Shown here: positions 1 through 64,000 of the stretch, piece after piece | How the letters are laid out: each line of letters opens with the position of its first letter | Position numbering within the stretch: position 1 is the first letter of the stretch | From: Candidatus Woesebacteria bacterium | GTDB lineage: Bacteria; Patescibacteriota; Microgenomatia; UBA1400; UBA1396 | NCBI GenBank assembly: GCA_963749595.1 | Contig: CAVVNJ010000001.1 | Span: 1,376 to 65,375, forward strand | Direction of reading: 5' to 3' | DNA: 64,000 nucleotides | Notes under the pieces: model-generated | Database searches by the model: none | The model's input: the letters and a program-made list of their open reading frames with translations, nothing else | What the model was told of the DNA's origin: nothing | Made by a program: the position numbers and the translations under genes

Positions 1-27
1 AAATTCAAAAAACCGTCCCACGGTCGA

Positions 28-1233
28 CTATCCGCGACTGATCAGGTCCATGATTTGTCCCACGTTATCCACCTTTTCGATGCCATGGACCATTTCGACT
101 ATTCTCTCGATTGTCGCCGTCGACAGCGGTTTTATGGCATCGGCGGCGCATTCCCTGAATTTTCGCGCACAATCATCAAAAGACATGGGATTTTCCGCAC
201 TGCCCCGGAAATATTCGACCGCCTCGAAATATTCCGTCCCGTCATTCATGGTGATCCGGATTTTGCCCGGCGAAACACCATGAACGGTCATGCTGTCATC
301 GAGCACACCGTTAACTTTCTTCGCCACCTTCAGGATGTCCTTGTTTGTTATGCTCTGGTCGGTAAAGTCTTCGACGGTTACTTTGCCCTTAACGAGCGCG
401 GTGGAAACCGTCCAGGGTACACTGAATTGGGCGTCGACGATGTTACGCGGCGCTTGCTTGATTTCGGGGGGTTGCGTCAGGCTGTAGCCGGACTGCCCGC
501 CGATCGCCGTGATCTCCTTTACGTCGTCGGGGTTGATCTGGTTCTTCGCTCGCAGGCTAAGAACGGCATCGATGAATGGATGAGTAAAACCGCAGCAAGG
601 ATATGGTTTGAATCCGATGTTGATACCTTCATACACCTTCCCCAGGTCTTTCGTCAGTATTTTCGGATCGTAATCTCCCCTCATATAGGTGTTGTAAACC
701 CCACCCCTCCCCTCAACCCCCTCCAGCGGGTTCCGGTCCCCGGTAATTCCTTTTTCCGCCATCAGGGCGGCGGTCACTCCCGCACGGGCGGCAAATCCGG
801 GTCCCATCCTCTTCGCGATGCCCCCGCCCGTCCCCGCCCCGCCGCATTGATGGAACGCCAGGCCCAGCGCGTTAATCCATTTATCTTCGTCGAGCTTCAT
901 TACTTTAGCCGCCATGGCTCCGGAAGCCAGGCAGCCAAAAAGCGTTGTCGGATGAAATCCCGCCCCGAGCGCCGTGCCGCCCGGCCGGCTGGCCGCACCC
1001 AACCTGGAATCGAAGTCCCCGCCCAGGGCGACCGCGGCGACAAAATCCTTGCCGTTTACGTTTCCCATCCGTTCGGCGGCCGCAAAGCAGGTGGATATGG
1101 CGACGCAGCCGACGTGTACCAGCGATTTGGGGTGACCGTCATCGTAGTCCAGGGCATGCATCATCGAACCGTTGGCCTGGGCGGCATGAGGGTTTTTGCC
1201 GCTTCTCCGCATCAGAAGCCAGAACGGAACCAA
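28..1233 (-). CDS. MmgE/PrpD family protein (2-methylcitrate dehydratase-like), 5'-truncated
   Basis: 401-aa ORF with family motifs MHALDYDDGH, GFHPTT and KPYPCCGFTHP. It lacks the roughly 70-80 N-terminal residues usual for the family. Homology begins at about nt 1200, directly at a junction with a pilM fragment. Sampled lines give a higher local GC (about 58%) than the rest of the window. Confidence 0.8.
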   Translation of the reverse strand: MVPFWLLMRRSGKNPHAAQANGSMMHALDYDDGHPKSLVHVGCVAISTCFAAAERMGNVNGKDFVAAVALGGDFDSRLGAASRPGGTALGAGFHPTTLFGCLASGAMAAKVMKLDEDKWINALGLAFHQCGGAGTGGGIAKRMGPGFAARAGVTAALMAEKGITGDRNPLEGVEGRGGVYNTYMRGDYDPKILTKDLGKVYEGINIGFKPYPCCGFTHPFIDAVLSLRAKNQINPDDVKEITAIGGQSGYSLTQPPEIKQAPRNIVDAQFSVPWTVSTALVKGKVTVEDFTDQSITNKDILKVAKKVNGVLDDSMTVHGVSPGKIRITMNDGTEYFEAVEYFRGSAENPMSFDDCARKFRECAADAIKPLSTATIERIVEMVHGIEKVDNVGQIMDLISRG

Positions 1234-1342
1234 TCGGGTTAGAAACTTCTACCGCGCGCTCAATCGCCAGTCCCTGACCCGATTTCTTGCCGACTAAAAT
1301 TTTTATGGCATAAGAACCGATATCCAAACCGACATTAGACAT
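1139..1342 (-). pseudogene. pilM: PilM/FtsA-type actin-like ATPase, N-terminal fragment of about 47 codons
   Basis: The ORF starts MSNVGLDIGSYAIKILVGKKSGQGLAIERAVEVSNPIGSVLASDAEK, a typical PilM N-terminus. The PilM-like reading stops at about nt 1200, where PrpD-like sequence begins in another frame. Confidence 0.5.
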
Positions 1343-1384
1343 TACTTAATCGTAGAACAAAGCACGGTCTAGGGCAACCGATGA

Positions 1385-1753
1385 CTAGGAACGAAAACGG
1401 CTCGGATCAACTGATGATTTAGTTGATTTGCCAACTAAAACCTCAAATCTAGTTTCTTCGCCGAGCTTCTTCTGATCGATTTGCACCACGTACTGACCGA
1501 TTGTCAGATGGCCATCCGGTTTAATCATATAGCTAGTCCATTCAAAATCAGCGAGATCAGAGTAAGAATCGAAAGCAAATTGCTCAAACAAGGACTGGCA
1601 GATTATCTGGGCGCTTAACTTGCGGCCGGATCTTTCAATCCTGACCAGAGCCTCTTTAATCGCCGCGGTAAAATCAGCTAATTCAGTATGACGCTCCGGC
1701 TCCGGAAAGGCCGGAAATTGCACGGTGGTATCCTCAGTATGACGTCTGGTCAT
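1385..1753 (-). CDS. hypothetical soluble protein inside the pilus locus
   Basis: Intact 122-aa ORF with no TM segment or signal peptide. Its layout resembles the neighbouring 1797..2234 product (charged N-terminus, a helix, then a beta-rich end: ...RFEVLVGKS vs ...SFEIEVGSI). No family recognised. Confidence 0.6.
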   Translation of the reverse strand: MTRRHTEDTTVQFPAFPEPERHTELADFTAAIKEALVRIERSGRKLSAQIICQSLFEQFAFDSYSDLADFEWTSYMIKPDGHLTIGQYVVQIDQKKLGEETRFEVLVGKSTKSSVDPSRFRS

Positions 1754-1796
1754 ATTACCTCCCCCGCAGAGCGCGAGTTTTGGCGTATTATATCAC

Positions 1797-2234
1797 TCAC
1801 CGATAGCGCAACTCGCTGTCCGGCACTTGGTAGGAAGGATCGATTGACCCTACCTCAATCTCAAAGCTTAGCTTGCCCAAAGAAACGACCCGACACTCAA
1901 AACTGATTGCGTTAGAACCAATAAAAATCGCTCCTTGAAAGTTGAGTTTTTTGCTCGTTGAGTGGATTCGCAGGTAATGTTCATCAGCGAATCGAGTACC
2001 GGCAAAGTATTTAGCGAGTCCCTTAACGATTGTTCCTGGCGTTAAATCCAGCCCCGATTCTCCGAGCATGGCGACGGCGACTTTCAATTCTTCTCGCATC
2101 GCCGCAATTTCACCAACCAAAAACTCACCTTTTTGCTGCCGATCCTGCCGCCTTGATTCCTTGGTCTGTTGCTCCTGAGAGATGAAGCCAACTAAATCTT
2201 CCTTAGTCATATTCCTCCGTTCGATTTTTACCAC
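1797..2234 (-). CDS. hypothetical soluble protein, distant paralog of 1385..1753
   Basis: Intact 145-aa ORF (alternative start MTKEDL at 2210) with a Q/R/E-rich N-terminal helix. No family recognised. Confidence 0.6.
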   Translation of the reverse strand: MVKIERRNMTKEDLVGFISQEQQTKESRRQDRQQKGEFLVGEIAAMREELKVAVAMLGESGLDLTPGTIVKGLAKYFAGTRFADEHYLRIHSTSKKLNFQGAIFIGSNAISFECRVVSLGKLSFEIEVGSIDPSYQVPDSELRYR

Positions 2235-2239
2235 ATCTA

Positions 2240-2997
2240 TTACTTTAGTATCGTCGTTCCGGACACCAGCGCGTAATCCATGATCGCCGGCGCGTATTCC
2301 GAAGTTCGCTGGACTTCAATCGACTTGGTTTCCCGGCCGAGCGTGTTCTTAGCCACCGTATTGATCGTAAATTGCTGCACCGGGAGCGTCCAACCAACGC
2401 CGTTTACCAGTACCGGGGTATCGTTATAGATCGGCGTAATCCTGATCGCCACGTCCCCGTCCTGCATCGTCAAAACGACTTGCCGGGCCAACTCGGAACC
2501 TGGGGTAGTGACCAACGCGAAACCGTCGCCGCGCTCGCAGATGGCGTAAGAATAGTAGCGCGACACCGGCGTGCCCGTACTGCTATTGACCACCGCTAGA
2601 ATCAGCGAGGCCGGACTCAGGGCGCAGTCGGTCGTATCACTCCATTCGACCTGGCAACTTGCTGACCGTTAACGGCGCCGGTGACATTGACTTCCGCGAC
2701 CGAACCTTCGAGCAAATCAACCGATAACTGGGTTTGTTGGGCAATCGTATAGTCGACATTGGCATTTTCTACGCCGGTGTATTCACCGGTGGTGGTTGTT
2801 TCCAGATAAGTTGAGCCGCGGGAAAGGATATCCTCCAGCGCCGCTTCGGCCGCGGCGAAAGTTTGGACGGCTTCCTGGGTTTGGCGGGAGGACTGAACGT
2901 CTTGGGTACTGCGGGCCGCGATTGAAATTCCAATGGTTGACAGAACCACCATGATCAACAATACCGCGATACCGACTTGGCCTGACTGCGCGGACAT
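2240..2997 (-). pseudogene. PilX-like minor pilin, one frameshift near 2655
   Basis: An internal ATG at 2997 gives MSAQSGQVGIAVLLIMVVLSTIGISIAARS..., a PilX-type N-terminus. The reading frame ends at 2617. The frame of ORF 2240..2593 is open upstream (..QVEWSDTTDCALSPASLILAVVNSST..) and continues the protein. Confidence 0.55.
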
Positions 2998-3013
2998 GCC
3001 GCCAGTGTAGCAT

Positions 3014-3555
3014 TTATTGATAGGACCGCACATAGACATTCCCGGTAAAGTCTTGCGACGTAATAGGATTCGGATGACAGATCGGCCTGGTTGCCGCTTT
3101 CGATCCGAAATTGAACTCTGAATATAGGCGCCGCGCTCTTCCGGATCCTGGCGGCAGGAAAAGTTCAAACCGTGAAACTTTGACGGCCGAGCTGGACAGA
3201 TAGGCCGCCGGCGGGTCGGTGATGACGGTACCGGAGTTAGAAGCCACCCGATCGTCGATGCAGAGTAGACCTCCACCGACCCGCCGGACTGATCGATGAC
3301 GCGAATCGCACTCATTTCATCTCTGGCAGACTTGCTGAAACTGATTCTCCCCGACATAGCGAGCATTGCGTTAGGGAAAGTTGATTCCGTGAGGACGAAA
3401 TCGCCTTCCCGCCGCACTTGGGAAATTACGTTGGCCCGAGAGCTACGAATCTGCGAAGTAATCAAAACATTTACCGAGACCAAACTGACAATCGCGGTTA
3501 CTGCTACCACCGCAATCAGCTCGATTAATGAAAAACCACGCCTGGTCATTCCCAA
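3014..3555 (-). pseudogene. minor pilin with prepilin-type N-terminal methylation motif, frameshift near 3245
   Basis: N-terminus M(G)MTRRGFSLIELIAVVAV. After about 104 codons the plausible sequence moves into the frame of ORF 3014..3247 (ASNSGTVITDPPAAYLSS...RSYQ*). The remainder of the 312-aa track ORF is out-of-frame read-through into the next gene. Confidence 0.6.
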
Positions 3556-3643
3556 TCTCCCAGTAGACTCTCCAAAGTCGTCGTAATGGTTCCGGTCCGG
3601 CCGGGCCGACTGACTTGAGTGGTCGTTTTAACTTGGGTCAGAC

Positions 3644-4029
3644 CTAATAATTCGAATCTAACTTGACGGGATAGTTGGTGTCGGGAATAACTTCGTTCTC
3701 GGCGACAAGCCCCCGGCAGCTAACAAAATTAGGTCCGCTGATGAGGAAGCAATGGTTGGCAAACAATATGTTAGATCGGCACCAACGGACGCCAGGTTGC
3801 CATAAAATTGACCCCAGCCCTCCCGATCGCGAACACTTCGCAACCATTCAACCACTTCCTGCGCATACTGGGTCGATTTGGTCTGCTCCAGCGATACCCG
3901 AGCGTTACGCAAAGACTGGATCACCGTTGAAAGCAATGCGACCAAAACCAGTGAAATTACGGCAGTGGCAAAGGTCACTTCCACTAGGGTCTGGCCTGCG
4001 CAGCCAAGATCGCGAAAACGATTGGTCAT
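3644..4029 (-). pseudogene. pseudopilin (G|QTLVEV class), probable frameshift near 3750
   Basis: N-terminus ...LGCAGQTLVEVTFATAVISLVLVALL. The C-terminal part reads better in the overlapping frame (..LISGPNFVSCRGLVAENEVIPDTNYPVKLDSNY*), which supplies a second Cys for a D-region disulfide. Confidence 0.55.
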
Positions 4030-4056
4030 AGGTATCAGGTTATCATGAAGCGCCCG

Positions 4057-4557
4057 CTACAGTGAAATTATGCCGTGATCTTCAACCACCCCACTCACCG
4101 TAATCACGAACTCATAGGGCGTGGTGGTTTCATCAAGACGGGAAAGGCGCACGGTCTCCGGTGCCCCGATGATCGGACCGGATTGAACCGGAAAGATTAC
4201 GGAAAAATCAGTTAAAAAATATTCTTGTTCGCGCAGATGATAGACCATCCGCTCGTCGGCCTTGTCCGCACCGTCACAGCGGGCAACCAGATAAAAATCC
4301 TGGGTATTCTGGGCGGCATAGACCCGATAGCCATCAAGATTCGTGCAGTTGGCCGCCGGCTTGTCACCGGAACGGCTGCGATTTTGAGCCACCCGAAGTA
4401 CCGTAATAATGTCCTTGGCTGACTCGGCCCGGGCCTGGCGGGTAGCCAGACTGCCGTACGCCGCCAGGACGCCGCCCAACATGACTAGCCCCAAAGCCGT
4501 GGTGACCAGTAACTCGATGAACGTGAAACCGGAGTTAGCGCGGTTGGCTGACCACAT
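4057..4557 (-). CDS. pseudopilin, prepilin-type N-terminal domain (GspH/FimT-like size)
   Basis: Intact 166-aa ORF, MWSANRANSGFTFIELLVTTALGLVMLGG... Confidence 0.8.
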   Translation of the reverse strand: MWSANRANSGFTFIELLVTTALGLVMLGGVLAAYGSLATRQARAESAKDIITVLRVAQNRSRSGDKPAANCTNLDGYRVYAAQNTQDFYLVARCDGADKADERMVYHLREQEYFLTDFSVIFPVQSGPIIGAPETVRLSRLDETTTPYEFVITVSGVVEDHGIISL

Positions 4558-5003
4558 AGAGATTGGTTCCGGAGTAGCCGTAGCTGCTGCCGTTGATCAT
4601 GGTCGTCATCCGGATTTTCCAACCGCGTAATCAATTCATAGGTCAGCGTGGTGAGGCGGGTGTAGTTGTAGGTGTAGGTTTCGGTGGATAAACCGGTCAA
4701 ATCGCCGGAGAAATTAGCTTTGGGATCGACTGGTAGCGTCGCCACGTAAGTCGGCAGGATGCCGGGAATCCACTCCGCCGCGCAACCCGGCCAAGTGATA
4801 TCGCCGCCGCAATCGGTCGACTCGGGATATTCGCCGACCTGCTGCTTGTAGGCCTCCAACGCGACCTGCAGATTGGCCAGGTCTTTCTTCCGCCGCGCGT
4901 CACGGGTGAATTTTCCCGCATTAACGAACGACACGGTCAGGACGCTGCCAACACCGCGATGATCGCCTGACCACCAGCACCTCAATAAAGGTGAAAGCCG
5001 GAT
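4545..5003 (-). pseudogene. type IV pilin (PulG/PilE-like), at least 4 frameshifts and no start codon
   Basis: Re-translation across three frames gives KRSGF/TFIEVLVV/AIIAVLAA/VLTVSFVNAGKFTRDARRKKDLANLQVALEAYKQQ...YELITRLENP, then TTMINGSSYGYSGTNLYVVSQPR* ending at 4545. Single-nt indels sit near 4993, 4968, 4943 and 4605. Confidence 0.55.
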
Positions 5004-5006
5004 CGC

Positions 5007-5440
5007 TTAGTCGGTGACGCAATAAATGCCATCGCTGGTTACTCCGCAATTAGGACAAGGTTGGCCCTCGCCGGTTTCCACCACGGCACTTAATTCATAG
5101 GTGCATCCGGGCAGGTTATGCAATTTGTAACGGTAAAAATAGGCGGTTTGCGCCGTATTGTAGAGCGGGTCGGCAAAATTCTTGGTGTTGTACTCGGCGG
5201 TCAGATTTTCCAAAAAGTGCCGTCGCCGCTGTACTCATAGCCGCCGACTTCATTGGAAGAAACGGGGTAAGCGCCAACCTCCGAACGATAATTTTCAAGT
5301 ATTCCTCTCATCTCCTGCAGATCCGCCTTGCGCTTGGTATCGCGCGCGGTAACGATTCAGTTGCCGGAAACTGACCGCCACGACCGTCACCAGCACCGCA
5401 ATGATCGTGGTGTCACCAACAACTCGATTAGCGAAAAACC
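5007..5440 (-). pseudogene. type IV pilin, at least 3 frameshifts and no start codon
   Basis: Re-translation gives KSGFSLIELLV / TTIIAVLVTVVAVSFRQLN / IVTARDTKRKADLQEMRGILENYRSEVGAYPVSSNEVGGYEYSGDGTF / ENLTAEYNTKNF...CPNCGVTSDGIYCVTD*. Indels sit near 5412, 5354 and 5213 (a ttttt run). Confidence 0.55.
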
Positions 5441-5444
5441 GGAT

Positions 5445-5863
5445 TTACTGCAAGTTTTGGGCACAATAATAATCTCCCGCCGTCATGCTGCTGCAGTCGT
5501 TAGCGCTGGCATTACCGCGACCAGTTTGTTCCATGTGGCGCACATGCAATAGGTGGTCGGGGAACAAGTGAGAACGTAGGTGTAAGGTGCCGTCATTTTT
5601 CGGATCGACGGCAGACCGTTGGGCAGAACCACCAACCAAGAGTGCTGCCGACGCAACTGCCGAATATTCGGTGTTGATCGCGTAATACTGCTCCAGGGCT
5701 TTGCGGACATTTTCCACGTCTGCGCGCCGCCGGGAATCACGGCCGTTCTTCTGGGCGGTGGTAAAGCTCACCGTGGCCAGGGCCATCAGAATACCGATAA
5801 TCGAGATCGTTACTAATAGTTCCAGTAAAGTAAAACCCAACGCTTCCGTTGACGGTTCAGCAT
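5445..5863 (-). pseudogene. type IV pilin, leader frameshift plus a compensated internal pair
   Basis: The ATG at 5863 gives MLNRQRKR, then a 1-nt shift near 5838 leads into GFTLLELLVTISIIGILMALATVSFTTAQKNGRDSRRRADVENVRKALEQYY. Residues between about 5588 and 5535 read properly only in another frame (APYTYVLTCSPTTYCMCA). The original frame then resumes (MEQTGRGNASANDCSSMTAGDYYCAQNLQ*). Confidence 0.6.
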
Positions 5864-5867
5864 ATTT

Positions 5868-6773
5868 TCAGTATACACGATAAAAGCTATGTGAACTGGT
5901 GGAACACCCAATTCCACGATCATCGTATCCGACCGTCGCGGCGGCGACTCAACGCCGCGCTATCAGTCGCCCGCAATTGGACGGTGTAGGCGCAGGTGGT
6001 CGTCGGACAGGTATACTCTTTACTAAATTGGTCCGGACCGGTCGCTGCCCACAATTTCGTCTTTGGTGCCATCACCAAAATCGATGTTCACTTTTTCCAG
6101 CGGCGCCTCCGGTCATCATAAACAAAGTTGAACAAGACCACCGCCGAAGTTTCGGCAATACGCAAGCGATGCTGTTCGTAGTCGGCAAAGGGATCGGTCT
6201 GCAGCGAGAGTAGTAGGGGTCGTTGCAGGCAAGCTTGATAACAACGGCCCGGACAGTCGGTGACGCCGCGGCTATTGAGTTCGCCGTCACCCACTTCCAG
6301 CTCAGCGTCGCAACAGAACAAACCATGCGCGGCGCAGACACTGGCGGGCTTGGCCGCACGCAATTGGGTGCTGCCCCAGATCTGACAGGTCCTCTTTCCC
6401 TCGGCGTAAACCAATTTCTGGTGACCCCATAACTCGATCGTCAACTCTCCGGTTATATCTTGAGAAGTAAAATTATAGAAGAAGCCGGCCGAACCGGTAG
6501 TCTTTTTTACCAGCGGCGGCAACGATTTTCGTTGCCACTCGACCGGACTCGCGCGCCAGACAATGTACCTCCAGCACGTATTCTCGATTATCAAAAAGCG
6601 CAGCTGGAAACCGTCAAGGGTTGCCCCGCTAACAAATTGAGTGTACATTGCGGCGTTACTGCTCGCCCAGCGCTGCGGGAATAGTCAACAGGCGAGCATC
6701 CGACACCAGTTGGGTCCGGCCAGTAGAGCATTATTTCGCGACCGCCAAAAAAAACGGCGAAAAATAATAGCAT
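5868..6773 (-). pseudogene. pilus-operon protein with C-terminal PKD-like domain, multiply frameshifted
   Basis: ORF pieces 6591..6773 (MLLFFAVFFGG...), 6088..6648 and shorter pieces further down make up the gene. Re-translation of 5868..6090 gives VNIDFGDGTKDEIVGSDRSGP / QFSKEYTCPTTTCAYTVQLRATDSAALS / VAAATVGY..., a PKD-type signature. At least 3 frame changes are present. Confidence 0.4.
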
Positions 6774-7634
6774 GGCGTGACGGCTAGTCGGATTAGGGTA
6801 ATTACGAGAAAGTTCATATTGCCAGCAGGTGCAAGTACCATGCTAGCAAAGAATCGCCCCACAACAAAGCCAGAATCGTTCCGGCAACCAAGAAACGGTC
6901 CGAAGGGAAGGGGTTGGCCGAACTTCGCTCGGCCGTTAACAATTAGCGAACACCCCGATGACGGCCCCCAGGACAAAGGCCAAAAAGGTGGACACTAAAA
7001 CTTGGGGCCAACCAACTAACAACCCCAGCGGAAACACCAGTTTGACGTCACCAAAACCCAAGCCGCGTCGTCGGGTTGCCAACCATAGCACCAGGAACAA
7101 GCCCATGACTAACTGTGCGCCGAAGAGCGCCATTGCGAAAGTCGGTTTGCCGGTAAATACCCACGGCGGTTAACAACATTCGGTAACCAATGCCGCGCAG
7201 GCCAAAGTCAACATCGCCCAGTCGGGAATAATCATGGCCCGCAGAGTCGATTATGGTAATCAGCAACAGCAGCAGACCAACCGCCAGCCAGAAAACCGGC
7301 TGAATGACGTCCAGGGGACGTTGCGTCAACTGAAAAAAGGCGGTGCCAATCAACCACCACCAGACAAACAGGGCGCCTGTCAGCAGCTCCACCACCGGAT
7401 GCATGACGTCGATTTCCTTGTGGCAGGTCCGGCAGCGGCCGCGCAGCACCAGAAAAGATAACAGACGGCACCATTTCATACCAGGCTAACGGCCGGCGGC
7501 ACTGGTCGCAGCGCGAGCGGCCGTGCACGTAATCCTCGCCCGGCCAGCGTCCGCAGCACATAGACATTGATAAAGCTGCCAACACTCGCGCCCAATAGGA
7601 ATATTACTGGTGAAAACAATAACGATAGGTTCAT
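6731..7634 (-). pseudogene. pilD: prepilin peptidase / N-methyltransferase (A24 family), at least 5 frameshifts
   Basis: The ATG at 7634 gives MNLSLLFSPVIFLLGASVGSFINVYVLRT. Later pieces lie in different frames: ..RCDQCRRPLAWYEMVP, LLSFLVLRGRCRTCHKEIDVMHPVVELLTGALF, TLRAMIIPDWAMLTLA, GLGFGDVKLVFPLGLLVGW and PLPFGPFL. The 3' end is uncertain. Confidence 0.65.
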
Positions 7635-7644
7635 TACCCGGTCT

Positions 7645-8256
7645 TTACGGGATACAGGCTAAGCAGGTGCTCACGTCTGACCCGTCCATACATCCTACTG
7701 CCGGGCAGGCCGTTGCTGAGACATCATCGTTAACTCCACCGCTCGTGCAATCCTCCTGAGCCTTGGATTGGAATTCAAAGGAGGAGGGGTAGAAGCAGAT
7801 ATACATCGTGGTGTTAGCTCCGGTCGGGCTTGTAGATCAGGTAATCGACATCCGCGTCAGTCTTTCAGTCGGCTGACAAAAGCCTCCTTGATTTCAGCGC
7901 GATCGGCCAAAATGTCAACCCAGGACCAGGTTGGGGCAGTTCCCAAACACTCCGGTTTCATCAAAGATGAATTCGGAGATGTAGTCCGTATCACCGGTAG
8001 TATAGGCCGGGCAGGCGCCAGCGTTAGCCACGTTCCAAGGATAGGTTTCCTGCGTGGCAAAGAAACGGTCCACCGCGCTGATCAACTGCGCGGCGTCCGA
8101 ACGGGTACGGGTATCACGACCTTTGTTGATCTGTTCGATCGGGTTGATCGAAGACAAGACCGCTACGGCCAAAACGCCGATCACCGCGATCACCACCAAT
8201 AGTTCAATCATGGTGAAACCAGCGGAACGGAGGGACTTCAACATACGTGCAGGCAT
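7645..8256 (-). pseudogene. major type IV pilin candidate, 3 frameshifts
   Basis: MPARMLKSLRSAGFTMIELLVVIAVIGVLAVAVLSSINPIEQINKGRDTRTRSDAAQL... Frames change near 7920, 7858 and 7817. The last piece is ANTTMYICFYPSSFEFQSKAQEDCTSGGVNDDVSATACPAVGCMDGSDVSTCLACIP*. It is the first pilin after pilC. Confidence 0.65.
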
Positions 8257-8308
8257 ATTAATTTCCTTATGCTATTAAGCGTAGGACACGCGCCACCGAG
8301 TGTCAATA

Positions 8309-9514
8309 CTAAAACTGCGAAGTGAGGTTATAAATTGGCAAGACAATCGCCACGATCAGAAAGCCGACGCCCAGGCCCAGCACGATCATGATCAAAGGTT
8401 CCAACGCCGTGGTTAAACCCTTGACCGCGTACTCGGCCTCGCGTTCATAATAGGTGGCCAGCTTGGTCAAGACATCATCCAGCTGACCGGTTTCTTCGCC
8501 CACGGAAATCATTTGCGGCAGCAGGACCGGAAAAACGCCGGACTTTTCAATCGACCGGCTAAGCGGCTGGCCTTTTTCCACGTCGCGCCGGGCGGATTCA
8601 ATTGCCTGGCGGAAGACCAGATTATCCAAGCCGTTGATCACGATGTCCAGCGCTTCCAGCAGGGAAATGCCGGCGGAAATCAGCAGCGAGAGGGTGCGGG
8701 AGAACTCGGTCACCAAGATCTTCTGACGTAATTTGCCGTAAACCGGCAGCCGCAATAAAAATTTATCAAATTGGTATTGCCCATCTGCTTGGTCCGGTGC
8801 CAGGAACGGAAGATAAAAACTGCCAGAAAGACGAGCCCGGCCACGACATACCACTGATTGGTAAAGAAGTCTGACAAGTCGATCAGGAATTGGGTTGGTC
8901 CCGGCAGCTCGGCTCCGAAATCGGCATACATCTCGGTCATCTTCGGAATGACGAAGATCATCATCACGACCGCCACGATGGCCATCGCGATCATCACGAT
9001 CGCCGGATAGATCAGCGGCGCCCTTGGTTTTGGCCCGGAATTCCTTTCTGTTTTTCCAACGTGTCGGCCAGTCGGTTCAGAATTGTATCCAGGGCACCGG
9101 CCACCTCGCCCGCCTGAACCAGCGAGACATAGATTTTGTTAAAAATCTTGCCCTGTTTTCCCAAAGCCAGACCTAGATTTGATCCGCCTTCAACTTCCCG
9201 TTGCAGAGCGCGGATAATCTTAGCCATGGCGGGCGGGGATTGATTTTCCAGGACCGTGAAAGCCTGAATTAGGGGCAGGCCGGCATTAATCATCGTGGCC
9301 AGCTGGCGGGTAAAGTTCACTATGTCGTCCTGACTGACTTTGGCAAAATAATTTGAATTTCGGCCAGACCGGTCTCGCCGCTTTCCCGCAAAGAAATCAC
9401 GAAAATACTGCGCTCACGCAGGATGTTTAGCCGCCACGTCTTGAGTTTTCGCCTCGACTTTACCTTTGATTTTCTGGCTTTATTATCCCGACCGGCATAG
9501 ACGAAAGTCGGCAT
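8309..9514 (-). pseudogene. pilC: type IV pilus platform protein PilC (GspF family), about 6 single-nt indels
   Basis: Four track ORFs (9320..9514, 9012..9320, 8710..8997, 8309..8854) together give a full GspF/PilC sequence: MPTFVYAGRDNK.., NFTRQLATMINAGLPL, LIYPAIVMIAMAIV, FSRTLSLLISAGISLLEAL, LEPLIMIVLG. Frame changes sit near 9355, 9045, 9015 and 8790. A hidden compensated pair lies near 9480/9430. Confidence 0.8.
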
Positions 9515-9516
9515 AC

Positions 9517-10582
9517 TTAACGTCCCAGCAAGCGATCCAATTCGTCCGGACGGATGGAGTTATTGCGGGCCTCTTCCATCGAAATCACCCCGTTGTTGAC
9601 CAACTGGACCAGGTTAGCTTCCAGCAGTCACCATGCCGACATCGCTGGAGGTTTGCATGACGTTATCCAACTGATAGGTTTTGCCCTCGCGAATCAGATT
9701 CGAGGCCGCGGAGGTGTTGATCAGTACCTCGATCGCCGGTACGCGCTTTTTTCCGTCGATGGTCGGTATTAGGCGTTGGGAGATAACGGCCCGCAGCGTT
9801 GAAGCCAGTTGTTGACGAACCTGAAGCTGTTGAAACTCCGGAAACACATCAATGATTCGATCTACGGTATCCGGACCGGAATTGGTGTGGAGAGTGGCAA
9901 AAACCAAGTGCCCGGTCTCCGCCACGGTCAGGGCCGCTGAAATTGTTTCCAGATCGCGCATCTCGCCCACCAAAACCACGTTGGGATCCTCGCGCAGAGA
10001 GGCGCGAAGCGCATTTGGCCAGGAAAGGGTGTCTTGGCCAACCTCGCGTTGCGAGATCAGCGATTTGGCCGGTTGATAAATGAACTCGATTGGATCCTCG
10101 ATGGTCACGATATGTTCGCCACGAGTTTGATTAATTTCTTCGATGATCGCCGCCAGAGTCGAGGACTTGCCGGTGCCGGTCGGGCCGGTCACTAAAATGA
10201 AACCGGAATGCTCTTGGGCCATGCTATGGCAAATCGCCGGCAAACCCAGTTCGTCAATGGTCTGGATTTTGATCGGAATCAAACGCATGGAGATAGCCGT
10301 CGTATCCTTCTGGGTGTAGACGTTAACGCGCAAACGGGCCTTATCAGCATACTGATAGGAAAAATCAATCTCCTTGGTTTCTTCAAAGCGCGGTAAATTC
10401 TCTGGGCTCAGCAGCTGGAGGGCAAAATCGTGGGTTCGTTCCGGGGTTAATATCTCTTCGCCGGAAACCGGGAAAAGTTGGCCATTCACCCTTACCGTAG
10501 GCAGCATGCCGGAGATTAGATGCAAGTCGGAACCGCGCTCAGCAATAAGCAGATCCATTAATTGGTTGAGGGTGGCAGCCAT
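9517..10582 (-). CDS. pilT: twitching-motility ATPase PilT, 1-nt insertion near 9625
   Basis: 322-aa ORF with GPTGTGKSST (Walker A), VLVGEMRD and ATLHTN. After ..DVGMVT the true C-terminus (LEANLVQLVNNGVISMEEARNNSIRPDELDRLLGR*) is in the adjacent frame. Its stop is at 9517-9519, just before the pilC ATG. Confidence 0.85.
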
Positions 10583-10604
10583 AATCCCATTCTACGGCGC
10601 AACT

Positions 10605-12386
10605 CTAAATCTGCGCAACCCGGAGAACCTCTTCGATGGTGGTAATTCCTTCCAGGGCTTTCATATAACCGTCCTGCTTCATCAGCATCATGCCGTCAAC
10701 TTGCGCCATTTTTTCGATCTCGGCAGCACTGCGCTGCTCTAAAATCAGGCGACTGATCTTGTCGGTCACCGGCAACACTTCGAAAATAGCAATCCGGCCC
10801 AGATATTCCGGCTCAGTGGTCGGGCGATCGGCACGGCTACGGAAAAGCTTCACCTCCGGGAGCGTCAGGCCTTTTTGTTTCAGAAATGCGTCGAAATAGG
10901 GACCCAGTGAGGCTTTGATGTCTTCGAGTACTGCCGGAGGGGGACTGTATTCTTCGACAAAGTCGGGATTTAAGCGGCGGAGAACGCGCTGAGCCATCGT
11001 CAGGGTAATCGAAGAGGCAAGCAAGAACGGCTCGGCCTTCATATCCAACAGACGGGGCAGGGCACCGGCCGCGGAGTTCGTGTGAATAGTCGACAACACC
11101 AAGTGACCGGTCAATGAAGCCTGAATCGCCAAACCGGCCGTTTCTTCATCCCGAATCTCACCCACCATGATTATGTTTGGATCCTGCCGCAGAAAAGAGC
11201 GAAGACCTGAGGCAAAGGTCAGACCCGCCTGGGGGTTAACTTGGACCTGATTTATTCCTTCCATCTGATATTCGACCGGATCTTCCAGCGTCACGATATT
11301 TACCTCAGGCTTGTTCAGCAAATGCAAAATGGAGTACAAGGTGGTAGTTTTACCGGAACCGGTCGGACCGGTGATCAAAATAATGCCATGGGGCACCCGG
11401 ATCGCCGCTTCTAACTGACGCAAACCCAAACCGCGCAAACCCAAATCCCCCAGAGTGGGGACATTGCCTGATTTTTGTAAAATACGCATCACCACTTTTT
11501 CACCATGTGCAGTCGGCAAAGTAGAAACGCGTAAGTCGACTTCGTGGTCACCCTCGCGAAAAGTAAAGCGGCCGTCCTGTGGAATGCGTTTCTCGTCAAT
11601 CTTTAGATCCGATAAAATTTTAACGCGAGAAACCACCCCTTCATGGACATTTTTCGGCAAAACCAATTTCTCTTGCAAAATGCCATCAATTCGATAACGA
11701 ATCCGGGTTTTATCCTCCAGAGGCTCAATATGGATATCACTGGCCCGGGACTTTAACGAGAAACTTAGCATCGTCTCCACAATCTTGGCGATCGGCGCCT
11801 CTCGCATTACCTCACCGACACCAAAAGCGGTTTCAGACTCACCGGCGATTAAAATCTTCTTGCCAGCCGCGGGACCGGTTTCCCTGAGTGCCGCGGTCAC
11901 CTCGGTGGAAAGACTGGTGGCGTAGCGTTCGGCAATGGCCCGCTGAATTTCCTCAGCCGGGGCAATATAGGGTTTGACCCGCAAGCCGCTTTTTCGCTGG
12001 ATAAACTCGATCGCCTCTAAATCCAAGGGATTGGCCATCACCACCGACAGCTCGCTGTTTGCTTTATCCAAATTGAACGGCAGCAGGGAGTACATCTTGG
12101 CGGTACCGTCTGAAATTTGAGCCAGGGCTTCGGGTGAGGCCCCGACTTCTTCAATATCTAAGTAAGGAATGGCGTAAATAGCCGACTTCGCCCGAGCCAA
12201 GTCTTCGTCACTCACGTAATGTTTTTCATCCAATATTTGGTCGGGAGTCTTGCCGGTCCTAATTTGTTCCAGCGAAATGTCATCGCTCTGCAACGGCGTC
12301 AGTTTTCCCTGGTCGAGCAGGACGTCCACCAGTGAGGTGTAGCGGCGCGCCGGGGTGGCAGCTGGTTGGGCTGGGGCAGAGTCCAT
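10605..12386 (-). CDS. pilB: type IV pilus assembly ATPase PilB (GspE family)
   Basis: Intact ORF with GPTGSGKTTT (Walker A), IMVGEIRD and STIHTN, plus an N-terminal GspE-N-like domain. The track ORF extends to 12431, but MDSAPAQP at 12386 is the more likely start. Confidence 0.9.
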   Translation of the reverse strand: MDSAPAQPAATPARRYTSLVDVLLDQGKLTPLQSDDISLEQIRTGKTPDQILDEKHYVSDEDLARAKSAIYAIPYLDIEEVGASPEALAQISDGTAKMYSLLPFNLDKANSELSVVMANPLDLEAIEFIQRKSGLRVKPYIAPAEEIQRAIAERYATSLSTEVTAALRETGPAAGKKILIAGESETAFGVGEVMREAPIAKIVETMLSFSLKSRASDIHIEPLEDKTRIRYRIDGILQEKLVLPKNVHEGVVSRVKILSDLKIDEKRIPQDGRFTFREGDHEVDLRVSTLPTAHGEKVVMRILQKSGNVPTLGDLGLRGLGLRQLEAAIRVPHGIILITGPTGSGKTTTLYSILHLLNKPEVNIVTLEDPVEYQMEGINQVQVNPQAGLTFASGLRSFLRQDPNIIMVGEIRDEETAGLAIQASLTGHLVLSTIHTNSAAGALPRLLDMKAEPFLLASSITLTMAQRVLRRLNPDFVEEYSPPPAVLEDIKASLGPYFDAFLKQKGLTLPEVKLFRSRADRPTTEPEYLGRIAIFEVLPVTDKISRLILEQRSAAEIEKMAQVDGMMLMKQDGYMKALEGITTIEEVLRVAQI

Positions 12387-12423
12387 GCTTTCATGGTAAC
12401 ACCCGCGTGGTATTCTGTAACTA

Positions 12424-12899
12424 TGGACCAACCCGGCGCGCCCGCATCTTACTCTGGTGAATCAGTGCCTGAAATGCCAAAAGTTGACCCGGCAAAACAA
12501 AAGCAAGCTCAGTTGGATCAACAAAAATCCCAACACCAAGCAGCGGCTATCCAAAAAGCCACCACCCAAAGGCAACAAGTCTGGCAACAATTTCTCGCCC
12601 ATAAAAAACAAACCGAACAGCAACGGGTTCAAACCACAATTCAGCTTAAAAATGAAGCCAAGAAAATTGCAACTTACAGCCCTAGCTCAGCTGTGCTCTC
12701 CACGACTACCGGTGGCGACTTAAGCGAACAAACCGTGGTTCAATCGGCCATGGAATCAGCCCGGGAACAACGAATCCGCGAACAAAAAGCCAGACAAAAC
12801 GCCGCTAAACCAGGTGCCCCAGGGAAGGCGCCATCAACCACCAAAACCGATGATCAAGATTCGCTGCAACGGCAATCGGAACAAGCCATGGGCGAGTAG
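12424..12899 (+). CDS. hypothetical Q/K-rich low-complexity protein
   Basis: The ORF frame is open from 12366. The likely start is MDQPGAP at 12424. Composition is strongly biased towards Q, K and A. Divergent from pilB. Confidence 0.45.
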
Positions 12900-12957
12900 A
12901 TCATGATCTTACTTTAATATCCGCTCTCTAGATCTGGAATCAGGTTACAATAGCTCC

Positions 12958-13713
12958 ATGCTTAGCCTCAACCAACTACGAGTATCGGTGGCGGACAAAA
13001 CGATTCTGCAAGGAATTTCGTTGCGGGTTAAGCCAGGTGAAATTCACGCCGTGATGGGACCTAATGGCTCTGGCAAGTCGACCCTGGCCTACACCTTGGC
13101 CGGACACCCCAACTATGCTGTCGCGCCAGGATCGGCTATGAAGCTGGATGGTGAAAATATCTTGACTCTAACGCCAGACGAAAGGGCGCGCCGGGGATTA
13201 TTTCTGGCCTTTCAGTACCCGACCGAAATTCCTGGTCTATCAGTCCAAAATTTTTTGCGGGCTGTCTGGGAGGCCCGTTTTGGCAAACTGGGAGAAACTA
13301 ATCGACTTGGCTCGGTTCTCCAATTTCGTCAATACTTGGAAAAGTTAGCTAAAGAAATGGGAGTAAAACCAGATTTGTTGCGCCGCAACCTGAACGAAGG
13401 ATTTTCTGGCGGCGAACGGAAAAAGTTGGAAATATTTCAGCTCGCAGTTTTTGAACCAAAATATGCGGTGCTGGATGAAACCGATTCCGGCCTGGATATT
13501 GACGCGGTAAAAACCGTCGCTCTGGGCGCGCAAAAAGTTGTCGATCGCTTTAATACCGGGGTCATTATCATTACCCACTATCAACGAATATTGCGGTTTT
13601 TACGCCCGGATTTCGTTCACATCCTGGCTATGGGAAAAATTGTCGACAGCGGTGGCCCGGAGCTAGCTGTTAAACTGGAAAAGGAAGGCTACCGCCACTA
13701 CCAAAATCTATGA
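12958..13713 (+). CDS. sufC: Fe-S cluster assembly ATPase SufC
   Basis: 251 aa with GPNGSGKST, FSGGERKK, LDETDSGLD and IITHYQR. Confidence 0.9.
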   Translation: MLSLNQLRVSVADKTILQGISLRVKPGEIHAVMGPNGSGKSTLAYTLAGHPNYAVAPGSAMKLDGENILTLTPDERARRGLFLAFQYPTEIPGLSVQNFLRAVWEARFGKLGETNRLGSVLQFRQYLEKLAKEMGVKPDLLRRNLNEGFSGGERKKLEIFQLAVFEPKYAVLDETDSGLDIDAVKTVALGAQKVVDRFNTGVIIITHYQRILRFLRPDFVHILAMGKIVDSGGPELAVKLEKEGYRHYQNL

Positions 13714-14195
13714 TCCCGCGCTCGCCCCATCAATTGACGCCAAACGTGAAATTACTGCAGAAGATTGTTCTCTGTTGGGAGGACAAAGTATTGGTCGTTC
13801 AGCGTGATGCAGCTTCGTTTTCTCGTCCCGGATCATGGGATTTTCCGGGTGGAAACTCCGAATGGCCGGAAAATATTTCTGCACCGACCAGCAACCTGCA
13901 CCAACACGATGCCTCCCGAGAAGTATGGGAAGAAACTGGTGTTCGCCTGGAGCCAACTGAATTTATTCGAGATCGCTTGATTTACCTGGAAACTTTTTTT
14001 GATCCGGAAAAGGAAATATTCACTATGTTGCTAGGTTGGAAAATTGCCTTACCACCAAAATTTGATCCCAATTCGGTACGGCTCAGCGAAGAACATGTCG
14101 CTTTTCGGTGGATAAAGCCAGTCGATGCTCTTTCGTTGGACTTTGGCGGAGTTAAGGGAGCTTTCCTCGTCCGCATTTTAAACTCCAGTTTGTAG
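13710..14195 (+). CDS. Nudix hydrolase
   Basis: 161 aa with a Nudix box-like GGNSEWPE...REVWEETGV. Its start overlaps the sufC stop (ATGA). Confidence 0.75.
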   Translation: MIPRSPHQLTPNVKLLQKIVLCWEDKVLVVQRDAASFSRPGSWDFPGGNSEWPENISAPTSNLHQHDASREVWEETGVRLEPTEFIRDRLIYLETFFDPEKEIFTMLLGWKIALPPKFDPNSVRLSEEHVAFRWIKPVDALSLDFGGVKGAFLVRILNSSL

Positions 14196-14296
14196 CAATT
14201 TATACAGAACCTTTTTCCGCCTGAGAACCGCTGATTTCATCATCTCCAACCCGAAATTGTAAGCATTCTGTAAGGGTCCTATGGTTTGCTGTACAT

Positions 14297-14602
14297 ATGT
14301 ACACATTTCCCAAGCACCCAAAGACAGATCATGGTCTCTATCTGCGCTCAGATTTAGCCAATGAAATTGTCTCTGCGGCCAGATTCAGGAATGATATGTT
14401 CGCTCTCTATCGCCGATTTCCTGACTCAATCAGCCAGCGAACAACGTCAAATAGTGGTCAGGAACATGAAGGAGGGATTCGACATGTTTCTGGTTACGCC
14501 GCTCGACCCCTTGGGGGAAAGGCGGCAGAAGATTTCTTACGACCGTTGCTGAGCGAAGTAAATTTCTGGAGGAACGCCCGTGCGGATGCCCATCATCTGT
14601 GA
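14297..14602 (+). CDS. hypothetical ORF (uncertain frame)
   Basis: Two overlapping ORFs in different frames (14297..14602 and 14361..14552). No family recognised. Could be a small partner gene of 14580..15008. Confidence 0.2.
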   Translation: MYTFPKHPKTDHGLYLRSDLANEIVSAARFRNDMFALYRRFPDSISQRTTSNSGQEHEGGIRHVSGYAARPLGGKAAEDFLRPLLSEVNFWRNARADAHHL

Positions 14603-15008
14603 TGACTCAATTTTTGAACTACTGGCTAAAGGCGATGCCTTTCCCTACCAAAAATTGCTCAGACGTCATTTCGCCCGCCTTGGCACTCTTTATGTTTTGC
14701 CAGAAACAATCGAATTCCTTACTGTTGAGAAGCGAATTGATTTACCGTTCAATGTTTTTGCTCCTTTTCGCCTGATCGTTCCCGACCACTTCGCCATCTA
14801 TCGAGCCACTGCCTTGGCGGTATGTGAATCTATTCCATTACATCGTGCCCTGATTGTCGAATCATCGGCGCACTATCTTATGCCTATTGCCTATTCCTAT
14901 CCGCGAACCTACCACGGTTTAGGTCTACCCTGGGAGCGGCATCTCTACCTGCCCTCAAGGCTAGGTTACAATAAGCCGAATGTCGCGCTTCGCCCCAATC
15001 CAAACTAA
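14580..15008 (+). CDS. hypothetical protein, weakly PIN-like
   Basis: 142 aa with a GTG start. PIICDDSIFELL and LYVLPETIEFL resemble the first PIN strands, but the later acidic residues are not evident. The gene sits between the Nudix gene and sufB. Confidence 0.35.
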   Translation: MRMPIICDDSIFELLAKGDAFPYQKLLRRHFARLGTLYVLPETIEFLTVEKRIDLPFNVFAPFRLIVPDHFAIYRATALAVCESIPLHRALIVESSAHYLMPIAYSYPRTYHGLGLPWERHLYLPSRLGYNKPNVALRPNPN

Positions 15009-16407
15009 ACCGACGGCGGAGGTTTTTCCGGTCGATTATCAGCACGGCTTTTCCTTTAGTACCGCCGATTACGCCCTGATCGCTAGTCCTGGACTAGATC
15101 AACGTACCGTAGAATTGATCTCTTACCACAAATCAGAACCGGCGTGGATGCTTCAGAAGCGCTTGGCCGGACTAGCTTTGTTTGAACAACGCCCGCTACC
15201 CAATTGGGGACCGGATTTATCCGGAATCCATTTTTCTAAAATTCACTACTATCTCCGCCCCATGAACCAGGCTGTGAAAAATTGGAAAGATGTACCCGAT
15301 GACATTAAGACTACCTTTGACCGTATCGGCGTGCCCAAAGCCGAACGCGAGTATCTGGCTGGGGTAAAAATGCAGTATGACAGCGAGGTGGTATACGGTT
15401 CGTTAAAGAAACAATGGGAACAAGACGGCGTGATTTTTTTGTCGATGGACGAGGGGTTGGCCCAATATCCGGATTTAGTACAGCAATATTTCGGCACTAT
15501 TATTCCAACCGGTGATAATAAGTTCGCATCCCTCAATACTGCTTGCTGGAGCGGGGGATCGTTCGTCTACGTCCCGCCTGGGGTACAAGTCAAAATGCCG
15601 CTGCAAACCTACTTCCGAATCAACGCCCAAAATGCCGGTCAGTTTGAGCGTACGTTGATCATTGTCGATGAGGGGGCCAGTGTGCACTATCAGGAAGGCT
15701 GTACCGCACCCGCTTTCAGCGCACATTCGCTCCATGCGGCCGTGGTTGAAATCATCGTCAAGCGCGGCGCTCGCTGCCAGTACACCACCATTCAGAACTG
15801 GTATCCGAACGTCTACAACCTCGTTACTAAACGGGCCTGGGTCGAAGCCGAGGGTGAAATGATCTGGACCGATTTTAATTTGGGATCAAAAGTCACAATG
15901 AAATATCCAGGATTCGTTTTAGCCGGTAAAGGAGCTAAAGGTGAAGCCTTGTCGATGGCCATCGCTGGTCGTGGACAACATCAGGATACCGGCAGCAAGG
16001 CGATTCACCTGGCACCGTATACCAGTTCGACGATCGTGGCCAAGTCGATTAGTAAGGGCGGCGGCCGGGCCGGCTATCGGGGCCTGGTCCAGGTCGGCCC
16101 GGCCGCCTTCGGCAGCAAAAACAAAGTCGTCTGCGACGCACTAATCATGGATCCCCAAAGCCGTACCGATACTTATCCCACCGAGCGCGTGTTCACTAGC
16201 GACGTCCAACTCGAGCACGAGGCCACGGTTAGCCGCATCGGTGAGGAACAACTTTTTTACCTCATGAGCCGTGGCTTAGACGAAACTGAAGCGAGTAAAT
16301 TAATTGTCCGTGGTTTTGCCGAACCGTTGGTGCGGAAGCTCCCACTCGAATACGCCATAGAGATGAACCGGCTGATCGATTTAGAAATGGAAGGATCGAT
16401 CGGCTAG
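14980..16407 (+). CDS. sufB: Fe-S cluster assembly scaffold SufB
   Basis: 475 aa of typical SufB length and sequence (..FASLNTACWSGGSFVYVPPGV.., ..HEATVSRIGEEQLFYLMSRGL..). Confidence 0.9.
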   Translation: MSRFAPIQTKPTAEVFPVDYQHGFSFSTADYALIASPGLDQRTVELISYHKSEPAWMLQKRLAGLALFEQRPLPNWGPDLSGIHFSKIHYYLRPMNQAVKNWKDVPDDIKTTFDRIGVPKAEREYLAGVKMQYDSEVVYGSLKKQWEQDGVIFLSMDEGLAQYPDLVQQYFGTIIPTGDNKFASLNTACWSGGSFVYVPPGVQVKMPLQTYFRINAQNAGQFERTLIIVDEGASVHYQEGCTAPAFSAHSLHAAVVEIIVKRGARCQYTTIQNWYPNVYNLVTKRAWVEAEGEMIWTDFNLGSKVTMKYPGFVLAGKGAKGEALSMAIAGRGQHQDTGSKAIHLAPYTSSTIVAKSISKGGGRAGYRGLVQVGPAAFGSKNKVVCDALIMDPQSRTDTYPTERVFTSDVQLEHEATVSRIGEEQLFYLMSRGLDETEASKLIVRGFAEPLVRKLPLEYAIEMNRLIDLEMEGSIG

Positions 16408-16410
16408 TCT

Positions 16411-16914
16411 ATGGAAAAGGTCAAGCTTACCACCATCGACTCCGCCGCACGGACGCACCAAATCAGGCTTACTGAATCAGGGCACTATCGAATCGAGATC
16501 ATCGCCGAGGGGGCAGAAATCGAGATCAAAGGCGGCTGGCACACCGTTGGCAAAGAAAACGTCTCGATAATTCTGGAGATCGTTCATCGCGCCCGGCATA
16601 CCCGCTCCCGCACCTTACTCCGCGGCGCTGCCGCTGGCCAGTCACAAATCACCCTCTCCGGCACCATCATCATCGAGCCGGGCGCGCAAAACACCAACGC
16701 CTTTCTCACCGAAAATATCCTCCTCTTGTCCGATCAGGCCAGTGCCCAAGCCGTTCCCGATCTGGAAATCCAAGCTAATGAGGTCAAGTGCTCGCACGCC
16801 GCCACCGTCAGCAAGATTCCGGAAGAACATCTTTTTTATCTTCAGTCGCGCGGCCTCGATCGGAAGACGGCTGAGGAATTAATCGTCAACGCGTTTTTGG
16901 CGGAGACACTTTAG
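16411..16914 (+). CDS. sufD: short SufD-like protein
   Basis: 167 aa containing only the C-terminal beta-helix part (..QANEVKCSHAATVSKIPEEHLFYLQSRGL..). Lies directly after sufB. Confidence 0.7.
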   Translation: MEKVKLTTIDSAARTHQIRLTESGHYRIEIIAEGAEIEIKGGWHTVGKENVSIILEIVHRARHTRSRTLLRGAAAGQSQITLSGTIIIEPGAQNTNAFLTENILLLSDQASAQAVPDLEIQANEVKCSHAATVSKIPEEHLFYLQSRGLDRKTAEELIVNAFLAETL

Positions 16915-18394
16915 AATGTTGCTCCTCCATCAACCCCGCAAAGCCAATCGCCCCTTTTTTATTTTTCCGATGCTCTTCCGGCCGGAAATTAACCACTGCT
17001 GACAGTAAATCCTCATGGGAAACAGTTTTTTTCACCTTGCGCCGGAAGACATCACCTTTGGCCCGGTCGTTTAGTAGTAGTTTTAATAACCCCTCGATGT
17101 CCGCGCCGGTAAAACCTTCCGATTTTTTGATGATTTCCGGCCATTGCACAGTTCGGAAGATTCGTCGGTTAGCCTCGCGCTCGATGCGCCGAATATGAAT
17201 CCGGAAAATATCTAATCTGGCCTCTGCATCCGGTAAATCCACATGAACAATCTGATCGAATCGTCCAGGACGCAGCAGCGCCTTGTCCAGCAACTCCGAA
17301 TGGTTGGTGGCACCAATCAGCGTCACCTTACCACTGGCCTTCATACCACTCGTGCGTTGGAAAAGAATACTCTGCACCGATTTTCTGGTTTCGTGCGACA
17401 TGGTACTGCGTTGGCCAAAAAGGCCCTCAATCTCATCGATAAACAAAATTGTCCGACCGGGACGGCGGTCGGCATCGTCAAAGAATGCAGCCATAAACTT
17501 TTCCGAGTTGCCCAGCCACATATCATAAATCTGCTCGGGTGAAATGGAAACGAAAGTCACACCTGCTTCATTAGCCAAAGCCTGAACCGACATTGATTTT
17601 CCGGTTCCAGGCGGACCCTCCAACAAAATTCCGGCGGGCGGCTTAATTCCCCAACGTTTGTAGATTTGGGGATCACGAATACCGGCGGCCAGAGCCATCA
17701 GTTCTTCCTTGAGTTGGTGATTACCACCAATATCGGCAAAAGTGATCACCCCGGCATCACGCGCGGCTTTTTCAGCTTGTCGAGCCGCCGCCTCCGCCAA
17801 CTTTCTCTCCCGCTCGGTCGGCTGAACCGGCGGCGTCAAGACCAATTCTTGATCCGGAGCCAAACGCCCGGAATTCAGGTAAAGTTGCTCAATCACCTCC
17901 TGTAAAAAAGTCGCTAAATCCGTCATTACCCGGTGCAGTTGCCGCCGATCAATCGATGGCGCTCCGATTAATCTCAATTCTTTTCCCAAGAAGTTAACAC
18001 TGCCGGTAGAAATCCGGAAACCATCACTCAGCGCTTCCAAGGTGAGCGGGGTTTTCCCCGCCTTGAATATCGGGAAAAAACCCTCATAACGGCAATCAAA
18101 TATCTGCCCCAGCTGGGAGACCAGATCGGCCATCATCGACTCATGAAGCATCTTGACGGGATAAACATCGACATAAGCCTGAAAATCTTTGTTTTGACCC
18201 GGCTGCACCCAACCTAAGGCACTTTTTAGCGGCGGCTGCAAATTGGCGTCCAGAATAAAAAATTCCTCCCCCGCCAACATCAACTCCGTCATCCGTTCAA
18301 TGTTATTAATTTCAACGAGCGTACCGTATTCCCAAGGGGTGTTATCCGTCTTTTTGGGAAAATTATCAACTTCACCTTCGGGTCGTTTTGGCAT
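16886..18394 (-). CDS. AAA+ ATPase (classic clade, single AAA module) with unassigned ~230-aa N-domain
   Basis: 502 aa with GILLEGPPGTGKS (Walker A), ILFIDEIEGLF (canonical Walker B) and ATNHSELLDKALLRPGRFD (SRH). A charged linker ERERKLAEAAARQAEKAARD is present. Confidence 0.85.
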   Translation of the reverse strand: MPKRPEGEVDNFPKKTDNTPWEYGTLVEINNIERMTELMLAGEEFFILDANLQPPLKSALGWVQPGQNKDFQAYVDVYPVKMLHESMMADLVSQLGQIFDCRYEGFFPIFKAGKTPLTLEALSDGFRISTGSVNFLGKELRLIGAPSIDRRQLHRVMTDLATFLQEVIEQLYLNSGRLAPDQELVLTPPVQPTERERKLAEAAARQAEKAARDAGVITFADIGGNHQLKEELMALAAGIRDPQIYKRWGIKPPAGILLEGPPGTGKSMSVQALANEAGVTFVSISPEQIYDMWLGNSEKFMAAFFDDADRRPGRTILFIDEIEGLFGQRSTMSHETRKSVQSILFQRTSGMKASGKVTLIGATNHSELLDKALLRPGRFDQIVHVDLPDAEARLDIFRIHIRRIEREANRRIFRTVQWPEIIKKSEGFTGADIEGLLKLLLNDRAKGDVFRRKVKKTVSHEDLLSAVVNFRPEEHRKNKKGAIGFAGLMEEQHSKVSPPKTR

Positions 18395-18406
18395 GATAAA
18401 TCTTCC

Positions 18407-19918
18407 TCAGCGATGACTTCGCTGTTTTGGTTTAGTGACGGTCATGGTTTCTGAGGCAATCTGGAAGCCCAGCGGTCCCTTTTTGGTTTCGGTAGGGTGC
18501 GCTTTCTCCCCCTGCAGATGCTTCAGCATCATGGCTTGAGTTACCAAGTCGCGATCGTTGCCGCCGCCAAGCATGGCTTTCTTGGAGGCTTGGCGCTTGG
18601 CCGCCTCCACCGCCACCGCGATACCGGCCTGGCTCATTCCCTCCGATATATCCAAAAGCTCTTTCCAGTTTAATTGATCAAAGACTTTGGCACCTTCCTC
18701 GGCTTCAACACGGGCAAAATAGAAACTGAACAAGGCTTTGCGATCATTGCGCGACGGTAAACCAAAGCTCACTCTCTCATCAAAGCGGCCGGGACGACGC
18801 ATGGCTGAATCGATTTGGTCGGGTTTATTGGTCGCGGCCAAAACCATCAGGTTATCACTCTTTTTTAATCCGTCCAGATAGACCAGCATCACCTGCATCA
18901 CCCGCTGACCAACCTCATGCATCCGATCGTCGCGCGAACCCAGGAACAAATCAAAGTCGTCAAAGAAGATGATGGTAAAAACCCCTGGGGATTGTTTTCT
19001 GGCTTCTTCAAAAACTTCCTTCAGCGCCTGCTCAGCCTCACCGACATACTTGGTAAAAATGTCGGCGGCAATGATTTCCACAAAGCGGCATTTAGCCTCG
19101 TTAGCCGTGGCCTCAGCCATCAGCGATTTTCCGGTTCCGGGCGGTCCTTCCAGCAACAAGCCTTTGGGAATCTTGTAGCCGACTTTCTTCCGCAACACCG
19201 GATCCTTAATCGCCCTTACTAGCACCAGAAAATCATCCTTAATCTCCTGATTGCCAACAATATCAGCGAAAGTCCGACCTCCACCGATAATCTCCGGCTC
19301 TTCAACTTTTGGTTTGGCTTCCGATTCCGGTTTCTTAGCCCTTTTCGGCCCGGTAGCAACTTTCTGATTCTGATTTGGAGCGGGTAACTTAATCTGGAAA
19401 ATTGCCTCCGGCGGCGTCAAATCCTGATTGATGTAAGCGTGCGTCACCACGTCCTGAACAAAGGCCGCTAAATGGTGCAGAGTTTTATGGATCGTGGGCA
19501 CATTGGAGGTACCGATCGCCACGATACGGAATCCTTGGAAACGGGTTGGCTCCAGGGCGAATTTAATCCCGCCCTGGGATGCAAAAACGGCAAAACCATC
19601 TTGGACTTCCAGTTTGTAGAAAGACGAAAGCGTGTTGATCAGCTTATTAACGTTAATCGATGAGCGGCGAGCAAAAAGATTGTTGATCGATACGGTCACC
19701 TGGAACTCGCCAACACCGGGAATCAATTCGGCCTTCATTCGCGTCAGAGGGGATTGATCATCGTAGTATTCATCACCCAGGACAATCGGCACCCCTGCCT
19801 TAATTGCCTCAAGAAACTTTTCGGTCAGATCCACAATCTGAACTCGAAAACCTTGGGGAAGGCGTTCCTTCCGCTCAGATTGTGTCTCTCTGTTAGGTTT
19901 CTCCGGCTGATGCGCCAT
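18407..19918 (-). CDS. AAA+ ATPase paralog with variant Walker B
   Basis: 503 aa with GLLLEGPPGTGKS and IIFFDDFDLF (DD instead of DE), plus ATNKPDQIDSAMRRPGRFD. Same architecture as the downstream paralog, separated from it by a 12-nt gap. Confidence 0.85.
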   Translation of the reverse strand: MAHQPEKPNRETQSERKERLPQGFRVQIVDLTEKFLEAIKAGVPIVLGDEYYDDQSPLTRMKAELIPGVGEFQVTVSINNLFARRSSINVNKLINTLSSFYKLEVQDGFAVFASQGGIKFALEPTRFQGFRIVAIGTSNVPTIHKTLHHLAAFVQDVVTHAYINQDLTPPEAIFQIKLPAPNQNQKVATGPKRAKKPESEAKPKVEEPEIIGGGRTFADIVGNQEIKDDFLVLVRAIKDPVLRKKVGYKIPKGLLLEGPPGTGKSLMAEATANEAKCRFVEIIAADIFTKYVGEAEQALKEVFEEARKQSPGVFTIIFFDDFDLFLGSRDDRMHEVGQRVMQVMLVYLDGLKKSDNLMVLAATNKPDQIDSAMRRPGRFDERVSFGLPSRNDRKALFSFYFARVEAEEGAKVFDQLNWKELLDISEGMSQAGIAVAVEAAKRQASKKAMLGGGNDRDLVTQAMMLKHLQGEKAHPTETKKGPLGFQIASETMTVTKPKQRSHR

Positions 19919-19993
19919 TGGTGTCCTCCGTGTGGGTAAATTGGAAAGAGTTTATCACCGTTGTCAACCCCGTCGATAGGGTAAAATGCGTCC

Positions 19994-20812
19994 ATGGCTA
20001 AATCCCGCTCCCATTCCGAAACTCGCCGCCCTTTTCCAGAGGACGAAACCTCACCCTACGGTCTGTTTGCCATCACTTTTCTCAATCAAGCCGGCGAGGC
20101 GGAGCCAATTTTTAGCGACCAACTGGGTACTCTGGTGAACAAAGTAGTTCAGCGCGCCGGTGAAATCAGAACCGGAGCACAATCCGACGACCTGGTCCTC
20201 ACCAATCGCCGCGGGACTGAAATTTTCAGCTCCCAACTAATCGTTCGTTACCCGTTCCTGCGCCGAATGGTCAATTTAATGATGGTCAAGCACGCGGGTC
20301 AAATTCGTAAAGGCGACGGGGCCGATTACCGCGAACACCCGCTGGAGGTAGCGCACATCTTGGCGCACTTCAATTTTGGAGCCGAGGTCATCGCGGGTGG
20401 TCTGGGACACGATCTGCTTGAGGATACTGAAGCTACCAAGGAGGAAATTTTGGCCGCTAGCACGCCAGAAGTACTGCGAATCATCCGCGCGGTTTCCGAT
20501 GATCGTTCACAAACTGATTGGTGGCAACGCAAGCTCGCGCACATCGAATCAATTCGCCGGGGCGGGGGAAAACCCGTGGCCGTGATGGTAGCGGATCATA
20601 TTTCCAACCTCCGGGCTGCGCTCGATACTTCCTCCAAGGAAGGGGAACAGTTTTGGCTAAAATTCAACGCCGCTAAATCCGATAAGCTACGCTACGAACA
20701 AAAAGCTCTTAACCTGGCGATGAATACTGTGAAAACTCCCGAAATGGCGGCGATGGTAACGGAATTTGCAGGACTGGTTGGCCAACTGGCCAAGATTGTC
20801 GGCAATCGATGA
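19994..20812 (+). CDS. HD-domain protein, SpoT/Mesh1-like (p)ppGpp hydrolase domain
   Basis: 272 aa with HAGQIRKGDGADYREHPLEVAHIL...GLGHDLLEDTEATKEEI. An N-terminal extension of about 100 aa is unassigned. Confidence 0.7.
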   Translation: MAKSRSHSETRRPFPEDETSPYGLFAITFLNQAGEAEPIFSDQLGTLVNKVVQRAGEIRTGAQSDDLVLTNRRGTEIFSSQLIVRYPFLRRMVNLMMVKHAGQIRKGDGADYREHPLEVAHILAHFNFGAEVIAGGLGHDLLEDTEATKEEILAASTPEVLRIIRAVSDDRSQTDWWQRKLAHIESIRRGGGKPVAVMVADHISNLRAALDTSSKEGEQFWLKFNAAKSDKLRYEQKALNLAMNTVKTPEMAAMVTEFAGLVGQLAKIVGNR

Positions 20813-20860
20813 GCTCCCAACCCGACGGTCAATGCAGGTTCCTCATTGATGGCGCAAGTA

Positions 20861-20890
20861 TTGACAAATCGCCAATTCCGCTGCTATAGT
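20861..20890 (+). promoter_or_regulatory. sigma70-like promoter candidate upstream of the HerA-like gene
   Basis: TTGACA (20861-20866), an 18-nt spacer, then TGcTATAGT (-10 at 20885-20890, with an extended -10 TG). Confidence 0.35.
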
Positions 20891-21014
20891 TGTGTTCAGC
20901 AAGTAATTCCTCGTGTGTGGGGTTCCGTAGGTTCCTCGTAAATAGCGCACGGGGTTTTGTTTTTCTTAAGGGAACAAAGGATTTTCCTCGATAATCAACT
21001 TTTCCAAGGGATCC

Positions 21015-22415
21015 TTGTCCTGCCAAATAGGTGAAATATTTGGGGTTCAATCCAAGAAGATTTTTCTCGTTAAGTTGTTCGAAGACAGAAAAAGCATTAA
21101 AAAGTTTGACATTGTTAAATTTAGATATTCGATGCAGGACTCAAGTGATTTTGTAATCATCGGGATTGTTTTTGATACCTATCTGCTTAATCAGGAAAAA
21201 TGGGCTAAAGTTTTACAGCTGAAAGAACCAGAGAATTCAGATGAGAAACTAGACAAAAACGTCGTTTATAAAATAACGGACAGATCAAAATGCAGATCAC
21301 TGAGTGCTGAAATAAAAGTTGACAGGTTTGTAGGTGTTGTTATTGATGGTTCAACCATAGGGAAAATAAAATTTGAGTATTCAAAAAAGACAGACGACCT
21401 ACAGGAGGGTGACCTTCTAGAACTAGAAGTTGGAGAAAAACGATTATTCTATCAAGTGATTAGCGGAACCACTGAAAAAGAGAAACTTGAAGCTAGAAAT
21501 GAAACGGGTTTTATTGACGGTGAAGCCATTCAACTTGGAGAGTGGCAGAGCGATCAATTATCATTTCAAAAATTTGGGTGGGTACCATCTATAAATACAC
21601 CGATATTTAAGGCCGATACATCAGATCTGACTGTTAATAGCTTTGAGTACCCTCAGTATAAACTTGGTGTTATCCCGGGTACCACTTTGCCGTCGGTAGT
21701 CAATTTGAGTGAAGCAGTTAGCCATCATACAGCCATATTAGGCGTTACTGGTTGTGGAAAAACATTTTTAACTCAAGAGATAATTGAAAAGCTTTTACAG
21801 GATACAAGAGTAATATGTATCGATTTTACCGGTGAATGGAAAAAGAAGCTGGATTCTTCTAAATACCAAACAATTAGTAAAGAAGATATAGATACTTATC
21901 TAGCTGGCTCAGATCAAAAAGTAGGTATTTTTGAGCTACCCGCTTTAAGTAACACAACCGATGTATTAAAAGAAACTCAGGGTTTTCTAGAAAAAGTGTT
22001 CAATTACGCAAAAACAAAATACGATGAAAATACACCAGTTAGGGTCGCCCTTATACTGGAAGAGGCGCACACAATTACTCCGGAAACAAGCTTCCTTGGA
22101 GATATGGGTGACTACTCAAACAATAAGGCCTTAGTTAATAAAATGACTCAGGTTGCGCTTCAGGGTAGAAAGTATGGTGTTGGGTTGCTCGTAATAGCTC
22201 AACGAACTGCCAATGTTTCCAAAACAGTCTTAACACAATGTAATACTGTTATTTGTTTTCAGGCATTTGATGAGACAAGCTTTACATTCTTGGGGAATTA
22301 TGTTGGTAAGGATATGGTTCAGGCTTTACCAAACTTGAAGCAGTACCACGCCGTAGTTGCAGGTAAGGCAGTTAAGTCCAACATGCCCATGATTGTTGAC
22401 CTTAAAAGAGAATAA
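21015..22415 (+). CDS. HerA-like (DUF87/FtsK-HerA superfamily) ATPase
   Basis: 466 aa with a TTG start. An N-terminal barrel-like region is followed by ILGVTGCGKTF (Walker A) and VALILEEAH (Walker B). The gene is markedly AT-rich (about 37% GC by sampled lines) against about 50% in the flanks. Confidence 0.8.
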   Translation: MSCQIGEIFGVQSKKIFLVKLFEDRKSIKKFDIVKFRYSMQDSSDFVIIGIVFDTYLLNQEKWAKVLQLKEPENSDEKLDKNVVYKITDRSKCRSLSAEIKVDRFVGVVIDGSTIGKIKFEYSKKTDDLQEGDLLELEVGEKRLFYQVISGTTEKEKLEARNETGFIDGEAIQLGEWQSDQLSFQKFGWVPSINTPIFKADTSDLTVNSFEYPQYKLGVIPGTTLPSVVNLSEAVSHHTAILGVTGCGKTFLTQEIIEKLLQDTRVICIDFTGEWKKKLDSSKYQTISKEDIDTYLAGSDQKVGIFELPALSNTTDVLKETQGFLEKVFNYAKTKYDENTPVRVALILEEAHTITPETSFLGDMGDYSNNKALVNKMTQVALQGRKYGVGLLVIAQRTANVSKTVLTQCNTVICFQAFDETSFTFLGNYVGKDMVQALPNLKQYHAVVAGKAVKSNMPMIVDLKRE

Positions 22416-22517
22416 GATGTTAGTTTCGCCAACATTGTGTGCAAAGTTCACAGCTCGAGCAAAACTAAACATTGTTGGCATTTGTCATTGTTCTGAAATA
22501 CGAAAATTCTAGCACGA

Positions 22518-23228
22518 ATGTATACTCTAATTATGCCCACCAAACTCTCCCGCTCCAAACTCGAACTCTTATTCGACTGCCCCCGCTGTTTCTGGCTCTA
22601 CGCCGGCAAAGCCATCGCCCGTCCTTTCGGGGCCCCCTACACCATCAACAACGCCGTCGACTTCATGCTTAAGAAGGAATTCGATGAACACCGCCAATCC
22701 GGCACCGCCCACTACCTAATCGAACGCGAGGGCATCGACGCCATACCCTTCCTCCATAAAGATATCGACCGGTGGCGCCACAACTTCACCGGCATCCAGC
22801 ACATTCACCAGGAAACCGATTTCCTCGTTTTCGGCGCCGTTGATGACATCTGGGTTGATTCCAATGGCCAGCTCATCGTCGTCGATTACAAAGCCAGCGG
22901 AGCCAAAGAAGGGGAGTTGTATGACTCCTACAAACGTCAGATGGAGATCTACCAGTGGTTGTTGCGCCAAAATGGTTTTGAAGTTCTAGACCGGGGCTAT
23001 TTCGTTTACTGCCGGGTCAATTACCATGAAGGCTTTCACCAGGGTGAGATGAAGTTTGACATCAAGCTGCAGCCCTATGACGGCGACGCTTCTTGGGTGG
23101 AAAATAAAATTCGCGAAGCGCGGCAAGTTCTTGACCACCCCATTCCGACTGCCGCCGAACAGTGCCAGTACTGTCGCTACCGGCAACGGGCCGCTGAATT
23201 CGGTGACCAGCAACAACACCTCTATTGA
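22518..23228 (+). CDS. PD-(D/E)XK nuclease, Cas4/RecB-like with Cys pairs
   Basis: 236 aa with CPRCFW near the N-terminus, GAVDDIWV, VVDYK, QMEIYQWLL and a C-terminal CQYCRY. This is the motif order of Cas4-like nucleases with a 4-Cys cluster. Confidence 0.7.
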   Translation: MYTLIMPTKLSRSKLELLFDCPRCFWLYAGKAIARPFGAPYTINNAVDFMLKKEFDEHRQSGTAHYLIEREGIDAIPFLHKDIDRWRHNFTGIQHIHQETDFLVFGAVDDIWVDSNGQLIVVDYKASGAKEGELYDSYKRQMEIYQWLLRQNGFEVLDRGYFVYCRVNYHEGFHQGEMKFDIKLQPYDGDASWVENKIREARQVLDHPIPTAAEQCQYCRYRQRAAEFGDQQQHLY

Positions 23229-23282
23229 ATTCCCTATTGGACAGAGTAGAATGTACGTTTTGTCGCAGAAAGAAAGACTTAT

Positions 23283-23642
23283 ATGTCCATCATTAGTCGT
23301 GAAAAATTGTTCCATCATTCCAAGGCGTCTCCGCGCGAGGAAATCTTGCAAAAGCTCACCGAACACGGTCAGGCCGTTCCCAGTGACCAACCGGAAGAAA
23401 TAAAGCATTTCCTCGTCCGACTTTACACCGAGGATATAACCTCCGCCTTGCAATACGCTTTGAACTTTCAGATTGACGTTGAGAATTTCTCCCGACTAAA
23501 CCAGCGCATCGTTTCCCAGGCTGGTGGTTATACTCCTGGCGACACCCTGAGTCAACGCGTGGTGGAAGTGCTGATCAAAATTAGTAAAAACCCTGAGCTT
23601 CACCTAAATGAGTTACTGGCCCAGTCAACTGCTCACCGTTAA
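23283..23642 (+). CDS. hypothetical protein
   Basis: 119-aa ORF, helical-looking. No family recognised. Confidence 0.45.
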   Translation: MSIISREKLFHHSKASPREEILQKLTEHGQAVPSDQPEEIKHFLVRLYTEDITSALQYALNFQIDVENFSRLNQRIVSQAGGYTPGDTLSQRVVEVLIKISKNPELHLNELLAQSTAHR

Positions 23643-23699
23643 TTCCGATTGACAGTTTAACCGCCTTGGCGCATCATTCCCCAAAATGGAAAGGTTCAG

Positions 23700-24044
23700 A
23701 TGCTACCTTCGGAATACCGGACTCCCTATGAAGTGGTGACCAATAATGACCACTTGGCCAAAGGAGTCGCTTACTACGTTAAAGAAATTGCCCGGCAGAA
23801 CGGCTTATTGCTCGGCACCGGCGAGAGGAGTCTTTTAGTGACTTCAATCGCCTCGGTGATCAAGCTGCTGAAAAACCATGGGTACTACGCCTACTTGGAA
23901 AGTTCGCAGCAGCTAGGCCTCACCACCGAGGCAAATTTTATTTTTGAAGATCGGGGCGCTGACAAGTCGGCTATCCAAACCAGACTGACACTAATTTCAG
24001 AAGATTATCAGGATCTAAAGTTTTTTGGCCAACCAAACCGCTGA
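23700..24044 (+). CDS. hypothetical protein
   Basis: 114-aa ORF. No family recognised. Confidence 0.45.
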   Translation: MLPSEYRTPYEVVTNNDHLAKGVAYYVKEIARQNGLLLGTGERSLLVTSIASVIKLLKNHGYYAYLESSQQLGLTTEANFIFEDRGADKSAIQTRLTLISEDYQDLKFFGQPNR

Positions 24045-24110
24045 AAAGACGTTAGTCTGATCCAGAAACTCCTGTTCCGGACCGCCAAAATTGGGGTATA
24101 ATAAACTCCC

Positions 24111-25879
24111 ATGGGTGTACATGGGTCTTTTCCTTTTCGATCGCGTGGTAATGGCTCCGGGCCAGCGTATATTTTTGTCTCCGGTGGCGTGTTGTCCTCT
24201 TTGGGCAAGGGCACGACTACGGCCTCTATCGCCCTACTGCTCAAGTCCCGCGGTTACCGCGTTACCATCGTTAAATTTGAAAATTACCTCAACATTGACG
24301 CCGGTCTGATCAACCCGATTGAACATGGTGACGCTTTCCTCTGTGAAGACGGTACCGAAGCCGACATGGATCTGGGAACTTATGAACGTTTTCTCAATCA
24401 GGACATGGGCCGGCACAATTTCGTCACTATGGGCCAAATCTACAAAGCGGTGATTGATCGCGAGCGGGCTTTTGGCTACGGCGGCGAGGACGTGGAAGCT
24501 GTGCCGCACGTTACCGACGAAATCATCCGCCGGATCAACGAAGCCGCGCAGCGGGATAATGCCCAAATCGTTATCGTTGAACTCGGCGGTACCGCCGGCG
24601 AATACCAAAATGCTCTCTACTACGAAGCCTCACGCATTCTGGACTACCAACATGGCGAGCGGGTGATCCACGTCCACGTTTCCTATCTACCTACGCCGGA
24701 ACACATCGGTGAACCAAAAACCAAACCAACCCAATTATCGGTGCGCGCGCTGAATGCTATGGGTGTACAGCCGGACTTTTTAGTGACCCGGGCCACTCAG
24801 CCGATTGACGAACGGCGCCGGGAACGTCTTGGTCTGTTCTGCCATGTGCCGCGTGAACACGTCATCGACAGTCCCGACGTGGAATCGGTTTACGAATTGC
24901 CACTGATTTTCGCTCAACAGGAGTTCGATCTCAAATTACTCAAACAACTTGGCTTGCCAGCCAGAAAGCTTGATCTCAAAGGCTGGGCCCAGTATGCCGC
25001 CAAAGTAAAAGCTCCGAAAAGCAGCGCCGTCCGGATTGGAGTCATTGGAAAATATTTTGCTACCGGGGACTACGAACTGCGCGATTCCTATGCCGCCCTG
25101 CTGGATGCTATCCGCCACGCGGCAATCGCGGAAAACAGTCAGGCCCAGGTCGTCTGGATTAACGCCGAAGAATTGGAAAAAATGTCCGATCCGACTCCGG
25201 TTTTGGAAGGTTTGGACGGAATTATCGTCCCGATCGGTTGGGGAGAGCGCGGCGTGGAAGGTAAAATTCGCGGCATTCAATATGCCCGGGAGAATAAGAT
25301 TCCTTTCTTCGGGCTTTGTTATGGCATGCAACTGGCGGTGGTCGAGTATGCCCGCCATCTTTTAGGCTGGAACGACGCTCACACGACCGAGGTCAATCCG
25401 GATTCCAAACACCCGGTGATCCACATTATTCCGGAACAACAGCGGAACGTGGAAGCCCGGGCTTATGGCGGCACCATGCGGTTGGGTCGCTGGGACTGTT
25501 TCCTCAAGAAAGGAACCATCACCTATGACATCTACCGTCAGAGCAAACAGCTGGAGGATGTAAAAACGGTCGGATTTCGGAACGCCACCGCCACCGCTAT
25601 GAATTCAACGATGCCTATGCCAAGGCTTTGGAAAAAGCCGGTCTAATTATCGCTGGGCGCTCGGCCAAGGAAAATTTCGTCGAGTTTATTGAGTTGCCCG
25701 CTGAAATCCACCCGTTTTTCATCGGCACGCAAGGACATCCGGAATACAAGTCGCGACCGCTGCAGCCCCACCCGTTATTCCGCGCTTTTCTGCTGGCTGC
25801 GATCACACAAAATGCCCACTCCTCAAGCCGAGAGGAATCTGTTATAATTGCTCTCTCGAATAAGGATCTTTATGGCTAA
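24111..25879 (+). CDS. pyrG: CTP synthase, 1-nt frameshift near 25578
   Basis: [15 protein letters not shown], a GATase part with GLCYGMQ, then the sequence changes frame just before [40 protein letters not shown] (track ORF 25628..25879). The start is uncertain: the ATG at 24111 gives a 17-aa extension, and an alternative MAPGQR start would need another indel near 24168. Confidence 0.9.
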
Positions 25880-26217
25880 TAATCTGCAGTACAAAAATTC
25901 CCGCTTCTCCGTCGGTGACATCATTCGTGTCCATCAGATCATCAAGGAAGGCGAGAAAGTCGCGGATCCAGATTTTGGAGGGCGTCTTGATCGCGGTTAG
26001 CAATCGCGAGAGCGGTCAGTCTTTTACCGTCCGCAAAATCGCGGCCAACAGCGTCGGAGTGGAACGTATTCTTCCGGTCAACTCGCCGTTCATTGAAAAG
26101 ATCGAGCTCAAGCAGGCCGGCCAGGTCAAACGCGCCAAGTTGTTCTACCTGCGCAACCGTGTCGGCAAAGCAGCCTCCGCTATCAAGAAAAAAGTCTTGA
26201 CCTCTAAGCAAGTTTAA
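25872..26217 (+). CDS. rplS: 50S ribosomal protein L19, 1-nt insertion near 25960
   Basis: The ATG at 25872 gives [29 protein letters not shown]. The frame then shifts into [58 protein letters not shown] (track ORF 25915..26217). The total length is 346 nt, not a multiple of 3. Confidence 0.85.
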
Positions 26218-26274
26218 ATCGTTCCTTTCCGTTTTCGGTTAGTTTTCTGTCAGGTTTGTATGGCATGGTATTCG

Positions 26275-26646
26275 CATGTCAGACTTCACTTTACCTTCCA
26301 CTCGCGAGCGCGGCCTGGCCGCTGAAGAAGTGGCCGCCCAGTATCTGCTCCGCACCGGGTATCACATTTTAAAACGCAATCTAGCCACCCGGTTTGGCGA
26401 AATTGATATTCTTGCCAAGAAAGGACGGTGAATTTATGGCCGTCGAAGTCCGTTCCCGCCGAAAGCCACGCCGGTGCCGCCGGAGTTGTCGATCAGTCTG
26501 GTCAAGTACCGCCATTTAGTTCGGACCCTACTCAGCCTGCCGTTCCTCCATAATAAGCCTACCCGAATCGACCTGGTGACGGTGGTGAAAGGTGAAGTGA
26601 AACGGCACTACCGGGCGATTGATCCCACCCGCGGCGTTTATGTTTG
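26275..26646 (+). CDS. yraN: YraN-family (UPF0102) endonuclease-like protein, compensated frameshift pair
   Basis: MSDFTLPSTRERGLAAEEVAAQYLLRTGYHILKRNLATRFGEIDILAKK, then an in-frame TGA at 26428. The stretch DGEFMAVEVRSRRK reads only in another frame (from 26424). The original frame resumes by about 26480 (PPELSISLVKYRHL...RIDLVTVV). Confidence 0.7.
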
Positions 26647-27441
26647 AGGCGGCTGACTGCCGGTTTTCATCTGGTTGAGAACCGATTCGGGGACAACCAG
26701 GTACTGCTCCGGCTTTTTTTCTTCCGGTTGGGGCTCGGGAAAATATTTATGGTACAGATAGACCAGTGGCGAATAATAATCACTATCAAGCTGAAAATAA
26801 GCGTGGTAATGACAAAAAGCTTTCTTGCCGGCCGGCAGGAAAGCAAAAACCAGAAAAGAGACAATCGGCAGGGTTAACTGCACCCGGACTACTTCGGACC
26901 GGGTGGTGGGATAAGGGGAGGTGACCAACGAAACGGCTTCCAGAACGAAGATAATCAGCGACTGAAGGAGATTAAGCAGAAAGTGGGGGTGAGTCAGGTC
27001 ATAGCGGCCCAGGAAAACCAGGTTGAACGGTCGCGGCACCTCAGGCAGCCATTCATAGATTAGATGTAGGTCTTCGCCACCCAGGCCGCGCGAAAAAATT
27101 CGCAAGAGAATTAGGGAAATCGCCACTTGAATGGTAAACATAAAACCCTCGGCCAGGAGAATCCGGGGTTTGGAACGCAGTACGCCGCGGATGGCTTTCT
27201 GCAACTGAACCGGATCGTGGGGATGCTTGGTCCGAACCGACTTAATCTCGGTGTCAATTTCCCGCCGCTCTTTCTCGGTTCGAAAGCCCATGAGGGTCGT
27301 CGGCAAGAGCAGTAACCGGATAAAAATGGTTAACAGAATCACGGCCACGCCCATATCGTAGCCGATCGAGGTCTGGCCAACCGCCCAGTACGCCAGAACT
27401 AAGACATTTAAAAAAGGTTGGTAGATGTAGGTGGTAAACAA
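26638..27441 (-). CDS. yidC: membrane insertase YidC/Oxa1 family (short form)
   Basis: 267 aa with multiple TM helices, ILLTIFIRLLLLP, and a LPAG motif near the last TM. The C-terminal roughly 60 aa are atypical. An alternative frame gives a hydrophobic helix, so a compensated frameshift is possible but unproven. Confidence 0.75.
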   Translation of the reverse strand: MFTTYIYQPFLNVLVLAYWAVGQTSIGYDMGVAVILLTIFIRLLLLPTTLMGFRTEKERREIDTEIKSVRTKHPHDPVQLQKAIRGVLRSKPRILLAEGFMFTIQVAISLILLRIFSRGLGGEDLHLIYEWLPEVPRPFNLVFLGRYDLTHPHFLLNLLQSLIIFVLEAVSLVTSPYPTTRSEVVRVQLTLPIVSFLVFAFLPAGKKAFCHYHAYFQLDSDYYSPLVYLYHKYFPEPQPEEKKPEQYLVVPESVLNQMKTGSQPPQT

Positions 27442-27444
27442 GTT

Positions 27445-27984
27445 TTATCCCGATCGTTTCATTGTACCGCGTTGGAGGGCGACCGTGGTAGAGATTTCCG
27501 GATTGTGTTCGTGAACTACCGCCAAGCGCCCGCCGAGCTCTTCGATTATTTGGCGTTTTTCGGTTTGGTGGGGGGTATGGCTGGAGATGGCCAAAACGGT
27601 CGGACGGAGCAAACTAATCAGTGACCGGTGGTGCTGCGGCCGGTCGAAACGCTCCGGCAACACGGCCGCGGCATCAACTACCCCGGAAGCCAATACTTTG
27701 GCCAAACGGACCGATTGCGTTTCGACCGGCCGATCCGGACCCTTCAGCTCGCTGACCCGCGCATTGGACTCCACCCCGACCACTAAAAAATCCCCGGCCG
27801 CTCGCGCCCGTTCCAGAAAGTTCTGGTGCTCGGCATGAAAGAGGTCAAAGACGCCGGAGGCAAAGACGATGCGCTTGCCTTCCTGACGCGCGGCCCGAAC
27901 TTGCTGCCAGACTAGCGGTCCAACGCCGGATTTCGTCCGGGGTCCAATCGATCGGAAAAGTATGCTTGACTAGGGTGCGGGCTC
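27445..27984 (-). CDS. cytidylyltransferase-like nucleotidyltransferase (RfaE-II/TagD-like), frameshift near 27910
   Basis: GKRIVFASGVFDLFHAEHQNFLERARAAGDFLVVGVESNARVSELKGPDRP. There is no ATG in that frame. MVQRARTLVKHTFPIDWTPDEIRRW lies in the adjacent frame, starting at 27984. Confidence 0.6.
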
Positions 27985-28167
27985 GTTGAACCATGGTTGA
28001 AGACCTTGACTGTGGCATATTGTCTCATACCGCTTTGCACCCAAGAACGGGTATCGCGCGGGTGGAAAAAGGCTCGGTCCGGCTGACCGTTTCCCGGGTG
28101 AGTGCGCGACGCCATGAACTGACGTTGACGATGGTAAAGCCAAACATTTAGTCGATTTACCAGCCAA

Positions 28168-28847
28168 TCACTCCGGACGTTGGGCCAACCGGTGTTGTGG
28201 CGGCAGGCGCCGGCGCACGAATCGGCCTGCCTGGAAGCCGTTAGCGAGGTACGACCGAACCCAGGTGTTTCGCGCCAGGAGGTCAGTGGCGCGCTCGCCG
28301 GGACGGCAATAAACCGGAACCGCTTGGGTTAGTTCGCGGGCTTCGTAAAGGGTCTGCCGGTTAGGACTGGCAAGGCGAGCGCGCCCGCCTCCAACCAAAA
28401 TTGCAACACCAGTGGTCGGCCAGGGCGTGACCTTGACAACCAGTGTGACCGGTAGCGACCACTGATTAGACCGAGTCCCACCACCAACAGTCGGCTCAGC
28501 CACAAGCGGTTCGGATCAGTAATGATCATCAAGTCAATGTCGTCACGTTCGATTACCGAACCGGCCGCCAAGGCTCCGGTTACCCAAATTGACTGGATCC
28601 AAGGAACCAGGGAAATCTGGCTAACAGCGGCGGCGACCGTCCGCCATTTTTGGCACTCTATCTTAGTAACTGCTAATCGGGTAGGCATGGATAAATAGGT
28701 TGATATATTACGTAATTTATTCGGGTTCACTGGCCAACGGCTATGAAGAAAACGGCGGACGTAAGCCTGGGAGGGGTGAAAATTAAAACTGGCGGAGTAG
28801 GCCAGAGTACGCGCTATGGCTTCTGATAGTGATTGATCGGTTAACAC
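28168..28847 (-). CDS. hypothetical protein (nucleotidyltransferase-like core?), probable frameshift near 28365
   Basis: Two overlapping track ORFs in different frames (28329..28847 and 28168..28503). The first contains IWVTGALAAGSVIERDDIDLMIITD. The second ends ..LYEARELTQAVPVY..NTWVRSYLANGF. Confidence 0.4.
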
Positions 28848-28878
28848 TGCCTCAGCATCAAAGAGTCTGGCCCGAAAG

Positions 28879-30675
28879 TCAAGGTGCGAGCGACACCTGC
28901 CCGGCTGGAGCCGCCGGATTAGTCAGGGGTGCCGATGGCCGTTGGTGCTCAGCGCTGATATTGTACCGGGCCAATACTTGCTGAATTCCCGGCAGGATCT
29001 TGTTAAGGGAGTTGGCGGCGTTACCGGTCACCAACATTTCGTTAACCGCATCGGTATAGTACTGGGTCATTTGGTCGTTCAAGCCATCGTCATGAGTAGC
29101 GGAGGCCAAGAACCAAGAATCGGCGTAGAGAGCATCTTCCAGATAGGGTGCCACCAACGGGGTCTGCCCAAGTTCCGAGGCCATCTCGACCCGAGGATAA
29201 AGCTCGCCAAAACCGCGAACCGAGGTGGCCGCCGAATGAAATTGACGCAGCTGTTCAGGTTGACTCAGCCAGGCCAAAAACTTCCAGGCTTCGGCATTAT
29301 TGCTGGAGGCGCGGCTGACTCCCTCAGCCCAGTAGGTGGCCCAAGCCAGGCGCTCGCCACTCAGACGGGGAGTTGGCGCCACGCCAAAGCGGAGATTAGG
29401 GTTAGCCCGCTGGATTTCAAAGATTCTCCAGGATGGGGCCAGGATCATCGCCACCTGCTCGTTAGCAAAGGCGAGGGTTGAGGCCGGCATGGTATCGTCC
29501 CAAACTTTATCTACCCGGTTAAAAATGGTGTAAAACTCCAAGGCGTGTTCGGCATTTTCCCCGACCGGGTTACCCGGCTGAGCCGAGTTTTGCAAAATCA
29601 TCAAGCCCAGGATGTCGGAAAAATGATCAACATTACTGGTGGTCCCCAGCGCGATCCCACCTCGCTCCAAACGTCCGTTGGTCCGAATGGTTAAGGAGGT
29701 AGCCAGAGCGCGAACCTGCTCCCAATCCGAGGGAGGCTGGGCGTTCGCCGCCTCCAACATCGACTGGTTGTACAGCAAGGCCAGACCCTCATACATCAGG
29801 GGTACGCCAATCACCTCCTGCCCGAGAACCATTTCCTTAGCCATCAGGGGGTAGTAATTTTGTTGCAGCTGCGCCGGGGCCAGAGTACTACTCGGGGCCG
29901 GAGCCAAATCAGTGGCCAACATTGGTACCCAAGTATTATGGAACCGGAAAATATCCGGACCAGTGCCGTCGCGGATCGCGGCTTGTAACCGCTGGCGGTA
30001 CTGGTCGCTGCGCTGCTGAACGTAGCTTATTTTGACGTTGGGATTTAATTGCTGATACTGGTCGATCAGGGGCTGCATGATCTCGGCCGGTTCCCACAAA
30101 CCCCAATAGGTGAGTTCAATCTGGCGGGCGGCGGGGGGGAGAGCAACTTCTTCCTGCTTGGGCCGTAAAAAGATCCAGGCCACCAGACCAAGAATAATTA
30201 CCAACAACAAACCGCCGCCCGCTAACAACAAACCTCGGTAGCGACTCCAGAAAGGAACGGTCACACCCTTGGGCGGGGGGGCAGCTGACCCACCTGGTGG
30301 TTTCATCGTCATTGTCGCCGGCTCCGCTGGAACGGCACTAGGCACTGAAACGGGGGGAGCTGGGCTTATTGCCGGGGCGATCAGAATTCCAGGCGCCGGA
30401 GCCGGAGTAGCGCTGGGGCCCTGGAAAGGCTCGGGACTGACGGCCTGCAGGTTTTGCAAAAAACGGCTGGAAATCTGAGCCGATGGCTCGATCGCTGAAC
30501 CAAGTGTAGGGGCCGAAACCTGAGGCACCGGCGGAACAGTTTGTGGTGAAGTCATGATGGGAGTCGCCTCCGGGAAGGGAGCGGTTGGTCGAACCAGCGT
30601 CGGCGCCAGACTAGTACCGACGACGTTCGCCGGCGGGTCAGCGGGATTGGGCAATAAAGTCTGTGTGTCAGTCAT
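28879..30675 (-). CDS. ABC-transporter extracellular solute-binding protein with Pro-rich N-terminal region and TM anchor
   Basis: The likely start is MTDTQTLL at 30675. About 165 aa of P/A/S/V-rich sequence are followed by a TM helix (LLLAGGGLLLVIILGLVAWIFL) and then an SBP-like domain (ELTYWGLWEPAEIMQPLIDQYQQLNPNVKISYV...). Confidence 0.7.
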   Translation of the reverse strand: MTDTQTLLPNPADPPANVVGTSLAPTLVRPTAPFPEATPIMTSPQTVPPVPQVSAPTLGSAIEPSAQISSRFLQNLQAVSPEPFQGPSATPAPAPGILIAPAISPAPPVSVPSAVPAEPATMTMKPPGGSAAPPPKGVTVPFWSRYRGLLLAGGGLLLVIILGLVAWIFLRPKQEEVALPPAARQIELTYWGLWEPAEIMQPLIDQYQQLNPNVKISYVQQRSDQYRQRLQAAIRDGTGPDIFRFHNTWVPMLATDLAPAPSSTLAPAQLQQNYYPLMAKEMVLGQEVIGVPLMYEGLALLYNQSMLEAANAQPPSDWEQVRALATSLTIRTNGRLERGGIALGTTSNVDHFSDILGLMILQNSAQPGNPVGENAEHALEFYTIFNRVDKVWDDTMPASTLAFANEQVAMILAPSWRIFEIQRANPNLRFGVAPTPRLSGERLAWATYWAEGVSRASSNNAEAWKFLAWLSQPEQLRQFHSAATSVRGFGELYPRVEMASELGQTPLVAPYLEDALYADSWFLASATHDDGLNDQMTQYYTDAVNEMLVTGNAANSLNKILPGIQQVLARYNISAEHQRPSAPLTNPAAPAGQVSLAP

Positions 30676-30713
30676 TCGTTCTCTAAGTATAATAAACACG
30701 GAACAGTCGCACA

Positions 30714-32495
30714 ATGGATACCAAAATTATCAGGCTTCCCAGCCGATCGCCCTCGCGGCGCCCGGTTTGGTTAATGGCTGGCATATTGGCTTTCTTCTCC
30801 GGATGGCTCATGGCCTATACTTTTTGGACCCGGGCGCCGCGCATCGTCCGGGGTGTCTCCGTGGCCGGCGTTTCCGTCTCCGGCTTGACGGTAAAAGAAG
30901 CCAAGAAGAAATTGCTGGAGACTCTGCCGCCACCAGCGGTCGAGACAATATCCATCGAGTATGAAGATCGTCGCTGGGCAACCAGTGCTGCCGCTTTAGG
31001 TATCCACCGGGATTACGACGGGGCCCTGGCCAAAGCAATTCAGCAGGGGCGCCGTAGTAATATCCTGGCGCAACAATCTCTGGAACGGGCCCAACTGCTC
31101 GCTCAACCCAGCAATCTCGATTTGCCCTGGAAGCTTTCTGAAACTGAAGTCCGATCTTGGGTATCGGCGATCGCCACCGAGCTAGCCATCACTGGTCGAT
31201 CACCCTCCGCCAAAGTCACCGCTTCAACTTTCCTAATTGATCCTGGCCAATTTGGTCAGCAACTAAACCAGGAACAGTTGGTCGCCGACATTCTGACTCA
31301 TCCCGAACAGCCCACGGCCTTTTCGGCCCCAGTAGAACCAACCGTTATCCCGCTCTCGGCTGATGGGCAAATTCGGGCAGAGAGTCGCTTAAAAAGACTC
31401 CGGCCAGCCAAAATCATCTTATCCGTTGGCAACGATGAACCCAAAATCACGCTCGCAGCGGCCGACTTTTTTCCCTGGATTATTTTGCCGGACGGCTGGC
31501 AGCGGGAAAAAATTTCCACTTACGTTGATCAGCTGGCCACTCGTCTGGATCAGGAAGTGGTCAACGCGGAATTTGAACGCGACCCCGCCAATAATCAGAA
31601 GCTGAAAAAATTCCAACCGCAACGGGATGGTCGCGCGCTGAAACGCGACGAGTTGATCCAATCCCTGATCGAAACGTTCAATAAAATCGAGTCTGGTGGG
31701 TCCGAGACGAGCCAAGAGTTGCCGGTTCCGTTTACCGTGCTTTCCGCCCAAGTCACCCTGGAAAGCTTAAATAACCTTGGTATCAAGGAGCCGATCGGCG
31801 TCGGTCATTCCACTTTTTTTCATTCAATTCCTAACCGAGTGGCTAACGTGGCCCTAACCAGTCAGCGTCTAAACGCCGCGCTGATCGCCCCGGGAGAGGA
31901 CTTTTCTTTTAACCGGGTAGTCGGAGAAATTAGCAGTCGCACCGGATATAAACCGGCTTACGTCATTTCCGGAGGACGGACAGTTTTGGGTGACGGCGGG
32001 GGAGTCTGCCAGGTTAGCACGACTACTTTTCGGGCGGCGCTCGCGGCCGGATTGCCGATCAGCAAATGGAAGCCGCACAGCTACCGGGTGGGATACTACG
32101 AACAAAACACCCAACCGGGTTTTGATGCCACGGTCTATTCACCAAGCACCGATCTTAGTTTCCGCAACGATACCGGTCATTATTTGGTCATTGCCACCAA
32201 GATTGATGTCGAGAACCGGTATTTGACCATCGAAATCTGGGGCACCAGCGATGGAAGGAAAGCCGTCATCTCCGAATATAGTCTGACTAACCAAACTGGC
32301 GCGCCTGCGCCGGCCTATCTTCCGGACTCCACCTTGCCGCGGGGGACCACCCGACAGATCGATTTTGCCGCCCCAGGCGCTACCGCCCAGTTCACTTACA
32401 CCGTGACCGATAAGAACGGCCAAACCACTTTCAGCCGGAAGTTTGTCAGCCGTTTTCAAGCTTGGCGAGCCGTGTTTCTCGTGGGCACGCTTTAA
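30714..32495 (+). CDS. VanW-family protein with N-terminal TM anchor
   Basis: 593 aa. The C-terminal part, GYKPAYVISGGRTVLGDGGGVCQVSTTTFRAALAAGLPI..HSYRVGYYE, is VanW-like. Confidence 0.7.
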   Translation: MDTKIIRLPSRSPSRRPVWLMAGILAFFSGWLMAYTFWTRAPRIVRGVSVAGVSVSGLTVKEAKKKLLETLPPPAVETISIEYEDRRWATSAAALGIHRDYDGALAKAIQQGRRSNILAQQSLERAQLLAQPSNLDLPWKLSETEVRSWVSAIATELAITGRSPSAKVTASTFLIDPGQFGQQLNQEQLVADILTHPEQPTAFSAPVEPTVIPLSADGQIRAESRLKRLRPAKIILSVGNDEPKITLAAADFFPWIILPDGWQREKISTYVDQLATRLDQEVVNAEFERDPANNQKLKKFQPQRDGRALKRDELIQSLIETFNKIESGGSETSQELPVPFTVLSAQVTLESLNNLGIKEPIGVGHSTFFHSIPNRVANVALTSQRLNAALIAPGEDFSFNRVVGEISSRTGYKPAYVISGGRTVLGDGGGVCQVSTTTFRAALAAGLPISKWKPHSYRVGYYEQNTQPGFDATVYSPSTDLSFRNDTGHYLVIATKIDVENRYLTIEIWGTSDGRKAVISEYSLTNQTGAPAPAYLPDSTLPRGTTRQIDFAAPGATAQFTYTVTDKNGQTTFSRKFVSRFQAWRAVFLVGTL

Positions 32496-32515
32496 AAGAG
32501 GTACAATAGAAGACT

Positions 32516-33547
32516 ATGCCATTGGTTCTTGGACTATTGATCTTCAGCTTCTGTGTTACCAGCGCGTTCATTGTTCCGTTCATTAATACGCTGTACCGGA
32601 TCAAATTTCAGCGCCGTAAACAGATCACGACCGACGCTTTTGGGCAAAGGACCGCAATTTTTGACGCTTATCACAGTCATAAAGTCGGCGTGCCGGTTGG
32701 GGGAGGAATCCTGATCATCTCTGTGATCCTGGCGATTTTCGCCTTGGTTTTTCCGGTTCTCCGCTGGCTGGGAATCACCATCACTAATGTCTACCCCTTG
32801 GTGCCGGAAATTATCGTCCTCTTTTTTTCCTTTCTCTCTTTTGGGCTGATCGGCTTATATGACGACATCAAAAAGTTCTTTGGGATTCAAAAAACTAAGT
32901 TTTTTGGCTTGCGTTTGCGTCACAAATTGTTGCTCCAAATCGCCAGCGGTTTGATTATTGGCGCCATGATGTACTTCTGGTTGGGCATCAACTTTATTCA
33001 TATACCGTTCATCGGCCAGGTCCAGCTCGGCGCTTTCTTCATCGCTTACGCCGCCTTCGTGATCGTGGCCTTCGCCAACGCGGTCAACATCACCGACGGT
33101 TTGGACGGGCTGGCCTCCGGAGTCTTGCTTTTCTGTCTGTTTGGACTCTGGGTGCTGTCCGCGTCAATTCTGGACACCACTTTGTCGATTTTTGTCGCCT
33201 TGCTGATCGGATCGATTATCGCTTTCCTTTACTTTAATATTTACCCGGCCCGTCTATGGATGGGCGACGTGGGCGCGCTTTCGCTGGGCGCCGGTTTGGC
33301 TGTCATGGGTCTATTGCTTGGAAAAAGTCTAGCTCTCATGATTATCGGCGGCATTTTTGTCGCCGAAATTACCTCCAGCGCCTTACAGCTTTTGTCCAAG
33401 CGGTTCCGCAACCGCCGGATTTTCCCTGTGGCCCCGCTCCACCTTTGGCTGCAGTTTATCGGCTGGGAAGAGCCAAAGATCGTCATGCGCGCCTGGGTAA
33501 CCGGCATCATTCTGACCGCCCTCGGCGTCTGGCTGGCCATGCTCTAA
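32516..33547 (+). CDS. mraY: phospho-N-acetylmuramoyl-pentapeptide transferase MraY
   Basis: 343 aa, polytopic, with NAVNITDGLDGLASG and MGDVGALSLGA. Confidence 0.9.
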   Translation: MPLVLGLLIFSFCVTSAFIVPFINTLYRIKFQRRKQITTDAFGQRTAIFDAYHSHKVGVPVGGGILIISVILAIFALVFPVLRWLGITITNVYPLVPEIIVLFFSFLSFGLIGLYDDIKKFFGIQKTKFFGLRLRHKLLLQIASGLIIGAMMYFWLGINFIHIPFIGQVQLGAFFIAYAAFVIVAFANAVNITDGLDGLASGVLLFCLFGLWVLSASILDTTLSIFVALLIGSIIAFLYFNIYPARLWMGDVGALSLGAGLAVMGLLLGKSLALMIIGGIFVAEITSSALQLLSKRFRNRRIFPVAPLHLWLQFIGWEEPKIVMRAWVTGIILTALGVWLAML

Positions 33548-33558
33548 CAGCCTGACTC

Positions 33559-35317
<1,759 letters not shown>

Positions 35318-35650
35318 ACAACACTTTCTTCGGGTACGCCGACGCAAAAAACGCCGACCAAAACCGGAATGGTTTAAAAATTGAAAAATTACAGTGGAGT
35401 GTCGCGCTTTGGTACCGATTTACACGGGGGTTTGACGCTAACCTTAGTTGGACGACTGCACGCCCAGAGGGTTTCCATTGATACTCACTTTCCCAAAGAA
35501 AAGTGGTCCGACTGTGTTAAATGCGCCCCTCCTCCTCGTTACCCGCCGAAAAGTCCGCGGGCCAGATGCTCGTCAAAATGTTTAGATCCTCCACCTCCTT
35601 TCGAAACTAATCACCAGTCTAACATATCTTTCATATATACTGTATCTGGT

Positions 35651-37005
35651 ATGTCTACGGCCTGGCAACGATTTCAACAAGAAGTCTCCGGACGGAAGGT
35701 TTTGGTTTTTGGTCTGGGCATCCAGGGCGGGGGAGTGGCCGCCGCCAATACACTGGTCCAAGCCGGGGCGCAAGTGCGGGCGACTGACATAAAAACCGAA
35801 ACTGAACTGACCACGGCACTGACCGCGCTTAATCCCCAAGTAGTTGGCCGGTATGGCGCTCATTCGCTGGGAGACGTGGAATGGGCAGAAATTATTCTCA
35901 AAAATCCAGCCGTTCCGTTTTCGCACCCTTTAATCAGTCTGGCACTAGCACAAGGAAAAAAAGTCATTACCGAAACCACCTGGGCACTGCGTTATCTTCG
36001 TGATCAAGCCATCGGCATCACTGGAACCCGGGGAAAAACCACCACCTCTCATTTAATTCACGCTCTGCTACAAGCCGCTGGACGGCACCCAATTCTGTGT
36101 GGCAACATTCCCCAAAAACCGACCCTGTCCTTTCTACCGGAGGTTTCCGAATCGACACCGGTGGTAATTGAAATCTCTTCATTCCATTTGGAGTCCTGCG
36201 CCCATTGGCAAGTTTCTCCGCACCAGGCTGTGATTACCAACGTTTATCCCGACCACTTAAATCGCTATGAATCCTTGGCCGAATATGCTCAAACCAAGGC
36301 CTTAATTTTCCGTTATCAGCAAGCTGGCGATCACGCCTACTTTGGCCGTCACCATGACTGGGCCGATACTCTGGCGGAAGCAATTCAGCCTGGCGTGATC
36401 CAACACATTCTCACCAGAGATACTTTCCAATCAACCGCTGCTGCCTATCCCAGCCCCTTGCCCGGAGAACACAATCGGGAAAATTTGGCTTTCGCGATCG
36501 AGGTAGCCAGAACGCTCGGCGTCGATGAAGCCACTATTCACCATACCATCGCCCAATTCCGGGGCGTGCCTTTTCGGTTAGAAAAAGTAGCAATTAAGCA
36601 CGGGGTTACTTTTATCAACGACACTACTTCCACCACTCCGGTGGCTTTAGAAAAAGCTCTGGACGCAACGGTCGGACCCTACGTCTTGATCGCCGGGGGA
36701 GCCACCAAACATCTGCCGCTACCGGAATCGTTACTGCAGAAAATCCGCCGTCAGCCTCGCCAAATTATCTGGCTGCCCGGTTCCGGAACCAATGAAATTC
36801 TGGCTCAACTGGGTCCCATTCAACCACCGATTTCAGCCGATCTGAAGCCGCGGTCTCCGCTGCCTACGCCGCCGCGGTCGAACACAAAGCCGATACCGTC
36901 TTATTCTCCCCGGGTTTCACCTCGTTTGCCCAGTTCTTAAATGAATTCGATCGCGGCGAGCAATTCAACCACCTGGTAGAGGCCTTGCCGGAAACAGATC
37001 TATGA
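35651..37005 (+). CDS. murD: UDP-N-acetylmuramoylalanine--D-glutamate ligase MurD, 1-nt deletion near 36846
   Basis: MSTAWQRFQQEVSGRKVLVFGLGIQGGG..GITGTRGKTTT.. After ..ISADLK the true C-terminus (AAVSAAYAAAVEHKADTVLFSPGFTSFAQFLNEFDRGEQF..*) is in the next frame, with its stop overlapping the ftsW ATG. The first 90 codons of the 519-aa track ORF are non-coding read-through. Confidence 0.85.
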
Positions 37006-38135
37006 GCCTAGCCAACTGGTTTTTATCACCCTGGCGATTTTTCGGTTTGGTTTTGGGTCTCTCACTGTTCGGCCTAGTCTTGATTTATGACGTTTCGGTG
37101 GCCGAAAGCCTGCAATCGTTTGGCACGCCGTGGCATTTTGCGGCGCGGCACGCCGGTTGGATTGCCATCGGGACCGTCGCTTTCCTGGCCAGCAGTTGGC
37201 TTCGTCCGGATTGGTGGCGGCGGGCCGCGCCGCTTTTATTCACCGGGGTGATAGCTTTACTAGTCGCCGTGTTGATACCAGGAATCGGCCAACGCTTACA
37301 AGGGGCGCAGCGGTGGATAGTTCTTGGTCCGGCCGTCATTCAACCTTCCGAGTTTGCCAAGTTGGGACTAATTCTTTTTTTTTCTTCCTGGTTGGACAAA
37401 CACCAACGCTTTCCACCTTTTGCCCTCTTGACCGGCATCTTATTCGGTCTAATTCTGTTACAACCTAATCTCAGTACCGCTTTTATCGTGGTTTCTCTCG
37501 CTACCATTTTATTCTTTTTGGCCGGTGGGAACCTGAAACCGCTGCTTGGTTTTGGTGTTCTTGGTCTGTTTTTGCTCGCGGCCCTTATTGTCGCCGTGCC
37601 ATACCGCCGCGAGCGTTTAACTACCTTTCTCAATCCGGCCAGTGACCCTCTGGGTCGGTCGTATCACATTCGGCAGATTACCATCGCTCTGGGCCGGGGT
37701 GGTTTGTTCGGCCAAGGTATTGGCCTTTCCAAACAAAAACAGCAGTATATTCCGGAGGCCGCCACGGATTCCATTTTTTCAATTTATGCGGAAGAGACGG
37801 GCTTTATTGGCTCAACCCTACTACTACTGGTTTATGGCCTTTTGATTAACCTTGGTTTTACGGTCGCCGCGAGACAAACAACGCGCTACCGTTTTCTACT
37901 AGCCTCAGGAATAACTTCCTGGTTAGCCCTTCACGTAGCCTGCAACGTGGCCGCCATGGTGGCTCTTATTCCCTTAACCGGAGTTCCGTTACCTTTAGTC
38001 TCTTACGGGGGCTCGGCCTATCTCTCCTTAATGATCGGGCTGGGAATTCTCACCGGATTGCTGCGAACGTCACGCGATAATCCTCCAGATCACCGGTTGC
38101 TCCGTCGGCGGAAATACCCTAGGATAAAGTCATGA
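37002..38135 (+). CDS. ftsW: SEDS-family cell-division/elongation protein FtsW/RodA
   Basis: 377 aa, about 10 TM helices, with ..QPSEFAKL.., ..ATDSIFSIYAEETGFIG.. and ..GVPLPLVSYGGS.. Confidence 0.85.
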   Translation: MSLANWFLSPWRFFGLVLGLSLFGLVLIYDVSVAESLQSFGTPWHFAARHAGWIAIGTVAFLASSWLRPDWWRRAAPLLFTGVIALLVAVLIPGIGQRLQGAQRWIVLGPAVIQPSEFAKLGLILFFSSWLDKHQRFPPFALLTGILFGLILLQPNLSTAFIVVSLATILFFLAGGNLKPLLGFGVLGLFLLAALIVAVPYRRERLTTFLNPASDPLGRSYHIRQITIALGRGGLFGQGIGLSKQKQQYIPEAATDSIFSIYAEETGFIGSTLLLLVYGLLINLGFTVAARQTTRYRFLLASGITSWLALHVACNVAAMVALIPLTGVPLPLVSYGGSAYLSLMIGLGILTGLLRTSRDNPPDHRLLRRRKYPRIKS

Positions 38136-38785
38136 ATCGACGGCTTTGGTTTGTTTTGTTTGTGCCGCTGGCACCACTACTTCTCTTTTTACTTCTATCC
38201 GGCAGCGTTTGGCGGTTGCGAACTGTGCGCTTAAATCCTGCCGCCGCCAGCAGTAATACGGTTCTGGCAGCTGAAGCAGACGTGGCTCCCACCAACGCTA
38301 CCGGAACGCGTTCCGATGTTGAAACCGCTGACGCCCGGATCGACATTGTCGCCAATTTTTTACGTCGCCATGACTCGCCCCTGGCACCGCCGGAGTATTA
38401 TGCTCAAATTCTGGTGGAAACCTCTGATCGCTACAATCTGGATTACCGTCTTCTTCCGGCCATCATGATGCAGGAAAGCAATCTTTGTAAATCCGCGCCA
38501 GAAGGCACCTACAACTGCTTGGGTTTTGGAATTCACAAGGGCGGGACCCTCGGCTTTGAATCTTATGAAGCGGGCTTTGACCGCGCCGCGCGGGAGCTCA
38601 AAGAGCGTTATGTTGATATCGGTTTGACAACGCCAGAGGATATCCAAAAAAAATACACCCCATCCAGTAATGGTTCCTGGGCTTTTTCGGTTAATCAGTG
38701 GATCGTGGAAATGGAACACGATGACCGCCAACTAGCCCGAGAAGAGCGGAAGAATAATGACCTGCTTGAATATACCGATCAATAA
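38132..38785 (+). CDS. membrane-anchored hypothetical protein, possible muramidase/lytic-transglycosylase-like domain
   Basis: 217 aa with an N-terminal TM. ..YRLLPAIMMQESNLC...YNCLGFG.. is reminiscent of an SLT-type catalytic Glu context. Weak call. Confidence 0.4.
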   Translation: MNRRLWFVLFVPLAPLLLFLLLSGSVWRLRTVRLNPAAASSNTVLAAEADVAPTNATGTRSDVETADARIDIVANFLRRHDSPLAPPEYYAQILVETSDRYNLDYRLLPAIMMQESNLCKSAPEGTYNCLGFGIHKGGTLGFESYEAGFDRAARELKERYVDIGLTTPEDIQKKYTPSSNGSWAFSVNQWIVEMEHDDRQLAREERKNNDLLEYTDQ

Positions 38786-39812
38786 TATTCATTCAAAAAC
38801 TCATTCTCCGCGCCTGACCGTGATTATCTACGCGGTATTAATTTTTCTTCTAACCGCTTCTTCTGTTCGGGCTCAGGGCACCTTCACCTGCTTTCAGGGT
38901 GAAAGCGCTACCGGCGCATCCGCCTGGCTGGTCTCAACGGACAACTGCGATGCCAGTGGAGTACCAGATGCGAGTCTCTGTCCGGCCGCTTGCGAAGCCG
39001 ACCTTGATTGCCGGTTGGCCTCTACCCCGCCTCGAGAAGTCGGTGGCGTCCGCTGTAAATCGAGCGCCTCGGTCACTTTAGTTCCCTGGGGCGGCGCCTG
39101 TAATCCGGCCGACGCTACCCGAGTCTGTGATCCTGCCTCCTCATATGTTTTGTCATGTCAAAATAATCTTTGTCTAATTTCTCCAGCCGCTTCGCGGCTG
39201 CCATTGGGTGCCGAATGTAAGGCCACCTTGGAATGCGCTGGCGGTCTTTCTGGAACCCAATGTTTGTCTACCGGAGCCGGAGGAAAAACCGTTTGTACCG
39301 AAACCGGTTCGCTTGAAGCGGAAACAATTCCGGAAGGAGGAGCCTGTTCTGAAGATTGGCAATGCGATGGAAGTTTAGACTGTATCGACGGAATTTGTGG
39401 TGTCAAGCCGGAAGAAGATAGTGGTCCCAAACTTGGCGCCTTCGACTACTGCAAGCAGGTTCCCGATGGGGATCAACGCCAGGCCTGTGAGGACTGTCTT
39501 TCTCAGGGTGGAACCAGTGCCGATGGAACTCAAAAGACGGTTTATACCGCTGTAGGTTGTATTCATACCGGAGAAAATCTACTGGTGGCTGATCTGATAA
39601 CTTTGTTTTTAGGAGTCAGTGGGGGAATCGCCTTACTTAGCATTTTGGCGGCTTCTTTCTTATTCTCGACTTCCAGAGGGGATACTAACAAAGTCAAACA
39701 AGCCAAAGACTTAATGACCGCCGCGGTTTCTGGCTTGTTCTTTATTATCTTCTCGGTGATTATTCTTAACTTCATCGGGGTGCAGATACTAAGGATACCG
39801 GGACTAAGTTGA
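38757..39812 (+). CDS. secreted Cys-rich protein with C-terminal VirB2/TrbC-like two-TM pilin module
   Basis: 351 aa. A signal/TM segment (LTVIIYAVLIFLLTASSVRA) is followed by a Cys-rich head with more than 20 Cys. The C-terminus is LVADLITLFLGVSGGIALLSILAASFLF-STSRGDTNKVKQAKD-LMTAAVSGLFFIIFSVIILNFIG. Confidence 0.6.
   Translation: MTCLNIPINNIHSKTHSPRLTVIIYAVLIFLLTASSVRAQGTFTCFQGESATGASAWLVSTDNCDASGVPDASLCPAACEADLDCRLASTPPREVGGVRCKSSASVTLVPWGGACNPADATRVCDPASSYVLSCQNNLCLISPAASRLPLGAECKATLECAGGLSGTQCLSTGAGGKTVCTETGSLEAETIPEGGACSEDWQCDGSLDCIDGICGVKPEEDSGPKLGAFDYCKQVPDGDQRQACEDCLSQGGTSADGTQKTVYTAVGCIHTGENLLVADLITLFLGVSGGIALLSILAASFLFSTSRGDTNKVKQAKDLMTAAVSGLFFIIFSVIILNFIGVQILRIPGLS
39421..39812 (+). 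repeat. 392-nt direct repeat, copy 1 (3' module of the Cys-rich gene)
   Basis: Aligns without gaps to 40459..40850. I count 45 mismatches in 392 nt. Confidence 0.9.
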
Positions 39813-39827
39813 TGTTAAAATACAAGA

Positions 39828-40850
39828 ATGCGCCGCGGGCTATTATTGTTGTTGGGAACGATTTTCTGCTCGTGGTTTTTTGCCCTCAGTACTTCTCCGG
39901 CTCTGGCTCAGGCTAAACAGTGTGGTCGCGATCAATACGTCGGCACCCTTGGTACGGCCAACACTTTTTGTGGTCCCGAATCCTTAGTCGATGGGGTCCA
40001 TGCTCCACCAGAGTTTTCTGGATGCTCAGGAACAAATAATACCTGCTATATGGATCCCACCGGTCTGATCCCTCCTCGGACGGGTATTGCTTGCGGCACT
40101 CCCTACGAAGATTCGCGGGATGGCCAGACTTATCCCACTTTTTGCGGCAGTCCCTCTTTAGAAGATGGCAAACTTTTCGTCGGCAACCCGCCGGGTTATG
40201 CTGCCTGTCCAACGACTGGCCAAGTTTGTTTAATCAACTTCATTCCCTATTCTGATGATACTTGCGGTGAACCCTATGTCGCCGATGAATACGGGACTGT
40301 TTATCGAACAACCTGCGTTGTCGGCTTCGCGTGCAGTAGTGGTACTTTTCCGGTCATGAGCCGGACCTGCGCGACAACCGAAGTCGGCGGCGCTACTGTA
40401 ACTCCTCTTTGTTGTGGTTCGCGAGCGGGAGAAAAGGAGACTAAGGAAATTATCGAGGGTGGTCCCAAACTCGGTGCCTTTGACTACTGCAAGCAGGTTC
40501 CAGATGGGGATCAACGGCGGGCTTGTGAGGAATGTCTTTCCCAAGGTGGAACCAGTGAGGACGGAACTCAAAAGACGGTTTATACCGCGGTGGGTTGTAT
40601 TCATACCGGAGAAGATCGATTAGTAGCTGATTTAATTACTTTGTTTTTGGGAGTCAGTGGGGGAATAGCTTTACTAAGCATCTTGGCGGCCTCTTTCTTA
40701 TTCTCGACGTCTCGGGGTGATACTAACAAGGTAAAGCAAGCCAAAGATTTAATGACGGCCGCTGTTTCTGGTTTGTTCTTTATTATCTTCTCGGTGATTA
40801 TTCTTAACTTTATCGGGGTGCAGATACTAAGGATACCGGGACTAAGCTAG
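39828..40850 (+). CDS. secreted Cys-rich protein, paralog with near-identical C-terminal pilin module
   Basis: 340 aa with signal peptide LLLLLGTIFCSWFFALSTSPALA. It has a different Cys-rich head. The last roughly 130 aa differ from the upstream paralog at only 5 positions. Confidence 0.6.
   Translation: MRRGLLLLLGTIFCSWFFALSTSPALAQAKQCGRDQYVGTLGTANTFCGPESLVDGVHAPPEFSGCSGTNNTCYMDPTGLIPPRTGIACGTPYEDSRDGQTYPTFCGSPSLEDGKLFVGNPPGYAACPTTGQVCLINFIPYSDDTCGEPYVADEYGTVYRTTCVVGFACSSGTFPVMSRTCATTEVGGATVTPLCCGSRAGEKETKEIIEGGPKLGAFDYCKQVPDGDQRRACEECLSQGGTSEDGTQKTVYTAVGCIHTGEDRLVADLITLFLGVSGGIALLSILAASFLFSTSRGDTNKVKQAKDLMTAAVSGLFFIIFSVIILNFIGVQILRIPGLS
40459..40850 (+). repeat. 392-nt direct repeat, copy 2
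   Basis: See copy 1. The mismatches are mostly at third codon positions. Confidence 0.9.
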
Positions 40851-40865
40851 AAATTGAGGGCCAAA

Positions 40866-41576
40866 ATGTCTAATCGTCCAATCGAAAAATCTCAAACACC
40901 TCACCCCGTTGAGGTCATCCCAGACATCGACAGCTTAAAATTGGGACGCAAAATCGCCTCTGGTGGCAATACTGACGTCTACGACGTTGAAGGTAATCCA
41001 GAGCTGATCGGGCGTATGTTCCGCTCCCATTGGGAAGGAAATCTGCCAATGATCGCAGATTTAATGGAGAAAATGAAAGAAATTCCGGAAATTGTTAATA
41101 TTGCTCGGATACTCTCGGTAGGAACAAAAAACGGCTTCGCTTTCGCTTTAATGGAGCGAGCACCTGGTAAAGCAGTTCATAATCGCCACGGAAATTACGA
41201 TCAGTGGCATGACGCGATTGTCAGATTATCACTGATACCTCTGGAACAGTACCAAAAATTGATCCAGGATGACCAAGAATTGTTTCGTCATGGCCTAACG
41301 ATCGACCCATCGAAACCGGACAATCTTTTTTATGACGACCAACACGGTTTTACTTTCATCGATTTGGGAGAAATGGCCAGCGATCAAGCCAAGCCTTACT
41401 TTCTTCTCCCTTCGCTAATCGATGTCGGGGCAATTTACAATCGACTAAGAGGAAAATTGAAATCCGAAGATCTCGACAACCTTGAAAAGATCATGGCCCG
41501 ATTACGCTTGGCCGGAGATAATTTTGATGAGCACCGTCTGGAAGAAATTCATCGCGTCGTCCAAGAAATAGAATAA
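40866..41576 (+). CDS. protein-kinase-like / phosphotransferase-fold protein
   Basis: The ATG at 40866 gives MSNRPIEK. LKLGRKIASGGNTDVYDV resembles a Gly-rich loop region. HGLTIDPSKPDNLFYDDQHGFTFIDLG resembles a catalytic loop plus a DxG-like motif. Confidence 0.45.
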   Translation: MSNRPIEKSQTPHPVEVIPDIDSLKLGRKIASGGNTDVYDVEGNPELIGRMFRSHWEGNLPMIADLMEKMKEIPEIVNIARILSVGTKNGFAFALMERAPGKAVHNRHGNYDQWHDAIVRLSLIPLEQYQKLIQDDQELFRHGLTIDPSKPDNLFYDDQHGFTFIDLGEMASDQAKPYFLLPSLIDVGAIYNRLRGKLKSEDLDNLEKIMARLRLAGDNFDEHRLEEIHRVVQEIE

Positions 41577-41605
41577 ATCGAGAATTTTTTTATCAATCCG
41601 CAATG

Positions 41606-41686
41606 TGCCCAGGAGAGGAATCGAACCTCCATGGATTGCTCCACACGGTTCTAAGCCGTGCGCGTCTACCATTCCGCCACCTGGGC
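41606..41686 (-). tRNA. tRNA-Leu (anticodon UAG)
   Basis: The reverse complement is GCCCAGGTGGCGGAATGGTAGACGCGCACGGCTTAGAACCGTGTGGAGCAATCCATGGAGGTTCGATTCCTCTCCTGGGCA. It has a 7-bp acceptor stem, anticodon loop CT-TAG-AA, a long variable arm and a TTCGATT T-loop. CCA is not encoded. Confidence 0.85.
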
Positions 41687-41765
41687 AAAGTAGCGCAATT
41701 ATATACGATTATCGGCACTTTACCGATCTGGAAACAATTTCTCCTTTCGTATATAGTGAAGCCAT

Positions 41766-44051
41766 ATGGCCCGCCCCGCTGCTGATATTCTCTGGTTTCG
41801 TGAAATCGACAAGAACGATGTCGGTTTAGTGGGTGGCAAGGGCGCTAACTTGGGTGAGATGGTGGCCGCCGGTTTTCCGGTTCCCGATGGCTTCATCGTC
41901 ACCGCCCAGGCCTATTTTGCTTTCTTGGACGCCACCAATCTCCGCGGCAAAATTCACAAGCTTCTCGACAAACTAGACGTGAATGATAATCGGAAATTGC
42001 AGTCTGCCGCCAAAAAGGTTCAGCAGTTGATCCTGAAAGCCAAAATGCCTACTGAGCTGGGTAAAAAAATCCAGGTCGCGTACGAAAAACTCGGGAAAAA
42101 TACTCTAGTGGCGGTCCGTTCCAGCGCTACGGCCGAGGATCTGCCAGAAGCCTCTTTTGCCGGCCAGCAAGCTACTTTCCTGAACATCAAGGGTGCCAAG
42201 GAGGTGGTTAAGGCCACCCAAAAAGCCTGGGCTTCGCTGTTTGAAGGGCGGGCCATTTTCTACCGCGCCACCCAAAAATATGATCATTTTAAAGTCGGTA
42301 TCGCGGTGCCGGTCCAGCGCATGGTGCAATCGGATATTTCCGGAGTTTTATTCTCGATCAATCCGGTTAATAACGAAAAAAACATCGTGGTCGTCGAAGC
42401 CATCTGGGGACTAGGTGAAAATATCGTCCAGGGCACGGTCACGCCCGACCACTATGAAATCGAGAAAAACACCTGGGAGATTAAGAAAAATCAGCCAGCA
42501 GAACAAAAAATAGAAATGGTGCGCAAATTAGGGCGGACGCGCAACTTTGCCGTCCCCACCAGTCGGCGCAAACGGACTAAATTGTCCGAGCGACAAATGG
42601 TAGCGTTGGCCAAGTTGGGCGTCCGCCTGCAAAAACACTACTTTTTCCCTCAAGACGCTGAGTGGGCCATTGAAAACGGTCGGATTTTCTTGGTCCAAAC
42701 CCGGCCGATCACTACCATGAAAGCCGTCACGGCCAAGTCCACTTCCGCCTCCGTTGACTCGCTGCTGGAATCAATGCCCGTTCTTTTGGCTGGAGATCCC
42801 GCCTCTCCCGGAATAATTTCCGGCGTGGTTCGCCACATTCCCACCCCAGCAGACATCCCCAAGCTTAAAGTGGGAGAGATCATGGTTACCGCCATGACCA
42901 CGCCCGATTTCGTTCCGGCCATGAAAAAGGCCGGTGGATTAATCACGGATCGTGGCGGCCAAACTTCACACGCGGCTATCGTTTCCCGGGAACTTGGTCT
43001 GCCCTGCATTGTCGGCACCGGCCAAGCCACTAAGCTGTTGAAGGACGGTCAAAAAGTAACCTTAAATGGTAAAAACGGCAAGATTCACGCCGGGGAATTG
43101 ACAGCCGCGGTGTTGGCGGATATTGCCCAAAAAAAGACTGAGGCGACAACCGGTCCACGGCTGAAAACCGCTACCAAAATCTACGTCAATCTGGCCGAAC
43201 CGGAATTAGCCAAGGGTATTGGGGAGCGGCACGTTGACGGCGTCGGTCTGTTGCGGGCGGAGTTCATGATCGCTCAACTTGGCCACCATCCCAAGAAATT
43301 GCTCCGCGATGGCCGCGGCAAGGTTTTCAGCCGCCAGCTGGCCAAAGGCATCGCCGAAATTTGCGCGGCTTTCGGCGACCGGCCAGTGGTCTACCGCGCC
43401 ACGGACTTCAAGACCAATGAGTATCGCCATCTGATTGGAGGAGAAGAATTTGAACCGGAAGAAGAAAATCCCCTGATCGGCTACCGGGGTTGTTACCGCT
43501 ATATTACCGATCCCAAAGTCTTTCAACTGGAGCTAGAGGCCATTAAGCAGGTGCGGGAAAAATATAAAAACCTCTGGATTATGATTCCCTTTGTCCGTTC
43601 GGTACAGGAGTTTCAAAAAGTTAAGGCCTTGATCTTTGCCGCCGGTTTACGCCGCAGCACTTCTTTCAAGATCTGGATGATGGCCGAACTGCCGGAAAAC
43701 ATCATCATGATTGATGATTATATCGACGCCGGAGTTGATGGATTTTCTATCGGTACTAACGATTTGACGATGCTAATCCTGGGTGCAGACCGGGACAACG
43801 AAAACGTGGCCAGCGAGTACGACGAACGCCATCCCGCCGTGCAATGGGCTCTAGAGCGAATCATCCGCAAATGTCGGAATCGGAACGTGTCAATTTCCGT
43901 TTGCGGCCAGGGACCCTCGACTTACCACGAACTAGCTGCCAATCTGGTGGAGTGGGGTGTTACCTCACTGTCAGTTTCTCCGGATTCGATTGAGTCCGTG
44001 CGCGAAATCGTCTCCCAAACCGAGATGCAGCTGACCAGACGAAAGAAATAA
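41766..44051 (+). CDS. ppsA: phosphoenolpyruvate synthase / PEP-utilizing enzyme
   Basis: 761 aa with an N-terminal ATP-grasp part (VGGKGANLGEM), a phosphohistidine swivel (GGQTSHAAIVSRELGLPCIVG) and a C-terminal PEP/pyruvate domain. Confidence 0.85.
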   Translation: MARPAADILWFREIDKNDVGLVGGKGANLGEMVAAGFPVPDGFIVTAQAYFAFLDATNLRGKIHKLLDKLDVNDNRKLQSAAKKVQQLILKAKMPTELGKKIQVAYEKLGKNTLVAVRSSATAEDLPEASFAGQQATFLNIKGAKEVVKATQKAWASLFEGRAIFYRATQKYDHFKVGIAVPVQRMVQSDISGVLFSINPVNNEKNIVVVEAIWGLGENIVQGTVTPDHYEIEKNTWEIKKNQPAEQKIEMVRKLGRTRNFAVPTSRRKRTKLSERQMVALAKLGVRLQKHYFFPQDAEWAIENGRIFLVQTRPITTMKAVTAKSTSASVDSLLESMPVLLAGDPASPGIISGVVRHIPTPADIPKLKVGEIMVTAMTTPDFVPAMKKAGGLITDRGGQTSHAAIVSRELGLPCIVGTGQATKLLKDGQKVTLNGKNGKIHAGELTAAVLADIAQKKTEATTGPRLKTATKIYVNLAEPELAKGIGERHVDGVGLLRAEFMIAQLGHHPKKLLRDGRGKVFSRQLAKGIAEICAAFGDRPVVYRATDFKTNEYRHLIGGEEFEPEEENPLIGYRGCYRYITDPKVFQLELEAIKQVREKYKNLWIMIPFVRSVQEFQKVKALIFAAGLRRSTSFKIWMMAELPENIIMIDDYIDAGVDGFSIGTNDLTMLILGADRDNENVASEYDERHPAVQWALERIIRKCRNRNVSISVCGQGPSTYHELAANLVEWGVTSLSVSPDSIESVREIVSQTEMQLTRRKK

Positions 44052-44052
44052 T

Positions 44053-45978
44053 ATGGCCCTGATCAGTTCCATCACCGCCCGCCAGATTTTGGACAGCCGC
44101 GGCATACCAGCCGTAGAGGCGACGGTGACCTTGGATTCCGGCCACAGCGAAACCGCCTCGTCGCCCTCAGGTTCAGTCGGCAACAAGCTGGAAGCCGCCG
44201 AACTGCGCGATCACAATAATAACGAATACTTTGGGCTCGGAGTCACTCAGGCGGTAAAAAATGTGAATACGATCATCGCTCATAAGTTGTTCGGCATGGA
44301 TCCGCTTTATCAGACTCAAATCGACCAAACGCTCGTTGATTTGGACGGCACGACCAATAAATCGCACCTGGGCAGCAACGCCATTTTCTCCGTTTCCCAG
44401 GCGGTATTGAAAGTGGCGGCCGCCTCGCTCAAACTTCCGGTTTTCATGTACGTGAAGGAAAAATATCGGCTCGCCGAAATTTACCGCCTGCCAACACCGA
44501 TTTTTAACTTGATTAACGGCGGCCGTCATGGTTCCGGAGCGCTTGATTTTCAGGAGTTCCAACTGGTTCCGGCCAGTCATCTGCCCTACGAAAAAGCCCT
44601 TCGCTTCGGGGTGGAAGTCTTTATGGCTCTGGAAAAAACGCTCGAACAAAAAGGGGCGATTCGGGCGGTTGGACTCGAGGGCGGTTTTTCTCCTAATCTG
44701 GCCTCCAATACCGACGCCTTGGAAATCTTTACCGAGGCCATGAAAATTACTTCCTATTCCCTGGCCAAGGACGCATTTCTCGGTCTGGACGTGGTGCCAA
44801 AATGGTTCCATAAAGGCGGCAAGTACTCGATTAAAGACCGGCCGCAACCGATGAATAGCAAACAGCTGATCAAGTTTTATCAGGATTTACACCACCAGTA
44901 TCGTGTTTTTTCCTTTGAAGACCCGCTGCTGGATGACGACTGGGACGACTGGAAGTTTATGACCGAGGAGATGGGGGAGAGCGCCATGATCGTGGCTGAT
45001 AGCCTCATCGCCACCAACAAAACTCTACTAATGAAAGCTATTCAGGAGAAAGCCTGCAATGCGGTAGTGATCAAACCCAATCGCGCCGGAACGGTGACCG
45101 AGACCGTCGAGGTGATCAGTTTGGCGAAAAAGGCCGGTTGGCACACCATCATGTCCCACCGTTCCGGCGAGACGACCGATGACGTTCTGGCGGATATCGC
45201 CGTCGGTATTGGGACCGACTATGTCAAATTTGGCGCCCCCTCCCGGGGTGAACGGGTCGTTAAATATAATCGTCTTTTACGAATTGAAGAAATTCTGTTA
45301 CGATCTTCACAAACAGCAAAACCTGAACCAGGAGTCAGCCCTATGGAACCAACTGCTAATCCCGCCGCACCGGTGAGCGCCCAACCCACTCCGATTACTA
45401 ATCCCCAAGCCGATTTGAGTAACCTACAGGTCGATTCCGCCGTTCCGGTCCCGGCAACCACTCAACCAACCGAACCTGGAGTCGCGGTCGCTCCACCATC
45501 AATGACCCCCACTGCACCGGCCATCCCGGACGCGGCTGCTCCTACGCCGTTCGCCAGTATTTTTTCCTCCGCTTCTGCCGCTAACCAGGTTTCGGCCGCT
45601 TACCCTACACCAATGACTCCAACACCTTTGACCGTCGCGCCGACCATGCCTAGCGAACCTACCGCGACCACCCCGGCATTATCTCCGGCAATCGCACCGG
45701 CTACCCCGGTGTCTAGTGAAACCATCACTCAGCTCAGCAGCGCTCCTGTGCCAGCAACGCCCCCAGCCGCGGCTTCGCCAGTTCCGGAGGCTGAGCTACA
45801 AAATAGCGTCAACGAATTGGTAAAAATGGTCGGCCCGACTGAGGTTCCAACGCCGGCAGCCACCCCAACACCAACCGTCGCTCCGGTTGAACCGGTTGCC
45901 AGCGCCCCGGCGGCTCCAGCTCAAGCCAGTCCGCTGCCCTCCGGACTAACCCCACCAACGCCACCCAGCTATACCTAG
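44053..45978 (+). CDS. eno: enolase with ~215-aa Pro/Thr/Ala-rich C-terminal extension
   Basis: ARQILDSRG, SPSGSVGNKLEAAELRD, SHRSGETTDD and VKYNRLLRIEE. The enolase core ends at about aa 425. The remainder is low-complexity P/T/A/S/V sequence. Confidence 0.9.
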   Translation: MALISSITARQILDSRGIPAVEATVTLDSGHSETASSPSGSVGNKLEAAELRDHNNNEYFGLGVTQAVKNVNTIIAHKLFGMDPLYQTQIDQTLVDLDGTTNKSHLGSNAIFSVSQAVLKVAAASLKLPVFMYVKEKYRLAEIYRLPTPIFNLINGGRHGSGALDFQEFQLVPASHLPYEKALRFGVEVFMALEKTLEQKGAIRAVGLEGGFSPNLASNTDALEIFTEAMKITSYSLAKDAFLGLDVVPKWFHKGGKYSIKDRPQPMNSKQLIKFYQDLHHQYRVFSFEDPLLDDDWDDWKFMTEEMGESAMIVADSLIATNKTLLMKAIQEKACNAVVIKPNRAGTVTETVEVISLAKKAGWHTIMSHRSGETTDDVLADIAVGIGTDYVKFGAPSRGERVVKYNRLLRIEEILLRSSQTAKPEPGVSPMEPTANPAAPVSAQPTPITNPQADLSNLQVDSAVPVPATTQPTEPGVAVAPPSMTPTAPAIPDAAAPTPFASIFSSASAANQVSAAYPTPMTPTPLTVAPTMPSEPTATTPALSPAIAPATPVSSETITQLSSAPVPATPPAAASPVPEAELQNSVNELVKMVGPTEVPTPAATPTPTVAPVEPVASAPAAPAQASPLPSGLTPPTPPSYT

Positions 45979-45979
45979 G

Positions 45980-46348
45980 TTAAGTGAAACTGTTTAAGTA
46001 GTAATCAAGTTGCTTGATTAGCTCTTTTAGGCGGTAATCGCTGTCAATCGACCAATATTCTTCGCGGCGCCCATCCCGGTTCGGTTCCCAAAACTCAAGA
46101 TAGGCGAGTGGTTCACGTCTGATTTTTTTGGACCGAAGTTGCTCAACCAGATCCCGATTCGCCATATAGCTCTCCGTCTGCCGGTGGCAATTGGCAAAAA
46201 CGTATTGGAGTTCAGTCCGAAAACGAAGGTTAAGCTTGGTATTGTAGGTCAGCTCGTTAAATAGCTCGGTAGTGCGGGCGTTTTCCCAATCCAGCGTCGG
46301 ATGGCGCCAGTAAATAATATGGAGTTTCCGCAGATTGCCACTATTCAT
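45980..46348 (-). CDS. hypothetical protein
   Basis: 122-aa ORF rich in aromatic and charged residues. No family recognised. Confidence 0.45.
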   Translation of the reverse strand: MNSGNLRKLHIIYWRHPTLDWENARTTELFNELTYNTKLNLRFRTELQYVFANCHRQTESYMANRDLVEQLRSKKIRREPLAYLEFWEPNRDGRREEYWSIDSDYRLKELIKQLDYYLNSFT

Positions 46349-46391
46349 CTCCCGTGATTATAGCAAGACCGTTTACTGCTATAATGAAACA

Positions 46392-47048
46392 ATGGAATTT
46401 GATCGTCTGGTCGTTGGTTTTTTTGTTGACGAAATTGTTGGTGGTTTCTTCATTTCCGTGCCTCCTGGGCACATTGCCTGCATTTTTGATCGCGGGCGCG
46501 GCGTTCTCCCCAAGGTCTGGGGGCCTGGCCTTCACCTGAAGCTGCCATTTTGGCAAGTCGCAAAACTGTTTAACGCGCAAATTCTGGAGTATGCCATTCG
46601 GCGGGCCTTTGATGCCTCCACTAATAAGGAAGACCTGGGTGACGAACCAATCATTACCCAGACCGCAGATGGTCAGGTAATCTCCATTGAGGGCTCGGTA
46701 CTTTTCCGTATTGATAAACACAACGCTCCGGAACTTTGGGAGAACATTGGCGAAAATTTCGTTTCCAAGGTGGTTCGCCCGATTGCCCGTTCCCGACTAA
46801 GCGCCATTTTTTCCCAACTGAAAACTGACCAAATCTCGGCTAATCGCAATCAAATTGAGCAACTGGTCCAAAAGGAACTCTCCGAGCGCTTTGCCAACAA
46901 GGGGCTAAACTGCGAAGGCTTTTTGCTATCCGAGATCAAGGTGCTCAATCCTCAGGGCAAGGACGTAGTTGTCCTGCAGGAAGAGGCAAAGATTGAACCT
47001 CCGGCACCAGAAATGACCGAGTTTCCCTTTAATTCACTCGAGCGTTAA
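46392..47048 (+). CDS. SPFH/Band-7 (prohibitin/HflC-like) domain protein
   Basis: MEFDRLVVGFFV.. (TM), then VPPGHIACIFDRGRGVLPKVWGPGLHLKLPFWQ and ..TADGQVISIEGSVLFRID... The track ORF starts earlier, at 46335. Confidence 0.7.
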   Translation: MEFDRLVVGFFVDEIVGGFFISVPPGHIACIFDRGRGVLPKVWGPGLHLKLPFWQVAKLFNAQILEYAIRRAFDASTNKEDLGDEPIITQTADGQVISIEGSVLFRIDKHNAPELWENIGENFVSKVVRPIARSRLSAIFSQLKTDQISANRNQIEQLVQKELSERFANKGLNCEGFLLSEIKVLNPQGKDVVVLQEEAKIEPPAPEMTEFPFNSLER

Positions 47049-47681
47049 AACACCCTGTTCGCGCAAGGAAAGATAGCCCTCCCGCGCCACGATGAGGTGG
47101 TCACGTAAATTCAAGCCCATCAATTCACAAGCCGCTTGAATCCGCCGGGTAAAAACCAGATCTTCCCCCGAAGGCTCCAGATTGCCGCTGGGGTGATTAT
47201 GACAAAGGACGATTGAGTCAATCGGTTGCCAACGCAGCGGAAAGAAAATTTCCTTGGGTTGAAGCAAGGCGATGTTCAGGCCGCCCAGAGCCAAAACCTC
47301 AGTGTGAATTACCTCCGCCCGGCTGTTGCAGTATAGGGCTTTTATCATTTCTTTGGAGGCCAGCGCTAAATCTTGGCAGAGCAACCAAACGTCCTCTGGT
47401 TTTTGAAGCTGAACCTGCCGCCGCTCGTTCAAGCGCGCCAATAATTCCGCGACGGCAACCACCCGGCAGTACTGGGCCTCACCCAGCCGTCCAAAAAGAC
47501 TCTTTGGATCAAAATTTGGCAGCAAACCAACCAGGGACCGAGCCAGCGCGGGGAGAGGTTTTTTCCTGGTGCCGGAACCTAGTACACAGCACCAAAGCTC
47601 TTCCTCACTCAGTGCTTTAACCCCCAAGCGCAGCAATTTTTCCCGGGGGCGGGAAGAGAGCGACCGATCCCAAGCGTGCAT
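47034..47681 (-). CDS. radC: RadC-like JAB-domain protein (UPF0758)
   Basis: 215 aa with the JAMM-type motif HNHPSGNLEPSGEDLVFTRR. Confidence 0.8.
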   Translation of the reverse strand: MHAWDRSLSSRPREKLLRLGVKALSEEELWCCVLGSGTRKKPLPALARSLVGLLPNFDPKSLFGRLGEAQYCRVVAVAELLARLNERRQVQLQKPEDVWLLCQDLALASKEMIKALYCNSRAEVIHTEVLALGGLNIALLQPKEIFFPLRWQPIDSIVLCHNHPSGNLEPSGEDLVFTRRIQAACELMGLNLRDHLIVAREGYLSLREQGVLTLE

Positions 47682-47724
47682 GCGCCAATTAAAGCAAAAA
47701 AAGGTTACCGAAAACTTACCTTAA

Positions 47725-48033
47725 TTAGTACAAATCCAGAAAATCGCTGGTCGAACCAAAGCATTCCATTCCGCGCGGTACCTTGCGATCGGGAGAAACC
47801 AGAATAATCCGCTTTTGGTCATATTTCTTATGTAAAACGTCGATGATCATTTCTAGGTCATACATCGCGCCTTCATCAACCAAGATCACGGTATCGATCT
47901 CAAAGGTGGCCAACAGTAGAAATACCTCCGCCGCATCTTTCGCCCGATATGTCTCAATATCTCGTTTACTGAGAGTTTGATGGTATAATTTTCTGGTTGC
48001 CGCCGTCTTGGCATAGATGAGAATGTTCTGCAT
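47725..48033 (-). CDS. small receiver-like (CheY-fold) protein lacking the N-terminal acidic pair
   Basis: The internal start MQNILIYAKTAATRKLY..EIDTVILVDEGAM..KRIILVS shows an alternating beta/alpha pattern. The track ORF's upstream 53 codons overlap the divergent XRE gene. Confidence 0.35.
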   Translation of the reverse strand: MQNILIYAKTAATRKLYHQTLSKRDIETYRAKDAAEVFLLLATFEIDTVILVDEGAMYDLEMIIDVLHKKYDQKRIILVSPDRKVPRGMECFGSTSDFLDLY

Positions 48034-48090
48034 GGCTGCTATAGTATAAATAGAATCAGTCTCATTTGACAAGAGGAACAGAGGAGAATC

Positions 48091-48426
48091 ATGAAAAACA
48101 CCAAACCTTTCGCCGTCCAGAAATTCAAAGAGGGGCTCGCCCAGATTGGTCAACGGGTTAAACAAGCCCGTCAATCCAAGGGCATGACCCAATATGAGTT
48201 AGCCGATTATCTTGATGTCTCGGCAAAAACCATCTCCGCAATCGAGGTTGGCCGAGTCGAACCCTCGGTCTCCCAAATGCAAGCCTTTTCGGCGGTTTTG
48301 GAGGAGCCGATCGGTTACTTTGTCGGTGAAGATGCCAGCTCGGTGGAGTCAAAAATGGAACGGGTAGCCAACGAACTAGCCGAGATCCGCCGGACCATGG
48401 ACTTAATTAACATCAAGAAGAAGTAA
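48091..48426 (+). CDS. XRE-family helix-turn-helix transcriptional regulator
   Basis: 111 aa with GQRVKQARQSKGMTQYELADYLDVSAKTISAIEVGRVEPS. Confidence 0.75.
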   Translation: MKNTKPFAVQKFKEGLAQIGQRVKQARQSKGMTQYELADYLDVSAKTISAIEVGRVEPSVSQMQAFSAVLEEPIGYFVGEDASSVESKMERVANELAEIRRTMDLINIKKK

Positions 48427-48451
48427 TTTCCAGGGTATAATAAGCTCCGTT

Positions 48452-48535
48452 GGAGGTGTCGCCTAGTGGCTATGGCAAACGCCTGGAAAGCGTTGACTGG
48501 TAACGGTCCCGTGGGTTCGAGTCCCACCACCTCCG
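48452..48535 (+). tRNA. tRNA-Ser (anticodon GGA)
   Basis: GGAGGTGTCGCCTAGTGGCTATGGCAAACGCCTGGAAAGCGTTGACTGGTAACGGTCCCGTGGGTTCGAGTCCCACCACCTCCG. It has anticodon loop CT-GGA-AA, a long variable arm and a TTCGAGT T-loop. Confidence 0.85.
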
Positions 48536-48566
48536 CAACCTAGGATTCGAGCTATAGCGATAATAT

Positions 48567-48980
48567 ATGAACCAAATAGAACGAGACAAATTGACAAGGT
48601 ATTTACTAACAGCCAAACATTTGTTGGATGATTTTGATGATAGTATTCCTGACACAATAGTTTCTGGGGGGATAACTGCTGATGGCCTAGATTACGGCAG
48701 GCCTGTCGCATTTAAATGCCAATCAACTTGGCTGATGGGTGCTTTTGGTTTAACAGCTTTTGCACAAAGATTTTTTGACGCAGAACAAAAAGTACGAAGT
48801 CAAGCCAGAGAAGTTGAGACACAAATATACGAGAGACGACTTTCTCCTGTAGAACAAGATCCATATCACCATCGAGATGAGAGTGGAAATTGTGTATTCT
48901 TAACTACAGACGAAGAAATTAAAATGGTGAATTCCTTTTTAGTTCTTTTTATTCAGGAAGTAGGCAAGCTTTTAGAATAA
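48567..48980 (+). CDS. hypothetical protein on low-GC islet next to tRNA-Ser
   Basis: 137-aa ORF whose first lines are about one-third GC. No family recognised. Confidence 0.5.
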   Translation: MNQIERDKLTRYLLTAKHLLDDFDDSIPDTIVSGGITADGLDYGRPVAFKCQSTWLMGAFGLTAFAQRFFDAEQKVRSQAREVETQIYERRLSPVEQDPYHHRDESGNCVFLTTDEEIKMVNSFLVLFIQEVGKLLE

Positions 48981-49030
48981 TTATAACGACGCACTGGTTC
49001 CAGACCCACCTGTTCCGCACTCTAAAGCAA

Positions 49031-49576
49031 CTACTCTGCTAGTTCATTGAGCAATTCACTGAATAATCTCACGGCAATCTTCTCAAAATTAACGGTGCTC
49101 GCCCGCAATATCGGCCAATCTTTCCAACCTTTCTCTATTTTTTTGTAGACCAACTCGGCGGCCAGATTGGTATTAACATAACTCGATCCCTTCCAGGAAA
49201 CTTTAGCTCGTAAATCGGCAAAAAAATTAGCCAGATCCCGGATCACCACGTCTTTAGCCGGTCCTTTTTCACCCATTATGGCCCGCACCGATTTGTCGCG
49301 AATAATCTCCGGCTCATAGGACACAACCTCTGGTTTTGGCTGATTGCGAAACTCTTTTTTGATAAACATCCCGGCTTCGGGAGGAGTTTGCCGCAAACGA
49401 CGTTTCAGCTCATCGGAAAGAGACCAGGGAACATCAATCCCTTCCACAATTGGCTGCACTCCCTGTGGACGACGATCCAAATCAGTAGACAATGATTGAT
49501 ACTTCATTTTCGTTCTTTCCGCCATTAATCCCTTAGCGATTTCTAGTCGCCTAATCATCGTATCATCGCTCGACAT
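49031..49576 (-). CDS. hypothetical protein
   Basis: The likely start is MSSDDTMIRR at 49576. The protein is charged and helical. No family recognised. Confidence 0.45.
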   Translation of the reverse strand: MSSDDTMIRRLEIAKGLMAERTKMKYQSLSTDLDRRPQGVQPIVEGIDVPWSLSDELKRRLRQTPPEAGMFIKKEFRNQPKPEVVSYEPEIIRDKSVRAIMGEKGPAKDVVIRDLANFFADLRAKVSWKGSSYVNTNLAAELVYKKIEKGWKDWPILRASTVNFEKIAVRLFSELLNELAE

Positions 49577-49622
49577 TTGGCACTCCTGCACCAACTGCAC
49601 CCCAATCAGGTATAGTAGGCCC

Positions 49623-50531
49623 ATGTCATTTTTTGGCGGCTTCTTTTTTGTCTTCAGTCACCCCTTAAATCGGAAACAATTTTGGCGAACACTTGGACGG
49701 GTAATCTGGTGGAAGATCAATCAGCGGTTTTTTTCATTGCCAACGGTCGTCCCACTCACCGCTAAGATCCAATGTCTGTGTTGGCCTCATTTATCCTACA
49801 GCGGTCTGATCGTTTATACCCGCTGGCCAGACTTTGCCGAGTGGAGTTTTCTGCAAAAATATCTCAAGAATAACCACATTTTCGTGGATGTCGGCGCCCA
49901 CACCGGTGACTATTCGCTTCTCGCCGCCGATAAAATTACTACCGGATCAATCTACGCTTTTGAACCTGATCCCCGGGTTTTGCCTTATCTACACCAAAAC
50001 GTCGTCTTAAACGGTTTAGAAAAGGTTGTCACCATTTTTCCACACGCAGTCAGCAATAAAAAAGGAAGAATATCTTTTACTCTAGACATTCACTCGGAGA
50101 CATCGCATTTAACCAAAAAAAACGAAACGGGTCGGGAACGTCGGACAATCGCGGCTACGACATTGGATATTTTTGCCCGGGAGAAGTTACTGTCCAGGAT
50201 TGATGTCTTAAAAATTGACGTCGAAGGGGCAGAAGGCCGAGTATTTGCCGGGGCGGACGATTTACTCAGGCAACAAAAAATCGGCTTGATTTTGTTTGAG
50301 CTCAATCCGGAAAGCCAGAGATATGGCACCTCCCCTCAGGAAGTCGTCACACAACTTAGCGAGTGCGGATATCGAACATACTATTTTTCCGATCCGGAGC
50401 ATTTGCAGCTATTAGAGGCGCCGTTGGATTTGGTCGAATCAAGAAACTTTGTGGGGATTAGTGAGCAGTTGTTTTCGAATCCTGTAGTAAGGAGTTATAT
50501 AACCTCAAAGGGTCTTACCCTCCAGGCGTGA
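49623..50531 (+). CDS. FkbM-family SAM-dependent methyltransferase
   Basis: 302 aa with VDVGAHTGDYSLLAA, YAFEPDP and IDVLKIDVEGAEGRVF. Confidence 0.7.
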   Translation: MSFFGGFFFVFSHPLNRKQFWRTLGRVIWWKINQRFFSLPTVVPLTAKIQCLCWPHLSYSGLIVYTRWPDFAEWSFLQKYLKNNHIFVDVGAHTGDYSLLAADKITTGSIYAFEPDPRVLPYLHQNVVLNGLEKVVTIFPHAVSNKKGRISFTLDIHSETSHLTKKNETGRERRTIAATTLDIFAREKLLSRIDVLKIDVEGAEGRVFAGADDLLRQQKIGLILFELNPESQRYGTSPQEVVTQLSECGYRTYYFSDPEHLQLLEAPLDLVESRNFVGISEQLFSNPVVRSYITSKGLTLQA

Positions 50532-50566
50532 GGCCACCCCGGGGTCAGACCCTGTATACTGAATTC

Positions 50567-50995
50567 ATGAGCGAAAAAGAAACCCGCACCAACCAAGAAA
50601 CCTTCCAACTTATTCACCAACTCAGTCAGGCCAGGGCCGATCGAGATGAGAAACGAGCGACTGAACTTGATGAACAAATTTTTGGCAAGCGTAAGCCCTA
50701 TCAAAAGCCGGACGACTTTGAACAAGCCATCAATCCGGTCCGTTTTGAGATTACCCGCAAAGTACTGGTACTTCGACAATTAAGCCTAGAGAGACTCTTT
50801 AACGAAACTTTATTCACGGTCGAGGAGATTGAACCGATTTTACAGGAGCTGGTTGACCTGGGTTACTTACTACTCGATTCCGATGGGAAGACTTATCGCC
50901 TCACCGACGATCGGAAAAAACAGCTGGAACTTTCTGAGAGCCTAAGTCCTGTCTTTAACCAAGAATTACCGGCGGGAGAATACCGGCACCGCTAA
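50567..50995 (+). CDS. hypothetical protein, possible winged-helix C-terminus
   Basis: The start is MSEKETRT. ..FTVEEIEPILQELVDLGYLLLDSDGKTYRLTD.. resembles a wHTH wing. Confidence 0.4.
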   Translation: MSEKETRTNQETFQLIHQLSQARADRDEKRATELDEQIFGKRKPYQKPDDFEQAINPVRFEITRKVLVLRQLSLERLFNETLFTVEEIEPILQELVDLGYLLLDSDGKTYRLTDDRKKQLELSESLSPVFNQELPAGEYRHR

Positions 50996-51002
50996 AACTT
51001 AT

Positions 51003-51752
51003 ATGACTGGACCAAACGAACACCTTCTGGCGGACGCGATGCTTTTTGGCTATAGTCGGCCATTGCTAAATCGCATTCGCGACCGACGCACTCAGTTGGA
51101 TGAGTTCTCGGTCACCGATGAACTACCTGACGTCGTCGAAAAGGGAACCGCTGGCGACTGCATCGATAATTCTACCCGCGCGATTTTCTTTCTCATGAAT
51201 CGTTTTCCCGACGCTTTTCCCACGGCCGTTTTGCTATCCACTACCGCTAGTGTCCGAATTCCCGGCCGCCCTAGAAAGATCGAGTTCAAAAGTGATAGTC
51301 GCTATGTGCTGCATGGCGGGGCATTACTACAAGATAAAAAAGGGCAATGGGTCTTTGTTTCTCCAGCCAACTACAAGAAAGACGGGACTACGCGCAACCT
51401 AACCGAGTTCTATACGGCCTCAACTTTAACCGGACTCCTGTCAATCCTCGAGGAAAAAGAGGGTGGGATCTGGCCCCCGGAAAACGAGATTCTTGGGCTT
51501 TTGGAGACAATTAATCAACGACGCCGCGAATCGCATCACCAAATCCTTCGCCAGCACTATAATCAGCCTTCTATGCCGGATCGAGATCTGATCGATTTAA
51601 GTTTGGCCGAACGCCAAGCCCTGGGTCTGGCCGAGGATGAGTCCTTGATTATTCCCCACATTCGCGGCAGCTTGGATCAGACCGAGACCACGGTTAAGAC
51701 CAGGTTCGATTGGAAAGAGATTGGCTTCCCGCCCTGGAAAAGGCAGTGGTAA
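51003..51752 (+). CDS. hypothetical protein, possible papain/transglutaminase-like Cys-His core
   Basis: 249 aa with GTAGDCIDNSTRAIFFL (candidate nucleophile Cys) and YVLHGGALLQDKKGQWVFVSP (candidate His). Speculative. Confidence 0.4.
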   Translation: MTGPNEHLLADAMLFGYSRPLLNRIRDRRTQLDEFSVTDELPDVVEKGTAGDCIDNSTRAIFFLMNRFPDAFPTAVLLSTTASVRIPGRPRKIEFKSDSRYVLHGGALLQDKKGQWVFVSPANYKKDGTTRNLTEFYTASTLTGLLSILEEKEGGIWPPENEILGLLETINQRRRESHHQILRQHYNQPSMPDRDLIDLSLAERQALGLAEDESLIIPHIRGSLDQTETTVKTRFDWKEIGFPPWKRQW

Positions 51753-51761
51753 ATTGTTTTT

Positions 51762-52427
51762 TTATTTTCCGGTCAGCAACATTCTCCGCAGCAGCAAAAA
51801 CTGTTTATCCAAAGCCAATTTCGGACCAGCAATGGTCGGAATAATCAATTCCACCTGGCTTGTCTTCGACACCGCCGCGGGAATGATCACTATTTTATTG
51901 ATCTGATTTAATCTTTTCGGATCTTGATTCTGATCAGCCGATGGTTTTTTGACAAAGAGATAGTTCACCCGCAACCCCAATACCAGCTCGAGATTTTGGA
52001 CTAGCTTTTCCTGATCTTCTGTATTCATATTGGTTCCGGTCAAAAAAATCAGTCTTTCGGACCCAACATTCTCCGCTAAGGCTTTCAAGTAACCACACTC
52101 TTCCAGTGTTCGGGAGAGGCTTTCTACAGAGCGGTAAACCAACGGCTGATGCACCGAAATGATATTGCCTTTATTGTCGATGGCTACCAGCATGGAGCAA
52201 GAACCGGCGCCGTACTCGATAAGAACCTGGGGTTGTTCCGGAGTACTGACGTGCGTTAGAAATGGTTCCCCCTCAATGCCAAAGCGGCCCAAAGTTAAAT
52301 CCTTGAGTTCTTCAATGGACAACACAGAAAGCGAAACGCCAAAGCGCTGGAGACTTTTCAATAGGTCGGGACTGAGGTCAAATTCAGTGCGAACAATGGG
52401 TGACAACCCCTCTTCTGATGAGCGCAT
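51762..52427 (-). CDS. hypothetical protein
   Basis: 221-aa ORF. No family recognised. Confidence 0.45.
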   Translation of the reverse strand: MRSSEEGLSPIVRTEFDLSPDLLKSLQRFGVSLSVLSIEELKDLTLGRFGIEGEPFLTHVSTPEQPQVLIEYGAGSCSMLVAIDNKGNIISVHQPLVYRSVESLSRTLEECGYLKALAENVGSERLIFLTGTNMNTEDQEKLVQNLELVLGLRVNYLFVKKPSADQNQDPKRLNQINKIVIIPAAVSKTSQVELIIPTIAGPKLALDKQFLLLRRMLLTGK

Positions 52428-52430
52428 AGG

Positions 52431-52676
52431 CTAGCGATGAGCTTCCCGCTTAACCTTCAACTGATGCCAATTTGCTCCATGAACCGACTCTTCGCCCTCT
52501 TTGAGGAAAGTGTCGGACAACTCGGCAAAATCGTAAACCTGGGTCTCGGTAAGCCCGTCATTAACCCGGACATAATTTCCGGTCAGGGGATTAATGGTAA
52601 AAATTTCGCGTTGAAAATCCAGTTCTTTTTCCTGAACTTTAACGCCAAATAGAATTCGTTCGACTTTAGTGGTCAT
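52431..52676 (-). CDS. hypothetical small protein
   Basis: The likely start is MTTKVERILFG at 52676, preceded by AAGGAG. The track ORF extends to 52733. Confidence 0.45.
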   Translation of the reverse strand: MTTKVERILFGVKVQEKELDFQREIFTINPLTGNYVRVNDGLTETQVYDFAELSDTFLKEGEESVHGANWHQLKVKREAHR

Positions 52677-52684
52677 GTTTCTCC

Positions 52685-52861
52685 TTAAAATTTTAGAAAC
52701 TCTAGCAAACGGTAGACCAAAAAGGCCGGCCAAACAATCGCTTTCAGAACGCCGAATAACTTGGCATCAAGTGTAGGCGCATGTTGCACAAAATAGATCA
52801 ACGCCCCCAAGAACCCTAAGCCATAAACCGCGTCACCAGCATTTTTGTTCATACAACCCAT
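52685..52861 (-). CDS. small membrane protein (58 aa, below the ORF-track cutoff)
   Basis: Manual translation gives MGCMNKNAGDAVYGLGFLGALIYFVQHAPTLDAKLFGVLKAIVWPAFLVYRLLEFLKF*. It has two hydrophobic helices and is tightly packed between neighbouring genes. Confidence 0.4.
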   Translation of the reverse strand: MGCMNKNAGDAVYGLGFLGALIYFVQHAPTLDAKLFGVLKAIVWPAFLVYRLLEFLKF

Positions 52862-52870
52862 GATACTCCT

Positions 52871-53182
52871 TTAGCGAATTAAGGGATTCGCACGTTTTCG
52901 AACCGACTGACAAGCCTTCCAAAATCCTTCCCAATCCGGAATTCCTGAACCAAACAATGGCTCGATCTTAACTCGCACCCGCCCCTTAGCCAGCAGCTTG
53001 CTATCCGACTCCTCCTCGGTAACCCTTAAGCCGTGCCTCAACGCCTCAAGCGCCATGAAATCCGCCATCTCCTGATGGGGAGTGCGGATAACGCTCACCA
53101 GGCCAGAGTTGTTCTTTTCCGGATTTAAAGTATCCCGCTTGCGGGAAACAAATCCATAGTGCCCGGCTGCCTGCTCCACCAT
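52871..53182 (-). CDS. hypothetical protein
   Basis: 103-aa ORF. No family recognised. Confidence 0.45.
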   Translation of the reverse strand: MVEQAAGHYGFVSRKRDTLNPEKNNSGLVSVIRTPHQEMADFMALEALRHGLRVTEEESDSKLLAKGRVRVKIEPLFGSGIPDWEGFWKACQSVRKRANPLIR

Positions 53183-53271
53183 AGCTTTTCTCCAATTATT
53201 TTTGCCGAGTATACAATGAATTCAGCGTCAAACAAATATCCGGTGGTTTTCAGTATAAACTGTTTAAGTAG

Positions 53272-55593
53272 ATGAAGTCTTTCTTCCTAGAATCAGAAAA
53301 CCACTGGACGACCATCTTGGTCCGCCAACTAAAATCACCGTTTGTTTATCTACTTTTCGGGGCAGCCGCCCTGTCTTTTGTCCTAGGTCAAATCTTGGAT
53401 GGTTCACTAATTTTGCTCTTTGTCGGACTCAATACGTTATTGGGTTTCTATCAGGAATATCGTTCCGAACAAACTTTGAAACTATTAAAACAATATTTAG
53501 TCACTCGAGCTCGCGTCAGACGTAATAATCAAGAAGTTGATATCCCAATCGATCAACTGGTCCTAGGCGACGTTGTTCTGCTTCAACCCGGATCAATGCT
53601 GTCAGCAGATATTAAGTTGACCCAAGCCAATAATCTGACGGTCGACGAATCAGTTCTCACGGGCGAATCACTCCCCATGGATAAGTCGATTGGCGATCAA
53701 GCATTTTTTGGCACCACGGCGGTGAGTGGGACGGGCGAAGGAGTGGTTAGCGCTCTCGGTAAAGATACTACCTATGGCGATATTGTTCGCCTGGCAGAGG
53801 AAACCGACAAGGAAAGTACCTACGAAAAAGAACTGCGCCGTTTTAGCCGATTTACATTATTGATTGTCAGCTTAACTTTGGTCGGCATTATTCTGGCTAA
53901 CCTCGCTTTGAAAACAGAGCCCTCGTGGTTTGAACTGGCGATCTTCGCGATTGCACTGGCGGTGGGGGTTATTCCGGAGGCTTTGCCGGTGGTTACCACC
54001 TTCTCTTTATCACTGGGAGCAATTCGACTGGCAAAAAATATGGTGGTGGTCAAACGGCTGTCCGCGATCGAAGACTTAGGCAGTATTGAGGTACTTTGCA
54101 CGGATAAAACCGGAACCTTGACGGAAAATAAATTAACCGTGGTGGGAACCTATCCGGACAATAATCAAGAGGCCATTCTGGTCGCCAGTCTAGCGGCCAT
54201 GTCAGCCGATATTAATCTGGGTAATTTGGCATTCGATACTGCTTTACAACAAGCCCTGACCCCAACCCAACAAACTAAACGAGCTGCTTTCCGTTTAGTT
54301 GAAGAAATTCCCTTTGATCCGGTTCGGCGCTTAGCAACGGCCATCATAGAAAGATCAGGGAAAAAAGAAACCGTTTCTAGAGGAACGCCGGAAAATATTT
54401 TAGAAAGTTGCCGGGAACTAAATCGGTCGGAAAAAGAAAAAATTCTTGCCGCGGTTGCCCAGCAGGGTCGGGAAGGGATCCGGGCTCTGGCCGTGAAACG
54501 CGATGATCGATTTACCGGCTTAATCTTTTTTTCCGATCCGGTCAAAGCCAGCTCAGCCGAAGCCATTAGACAAGCCGAAAATCTGGGCGTACGAGTAATT
54601 ATTCTGACCGGCGATAGCGCGGAAGTAGCGGGCCGAGTGGCCGTGAAAATCGGTCTAATTGCTCAGGCGGATCAGGTTTGTCGCGGCGACCAGTGGGTCG
54701 CCGCGACCGATGACGAGCGCCACAGTTTGCTCGAAACGTATTCGGTCTTTGCCCGGGTAACACCAGAACAGAAACACCAAATTATTCAGGAACTTGAGAA
54801 AAATCAGTCAGTCGGCTTCTTGGGCGAGGGGATCAATGATGCCCCGGCCCTTAAAATCGCCAACGTCGCTCTCGCCGTGGCCGGAGCTTCTGACGTCGCC
54901 CGGGAAGCCGCGGATATCGTCCTGTTGGAGAAAAGCCTCAAAGTCATTACGGAGGGCATACTGCAAGGAAGAAAAGTCTTCGCCAATACCCAAAAATATA
55001 TTCTGGCTACTCTGGCGTCTAATTTCGGCAACTTTTTCGCCGTTGCTGCGGCGTCGCTGATCATCACCCATCTGCCGATGCTGCCCCTGCAAATCTTACT
55101 GCTCAACCTGCTGACCGATTTTCCGATGATCGCCATTGCGACCGACACCGTGGAGTCGTCGACCACCAGACAACCCCAACGCTATAATTTGGGTCGCTTT
55201 GCTCGAATGGCGCTGCTCTTAGGTAGTGTCAGCACTATTTTTGACTTTCTCTTTTTTGGCATTCTCTCCCGCTTCTCCCCTGCAAACTTACAAACTGGCT
55301 GGTTTCTCGGCAGCGTTTTAACCGAATTATTGTTTCTTTATTCGATACGGAGCAATCGCTTTTTCCTCCGTGCTGACCGACCCTCAATCTGGATTCTGAT
55401 CTTCACCGTGCTGAGCGGTGGACTGGCGATCGGCCTACCATATTCTGGTTTTGGCCAGCGGATTTTCGGTTTTGTGTCATTGCCGCCAGCACAACTAACG
55501 CTAATCTTCACCTTGGTACTGGGCTATTTACTGGCCACGGAGACGGTTAAGTTGCTCTACCTCCACCAGGAAAAAGCGCTCAGTTCTCAATAA
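53272..55593 (+). CDS. P-type cation-transporting ATPase (P2/P3-like)
   Basis: 773 aa with CTDKTGTLTENKL (phosphorylation site), TGES, ILTGDSAEVA and GEGINDAPALK, plus about 8-10 TM helices. Confidence 0.9.
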   Translation: MKSFFLESENHWTTILVRQLKSPFVYLLFGAAALSFVLGQILDGSLILLFVGLNTLLGFYQEYRSEQTLKLLKQYLVTRARVRRNNQEVDIPIDQLVLGDVVLLQPGSMLSADIKLTQANNLTVDESVLTGESLPMDKSIGDQAFFGTTAVSGTGEGVVSALGKDTTYGDIVRLAEETDKESTYEKELRRFSRFTLLIVSLTLVGIILANLALKTEPSWFELAIFAIALAVGVIPEALPVVTTFSLSLGAIRLAKNMVVVKRLSAIEDLGSIEVLCTDKTGTLTENKLTVVGTYPDNNQEAILVASLAAMSADINLGNLAFDTALQQALTPTQQTKRAAFRLVEEIPFDPVRRLATAIIERSGKKETVSRGTPENILESCRELNRSEKEKILAAVAQQGREGIRALAVKRDDRFTGLIFFSDPVKASSAEAIRQAENLGVRVIILTGDSAEVAGRVAVKIGLIAQADQVCRGDQWVAATDDERHSLLETYSVFARVTPEQKHQIIQELEKNQSVGFLGEGINDAPALKIANVALAVAGASDVAREAADIVLLEKSLKVITEGILQGRKVFANTQKYILATLASNFGNFFAVAAASLIITHLPMLPLQILLLNLLTDFPMIAIATDTVESSTTRQPQRYNLGRFARMALLLGSVSTIFDFLFFGILSRFSPANLQTGWFLGSVLTELLFLYSIRSNRFFLRADRPSIWILIFTVLSGGLAIGLPYSGFGQRIFGFVSLPPAQLTLIFTLVLGYLLATETVKLLYLHQEKALSSQ

Positions 55594-55628
55594 ATTTCGT
55601 TTATAATCAGGAGAGAAGTGGATAATTT

Positions 55629-56324
55629 ATGGCCAAACATGAATTAACAATGGACCGACGGCAATTTCTCCAAACCATGCTTGGGGCAGCTGGAGCCATG
55701 GCTTTTCCTCCCCGGACTGAACTTCTGCGGCAAGTAGAAAAAGATCCCTATCAAGAAGTAATGACCGTGCTTCAGCCGACCATCAACGCTGGTTGGAAAA
55801 TGATTGAAGACCATCAGCTCGAGGAGCTGCTACTCGATAGTGCGTCCGATGACAAAGTGGTTAATCTGGAAAAAATTATTCAAGCCTTAGTTTCACTTAA
55901 TCCAGAGCAACTCGACCATCTTTTTCTTCTTGATGCGAACAAAAAAATAACTCAACCGGAAAACATTCGGCTCACGATCAAATTGACCCAAGAGTTTGGC
56001 GGCGGACAGGTGATTGAAATTCGGCTGGAACACCTGGTGGAAGACTCCGCCCGCACTAATCGCTTCCAGGCTATTCGACGGCAGAGCTTACTCGAAGTTG
56101 AGGCTACTGTTGGTAAAAAGGACGCCGGCCGGGGATATCAAGTCAAATTGAAACGATCCGGGGAACAACAATTCGCGAATTGGTTCGCGGTGGATGAACT
56201 GAATGGAGTCAAGCTTGGACCGGCAGTAAGTTATGTCGACGATCTGCCCGGGCTGAAGACTATCACGGGCATTGACGCCGAAAAACTTCTGGCCGCCGTC
56301 GAGCAACTATTGCCGGAGGAATGA
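55629..56324 (+). CDS. hypothetical exported protein with Tat-like signal
   Basis: 231 aa with the N-terminus MDRRQFLQTMLGAAGAMAF. Confidence 0.45.
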   Translation: MAKHELTMDRRQFLQTMLGAAGAMAFPPRTELLRQVEKDPYQEVMTVLQPTINAGWKMIEDHQLEELLLDSASDDKVVNLEKIIQALVSLNPEQLDHLFLLDANKKITQPENIRLTIKLTQEFGGGQVIEIRLEHLVEDSARTNRFQAIRRQSLLEVEATVGKKDAGRGYQVKLKRSGEQQFANWFAVDELNGVKLGPAVSYVDDLPGLKTITGIDAEKLLAAVEQLLPEE

Positions 56325-57487
56325 ACATCGCCTCCCTTAAACGGAATATCCGTCTCCTCGCCGCTTTTAATTTTCTCACCGATTTCAGTCTGTTCGCGCC
56401 GGTAGCGATTTTGTATTACGCCCAGGTATCCGGCTCTTTTGCGCTGGGCATGAGCATCTTTTCTATTGCGATGGTAGTTTCCGCCCTGATGGAAGTACCA
56501 ACGGGAATTTTGTCCGACCGCCTGGGGCGCAAAAAAACGATCATTGCCGGCTCGATCTGCAGTGTCAGCATGATGGTGTTTTATGCGTTAGGCTGGTCCT
56601 ATTGGACTCTAGTGATCGGCGCCGTATTCGAAGGCCTCGGCCGGGCATTCTACAGCGGCAACAACGATGCGTTCCTGCATGAGGTCTTGGTTGAACATGG
56701 CCAACAAGACGAATATGACCACTATCTGGGGCGGGTGAGCTCGCTCTTCCAGGTCGCATTGGCTATCTCGGCGCTGTTGGGAAGCGTGATTGCCAGTTTT
56801 TCCTTTTCCTGGTTGTTGTGGCTTTCGGTTATCCCACAGGCAGCGAAATTGGTCCTGAGTTTTTGGTTCGTGGAACCGCCGCGAATCAAATTTGAGGGCA
56901 ACGTTTACGCCCATTTGGGAACCGCGATCAAACTTTTCTGGACCAACCGTAAGCTCCGATTATTGAGTTTAGCTTCCATGCTGGGGTTTGCCTTTGGCGA
57001 ATCGGCCTATCAATTCCGCTCGGCCTTCGTAAACACGGTTTGGCCACTATGGGCGATCGGCTTTTCTAAATTATTGTCTAACGTCGGTGCGGCGGTCGGT
57101 TATTATTTCAGTGACCGGATCTTAAAGAAAATTCCCGCCCCAAAATTTTTACTGCTGACCTCTATCTACAGTAAGATTATTCACTATGCCGCCCTACTGG
57201 TTCCCAATATCACTTCTCCGGCATTAATGGCTACTACATCGGTATATTTTGGGGTAGGCGAGGTAGCGGAGAGCACGCTCCAACAGCGGGAATTCTCTAA
57301 CGAGCAGCGGGCGACCATGGCCTCACTGGTTTCATTTGGGGGCAGCTTGCTCTTTGCCGTTTTTTCGCTTTTCTTAGGGCTGGTCGCTGATCGCTGGAGT
57401 CCCCGAGAAGGATTGTTGATTTTGCACACCCTGTCGTTGGTTACACTTTGGCTTTATGGTCGGCTGTACTGGAAGCACGGACGCTAG
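56321..57487 (+). CDS. MFS transporter
   Basis: 388 aa, about 12 TM helices, with GILSDRLGRKK (the MFS loop 2-3 motif). Confidence 0.8.
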   Translation: MNIASLKRNIRLLAAFNFLTDFSLFAPVAILYYAQVSGSFALGMSIFSIAMVVSALMEVPTGILSDRLGRKKTIIAGSICSVSMMVFYALGWSYWTLVIGAVFEGLGRAFYSGNNDAFLHEVLVEHGQQDEYDHYLGRVSSLFQVALAISALLGSVIASFSFSWLLWLSVIPQAAKLVLSFWFVEPPRIKFEGNVYAHLGTAIKLFWTNRKLRLLSLASMLGFAFGESAYQFRSAFVNTVWPLWAIGFSKLLSNVGAAVGYYFSDRILKKIPAPKFLLLTSIYSKIIHYAALLVPNITSPALMATTSVYFGVGEVAESTLQQREFSNEQRATMASLVSFGGSLLFAVFSLFLGLVADRWSPREGLLILHTLSLVTLWLYGRLYWKHGR

Positions 57488-57488
57488 A

Positions 57489-58103
57489 TTAGCAGGTGGG
57501 TTGGCGCAGCAGCAGCCAACGGTTTTGCTTTTCCATGAGCGTATTTAGACCTTCGGCCATGGCCTGATCATAACTGTTCTGGTTTTTAAGATCCGTGACC
57601 AGCAACTCCAGGTTATGTTGGCGCTGTTCAACGTCCGGTCGATAGCCAGAATGCCACTCGTCGATCACAACATCGAAGTTACTTTCTGCCAGATGGAGCT
57701 TGAATCGACGATATTTGTCCTCCAAATCTGAGGTTTTAACGATCGAGTCGACAAACAGTACCAACCCCTGAGGTGTGATTACCTGGGCTAAGAATTGGAA
57801 CAAACCCGCAAAGTCCTTGATTGACCAGTACTGCGGATCATTGACCACATTTTCCATTATGAGCAATACCATCAGGGGAAAGTCAGCCGGGATCTGTGGA
57901 ATGTAGATATTGTGTTCAGCAATACGTACTCCCAGCTCGGCGATATCTTCCCGGTAATAATCGTTTTCAATGTAACCGCCGCCATCCGGTTCCAGGATCG
58001 TCGATCTGGGAATAGTTAACGGATAGTTGGATCCCACGCCAATCGGGGAGATGTCGGCCGCTTTAAAGCCGACTTCAGCCATATATTTTGGTGATTTTGC
58101 CAT
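57489..58103 (-). CDS. hypothetical protein
   Basis: 204-aa ORF. No clear motif. Confidence 0.45.
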   Translation of the reverse strand: MAKSPKYMAEVGFKAADISPIGVGSNYPLTIPRSTILEPDGGGYIENDYYREDIAELGVRIAEHNIYIPQIPADFPLMVLLIMENVVNDPQYWSIKDFAGLFQFLAQVITPQGLVLFVDSIVKTSDLEDKYRRFKLHLAESNFDVVIDEWHSGYRPDVEQRQHNLELLVTDLKNQNSYDQAMAEGLNTLMEKQNRWLLLRQPTC

Positions 58104-58206
58104 ATTTATCTTTAGTTTGAGGATTGTACATCGTTAGGCAAGGAAAAATCGGCACCCGCTTTGTTTCGTCAAGCAGCATGTTACTTCACGAAACAAGGGG
58201 GGGTGG

Positions 58207-58773
58207 TTAATTCCCGTGAGCATCGCGACTCAACCACTGACCCAACCGCTCAAAATTTCCGGTGAAAAAACGGTACCGCTCCTCAGGAGGATACTGACTG
58301 ATGGCCAGGTCTTTCTCTCCCAAGGCGATGATGTTGTCCCAGCCGAAATCCCGGGCGCCTTCCTGCAAACTATCGACGATCCTCGCCGGCACTTGCGCTA
58401 CAAACTCCTGAACTTCGCCGCTTGGTTGGGCATAGACCAGTCCCAACTCGAAATAGCCCGCTCGATCCTCTTGGTCCCGCAGCCAGTCGATCACCGTGCT
58501 CGGTTGGATCCTCTTTTCGATATAATTCATATACGGACCGGGAAAACCAGGCAGGGCGTTAAGAAAAAAACCATGATCTTCTCTGGCCACCGGCCGATTC
58601 AGAAACCGGGCCGCTTCCACCGCCATCGCCCGGGCGATTTCCAGATTAGTATCGGCTTGGATTTCCGGAAGATCCAGCTCGACCGGCTCGACTTCAATCC
58701 CCAGCGGCGCCAACGCCAATCTGGCCGTGGCCAGTTTAAACGGGTTTTTAGTCAGCAAATTAAGCGTTTCCAT
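58207..58773 (-). CDS. non-canonical purine NTP pyrophosphatase (Ham1/RdgB family)
   Basis: 188 aa with ..NPFKLATARLAL..LPEIQ.. and ..REDHGFFLNALPGFPGPY.. in the family-typical order. Confidence 0.65.
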   Translation of the reverse strand: METLNLLTKNPFKLATARLALAPLGIEVEPVELDLPEIQADTNLEIARAMAVEAARFLNRPVAREDHGFFLNALPGFPGPYMNYIEKRIQPSTVIDWLRDQEDRAGYFELGLVYAQPSGEVQEFVAQVPARIVDSLQEGARDFGWDNIIALGEKDLAISQYPPEERYRFFTGNFERLGQWLSRDAHGN

Positions 58774-58802
58774 GCGGCAATTGTACTAGATGTTGCTTTA
58801 CA

Positions 58803-58811
58803 TGCTATAAT
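58803..58811 (+). promoter_or_regulatory. extended -10 promoter candidate for the RRM gene
   Basis: TGcTATAAT (-10 at 58806-58811). A 7-bp hairpin, CTTTCGG-loop-CCGAAAG, at 58873-58894 lies just before the GGAG RBS. Confidence 0.3.
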
Positions 58812-58910
58812 ACTCTCCTGATCGAACCGGCCTGTTCTTAGTTTCCTAAGCACCATGTCCGTATTATTAATACTTTCGGGTGATCAGCCGAAAGGGAGAA
58901 GAGGACAATA

Positions 58911-59285
58911 ATGCAACCCTCTCAATCAAACCCAAATAAGGTTTACGTCGGTAATTTGCCGTACTCCGTTGATGATGCCCAGATGCGCGAAATGTGCGCT
59001 GAATTCGGCGAAATCAAGGATGTTAAGGTAATTTCCGACTATGCCACCGGTCGCTCCAAGGGCTTTGCCTTTGTGGAATTCACTACCGAAGACGCTGCTA
59101 ACAAGTGCGTCGAGGAACTGAATGGCCGTGAAATGGATGGCCGTGCCCTGAACGTGACGATCGCTCGTCCTCAGGCTCCCCGTGGCGATCGCCCCTCCTT
59201 TGGTGGTGGCGGTGGCGGTGGTGGTCGCCCGTTTAACCGAGATCGCCGTGGTGGCGGTGGCGGCGGCGGCGGTCGTCGTTTCTAA
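58911..59285 (+). CDS. RRM-type RNA-binding protein with Gly/Arg-rich tail
   Basis: 124 aa with RNP2 KVYVGNL and RNP1 KGFAFVEF, then GGGGGGGRPFNRDRRGGGGGGGGRRF. Confidence 0.85.
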   Translation: MQPSQSNPNKVYVGNLPYSVDDAQMREMCAEFGEIKDVKVISDYATGRSKGFAFVEFTTEDAANKCVEELNGREMDGRALNVTIARPQAPRGDRPSFGGGGGGGGRPFNRDRRGGGGGGGGRRF

Positions 59286-59313
59286 ACCAAATCGTTTCTA
59301 ACCAGAACAATAG

Positions 59314-59345
59314 CAAGCTCGGCCGCAAGGCCGAGCTTGTTTTTG
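59314..59345 (+). terminator. rho-independent terminator
   Basis: An 11-bp perfect stem CAAGCTCGGCC / GGCCGAGCTTG with loop GCAA, followed by TTTTT. Confidence 0.7.
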
Positions 59346-59385
59346 GCTGGATATAGCTGCTAATATATTAGTGAAGGAGGTTAAC

Positions 59386-59795
59386 TTGGCCCTTAATCCA
59401 TCATCCCAAAGCGCTGATCTTTGATTACTCCGACGTCTTTTCTCTCCCGCGACCGGCCTCAACTACGAATTGTTACTTTTCCTCTGCCGCTCGGTGAAAA
59501 CCAAGTGTCGCTCTATGTTCTCACCGCCAGCACGGCCTGGAAAAAACCCTTTATTCACTGGGCGCTGCATCCGGTTTTTCACAAAATCATCAGCACCGAA
59601 ACTGGGCAGCAAAGCCGATCCGGAATACTTTCCAGCGCTTGGCTGAGGAAATTAACGTCCCGGTTGAGAAACTTCTCCTGGTGGACAATGCTCCGGAGAA
59701 CATCGAGGCCGTCCAACAAGCCGGCGGGCAGGGAATTACCTTTTCCGATAATCAAAGCTTACTGGCCGATTTTAGACGATCTGGGGATTAGGTGA
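59386..59795 (+). pseudogene. HAD-superfamily hydrolase remnant, at least 3 frameshifts
   Basis: AAGGAGG is followed 5 nt (TTAAC) later by TTG (59386). Pieces lie in three frames: MALNPSS / KALIFDYSDVFS (motif I-like) / ..VSLYVLTASTAWKKPFIHWALHPVFHKIISTETGQQ / ADPEYF..LAEEINVPVEKLLLVDNAPENIEAVQQAGGQGITF. Confidence 0.5.
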
Positions 59796-59842
59796 TACAC
59801 TTCCTCGACTTTCAAGCCCAGGATCGCTACAATAGGTTCACG

Positions 59843-61612
59843 GTGTCCCAAGTGCAAGCGATCAAAGAAAAACTGGATATTCTCGAGTAGTCGGGGAAAG
59901 AATTTCGCTCCAACGGAGCGGGAAAAATTTTCGCGGTCTGTGTCCGTTTCATAGCGAAAAAACTCCCTCCTTCTTCGTGTCTCCGGAACTGCAGAGTTTC
60001 ATCTGTTTTGGTTGCGCCAAAAAGGGTGACGTTTTTACCTTTGTCCAAGAATACGATCGACTAACTTTTCCGGAAGCACTCGAGCTTTTAGCGGATAAAG
60101 CCGGTATTGAACTGGAAAAAAGGGACTGGAACGATCCGCAAGAACAACAGCGGCGAACCGTTTTCACCATTCTCGGATCTGACCCAAAAATATTACAGTT
60201 ACCTCTTGACCGCCCACAAGTCAGGCGAACCGGCACGTCAGTATCTGAAAGAAAGAGGACTCAACCAAGCCTTGGCCAAAAATTATGGCCTTGGATTCGC
60301 CCCGGAAGGTTGGGATCATTTGACCACCTATCTTCACCAAAAGAAAAAGATTCCTCTGCGCGATCTGGAGGAGGCGGGATTGATCATTAAGGGCCAGGGA
60401 GGCAAGTATTATGACCGCTTCCGTGGCCGGGTAATTTTTCCCCTGCATGATCACCGTGGCCGGGTAGTTGGTTTCTCGGGCCGTCTGCTAAGTAGCTCAG
60501 CCAAGGAGGCAAAATATATTAACACCCCAGAGACCGCGGTCTATCACAAGCGCTATCTGCTCTATGGTTACCACCAAAATCTCGATGCCATCCGTGAAAA
60601 AGAGGCGGTAATCATTATGGAAGGCGAGTTTGACGTTTTGTCTTCGGTTCAGGCTCATGTTAAGAATGTCGTGGCCATTAAAGGTTCGGCGTTGACTCAG
60701 GAACAAATCCGTATCCTCTCCCGCACGGTGAAAACTATCTATCTGGCCCTGGACGCCGATAATGCCGGCATAGCCGCAACCAGTCGGGCGATCGAGTTGG
60801 TACAACCCTTTCCGGTGGCCCTGAGGATTATTCCTCTAACCGGCGGCAAGGATCCGGACGACTTAGCCCGCCAGGATCCCAAGGCCTGGCGTGAAACCAC
60901 GGACCACCATGTTTCCGCCTTTGAATACGTCTTGGAGGCCACCAGCCGGCAACAGGACCTGACAACCGCTCAGGGGCAGAAGGTAGTCACTAATACCCTG
61001 CTAAAGCTGCTACTAACAATCGAGCACGCCGTGGAGCGTTCCTTTTACCTAAAACAACTGGCGGAAAAACTCCACGTTCCGGAAGCGGTTTTAGAAGAGG
61101 ATTGGGAACGAATGCGGCGCCGCGCCCAGTCAGATCGAGTTATACCTACCCGCTCGGCCGAAAAACCAGCGGCACCCCCTCCCGATCCGGACCGACTTGG
61201 CACTTACCTCTGGCAATTACTCCTGCGGGCGGATAAACCACCGGCCACGGCACGACTAATTGCATCAAGTTGGTTTGCCGATCCGGCTCAGCAGCGTTTG
61301 GCCGAGGCTTATCGCCAATGGTGGGAAGACCATGATTCTTTCGATCTGGAAAAATTTGCCCGTAAACTTCCGGCCGAGTTACAACCAGTCACTTCCGAAT
61401 TATATTTGGCGGATCTACTAATTGAGGAAAAGGAAAGAGAGCGAGAACTGCTTCTCGTGCTTTCTCAGATTCAGGACCGGATCAATCGCGAACACCGTCA
61501 GCGGATCGCGGACGATTTGGCGCACCTGGAACAGAAAGAGACCTTGACCACAGATGAGCAGGCGGCCTATGAGGACCTTCAGCGTGAATTCATGCGGATG
61601 AATCAGTCTTAA
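59843..61612 (+). CDS. dnaG: DNA primase DnaG, two frameshifts (near 59886 and 60172)
   Basis: (GTG)SQVQAIKEKLDILE / VVGERISLQRSGKNFRGLCPFHSEKTPSFFVSPELQSFICFGCAKKGD (zinc ribbon; track ORF 59977..60390) / DLTQKYYSYLL...TOPRIM MEGEFDV..DADNAG (track ORF 60107..61612). Confidence 0.85.
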
Positions 61613-61613
61613 T

Positions 61614-62834
61614 CTATTGGCGATGAATCACGGCCGGACTGCGCCCGCCATTGACAACCTGGAAAAGTTTGTCCAGGACCGAATCATAGAGCCAGATACT
61701 GGTCGCGGAAAAATTCGAGGCCAAGCTCTCGCCAACGTCGGACGGGAAATATTGCTGATAGGCCACGTAACGCTCGGAAGGGGTCACCTGAAGCTTTTGT
61801 TTGACACCGGTGCTGCCCGCGTTGCTGCTTAATTTACGAGTCGTCGTACCATCCAGATTGGTCAGATATAATTCCTGCGCTCTTGAACCGCCACCTTGGT
61901 TGCTTAGTAAGTAGTAGATTCGATCACTAGACAAAACAGCCTCGGCAATCAATCCGGACACGAAAAATTCTTTTTCGGCATTGCCCTCCTGGCGGGAAAA
62001 GATTCCTTGCTGCCGGGGTTGGCCAGAATCGGCCTCGCCATCATCCGCAATACCAAACAGCTGTCCACTCTTTTCGCCAAATAACCCTTCGCTATCACCC
62101 ATACCTCTGATTCCAAATCCCTTGCAATTTTCCGAAGTTGGTAATTTGTCGGCCGCTACGGAAAATCGACATTCCGTTCCGCCTTCATAAAAGTAACCGA
62201 TTAAGACGTTGAGATTGTTGAGCCAACGACTGAGACGGAGGAATAAGAATGACTTTCCTGGTTTTTCCCATGACTTAATTTCTTTCTTCTGATCGACATC
62301 CCACAAATGCAGGGTCTGTTTATAACCCTCATCAATCGGCTGGCCATTGATCACAAAAGCTAATTTTGTCCCATCTGGGGAGACGATTATTTGGTCAGTT
62401 GTGGCTTTGCCTGGAGGCAAGCCGGCTGGCGATATAACTACATCCGATCCGTCGATTAAGGAATACTGATGCAGCTCGGCCGGTATTACTTGACTGCCCC
62501 AGTCGTATTTTTTCTCCGTGTAAGTCAAATAAATTAAATACTCGCGTTTAGCACCGGCCGCCAAAAGCACCGGGTTGGCAAAGTTCCACTCCACGGCTAA
62601 GACCAGCTGCTCCTCCGGTTGATCGGCACTCACCCGGTAGATGCCGTCCGGTTTGGCGAAATAGACTTCCACCGTTTCCGCTGACTCCACAACCTCCGGC
62701 GGCGCTGGCGGAACCGGCCGCGGTCCAAAATACCAACCAAGAACCGTCCCAGCAATCAACAGCAAAGCCACCACAATAATCGACGAAATTCGTTTGATTT
62801 TCGGCTTCATATTATTCGTTTCCCCGTAAGACAC
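61614..62834 (-). CDS. membrane-anchored beta-propeller-like protein (PD40/TolB-like repeats)
   Basis: 406 aa with an N-terminal TM (IIVVALLLIAGTVLGWYF). ..IIVSPDGTKLAFV.. is a PD40-like repeat. Confidence 0.5.
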   Translation of the reverse strand: MSYGETNNMKPKIKRISSIIVVALLLIAGTVLGWYFGPRPVPPAPPEVVESAETVEVYFAKPDGIYRVSADQPEEQLVLAVEWNFANPVLLAAGAKREYLIYLTYTEKKYDWGSQVIPAELHQYSLIDGSDVVISPAGLPPGKATTDQIIVSPDGTKLAFVINGQPIDEGYKQTLHLWDVDQKKEIKSWEKPGKSFLFLRLSRWLNNLNVLIGYFYEGGTECRFSVAADKLPTSENCKGFGIRGMGDSEGLFGEKSGQLFGIADDGEADSGQPRQQGIFSRQEGNAEKEFFVSGLIAEAVLSSDRIYYLLSNQGGGSRAQELYLTNLDGTTTRKLSSNAGSTGVKQKLQVTPSERYVAYQQYFPSDVGESLASNFSATSIWLYDSVLDKLFQVVNGGRSPAVIHRQ

Positions 62835-64000
62835 CGGTCAGGACCGTGCTCTGATCAACGTGATCCCAAGTATCGCGCAACACCAGTCGGTCATTAACTA
62901 ACTCCAAATGGTAAAGTTGACCGCACTTTTGCCGCGGCGGCGTGCCAACCACTTTGCAAGTTTCAGCCTTGAGGACGAACAAATGGTTGTCCGGCCAGGC
63001 AAAAGTGCGTTGTGCTTCCGCTCCGGAGGTTAGTGGAAAACCAGAGTCAACCGTCAATCGGCGATTATTTCCGGAAAGAAGATCGCTGATTAGACGCAAA
63101 CCAACCGGCGCCTCGCCGTAACTGATTAGCCAATTGGGATGATTGGCCGATTCGATCAGCATATGCTCGTAGCCAATTTTACGAACTTCACTGCTGGAAA
63201 GGGTGAAAACATGCGCCCCATCAAAGCTCTGAGAGACGGTATCGGTTTTCTGCTCAAAGCCGGAAAGCATTAACTGATCATCATTAGCCCAGCGAAGATG
63301 ACTGCCCGCCTGGTAGCGAGTTTCAACAATCTGCCAGCCACCGGAATCACAGCGGCCGATGTATAATCGAGGAGTAGTGTCACTCCCTTTCATGGCGATT
63401 ACGGCAAACTGACGATCGCTGGCCAAGGCCGCCTCGAACGGATAATGGGGATTAGAGCCGGTATTGACCGATAGTGGCTCGGAACCGTAACTGAGGGCCC
63501 CGGTGTTACATTCGGCCAAACCTGACTGGACGTTCAAACGTTTGAAAAAGTTATTGGGCGTGGCGTGAAGCATCGTCTTTCCGCCGGGTGACAAATGCCA
63601 GTACTCAAAACCTCTATCGCGCACCAGACCGGTTTCCGCAATTTCCGTCGTTAATTTGTCCTCTAGCCAATGGTAGCCCTGAAGTTTGCCAGCATCATCG
63701 ATGAAATAAAAACGATTATTCAACACAAAATAGCGTTTGTACATTTTATTGCCGCCCTGATTGCTGGTTCGGACCCAACCAACTTGGCGACCGGTCGTTA
63801 AATCATTAAAAACAACCACCAAGCCGTAATCAACTACTTCCAGATATGGCGGCCGGTAAGCCTGGAGCGGTACCGCAACACCGGAGGCAACCTCCGGTAC
63901 CTCAATTTTCAACCAAGAGGTTGGCAAAACCGCCGATTGATATGAAAATTGTTTGGGGTGGAAAGTTGTCTGACTACTGGAGTCACCACTCGCTTGCCAC
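62812..64000 (-). CDS. beta-propeller-like hypothetical protein, 5' end beyond the window
   Basis: The frame stays open upstream of the listed TTG (63927) to the window edge (..WQASGDSSSQTTFHPKQFSYQSAVLPTSW..). It overlaps the downstream paralog-like gene by 23 nt. Confidence 0.5.
   Translation of the reverse strand, partial: WQASGDSSSQTTFHPKQFSYQSAVLPTSWLKIEVPEVASGVAVPLQAYRPPYLEVVDYGLVVVFNDLTTGRQVGWVRTSNQGGNKMYKRYFVLNNRFYFIDDAGKLQGYHWLEDKLTTEIAETGLVRDRGFEYWHLSPGGKTMLHATPNNFFKRLNVQSGLAECNTGALSYGSEPLSVNTGSNPHYPFEAALASDRQFAVIAMKGSDTTPRLYIGRCDSGGWQIVETRYQAGSHLRWANDDQLMLSGFEQKTDTVSQSFDGAHVFTLSSSEVRKIGYEHMLIESANHPNWLISYGEAPVGLRLISDLLSGNNRRLTVDSGFPLTSGAEAQRTFAWPDNHLFVLKAETCKVVGTPPRQKCGQLYHLELVNDRLVLRDTWDHVDQSTVLTGVLRGNE

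Follow-up and report, generated by a model that had tools for sequence, protein, structure and literature searches.

Gene content and order of the pilus locus

Genes for a type IV pilus occupy positions 1139-12431 of the window, the 64-kb stretch of DNA analyzed here. They all run on the minus strand. First come pilB, pilT, pilC, the major pilin, and pilD; a gene for a 305-aa membrane protein follows, then six minor-pilin genes, a PilX-like gene, and two orphan ORFs, and last the opening 50 codons of pilM. The features are as follows (in prepilin motifs, a slash follows position -1).

10605..12386, minus strand: pilB, extension ATPase, 593 aa from the ATG, intact (raw ORF 10605-12431)
9517..10582, minus strand: pilT, retraction ATPase, with a single frameshift near 9628
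8309..9514, minus strand: pilC, platform protein, with six frameshifts (about 9477, 9428, 9354, 9047, 9016, and 8783)
7645..8256, minus strand: major pilin candidate, 202 aa when corrected, with three frameshifts (about 7947, 7865, and 7822)
6814..7634, minus strand: pilD, prepilin peptidase, with seven frameshifts
5888..6817, minus strand: p308-family membrane-anchored, Cys-rich protein with a C-terminal PKD-like beta-sandwich, with eight frameshifts
5445..5863, minus strand: minor pilin m1, with a GspG-like N-terminus and three frameshifts
5007..5464, minus strand: minor pilin m2, motif KSG/FSLIELLV, with three frameshifts
4535..5022, minus strand: minor pilin m3, motif DPA/FTFIEVLVV, with three frameshifts
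4057..4557, minus strand: minor pilin m4, 166 aa, intact
3546..4029, minus strand: minor pilin m5, variant motif CAG/QTLVEV, with two frameshifts
3014..3549, minus strand: minor pilin m6, motif RRG/FSLIELIAV, with six frameshifts
2240..3039, minus strand: PilX-like protein, 265 aa, no Glu5, with one frameshift near 2654
1385..2234, minus strand: insertion of about 880 bp that relatives lack, carrying two orphan ORFs (1797-2210/2234 and 1385-1753)
1193..1342, minus strand: pilM, first 50 codons only
28..1191, minus strand: 5'-truncated MmgE/PrpD-family gene, outside the pilus system

Pfam searches of the raw ORFs matched T2SSE and MshEN (PilB), T2SSE (PilT), T2SSF (pieces of PilC), N_methyl (pilins), A24_N_bact (a piece of PilD), and PilX_N, with a weak PilM_2 match on the 67-aa ORF at 1139-1342. 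Frame-corrected translations matched the pilin, GspE/PilB, GspF, and A24 models, and the catalytic and structural domains are full length once corrected. In Rfam, two tRNAs are the sole matches in the window. The closest loci belong to Patescibacteria of the Microgenomates group and have the same gene order with intact genes. Three of these (L081, L001, and L002) are collinear with the window, and the order B-T-C-A-D...X-M recurs in more than 40 further Patescibacteria loci. The gene order and the seven prepilin-motif genes described in the earlier note are thus borne out by Pfam and NCBIfam models, by a regular-expression scan, and by these relatives. Its assignment to a CPR-style type IV pilus also stands, the nearest loci being from Woese-, Pace-, Cerri-, Ames-, and Gottesmanbacteria MAGs.

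PilB matches T2SSE (8e-122) and MshEN (1e-18) and aligns over its full length with TIGR02538 (positions 2-562 of 564) and TIGR02533, under their equivalog cut-offs (528 bits against 676 for TIGR02538); PilC likewise scores under the NCBIfam equivalog cut-offs. Corrected PilT (354 aa), whose raw ORF is cut at residue 318, covers positions 2-343 of 343 of TIGR01420 (pilT_fam) at 445 bits, above the cut-off of 319. Two T2SSF domains (3.3e-65) are seen in PilC (398 aa) only after its six frameshifts are corrected. Corrected PilD retains the GFGDVK motif and aligns with A24_N_bact (1-81 of 84) and Peptidase_A24 (3-104 of 104). PilB is 84% identical to its L081 counterpart, with zero frameshifts, and the corrected PilT is 85% identical; PilC and PilD share 340 of 398 and 230 of 270 residues with theirs.

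Pilins and the p308 family

A six-frame scan of the 64 kb found exactly seven prepilin motifs (8220, 5837, 5440, 4998, 4530, 3996, and 3537), all on the minus strand and within the pilus locus. Pilins with class III signal peptides (G/F..E5) and matches to N_methyl or TIGR02532 are present together with an A24 prepilin peptidase. The major pilin candidate (N_methyl/TIGR02532; motif RSAG/FTMIELLVV) has a first stretch of about 60 residues that is almost invariant relative to L081, L001, and L002, and its homologs occupy the interval between pilC and pilD in most Patescibacteria loci. Among the minor pilins, m1 matches N_methyl (3.6e-8) and, over region 1-90, TIGR01710, and is 80% identical to its L081 positional ortholog. 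The corresponding values are 79% for m2 and 69% for m3, which has Ala instead of Gly at position -1, where its ortholog has DSG/F. Minor pilin m4 (N_methyl, 8.6e-6) shares 124 of 165 residues with L081 and has zero frameshifts. The N-terminus of m5 is weakly similar to N_methyl and to ComGE/XpsI (74% identity to the L081 ortholog), whereas m6 matches TIGR02532 and shares 137 of 175 residues with L081 after correction. The PilX-like protein matches PilX_N marginally (9.8e-6, 25.9 bits against a cut-off of 25.5) and shares 194 of 265 residues with L081.

The earlier note saw a variable-tip repertoire in the three tandem pilins, which is not borne out by the comparison with the nearest relative: each is 69% to 80% identical to its L081 positional ortholog (69% to 78% in the C-terminal domains) and only 15% to 32% to its paralogs. 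Cassette or antigenically variable pilins were likewise rejected, given C-terminal domains that are 66% to 78% identical to the L081 orthologs, in keeping with the other genes of the operon, while their identity to paralogs does not exceed 33%. Minor pilins m1-m3 are old, stable paralogs. Individual roles of the minor pilins were assigned from weak N-terminal similarity and position, which was counted against the best explanation of the locus.

The 305-aa protein between pilD and m1 has no Pfam match above cut-off. It belongs to a family of 18 homologs (301-312 aa, 10 invariant Cys), and the gene was found only in the window's closest relatives. Its description as PKD-like in the earlier note is weakly supported: three orthologs have PKD_4 matches below threshold in corresponding C-terminal positions (E 0.009-0.028, 14.9-16.4 bits against a cut-off of 27), and the C-terminal beta-sandwich of an AlphaFold2 model (pLDDT 78.5) has as its top PDB match, a modest one, the PKD domain 4xed (E 2.8e-4, TM(target) 0.61). 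This narrow, Cys-rich, membrane-anchored family with two beta-sandwiches, encoded inside the pilus operon of this subclade, is a small positive lead.

The nature of the system

No secretin (PilQ/GspD) was found among the Pfam-scanned ORFs of 28-12431, as the earlier note had stated, in agreement with the published lack of PilQ in CPR pili (PMC6744442). The locus might instead encode type II secretion or a competence pseudopilus of the ComG type, since PilB and PilC score about equally on GspE and GspF models, the N-termini of m1-m3 are GspG-like, and CPR pili have been proposed to take up DNA (PMC6744442). But the locus encodes a full-length retraction ATPase of the PilT/PilU family above the curated cut-off and lacks a secretin, relatives have a PilM of the PilM_2 type, and ComGA and ComGB models score far below those for PilB and PilC. 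Retractile type IV pili have also been demonstrated experimentally in cultivated CPR bacteria (PMC9894109, PMC11623550), and we consider a secretion or competence system of this kind very unlikely.

The truncated end of the locus

At its downstream end the locus departs from its relatives. The gap between pilX and pilM is just 22 bp in L081 and is here filled by the insertion of about 880 bp. Its two orphan ORFs have zero Pfam matches even at E<=10, comparison showed no paralogy between them, and the sole hits of the 137-aa ORF are distant ones to giant proteins with Ig-like repeats. The cut-off pilM recognized in the earlier note is confirmed as residues 1-50 only (1342-1193): homology to the PilM of L001 (340 aa, PilM_2 1.7e-41) and L081 stops at residue about 50, at window positions 1193-1195. 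The MmgE/PrpD-family gene abuts pilM at a junction at about 1189-1195, and the codon model switches frame at 1188/1189. Its MmgE_PrpD_N match begins at profile position 71 of 244 (Pfam), and its homologs are 459-462 aa long and 60% to 72% identical, with every named one from Chloroflexota/Dehalococcoidales. No meaningful repeats or microhomology were found at the 1192 junction or around the insertion. The junction between pilM and the PrpD gene is most likely a mis-join or a contaminating segment.

Of the PilM-PilN-PilO subcomplex, the window therefore encodes residues 1-50 of PilM and nothing after. The absence of pilN and pilO reported in the earlier note holds for the sequence but not as a feature of the lineage, since relatives carry pilM (339-340 aa) followed by 188-aa pilN-like and 249-aa pilO-like genes for single-pass proteins, which show only faint GspL_C/T2SSM similarity. 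PilM, PilN, and PilO are typical CPR components (PMC6744442). The three genes seem absent because the locus stops at about 1192; the lack of pilN and pilO is a truncation of the sequence and not a trait of the system type.

Frameshifts in the deposited assembly

The need for frame stitching, already apparent in the earlier note, is real: frameshift-aware protein-to-DNA alignment against L081 located 43 frameshifts in 12 genes between 2654 and 9628. That note missed that the broken frames amount to about 43 indels, which are most likely assembly errors. About 24 of the frame changes are +1 and 19 are -1; larger events are absent, and zero in-frame stops remain in about 2,325 corrected codons, whereas random frames should contain about 95. 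Identity of the corrected proteins to L081 is 70% to 85%, a range that includes the value for intact PilB (84%). In a relative-rate test with L001 as outgroup, the window and L081 are equally close to L001, the per-gene differences ranging from -2.7 to +4.9 points. Frameshifts are also present elsewhere in the window, in pyrG (about 25561), rplS (about 25956), a yraN-like gene (26417 and 26470), glmS (about 35160), murD (about 36840), and dnaG (about 60175). A codon-usage Viterbi frame map was used as a guide only; its same-strand switches outside verified genes (e.g., 52.4-53.3 kb and the C-terminus of yidC) were not confirmed as frameshifts. The deposited NCBI/ENA contig of 115,997 bp has these same broken fragments as its gene calls, and the locus most likely appears broken because of about 43 single-base indel errors in that assembly together with the suspect join.

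Several observations count against assembly error. The indels are extremely clustered, with 43 in 7 kb compared with at least seven in the remaining 57 kb (binomial P about 2e-34), and PilB is clean though it adjoins the indel block. Frameshifts show no association with homopolymers and their sequence context equals the background, a misfit with the most familiar long-read and 454 error signature. No intact counterpart from the same species was found in database look-ups. A scan of JGI metagenome contigs with corrected PilC gave no close relative (best 40% identical), and the cluster mate P0121/L082, which ends before the error block, reaches only 75% nucleotide identity. A truncated pilM beside a frameshifted operon is also the expected look of a genuinely decaying locus.

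The truncation, the concentration of frameshifts in pilus genes, and their lack of a tie to homopolymers would fit a real and very recent pseudogenization, in which a deletion took most of pilM plus pilN and pilO, the pilus became useless, and the other genes are gaining frameshifts in a living population. Decay would have to have produced 43 frameshifts with neither nonsense codons nor multi-base indels, with no rate acceleration relative to the outgroup, and with pilB and 90% of pilT untouched. Further, pyrG, rplS, glmS, murD, and dnaG are essential and bear the same type of lesion, so the lesions cannot all be real in a viable genome of about 1 Mb. Such pseudogenization is highly improbable. 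If both the 43 indels and the pilM truncation were real, a Microgenomates population would have just lost its type IV pilus, its operon decaying by single-base indels, and a CPR lineage would have been caught abandoning an organelle thought central to episymbiotic life; we give this slightly less credence still. Biological use of the frameshifts through phase variation, programmed frameshifting, or transcriptional slippage is suggested by their high number alone. It is extremely improbable, as the sites are not homopolymers or simple repeats, their context matches the background, and no known recoding mechanism would account for changes of both +1 and -1 at 43 separate sites spread over 12 genes.

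We conclude that the locus is very probably a secretin-less, complete-type, type IVa-like pilus operon of an uncultured Patescibacteria bacterium in the Microgenomates group, with genes that are most likely intact, 43 single-base frameshifts that stem from consensus indel errors in the deposited assembly, and an end at about 1192 that is most likely a mis-join or a contaminating segment. The deposited contig should be used with caution, since it contains stretches where indels occur about every 160 bp, along with a probable mis-join. Any gene content inferred from it, such as "pilus pseudogenes," "no PilN/O," or a CPR genome with PrpD metabolism, would be an artefact.

Proposed function and comparison with known pili

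By analogy with established type IV pilus biology, PilD would cut the leader of the seven prepilins, and the major pilin (7645-8256) would be polymerized by PilB on the PilC platform. Assembly may be primed by a minor-pilin complex of m4, m5, and m6 with the Glu5-less PilX-like protein as a cap, the three GspG-like pilins m1-m3 being additionally present, and the fiber would be retracted by PilT. CPR bacteria use such pili for host attachment and twitching, and probably for DNA uptake as well.

The component set, its co-localization, and the missing secretin are all shared with the clusters described in CPR/Patescibacteria (Meheust et al. 2019, PMC6744442). Secretin-less, co-localized PilB/T/C/D/M/N/O-plus-pilin operons are already a published hallmark of CPR genomes, and the biological gain from this locus is small. 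It differs from those clusters in having only 50 codons of pilM and neither pilN nor pilO, in the 12 genes that are out of frame as assembled, and in the two-ORF insertion between pilX and pilM. Saccharibacteria (TM7i, Nanosynbacter/Southlakia) have retractile pili with PilB/PilT motors and several pilins on a monoderm-like CPR cell, which are used in host binding and twitching (PMC9894109, PMC11623550). The lineage of the present locus belongs to the Microgenomates group and not to Saccharimonadia, and the pilins are alike in the N-terminal helix only. With the diderm type IVa pilus (Pseudomonas/Myxococcus PilA-PilBTCD-PilMNOPQ, FimU-PilVWX), the locus shares the motor ATPases, including a PilT-family match above cut-off, the platform, the peptidase, PilM, and roughly four core minor pilins, the last of them a PilX/GspK-like protein without Glu5. 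Unlike that system, it has no PilP/PilQ secretin module and no PilY1, and its operon has two additions: three GspG-like pilins and a membrane protein that is Cys-rich and PKD-like.

Gene content, order, and lineage of the pilus locus

The genes listed in the earlier note for a type IV pilus locus on the minus strand between 1139 and 12431 were recovered by an ORF listing combined with Pfam searches. A six-frame motif scan of the 64-kb window also found the seven prepilin cleavage motifs that had been claimed (8220, 5837, 5440, 4998, 4530, 3996, and 3537) and none outside the locus.

Genes of the pilus locus (all minus strand), with Pfam matches and the number of frame changes relative to the related locus L081
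10605-12431: PilB, likely ATG at 12386; T2SSE and MshEN; none
PilT; T2SSE; 1
PilC; T2SSF, matched with PilD by several ORF pieces; 6
Major pilin; N_methyl; 3
PilD; A24_N_bact, matched by ORF pieces as for PilC; 7
5888-6817: p308, a 305-aa membrane-anchored protein; 8
4535-5863: three tandem minor pilins, m1, m2, and m3; N_methyl in m1; 3 in each
4057-4557: minor pilin m4; N_methyl; 0
3546-4029: minor pilin m5; weak N_methyl; 2
3014-3549: minor pilin m6; 6
PilX-like protein; PilX_N; 1
Start of pilM, a 67-aa ORF; residues 1 to ~47 match the beginning of PilM_2

The MshEN-type N-terminal domain of PilB lies at 12100-12330 (residues ~86-174, 1e-18); this family is known from c-di-GMP-binding MshE/PilB ATPases.

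When one genome per species was scanned with PilB, the closest loci were mostly from Patescibacteria (Woese-, Pace-, Cerri-, Ames-, and Gottesmanbacteria), and the Logan contig L081 is nearer than these (PilB 84% identical). L081 and two further relatives, L001 and L002, carry intact genes in the same order, pilB-pilT-pilC-pilin-pilD-p308-six minor pilins-pilX-pilM-pilN-like(-pilO-like), and the core order B-T-C-A-D...X-M was found in more than 40 Patescibacteria loci. Because the closest loci are patescibacterial and the order recurs so widely, both the pilus locus and its assignment to the CPR stand. Many of the related loci (L001-L003, L008, L010, and others) are titled "uncultured Pseudomonadales" or "Gammaproteobacteria", yet their genes and synteny clearly place them in the Patescibacteria; these titles are a taxonomy-label artefact of one third-party-annotated MAG submission series. 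The content of the spacer between pilB and sufC varies among close relatives, with one Q/K-rich 177-aa ORF in the window (12387-12957), three small genes in L081 (7073-8942) and in another close relative, L082 (3200-5087), and one 263-aa low-complexity gene in L001 (9092-9883). None of these spacer genes has a Pfam match.

Frameshifts and their origin

A frameshift-aware dynamic programme was used to align intact proteins to the window, first those of L001 and then those of L081. The alignment to L081 places 43 frame changes between 9628 and 2654, while PilB, pilT codons 1-318, and the whole of 28-2650 are free of them. One base is skipped in about 24 of the events and two bases in 19; a residue is usually missing at the latter, pointing to a deletion of one base. 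The sites show no homopolymer preference. Profile searches on frame-corrected translations, the check proposed in the earlier note, returned full-length family matches, including two T2SSF domains in PilC, A24_N_bact plus Peptidase_A24 in PilD, and 445 bits for PilT against TIGR01420 (cut-off 319).

Four results point to assembly errors rather than decay. The corrected path of ~2,325 codons contains no stop codons, where ~95 would be expected in random frames; it has no nonsense mutations or larger deletions, and every lesion is a single-base frame change. The corrected proteins are 70-85% identical to those of L081, a range that includes the intact PilB. Relative rates, taken with L001 as outgroup, are alike: the window and L081 are equally close to L001 (per-gene differences of -2.7 to +4.9 points), with no sign of relaxed constraint. 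Like lesions also occur in housekeeping genes: alignment to L001 places them in pyrG (~25561), rplS (~25956), and a yraN-like gene (26417 and 26470), murD has a frameshift at ~36840, and glmS (~35160) and dnaG (~60175) are broken, with MCG...LEYRGYDS and GHTRWATNG in different frames in the former, and the CHC2 zinc finger and catalytic core in different frames in the latter. Since a viable genome of ~1 Mb cannot have lost all these essential genes, the lesions are attributed to assembly errors, and the contig is error-prone overall, beyond the pilus locus. The yidC match ends at profile position 145 of 163, so that a frameshift may affect the C-terminus of this gene as well.

The fourth result concerns the deposited NCBI/ENA contig, whose called genes are exactly the same broken fragments (322 aa for PilT, 67 aa for PilM, and 186 aa for one part of p308); the lesions therefore reside in the deposit itself. 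Their clustering is extreme, with the 43 events falling in 7 kb versus at least 7 in the rest of the window (P about 2e-34), and the block itself includes clean gaps of 836 and 900 bp. Patchy polishing, or a strain-mixed consensus over a variable locus, is a plausible cause of this pattern; no same-species sequence was found in any searchable collection.

Truncation of pilM at the left end

PilM homology ends at residue ~50 (1193-1195). Adjoining codon 50, a 5'-truncated MmgE/PrpD gene runs downward from ~1191 in another frame (28-1195 region). Its Pfam N-domain match begins at profile position 71 of 244 (homologs are 459-462 aa), and its named homologs, 60-72% identical, all belong to the Chloroflexota/Dehalococcoidales. 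The two genes thus break off at a single point, and the 1.2 kb to its left appears foreign in a CPR genome. The simplest reading is that the junction is a mis-join or a contaminating segment, which is probable; the alternative is a real event, either a deletion or horizontal transfer, or the two combined. No repeat or microhomology was found at the junction. The part of the MAG contig that carries the locus is full of errors and probably chimeric.

In the relatives, pilM encodes 339-340 aa (PilM_2, 1.7e-41) and is followed by two single-pass proteins, of 188 aa and ~249 aa, whose faint resemblance to GspL_C and T2SSM is consistent with pilN and pilO. Published surveys count PilM/N/O among the usual parts of CPR pili and record no PilQ (PMC6744442). 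Because relatives and published surveys have PilM/N/O, the lack of pilN and pilO remarked on earlier is an artefact of truncation, while the lack of a secretin is the known CPR state (PMC6744442). Between pilX and pilM, an insertion of ~880 bp (1385-2234) with two mutually unrelated orphan ORFs is absent from L081, L001, and L002, and L081 has 22 bp in its place. The 137-aa orphan ORF resembles only the Ig-like (Big_13) repeats found in giant proteins, and these distantly.

Pilins and the p308 family

The suggestion that the tandem pilins provide a variable-tip repertoire was not borne out. All seven pilins have a counterpart at the same position in L081 with 69-80% identity (66-78% for the C-terminal domains alone), against 15-32% identity to their paralogs inside the window; the same one-to-one pattern, weaker, is seen against L001. 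The three tandem pilins are thus paralogs of long standing that have been inherited stably. N-terminal similarities are weak, GspG-like in m1-m3 and ComGE/GspI-like in m5, and the last gene of the series is PilX_N-positive without Glu5. The priming complex of type II secretion systems and type IV pili consists of GspH-I-J-K or FimU-PilV-W-X, capped by a Glu5-less member. By analogy, we infer that m4-m5-m6-PilX may form a tip or priming complex. In m3 (4998), Ala precedes the predicted cleavage site (DPA|FTFIEV), whereas Gly occupies that position in the L081 ortholog (DSG|F). Either a tolerated variant or a substitution error within the same low-quality block could account for the Ala.

No Pfam model matches the p308 product or its orthologs above cut-off. 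The only match, PKD_4 at 15-16 bits, falls below it and recurs at one C-terminal position in three orthologs. In an AlphaFold2 model (pLDDT 78.5), a long membrane helix at the N-terminus is followed by a beta-sandwich, and a Cys-rich linker modelled with low confidence leads from there to a second beta-sandwich, at the C-terminus, which is modelled with confidence. The best PDB match of this C-terminal sandwich is the PKD domain 4xed (E 2.8e-4, TM 0.61 by target), amid many generic Ig-like matches. The label "PKD-like" is reasonable for this protein, though not established. This is a small family: 18 homologs, 301-312 aa long, turned up among 5.8 billion proteins, and they share ten invariant cysteines and a DFGDGT motif. 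Only in the nearest Microgenomates relatives is the gene placed between pilD and the minor-pilin genes (14570-15496 in L081, protein P0122), and p308 may be a lineage-specific pilus accessory protein.

Proposed function and comparison with known pili

The locus encodes every enzyme needed to process prepilins and to extend and retract the fibre. PilD would cleave the prepilins; PilB, acting on PilC together with PilM/N/O in the real genome, would build the major pilin onto a minor-pilin tip; and PilT would pull the fibre back. The absence of a secretin would reflect the lack of an outer membrane in CPR cells. By analogy with cultivated Saccharibacteria, the pilus would serve host attachment, twitching, and possibly DNA uptake (PMC9894109, PMC11623550, PMC6744442). 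Overall, the locus belongs to an already known and ordinary kind of CPR type IV pilus operon; its only mildly new features are the p308 family and the unexplained patchy spread of its indels.

Follow-up and report, generated by a model that had tools for sequence, protein, structure and literature searches.

When most genes of one apparatus carry broken reading frames, is the apparatus decaying in the organism, or is the sequence at fault? The question is raised by a locus at 1.2–12.4 kb, on the minus strand of the 64,000-nucleotide stretch of DNA analysed here (the window), in which the ORFs of a type IV pilus cluster are shattered between ~2.6 and 9.7 kb, the shifts being genuinely present in the deposited sequence. 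Judged by its genes, the locus looks complete and is unremarkable for a type IV pilus cluster of the Patescibacteria (Microgenomates/Woesebacteria-like). It possesses the components by which such a system is recognized, namely the PilB and PilT ATPases, the PilC platform, the PilD peptidase, and pilins with N-methylation motifs, and these occur in the order pilB-pilT-pilC-pilin-pilD-PKD-like-minor pilins-PilX-like-pilM (Table 1). The same locus was found in two relatives, L162 (85% PilC identity) and L163 (78% PilC identity), where each gene is one uninterrupted ORF. The analysis described below indicates with high confidence that the frames were broken by single-base errors in the assembly consensus, occurring in blocks, and not by decay of the pilus; in the organism itself, the genes are most probably intact.

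Table 1. Features of the pilus locus, its distal flank, and the second disrupted stretch (frameshift sites are window positions)
Feature	Coordinates	Strand	Frameshifts and remarks
MmgE/PrpD-family (prpD-like) gene, 5'-truncated	28-1233		PrpD N-domain match begins at profile position 71
pilM fragment	1193..1342	-	only residues 1-50 matched; adjoins prpD-like gene
Two orphan ORFs, 145 and 122 aa	1385..2234	-	GC 0.46-0.475; between PilX-like gene and pilM; outside error block
PilX-like g265, PilX_N-domain protein, 265 aa	2240..3039	-	1: 2654 (lower edge of block A); PilX_N 25.8 bits
g160 and g177, pseudopilin-like	3014..4029	-	g160: 3701, 3669; g177: 3371, 3322, 3257, 3172, 3117, 3059
pilin165, pilin-like (orthologue 165 aa)	4057..4557	-	0; complete ORF although within block A
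Three tandem minor pilins (orthologues 138, 152, 164 aa)	4535..5864	-	2 (probably 3), 3, and 4
pilin138	in 4535..5864	-	5633, 5535, plus a probable one at ~5838
pilin152	in 4535..5864	-	5412, 5354, 5217
pilin164	in 4535..5864	-	4996, 4967, 4941, 4604
PKD-like g308, conserved pilus-locus protein, 308 aa	5891..6817	-	8: 6774, 6719, 6679, 6590, 6550, 6107, 6031, 5960
pilD, prepilin peptidase	6814..7634	-	7: 7541, 7465, 7245, 7186, 7140, 6950, 6895
Major pilin (orthologues 204-207 aa)	7645..8256	-	3: 7947, 7865, 7816; N_methyl motif
pilC, platform protein	8309..9514	-	6: 9477, 9428, 9357, 9047, 9016, 8783
pilT, retraction ATPase	9520..10582	-	1 inserted base (FS+1) at ~9628 (upper edge of block A); profile positions 1-353/354 aligned
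pilB, assembly ATPase	10605..12431	-	0; 588 residues aligned to orthologues at 84% identity; outside error block
Block B	25561-28424		14 single-nucleotide frameshifts, 5.1 per kb; compared with L161 orthologues
Block B sites			pyrG 25561; rplS 25956; UPF0102 26420, 26467; yidC 26823, 26764; nadD-like 27913
Block B sites, 222-aa gene			28424, 28398, 28366, 28194, 28103, 28080, 28036

Frameshift counts and density

Frameshifts were counted by aligning profiles of the intact orthologues from the two relatives to the window DNA, with frameshifts allowed. Block A, at 2654–9628, contains 43 (probably 44) single-nucleotide frameshifts, comprising 25 insertions and 18 deletions, at a density of 6.3 per kb. 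This is far beyond chance, since the identical pipeline applied to relatives versus one another called no frameshifts in 51 kb. Only the last 36 codons of pilT are pushed into another frame, and the rest of that gene and all of pilB are free of shifts, with no gaps in the DNA alignment of pilB to L162; at the block A rate, zero hits across pilT and pilB would have a probability of 3e-8, indicating a sharp block edge. The initial annotation had reported about 30 disruptions here, and the orthologue alignment bears out their presence, if not their total, which was undercounted. Its figures were exact for pilC (six), the major pilin (three), pilT (one), and the PilX-like gene (one), and too low for pilD (at least five, versus seven), the PKD-like gene (at least three, versus eight), and the two pseudopilins (one each, versus two and six). 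Its density ratio of roughly 10 also agrees with the 10.8-fold difference obtained for 1200–9700 relative to all other assessable sequence.

Several other approaches were tried and set aside. A 3-periodic Markov/Viterbi gene parser with frameshift states, run over the whole window, found uncompensated shifts and served as a guide only; it missed compensated pairs, split genes at dense shifts, and made false boundary calls at 16855, 47022, 50948, and 22601. Scans of public genomes and metagenomes with PilT yielded relatives of 62% identity or less, which supplied the first profiles and were too distant for site-level work. Finally, indel placement at the DNA level against L162 was noisy at 70–78% identity, and its relative-versus-relative control gave 16 gaps that were not multiples of three. 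The counts rest on protein-level alignment because its control was clean and the DNA-level control was not.

A second block in essential genes

If frames were being lost because the pilus is dispensable, essential genes would not be expected to share the damage. Block B, however, contains seven insertions and seven deletions in and around such genes, and its rate of 5.1 per kb is indistinguishable from the 6.3 per kb of block A (p = 0.56). The mix of insertions and deletions is also the same in the two blocks. The remaining 31 kb of assessable sequence has four frameshifts (0.13 per kb) and is ~50 times cleaner than the blocks. The rest of the window had originally served as a baseline for the pilus genes, and while the resulting ratio holds, the assumed uniformity does not, since block B matches the pilus block in density. 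The dnaG gene, which was checked via Pfam, is likewise split. A P-type ATPase was also tried as a route to synteny for 48–64 kb and led to no close relative; the ATPase alone could be checked there, and it is clean. Block-wise shattering is therefore not specific to the pilus, and essential genes are affected alike.

The obvious alternative is genuine pseudogenisation, whereby real frameshift mutations are eroding the pilus in this lineage, with pilB and pilT retained. The disruptions of block A do fall on a dispensable surface apparatus, and two further features would fit with decay: pilM is cut after codon 50, with pilN and pilO absent from the window, and the locus carries an insertion of two low-GC ORFs of foreign appearance. 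An equal indel density in rplS, yidC, pyrG, and a nadD-like gene, none of which can be a pseudogene, argues strongly against it, as does the fact that density tracks position rather than function. Because rplS and yidC are affected to the same degree, the notion that the 57 indels of the two blocks are themselves real can be virtually dismissed.

State of the genes after frame repair

In a locus that is really decaying, nonsense and missense changes appear along with larger deletions, and lineage-specific evolution is accelerated. In blocks A and B, all 57 disruptions are shifts of +/-1 nt and nonsense substitutions are absent: there is not one nonsense codon in 2272 repaired codons, versus the 5–17 that would be expected from real decay at substitution:indel ratios of 3–10. 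The alignment of each repaired pilus gene spans the whole orthologue (starting within a few residues), with no in-frame stops and with an ATG or GTG start present. Two of the tandem pilins had been described as having no start codon, and repair reveals a GTG at 5464 and an ATG at ~5035. Identities of the repaired pilus genes to their orthologues are 70–85%, as compared with 84–85% for the intact pilB and pilT and 64–85% for other intact flanking genes.

The repaired proteins also cover their matched Pfam domains end to end, and domains and motifs are fully conserved. For example, repaired PilC is 400 aa in length, identical to that of its closest relatives, and possesses two T2SSF domains, while repaired PilD matches A24_N_bact at positions 1–81 of 84 and Peptidase_A24 at positions 3–104 of 104. 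The PKD_4 match of g308 is weak (E = 0.0015, below the Pfam cut-off). Moreover, in a relative-rate test with L163 as the outgroup, window-unique versus L162-unique residues numbered 143/105 for the broken genes and 169/133 for the clean ones, and the broken genes showed no lineage-specific excess of amino-acid change over their intact neighbours (odds ratio 1.07, p = 0.73). Taken together with the condition of the essential genes, these results leave pilus decay very improbable. The initial annotation had itself preferred artefact over decay, and that preference is supported by block B, by full-length repair with zero nonsense codons, and by the lack of a substitution excess; the decisive point is that an equally dense block affects essential genes elsewhere in the window.

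What the indel sites track

Another means by which frames could be broken is the miscalling of homopolymer lengths, of the nanopore R9, 454, or Ion Torrent type, with errors clustered in the pilus locus since hypervariable surface genes recruit reads poorly. Homopolymer indels that fragment gene calls are known from long-read assemblies (PMC9262707), and a few of the sites do occur at runs (T5 at 5213–5217, an A5 run beside 9047, and A5 at 25561). Neither half of this proposal, both of which had been put forward for the locus, is supported when all sites are considered. Homopolymer enrichment is absent, in that, when the longest run within 5 nt is taken at each of the 61 calls, the mean is 2.82, versus a background of 2.78, and runs of four or more are present at 15% of sites, versus 18% of background positions. 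Furthermore, many of the inserted bases extend no run in the DNA alignment to L162. As for variability, there is no correlation between indel density and gene conservation (rho = 0.04): pilC and pilD match pilB in conservation yet are heavily hit, and along with rplS and yidC they are as affected as the variable pilins. This explanation, too, is regarded as highly unlikely.

Indel density instead follows position on the contig, in sharp-edged blocks, and not gene function or conservation. The intactness of pilB and of the two orphan ORFs, which had also been pointed out early on, is real, but the suggestion of selective sparing is not; they are intact because they are outside the error block, and not because of what they encode. 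As a separate matter, block A falls on the genes of a surface structure, a type of locus in which real variation is often seen, and this counts against an artefact.

A correct sequence that is decoded unconventionally, through programmed frameshifting, editing, or an alternative code, would also present as broken frames, and the existence of the frameshifts is the one thing in favour of this idea. The 57 shifts, however, are in both directions and their contexts possess no common motif, orthologues in both relatives are single uninterrupted ORFs, and the remainder of the window is normal under table 11. Its likelihood is consequently negligible.

Origin of the blocks

The frames were almost certainly broken by a process of consensus error that adds or drops single bases and that was confined to discrete stretches of the contig. 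The blocks would be stretches assembled from few noisy long reads, with long-read gap filling, stretches that could not be polished with short reads, or local low depth as candidate routes, and the remainder of the contig would have high-accuracy support. Unpolished, gap-filled, or low-depth long-read sequence is most likely the cause. Consensus errors in polished nanopore, 454, or Ion Torrent sequence would typically be enriched at homopolymers, which these indels are not, and a consensus of low depth or resembling raw reads is indicated instead.

The distal end of the locus

Beyond the error block, the distal end of the locus differs from that of the relatives in its structure. The junction between pilM and the prpD-like gene is sharp, near 1191–1195, and pilM is out of frame with the prpD-like gene. 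No match to pilN or pilO was found within the window, while a PilM-PilN-PilO module is present downstream in both relatives. The junction at ~1193 could reflect either a misjoin or a real rearrangement, and the composition of the prpD-like gene, tried as a test for a chimeric join, does not discriminate. The two orphan ORFs are absent from L162 and L163 and match no family, and a search of 1.84 billion representatives gave no meaningful homologue of the first. It is possible, albeit doubtful, that the indels are artefactual while these distal differences (i.e. the cut pilM, the missing pilN and pilO, and the two inserted low-GC ORFs) are real, in which case the lineage would have a Patescibacteria pilus locus that is conserved except for the loss of its PilMNO module. 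The cut in pilM and the missing pilN and pilO could be such a genuine structural loss, and this counts against a pure artefact.

Comparison with known systems and significance

ORFs interrupted by indels are a recognized feature of long-read and hybrid (meta)genome assemblies, where they are quantified with the IDEEL test and are the target of polishing tools (PMC9262707, PMC12007338, PMC11614293). Like such errors, the single-base indels of the window fragment gene calls, essential genes included, and comparison with relatives restores full-length proteins. Unlike them, they are without homopolymer enrichment and are concentrated in sharp blocks of ~3–7 kb, at ~5–6 per kb, in an otherwise clean contig. 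These differences favour gap filling, missing polish, or low depth on a local scale over a systematic miscall spanning the genome. The window also resembles the pseudogene-rich loci of host-restricted bacteria undergoing reductive evolution in having many disruptions across contiguous non-essential genes, but differs from them in that the hallmarks of decay are missing and essential genes are equally affected.

As a pilus locus, the cluster is like others of the Patescibacteria/CPR, e.g., those for the pili of Saccharibacteria (PMC12206443), with PilB, PilT, PilC, PilD, a major pilin, minor pilins with N-methylation motifs, and a PilX_N protein, and it is fully syntenic with those of the two relatives. 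It is unlike them in the pilM that ends after 50 codons, the lack of pilN and pilO, and the two inserted orphan ORFs, all as read from the sequence. The type IV pilus apparatus is regarded as central to the way in which Patescibacteria live as episymbionts (PMC12206443), and this organism, if its sequence were taken at face value, would be scored as possessing a degenerate pilus, a wrong inference on that apparatus.

The main value of these findings is as a warning, with the block-wise pattern serving as a diagnostic: error density should be judged locally and not per genome. The contig yields dozens of protein predictions that are fragmentary or internally garbled. The fragmentary ones are artefacts, as are some seemingly intact ORFs; for example, yidC, UPF0102, and pilin138 each present an intact-looking ORF that hides a compensating pair of frameshifts. 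Faulty predictions from this contig are already present in public protein collections, where they form singleton clusters.

Frame disruptions in the pilus locus

A type IV pilus cluster is encoded on the minus strand at ~1.2-12.4 kb of the window. Its pilB gene and most of pilT form long ORFs, which also predominate across the remainder of the window; from the tail of pilT to ~2.6 kb the coding sequence is broken into short ORFs whose frame alternates. Scanning public genomes and metagenomes with PilT places the organism in the Patescibacteria, closest to Woesebacteria and Microgenomates, with a best identity of only 62%. The window's proteins are present in public collections as singleton clusters, all from one contig. 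A search with the 400-aa PilC, repaired by restoring its frame at the called shifts, led to far closer relatives, with PilC proteins of exactly 400 aa and 85% and 78% identity. Their contigs, L162 and L163, carry the same locus with all genes intact, in the order pilB-pilT-pilC-pilin-pilD-308 aa-pilins of 138/152/164/165 aa-160-177-265-pilM-pilN-pilO. Overall, this is a type IV pilus locus of the standard Patescibacteria kind (compare PMC12206443).

Frameshifts were called by profile-to-DNA dynamic programming permitting +/-1-nt shifts. Profiles of distant homologues already gave six shifts in pilC, three in the major pilin, seven in pilD and one in pilT. Alignment to the L162 and L163 orthologues yielded 43, from 9628 to 2654, with a probable 44th at ~5838 and none in pilB or the 165-aa pilin. 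The same pipeline, applied relative against relative (L162 with L163; L165 with L167, used for the ftsW region), made no frameshift calls in 51 kb. The frame disruptions reported in the initial annotation are therefore real in the sequence, and its counts were exact for pilC, the major pilin, pilT and the PilX-like gene; its total of about 30 was too low.

Features of the window, with frameshift rates where assessed
Feature	Position	Strand	Frameshifts	Assessable nt	Per kb	Remark
MmgE/PrpD-family gene	28-1233	minus
pilM, residues 1-50	1342-1193	minus
Orphan ORF, 122 aa	1385-1753	minus				between pilM and PilX-like gene
Orphan ORF, 145 aa	1797-2234	minus				between pilM and PilX-like gene
Block A, pilus genes	2654-9628		43	6,804	6.3
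pilT, most of gene	9614-10582	minus				long ORF
pilB	10605-12431	minus				long ORF
RelA/SpoT-like gene, small	19994-20812
HerA/FtsK-like ATPase gene	21015-22415					GC 0.37
PD-(D/E)XK/Cas4-like nuclease gene	22518-23228
Block B, housekeeping genes	25561-28424		14	2,755	5.1
Enolase-domain protein	44053-45978	plus				641 aa
P-type cation ATPase	53272-55593	plus				773 aa
All other assessable sequence			4	31,457	0.13

A second block among housekeeping genes

The same test was applied beyond the pilus locus, using the relative L161 for the pyrG region and L165 and L167 for the ftsW region. In block B, shifts fell in pyrG (1, its first 1.45 kb being free of them), rplS (1), UPF0102 (2), yidC (2), a nadD-like gene (1) and a 222-aa gene (7); those outside both blocks lie at 14417, 14521, about 35152 and about 36816. 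The two blocks are indistinguishable in rate (p = 0.56) and each differs from the remainder (p < 1e-12). Their edges are sharp, the probability of zero shifts in pilT plus pilB at the block A rate being 3e-8. The frame disruptions are thus not pilus-specific.

Some shifts compensate one another, in pairs at 26764/26823 (yidC), 26420/26467 (UPF0102), 5535/5633 (the 138-aa pilin) and 14417/14521 (within a small 96-aa gene). Between the members of each pair lie 15-34 garbled residues without a stop codon, so ORF-based checks overlook them, and the yidC, UPF0102 and pilin ORFs appear intact.

Further along, dnaG is split at 59.8-60.2 kb, its Zn-ribbon and DNAG_N domains lying in separate frames. 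This plus-strand gene occupies at least three frames, with breaks near 59880 and 60150. The HAD-like gene upstream (59.4-59.8 kb, plus strand) also appears frameshifted; a third, small cluster of errors may lie at 59400-60200.

Sequence error or decay of the pilus

If the pilus were genuinely decaying, its genes should show more than shifted frames. Once repaired, however, they contain no in-frame stops, align with their orthologues over the full length (beginning at most a few residues in) and are 70-85% identical to L162 (64-85% for intact flanking genes). Repaired PilC has two T2SSF domains, PilD has complete A24_N_bact and Peptidase_A24 domains, the pilins carry the N-methylation motif, and the 265-aa protein carries PilX_N. 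Every pilus gene has an ATG or GTG start, including the two pilins initially said to lack one.

Relative rates were compared using L163 as the outgroup: the frameshifted genes had 143 window-unique and 105 L162-unique residues, the clean genes 169 and 133 (odds ratio 1.07, p = 0.73), so the broken genes are not faster-evolving. A random substitution in the 2272 repaired codons has a 3.9% chance of making a stop. At the substitution:indel ratios of 3-10 assumed from bacterial mutation spectra, 43 real indels should be accompanied by 5-17 nonsense codons; there were none in those codons. Nor did indel density correlate with gene conservation (rho = 0.04). Finally, rplS and yidC are frameshifted too, and no living cell could carry these as pseudogenes. 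Taken together, these results make pilus decay very unlikely and indicate an error process that is confined to indels and affects stretches of the contig; the original preference for artefact is borne out by the hits in rplS and yidC, the clean repair and the lack of nonsense codons.

Nature of the errors

Insertions and deletions are roughly balanced (25/18 in block A, 7/7 in block B). Homopolymer lengths are distributed alike at the 61 sites and in the background: the longest run within 5 nt averages 2.82 and 2.78, respectively, and 15% of the sites have a run of four or more, against 18% of background positions. The "short homopolymer" context noted in the initial annotation is therefore expected at any position. 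In the DNA alignment to L162, which is noisy, numerous inserted bases leave run length unchanged. The classical homopolymer miscall known for nanopore consensus (PMC9262707) was accordingly rejected, there being no homopolymer enrichment at these sites. The consensus in the blocks was instead probably made from few noisy reads, for example through gap filling, an unpolished stretch or locally low depth. The closest known phenomenon is the indel-fragmented gene calling of long-read or hybrid assemblies (PMC9262707, PMC12007338, PMC11614293), from which the window differs in its block-wise errors without homopolymer bias. The disruptions are a property of the sequence, not of the organism, and chiefly warn annotators and anyone inferring gene content from this genome.

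The distal end and other features

Only the first 50 residues of pilM were matched in the window, abutting out of frame (junction ~1191-1195) the MmgE/PrpD-family gene, which itself lacks the N-terminal ~70 profile positions. The junction reflects a chimeric join or else a genuine rearrangement, and composition gives no indication of a misjoin or otherwise. Both relatives also carry pilN and pilO, for which the window has no match. The two orphan ORFs are insertions relative to L162 and L163, with a GC of 0.46-0.475 (neighbours about 0.53-0.56) and no Pfam or NCBIfam match; a comparison with 1.84 billion representative proteins gave no real homologue for the first. Truncated pilM, missing pilN/pilO and the orphans all lie outside the error block, and are the sole part of the locus where real change might be reflected.

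Elsewhere, the low-GC HerA/FtsK-like gene, flanked by the RelA/SpoT-like and nuclease genes, may belong to an acquired defence-type island (19994-23228). The P-type ATPase lacks the N-terminal Cation_ATPase_N of its ~840-aa homologues and showed no frameshifts in 2.26 kb aligned; identity to its best homologues is only about 53%, which sets it apart from most adjacent genes. The enolase-domain protein is unusually long (relatives 615-668 aa), and its gene immediately follows pyruvate phosphate dikinase, an arrangement kept in relatives.

What the first reader, a model, noticed from the sequence alone, without database searches (positions are those of the whole stretch)
20813..24044. Low-GC HerA-like ATPase next to a Cas4-like PD-(D/E)XK nuclease and two orphans: a candidate defence module or HerA-nuclease pair
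The 466-aa HerA/DUF87-type ATPase (GVTGCGKT, LILEEAH) is about 37% GC, embedded in DNA of about 50% GC. The boundaries are sharp, at about 21050 and about 22470, which indicates recent horizontal acquisition. There is no NurA, SIR2 or DUF4297 partner. The next gene, 103 nt downstream, is a 4-Cys PD-(D/E)XK nuclease, followed by two unassigned small proteins. From established knowledge, HerA ATPases work with nucleases in end resection (HerA-NurA) and in anti-phage systems (SIR2-HerA, DUF4297-HerA). A HerA plus Cas4-like pairing would be an undescribed variant. The caveat is that the nuclease has host-like GC, so the adjacency may be coincidental.
Basis: partly seen in the sequence, partly recalled or inferred. 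Interest (0 to 1): 0.6.

Follow-up and report, generated by a model that had tools for sequence, protein, structure and literature searches.

The report
Truncated mobile HerA ATPase beside solo-Cas4
The low-GC "HerA" gene is the membrane-anchor-less back two-thirds of a highly mobile ATPase that normally sits inside restriction-modification operons, and it has landed next to an unrelated stand-alone Cas4-like nuclease, so the two are probably not a new two-gene defence system.

Summary
The ORFs, motifs and GC dip are real. The 466-aa "HerA" ORF (21015-22415) is not a whole gene. Its relatives are 650-705 aa with an N-terminal 5-6-helix membrane domain. The window copy starts at residue 202, exactly where the cytoplasmic HerA barrel begins.

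DNA identity to the closest relative (94.5%) switches on at 21023 and off at the stop codon 22415. The intact family is AT-rich everywhere (26-40% GC, below its flanks in 43/46 loci), has spread across many phyla, and sits mostly inside type I/IIG R-M operons and defence islands.

The Cas4-like nuclease (22518-23228) is intact and has host-like GC. It belongs to the large "solo-Cas4" family of CPR bacteria, whose neighbours vary widely.

An ATPase next to a Cas4-like nuclease occurs in only 2 of about 60 other ATPase loci and in 0 of 88 other nuclease loci. In those two loci the nucleases are 48% and 22% identical to the window's, while the ATPases are 98% and 81% identical. This looks like shared defence-island neighbourhood, not an obligate pair.

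The fragment shows no decay (34 synonymous : 2 non-synonymous changes on its own branch). Either the truncation is very recent or the soluble remnant is still used. The two small ORFs are lineage-specific orphans.

The parts
20813..21022 (.). Host-like intergenic DNA (47% GC) between the HD_4 gene and the foreign fragment. It holds no remnant of the missing 5' part of the ATPase or of any partner gene.
   Evidence: The ATPase frame is closed by six stops. blastn and tblastx against all 150 fetched loci find nothing. The antisense 73-aa ORF has no Pfam or PHROG hit.
20861..20890 (+). Near-consensus sigma-70-like promoter (TTGACA, 18-nt spacer, TG, TATAGT; 11/12 matches), about 125 nt upstream of the fragment's TTG start.
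   Evidence: This is a consensus match only; function was not shown.
21023..22415 (+). Horizontally acquired AT-rich fragment: codons 202-664 (HAS-barrel-like beta domains plus HerA/FtsK P-loop ATPase) of a ~660-aa membrane-anchored DUF87/HerA-clade ATPase. It is read as ORF 21015-22415 from a fortuitous TTG. The N-terminal 5-6 TM helices are missing.
   Evidence: 94.5% nt and 98% aa identity to L001 10603-11995, with abrupt ends. Homologs are 650-705 aa. TM helices lie only in residues 1-185 of the full-length proteins. AF2 model and HerA fold hits. dN/dS 0.023; window branch 34 syn: 2 nonsyn.
22416..22517 (.). AT-rich (38% GC) spacer of unknown origin between the ATPase stop codon and the nuclease start.
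   Evidence: No similarity to any fetched locus.
22518..23228 (+). Intact stand-alone Cas4-like (PDDEXK_1) 4-Cys nuclease of the CPR 'solo-Cas4' type, with host-like GC.
   Evidence: Pfam, PADLOC and NCBIfam hits. More than 8000 homologs, the top ones 70-85% identical in Microgenomates-type bacteria. All invariant residues are kept. The family profile weakly hits Cas4 structure 4ic1, E=0.007. Literature: PMC5704561.
23283..23642 (+). Orphan ORF 1 (119 aa), lineage-specific. Not a conserved neighbour of either the ATPase or the nuclease.
   Evidence: Only 3 non-self hits (E<=1e-3) among 1.84 billion representative proteins. No Pfam, PADLOC, NCBIfam or PHROG hit. A singleton in the neighbourhood clustering.
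23700..24044 (+).
   Evidence: No family hits. A singleton in the clustering. Not similar to the 231-aa ORF of L001.

Best explanation
Window 21023-22415, probably with the AT-rich spacer to 22517, is a recently acquired piece of a mobile defence-island gene.

The intact gene encodes a ~660-aa HerA-clade hexameric-type ATPase. An N-terminal 5-6-helix anchor tethers it to the membrane. It travels between phyla and usually sits inside type I or type IIG restriction-modification operons.

In this genome only the cytoplasmic part (residues 202-664) is present. The membrane anchor and any accompanying R-M genes are absent, either deleted or never integrated.

The fragment lies directly upstream of a separately evolving stand-alone Cas4-like Fe-S PD-(D/E)XK nuclease. 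This type is common in CPR/Patescibacteria and acts without a fixed partner, in DNA-end processing for repair and/or defence.

The adjacency reflects a shared preference of both genes for variable, R-M-rich regions, not an obligate HerA-nuclease machine.

Shown: the truncation, the foreign origin, the family contexts, the intactness of the nuclease, and the lack of co-occurrence.

Inferred: that the intact ATPase acts as a membrane-bound DNA translocase on incoming DNA alongside R-M; that the remnant is non-functional or only marginally functional; and the biochemical role of the nuclease.
For: Truncation:
- All close homologs are 650-705 aa. The window ORF aligns to residues 202-664 only.
- TM helices occur only in the missing part.
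- The upstream frame is closed.
- The DNA junctions are abrupt at 21023 and 22415.

Mobility:
- Family members are >=51-85% identical across Patescibacteria, Bacteroidota, Gammaproteobacteria, Elusimicrobia, Omnitrophota and Ignavibacteria.
- Family GC is 26-40%, below the flanks in 43/46 loci.

Context of the ATPase:
- 13/52 loci hold at least 2 type I R-M subunits, often with the ATPase between hsdM/hsdS and hsdR.
- The Pfam census of neighbours is dominated by Methylase_S, N6_Mtase, MmeI and HsdR.
- Other neighbours are defence candidates: PDC-S02, PDC-S05/RhuM, UzuA and a DrmD-like helicase.

No obligate pairing:
- A nuclease of this family sits next to the ATPase only in L001 and L147, out of about 60 loci, by BLAST, HMM and jackhmmer.
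- 0 of 88 nuclease loci carry the ATPase.
- Identities are discordant: ATPase 98% against nuclease 48% (L001), and 81% against 22% (L147).
- GC is discordant: 37% against 53%.

The nuclease stands alone: its neighbours range from R-M genes to MGMT, UDG, ExoVII and PGI. This agrees with published solo-Cas4 phylogenomics in CPR (PMC5704561).

Other decayed copies of the ATPase exist: L037 and L038 are split, and L040 is both 5'-truncated and split.
Against: - The fragment shows no decay at all. It has no stops or frameshifts in 1.4 kb, intact Walker A/B motifs, and 34 synonymous: 2 non-synonymous changes on its own branch.
- It begins exactly at the domain boundary, so it encodes a complete soluble HerA-like module.
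- A near-consensus promoter-like site lies upstream.
- The ATPase-then-Cas4-like-nuclease order recurs in 3 of about 8 loci of the closest clade (window, L001, L147). Other PD-(D/E)XK-type proteins follow the ATPase elsewhere: DUF2779 in 4 distinct loci, and NucS_C/PDC-S02 in L148.
- No sister genome was available for an empty-site comparison.
Confidence: 0.62

Rival explanations
1. The pair is a genuine functional HerA-nuclease module. In the closest Patescibacteria clade the ATPase works with a downstream Cas4-like PD-(D/E)XK nuclease: the translocase feeds DNA ends to the nuclease, as in HerA-NurA or DUF4297-HerA. The window's soluble, anchor-less version is an active derivative paired with the resident nuclease.
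For: - The ATPase is followed by a PDDEXK_1 nuclease in the window, in L001 (2-nt gap) and in L147 (97-nt gap, against 102 nt in the window).
- Other nuclease-type neighbours follow the ATPase elsewhere: DUF2779 and NucS_C/PDC-S02.
- Strong purifying selection on the window branch (34:2).
- The truncation falls exactly at the domain boundary.
- A promoter-like site lies upstream.
- All structurally characterised defence HerAs use a nuclease or NADase partner (fold hits).
Against: - About 50 of about 60 intact ATPase loci have no such nuclease.
- 88 nuclease loci lack the ATPase.
- The three adjacent nucleases are mutually very divergent (48%, 22%) while the ATPases are 81-98% identical. There is therefore no co-inheritance.
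- The GC step between the two genes appears in both the window and L147.
- Known partners dock on the N-terminal face of HerA, which in this family is occupied by the membrane anchor.
- hhalign gives no support for a DUF2779-nuclease relationship (probability 1.3%).
Confidence: 0.2
2. The low-GC segment is a metagenome assembly chimera: DNA from a co-occurring low-GC organism spliced into this contig, not a real insertion.
For: - The segment has razor-sharp boundaries, no target-site duplication and no flanking repeats.
- It shows zero amelioration and zero decay.
- An independent Logan contig ends only 146 nt past the ATPase stop.
Against: The identical 466-aa product is found on three contigs, including two Logan per-run assemblies. 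The one whose gene map was returned has the same SufBD - AAA - AAA - HD_4 - ATPase order, so the 5' junction is reproduced and the contig extends across the 3' spacer. The same architecture, a low-GC ATPase abutting a higher-GC Cas4-like nuclease, also exists in unrelated assemblies (L147).
Confidence: 0.08
3. Both genes are the last survivors of one larger R-M-type cassette (helicase/REase - MTase - ATPase - nuclease, as in L001 and L147) that was inserted whole. A deletion then removed everything upstream of ATPase codon 202.
For: - L001 (HsdR - HsdM/S - ATPase - nuclease) and L147 (PLD-SNF2 - MmeI-type MTase - ATPase - nuclease) have exactly this order.
- L058 and L061 show the nuclease as the terminal gene of R-M operons without the ATPase.
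Against: - Nuclease GC (53%, GC3 67%) is host-like or higher, while the ATPase is 37%.
- The 98% against 48% identity discordance with L001 argues that the two genes did not arrive together.
- No R-M remnant lies in 20813-21022.
- No R-M gene was seen elsewhere in the window. This rests on a Pfam summary limited to the top 25 families.
Confidence: 0.1

Closest known systems
Defence-associated HerA ATPases (SIR2-HerA/Nezha/Gao19, DUF4297-HerA) and archaeal HerA of HerA-NurA
   Same: They share the fold, a HAS-barrel-like beta domain plus a RecA-like P-loop ATPase. The top Foldseek hits are 8woc/8wld/8wiv, 4d2i, 9x1m and 8zir. Sequence-level hits are to HerA chains and to PADLOC and NCBIfam HerA models. 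The family also resides in defence islands.
   Different: No SIR2, DUF4297 or NurA partner is present in the window or in about 60 family loci. The intact family carries an N-terminal 5-6-TM membrane anchor that these HerAs lack. NCBIfam scores are far below the cut-offs: 57-69 bits against 800-970. The window copy is truncated.
Membrane-anchored FtsK/SpoIIIE translocases and type IV coupling proteins (VirD4/TrwB); archaeal Ced DNA-import ATPases
   Same: The overall topology of the intact family is the same: an N-terminal membrane domain followed by a cytoplasmic FtsK/HerA-superfamily ATPase. There are weak hits to TrwB_AAD_bind (23.7 bits), CedD and CedB.
   Different: Those hits cover only the Walker A region. 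The fold search ranks HerA, not FtsK or VirD4, first. No conjugation, division or Ced genes are nearby. The context is R-M operons.
'HerA/FtsK capture systems' of conflict loci (Krishnan et al. 2024, PMC10853773; BRC systems, PMC12839542)
   Same: The concept matches: a HerA/FtsK translocase recruited into R-M-like defence loci and proposed to capture invading DNA and hand it to nucleases.
   Different: The described systems have fixed multi-gene architectures (DndFGH; PglZ/DUF6079/STAND...). This family is a solitary, membrane-anchored gene inserted into ordinary type I/IIG R-M operons. The terms 'membrane' and 'transmembrane' each occur only once in PMC10853773, and not in connection with a membrane-anchored HerA.
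Solo-Cas4 / pfam12705 Cas4-like nucleases of CPR and DPANN (Hudaiberdiev et al. 2017, PMC5704561)
   Same: The window nuclease is a ~225-aa PD-(D/E)XK nuclease with 4 Cys and no cas genes nearby. This type is abundant in small-genome CPR bacteria and sometimes lies next to R-M genes.
   Different: It is not CRISPR-associated. TIGR00372 cas4 scores 37 bits against a cut-off of 65. Its Cys pattern is CxxC...CxxC. Function has not been tested.
MADS (methylation-associated defence system) component mad8
   Same: The ATPase core matches the PADLOC mad8 model (1.7e-17). The L001 MTase matches mad2 and MADS2 weakly.
   Different: Only the ATPase core aligns. None of the other mad genes is present. 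NCBIfam MADS2 scores 115 bits against a cut-off of 720.

Membership tests
HerA clade of the FtsK-HerA superfamily | HAS-barrel-type N-terminal beta domain followed by a RecA-like ATPase with Walker A/B motifs | tested here: met
   Pfam DUF87 at 52 bits, above the 23.2 cut-off. GVTGCGKT and LILEEAH are present. The AF2 model has beta domains at 202-430 and the ATPase at 446-660. Foldseek top hits are all HerA, 3.5e-13 to 1e-10.
HerA-NurA end-resection machinery | Adjacent NurA nuclease (and usually Mre11/Rad50) genes; equivalog-level similarity to HerA | tested here: not met
   No NurA, Mre11 or Rad50 in the window neighbourhood or among neighbours in about 60 family loci. NF040819 scores 57 bits against a cut-off of 970.
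SIR2-HerA / DUF4297-HerA anti-phage systems | SIR2 or DUF4297 effector gene adjacent to herA; equivalog-level HerA | tested here: not met
   No such partner is present. NF042943 and NF042944 score 69 and 61 bits against cut-offs of 800 and 850.
Intact membrane-anchored DUF87 family (this family) | Length of ~650-705 aa with an N-terminal 5-6 TM domain | tested here: not met
   The window ORF is 466 aa, aligns to residues 202-664 only, and has no TM segment. It is a truncated member.
Proposed two-gene HerA + Cas4-like module | Conserved co-occurrence and co-inheritance of the two genes across relatives | tested here: not met
   2 of about 60 ATPase loci and 0 of 88 nuclease loci show the pairing. 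Identities are discordant: 98/48% and 81/22%.
Proposed two-gene HerA + Cas4-like module | Physical or functional interaction of the two proteins | not testable with these tools
   This needs co-purification, complex prediction or genetics.
Cas4 (CRISPR adaptation nuclease) | PD-(D/E)XK core plus four Fe-S-ligand cysteines | tested here: met
   D110, D123-x-K125, QxxxY, C21/C24/C216/C219 are invariant in a 21-sequence alignment and present in the window copy. Pfam Cas_Cas4 scores 26.5 bits, above the 22.7 cut-off.
Cas4 (CRISPR adaptation nuclease) | Location in a cas operon (cas1/cas2) or next to a CRISPR array; equivalog score | tested here: not met
   No cas genes flank it. TIGR00372 scores 37 bits against a cut-off of 65. 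It is therefore a 'solo' Cas4-like protein.
Type I restriction-modification operon (as host of the ATPase) | hsdM, hsdS and hsdR adjacent to the ATPase | tested here: not met
   These genes are present in 13/52 relatives' loci and in L150/151. They are absent from the window: the upstream gene is HD_4 and the downstream gene is the nuclease. No MTase appears among the top 25 Pfam families listed for the window's ORFs of 150 aa or more.

The most novel reading that the evidence does not exclude
The membrane-anchored HerA family is an undescribed, widely transferred accessory of R-M systems. It would be a DNA translocase at the inner membrane that captures incoming DNA for restriction. In Patescibacteria it would cooperate with Cas4-like nucleases. 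The window's anchor-less copy would be a functional soluble HerA, newly coupled to the resident solo-Cas4 and expressed from the strong promoter-like site at 20861-20890. That would be a HerA-NurA-like resection or defence pair caught at its birth.
Probability: 0.12. Interest if true: 0.65.

Novelty: new member of a known kind. Interest (0 to 1): 0.3.

Why it matters
For this window the result is mainly corrective. What looks like a novel HerA-Cas4 defence pair is a gene fragment next to a common stand-alone nuclease.

The by-product is more interesting. The fragment's parent family is a solitary, membrane-anchored HerA-clade ATPase. It is 51-85% identical across distant phyla, persistently AT-rich, and embedded in type I/IIG R-M operons. 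It has no dedicated model in PADLOC, NCBIfam or Pfam, and I found no description of it in the searched literature. It is a reasonable candidate for an uncharacterised R-M accessory or defence gene, and cultured carriers exist for testing (Legionella pneumophila, Zobellia, Reichenbachiella, Flavobacterium).

The recurring position of CPR solo-Cas4 genes at the 3' end of R-M operons also bears on the open question of what solo-Cas4 does in CRISPR-less small genomes.

Tried and rejected
1. Empty-site comparison through the upstream HD_4 gene. Its best non-self homolog is only 43% identical and lies on a 1.7-kb contig, so no sister genome was available.
2. Search for a truncated partner or gene remnant in 20813-21022 and 22416-22517. 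blastn and tblastx against 150 loci, plus Pfam and PHROGs on the antisense ORF, found nothing.
3. Orphans as a split version of the 231-aa or 230-aa ORF that follows the nuclease in L001 and L147. There is no similarity.
4. DUF2779 as a remote homolog of the nuclease. hhalign probability is 1.3%, with only a 29-column N-terminal motif match. The idea is left open, not adopted.
5. Membership of Hma, MADS or DISARM for the cassettes. There are only partial, sub-threshold hits.
6. Target-site duplications or flanking repeats at the junctions, and tRNA or integrase genes nearby. None were found.
7. Low GC as a clock for recent transfer. Rejected, because the family is AT-rich in every host.
8. Organism name via cluster look-up. 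No names or accessions were returned.
9. Literature searches for a described membrane-anchored, R-M-embedded DUF87/HerA. No matching description was found.


Full report
**Observation**

- HD_4-domain gene, 19994-20812
- 466-aa ORF, 21015-22415 (TTG start)
- 236-aa ORF, 22518-23228
- Two small ORFs, 23283-23642 and 23700-24044
- pyrG from 24111

The 466-aa product hits Pfam DUF87/HerA central domain and many PADLOC HerA models. The 236-aa product hits PDDEXK_1 and Cas_Cas4. The small ORFs hit nothing in Pfam, PADLOC, NCBIfam or PHROGs.

The GC dip is real and unique in the window. The fragment is 37.2% GC (GC3 32%). The window as a whole is 51.3%, and the neighbouring genes are about 53.5%.

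**The ATPase gene is a fragment**

A search of 5.8 billion proteins gave 2543 relatives. The best 120 are all at least 64% identical, and almost all are 650-705 aa long.

The closest relative, P0002, is 664 aa. It aligns at 98% identity, but only from its residue 202 onward. The missing 200 residues carry 5-6 predicted transmembrane helices in every full-length member examined. The window protein has none.

An AlphaFold model of the full-length relative (pLDDT 70) has four parts:
- A helical membrane bundle, residues 3-181
- A low-confidence linker, residues 195-198
- Beta-barrel domains, residues 202-430
- The P-loop ATPase, residues 446-660

Foldseek against the PDB returns only HerA proteins at the top: SIR2-HerA, Sulfolobus HerA, HerA-NurA and DUF4297-HerA.

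At the DNA level, window 21023-22415 is 94.5% identical to L001 10603-11995. Identity starts abruptly inside the gene and stops at the stop codon. Upstream, the reading frame is closed by six stops. The 210-bp intergenic stretch has no similarity to anything fetched.

So the window holds the complete cytoplasmic HerA-like module, cut exactly at the domain boundary and lacking the membrane anchor.

**What the intact family is**

I fetched 53 loci from species-representative genomes and 10 more around close relatives. The family occurs in Patescibacteria, Bacteroidota, Gammaproteobacteria (including Legionella), Elusimicrobia, Omnitrophota, Ignavibacteria and Spirochaetota, at 51-85% identity.

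Its GC is 26-40% whatever the host. It is lower than the flanks in 43 of 46 loci, including a 54%-GC Parcubacteria contig. Low GC is therefore a property of this mobile gene and not, by itself, a date stamp.

Neighbourhood clustering and Pfam censuses show no fixed partner:
- The recurrent neighbours are type I R-M subunits. At least 2 of HsdR, HsdM and HsdS occur in 13/52 loci, often with the ATPase wedged between hsdS and hsdR.
- Other neighbours are MmeI/type IIG enzymes, other REases, RhuM (PDC-S05), Fic, HEPN, DUF2779, PDC-S02 and UzuA.

The family has no dedicated model in PADLOC or NCBIfam. HerA equivalogs score 57-69 bits against cut-offs of 800-970. I found no description of it in the literature searches.

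The nearest published concept is the "HerA/FtsK capture system" idea: translocases recruited into R-M-like loci to capture invading DNA (PMC10853773, PMC12839542).

Split or truncated copies occur elsewhere. L037 and L038 are split, and L040 is both 5'-truncated and split.

**The nuclease**

The 236-aa protein is intact. In a 21-sequence alignment it keeps every invariant residue, including C21, C24, C216, C219, D110, D123-x-K125 and the QxxxY motif. The family profile weakly matches the Cas4 structure 4ic1.

It has more than 8000 relatives. The best are 70-85% identical, ~224 aa long, and come from Woese-, Levy- and Daviesbacteria and similar lineages.

Its closest relatives are not pyrG neighbours:
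- L058: directly after a PLD-SNF2 helicase and an MmeI-type MTase
- L061-63: after type III Mod-Res
- L064-66: near a HinfI system

Across 80 further metagenomic loci its neighbours are extremely variable. The tight neighbours mix R-M and defence genes (GmrSD, TaqI_C/Eco57I, Res, HNH, OLD, TIR) with repair and housekeeping genes (MGMT, UDG, ExoVII, alkylation repair, PGI, G6PD, MgtC).

This matches the published picture of solo-Cas4. It is over-represented in small CPR/DPANN genomes that lack CRISPR. It is mostly vertically inherited, occasionally lies next to R-M systems, and its function is unknown (PMC5704561).

**Is it a pair?**

Outside the window, an ATPase followed by a Cas4-like nuclease occurs in two loci:
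- L001: ATPase 98% identical; nuclease starts 2 nt after the ATPase stop.
- L147: ATPase 81% identical; 97-nt gap.

BLAST, an HMM of the nuclease family and jackhmmer find no other case among about 60 ATPase loci. None of the 88 other nuclease loci has the ATPase.

The nucleases in the three cases are only 48% and 22% identical to each other's counterparts, while the ATPases are 81-98% identical. In both the window and L147 there is a GC step between the two genes (37 to 53%, and 35 to 49%). The genes were therefore not inherited together.

L147 has the same architecture as L058 plus an inserted ATPase. Together these loci fit a picture in which solo-Cas4 genes often flank the 3' end of R-M cassettes in Patescibacteria, and the ATPase is an optional passenger of those cassettes.

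**What keeps the rival alive**

- The fragment shows no decay. dN/dS against L001 is 0.023.
- With L055 and L147 as outgroups, the window branch carries 34 synonymous and only 2 non-synonymous codon changes.
- The fragment starts precisely at the barrel domain.
- A near-consensus promoter-like site (TTGACA, 18 nt, TG, TATAGT) lies 125 nt upstream.
- Nuclease-type proteins of other families (DUF2779, NucS_C/PDC-S02, and HsdR itself) follow the ATPase in further loci.

I put the functional-pair reading at about 0.2.

An assembly chimera is unlikely, at about 0.08. The identical 466-aa product is on three contigs, including two Logan per-run assemblies. The one whose gene map was returned shows the same SufBD - AAA - AAA - HD_4 - ATPase order. 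It cannot be excluded without reads.

**Mechanism, stated with its basis**

Shown: the intact family is a HerA-fold P-loop ATPase with a multi-pass membrane anchor. It is mobile and R-M-associated.

Inferred from the HerA/FtsK superfamily's established role as hexameric dsDNA pumps: the intact protein translocates or holds incoming DNA at the inner membrane and so assists restriction.

Inferred: without the anchor and without R-M neighbours, the window copy most likely does nothing. At most it acts as a soluble ATPase.

Inferred from the conserved PD-(D/E)XK and Fe-S residues, and from Cas4/AddB biochemistry: the nuclease processes DNA ends on its own.

The orphans are lineage-specific. Orphan 1 has three weak relatives among 1.84 billion representatives. 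They are not part of any conserved arrangement.

**Verdict**

The locus is a truncated, recently acquired member of an uncharacterised but HerA-clade defence-island ATPase family, lying next to an ordinary CPR solo-Cas4. The window feature itself is of low interest. The parent family is a modest lead worth a dedicated survey.

Noticed in passing
window 16886-18394 (-) and 18407-19918 (-): Two tandem paralogous ~502-aa genes. Each has an uncharacterised ~230-aa N-terminal region followed by a classic AAA (PF00004) ATPase domain. They lie just upstream of the HD_4 gene, and the same pair occurs in the independent Logan contig.
   Followed up: no
window 21023-21060; L002-L057 equivalent positions: The first ~35 nt of the cytoplasmic part of the ATPase gene (encoding QIGEIFGVQSKK) are 81-97% identical at the nucleotide level across phyla. 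This is far more conserved than the upstream TM-domain DNA. The window's truncation point coincides with the start of this block, which may be a recombination hot spot.
   Followed up: partly
L002-L054 (ATPase gene against flanks): The ATPase family is persistently AT-rich (26-40% GC) in hosts of 27-54% GC. It is below its flanks in 43/46 loci, so it does not ameliorate.
   Followed up: yes
L058 6001-10546; L061 6001-11501: In two different R-M contexts (type IIG and type III), the solo-Cas4 is followed by an ~810-820-aa protein and a ~425-aa Trypsin_2 protease. The large protein is SMC_N/AAA_21 and LmuB-like in L058, and DUF2254 in L061. This may be a conserved downstream module.
   Followed up: no
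L040 8004-9320; L037 8004-10058; L038 2184-4189: Other decayed copies of the ATPase exist. L040, on a gammaproteobacterial chromosome, matches only residues 231-661 and is split in two. L037 and L038 are split by frameshifts.
   Followed up: partly
window 22518-23228: The window's own nuclease sequence was not returned from the 5.8-billion-protein collection (best hit 85%). The adjacent ATPase and HD_4 proteins were found at 100%. The independent Logan contig stops 146 nt after the ATPase stop. This may reflect a gene-calling gap or strain heterogeneity at the 3' junction.
   Followed up: no
L001 12756-13451; L147 8778-9470: In both loci where the ATPase precedes a Cas4-like nuclease, a ~230-aa ORF follows the nuclease. 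The L001 ORF has weak PycTM-like hits (4.8e-5). The two ORFs are not detectably similar to each other or to the window orphans.
   Followed up: partly
L134 (c82, 193 aa) against window 19994-20812: A homolog of the window's HD_4 protein lies three genes downstream of the solo-Cas4 in metagenomic locus L134. This is a faint hint of conserved linkage between HD_4 and the nuclease.
   Followed up: no
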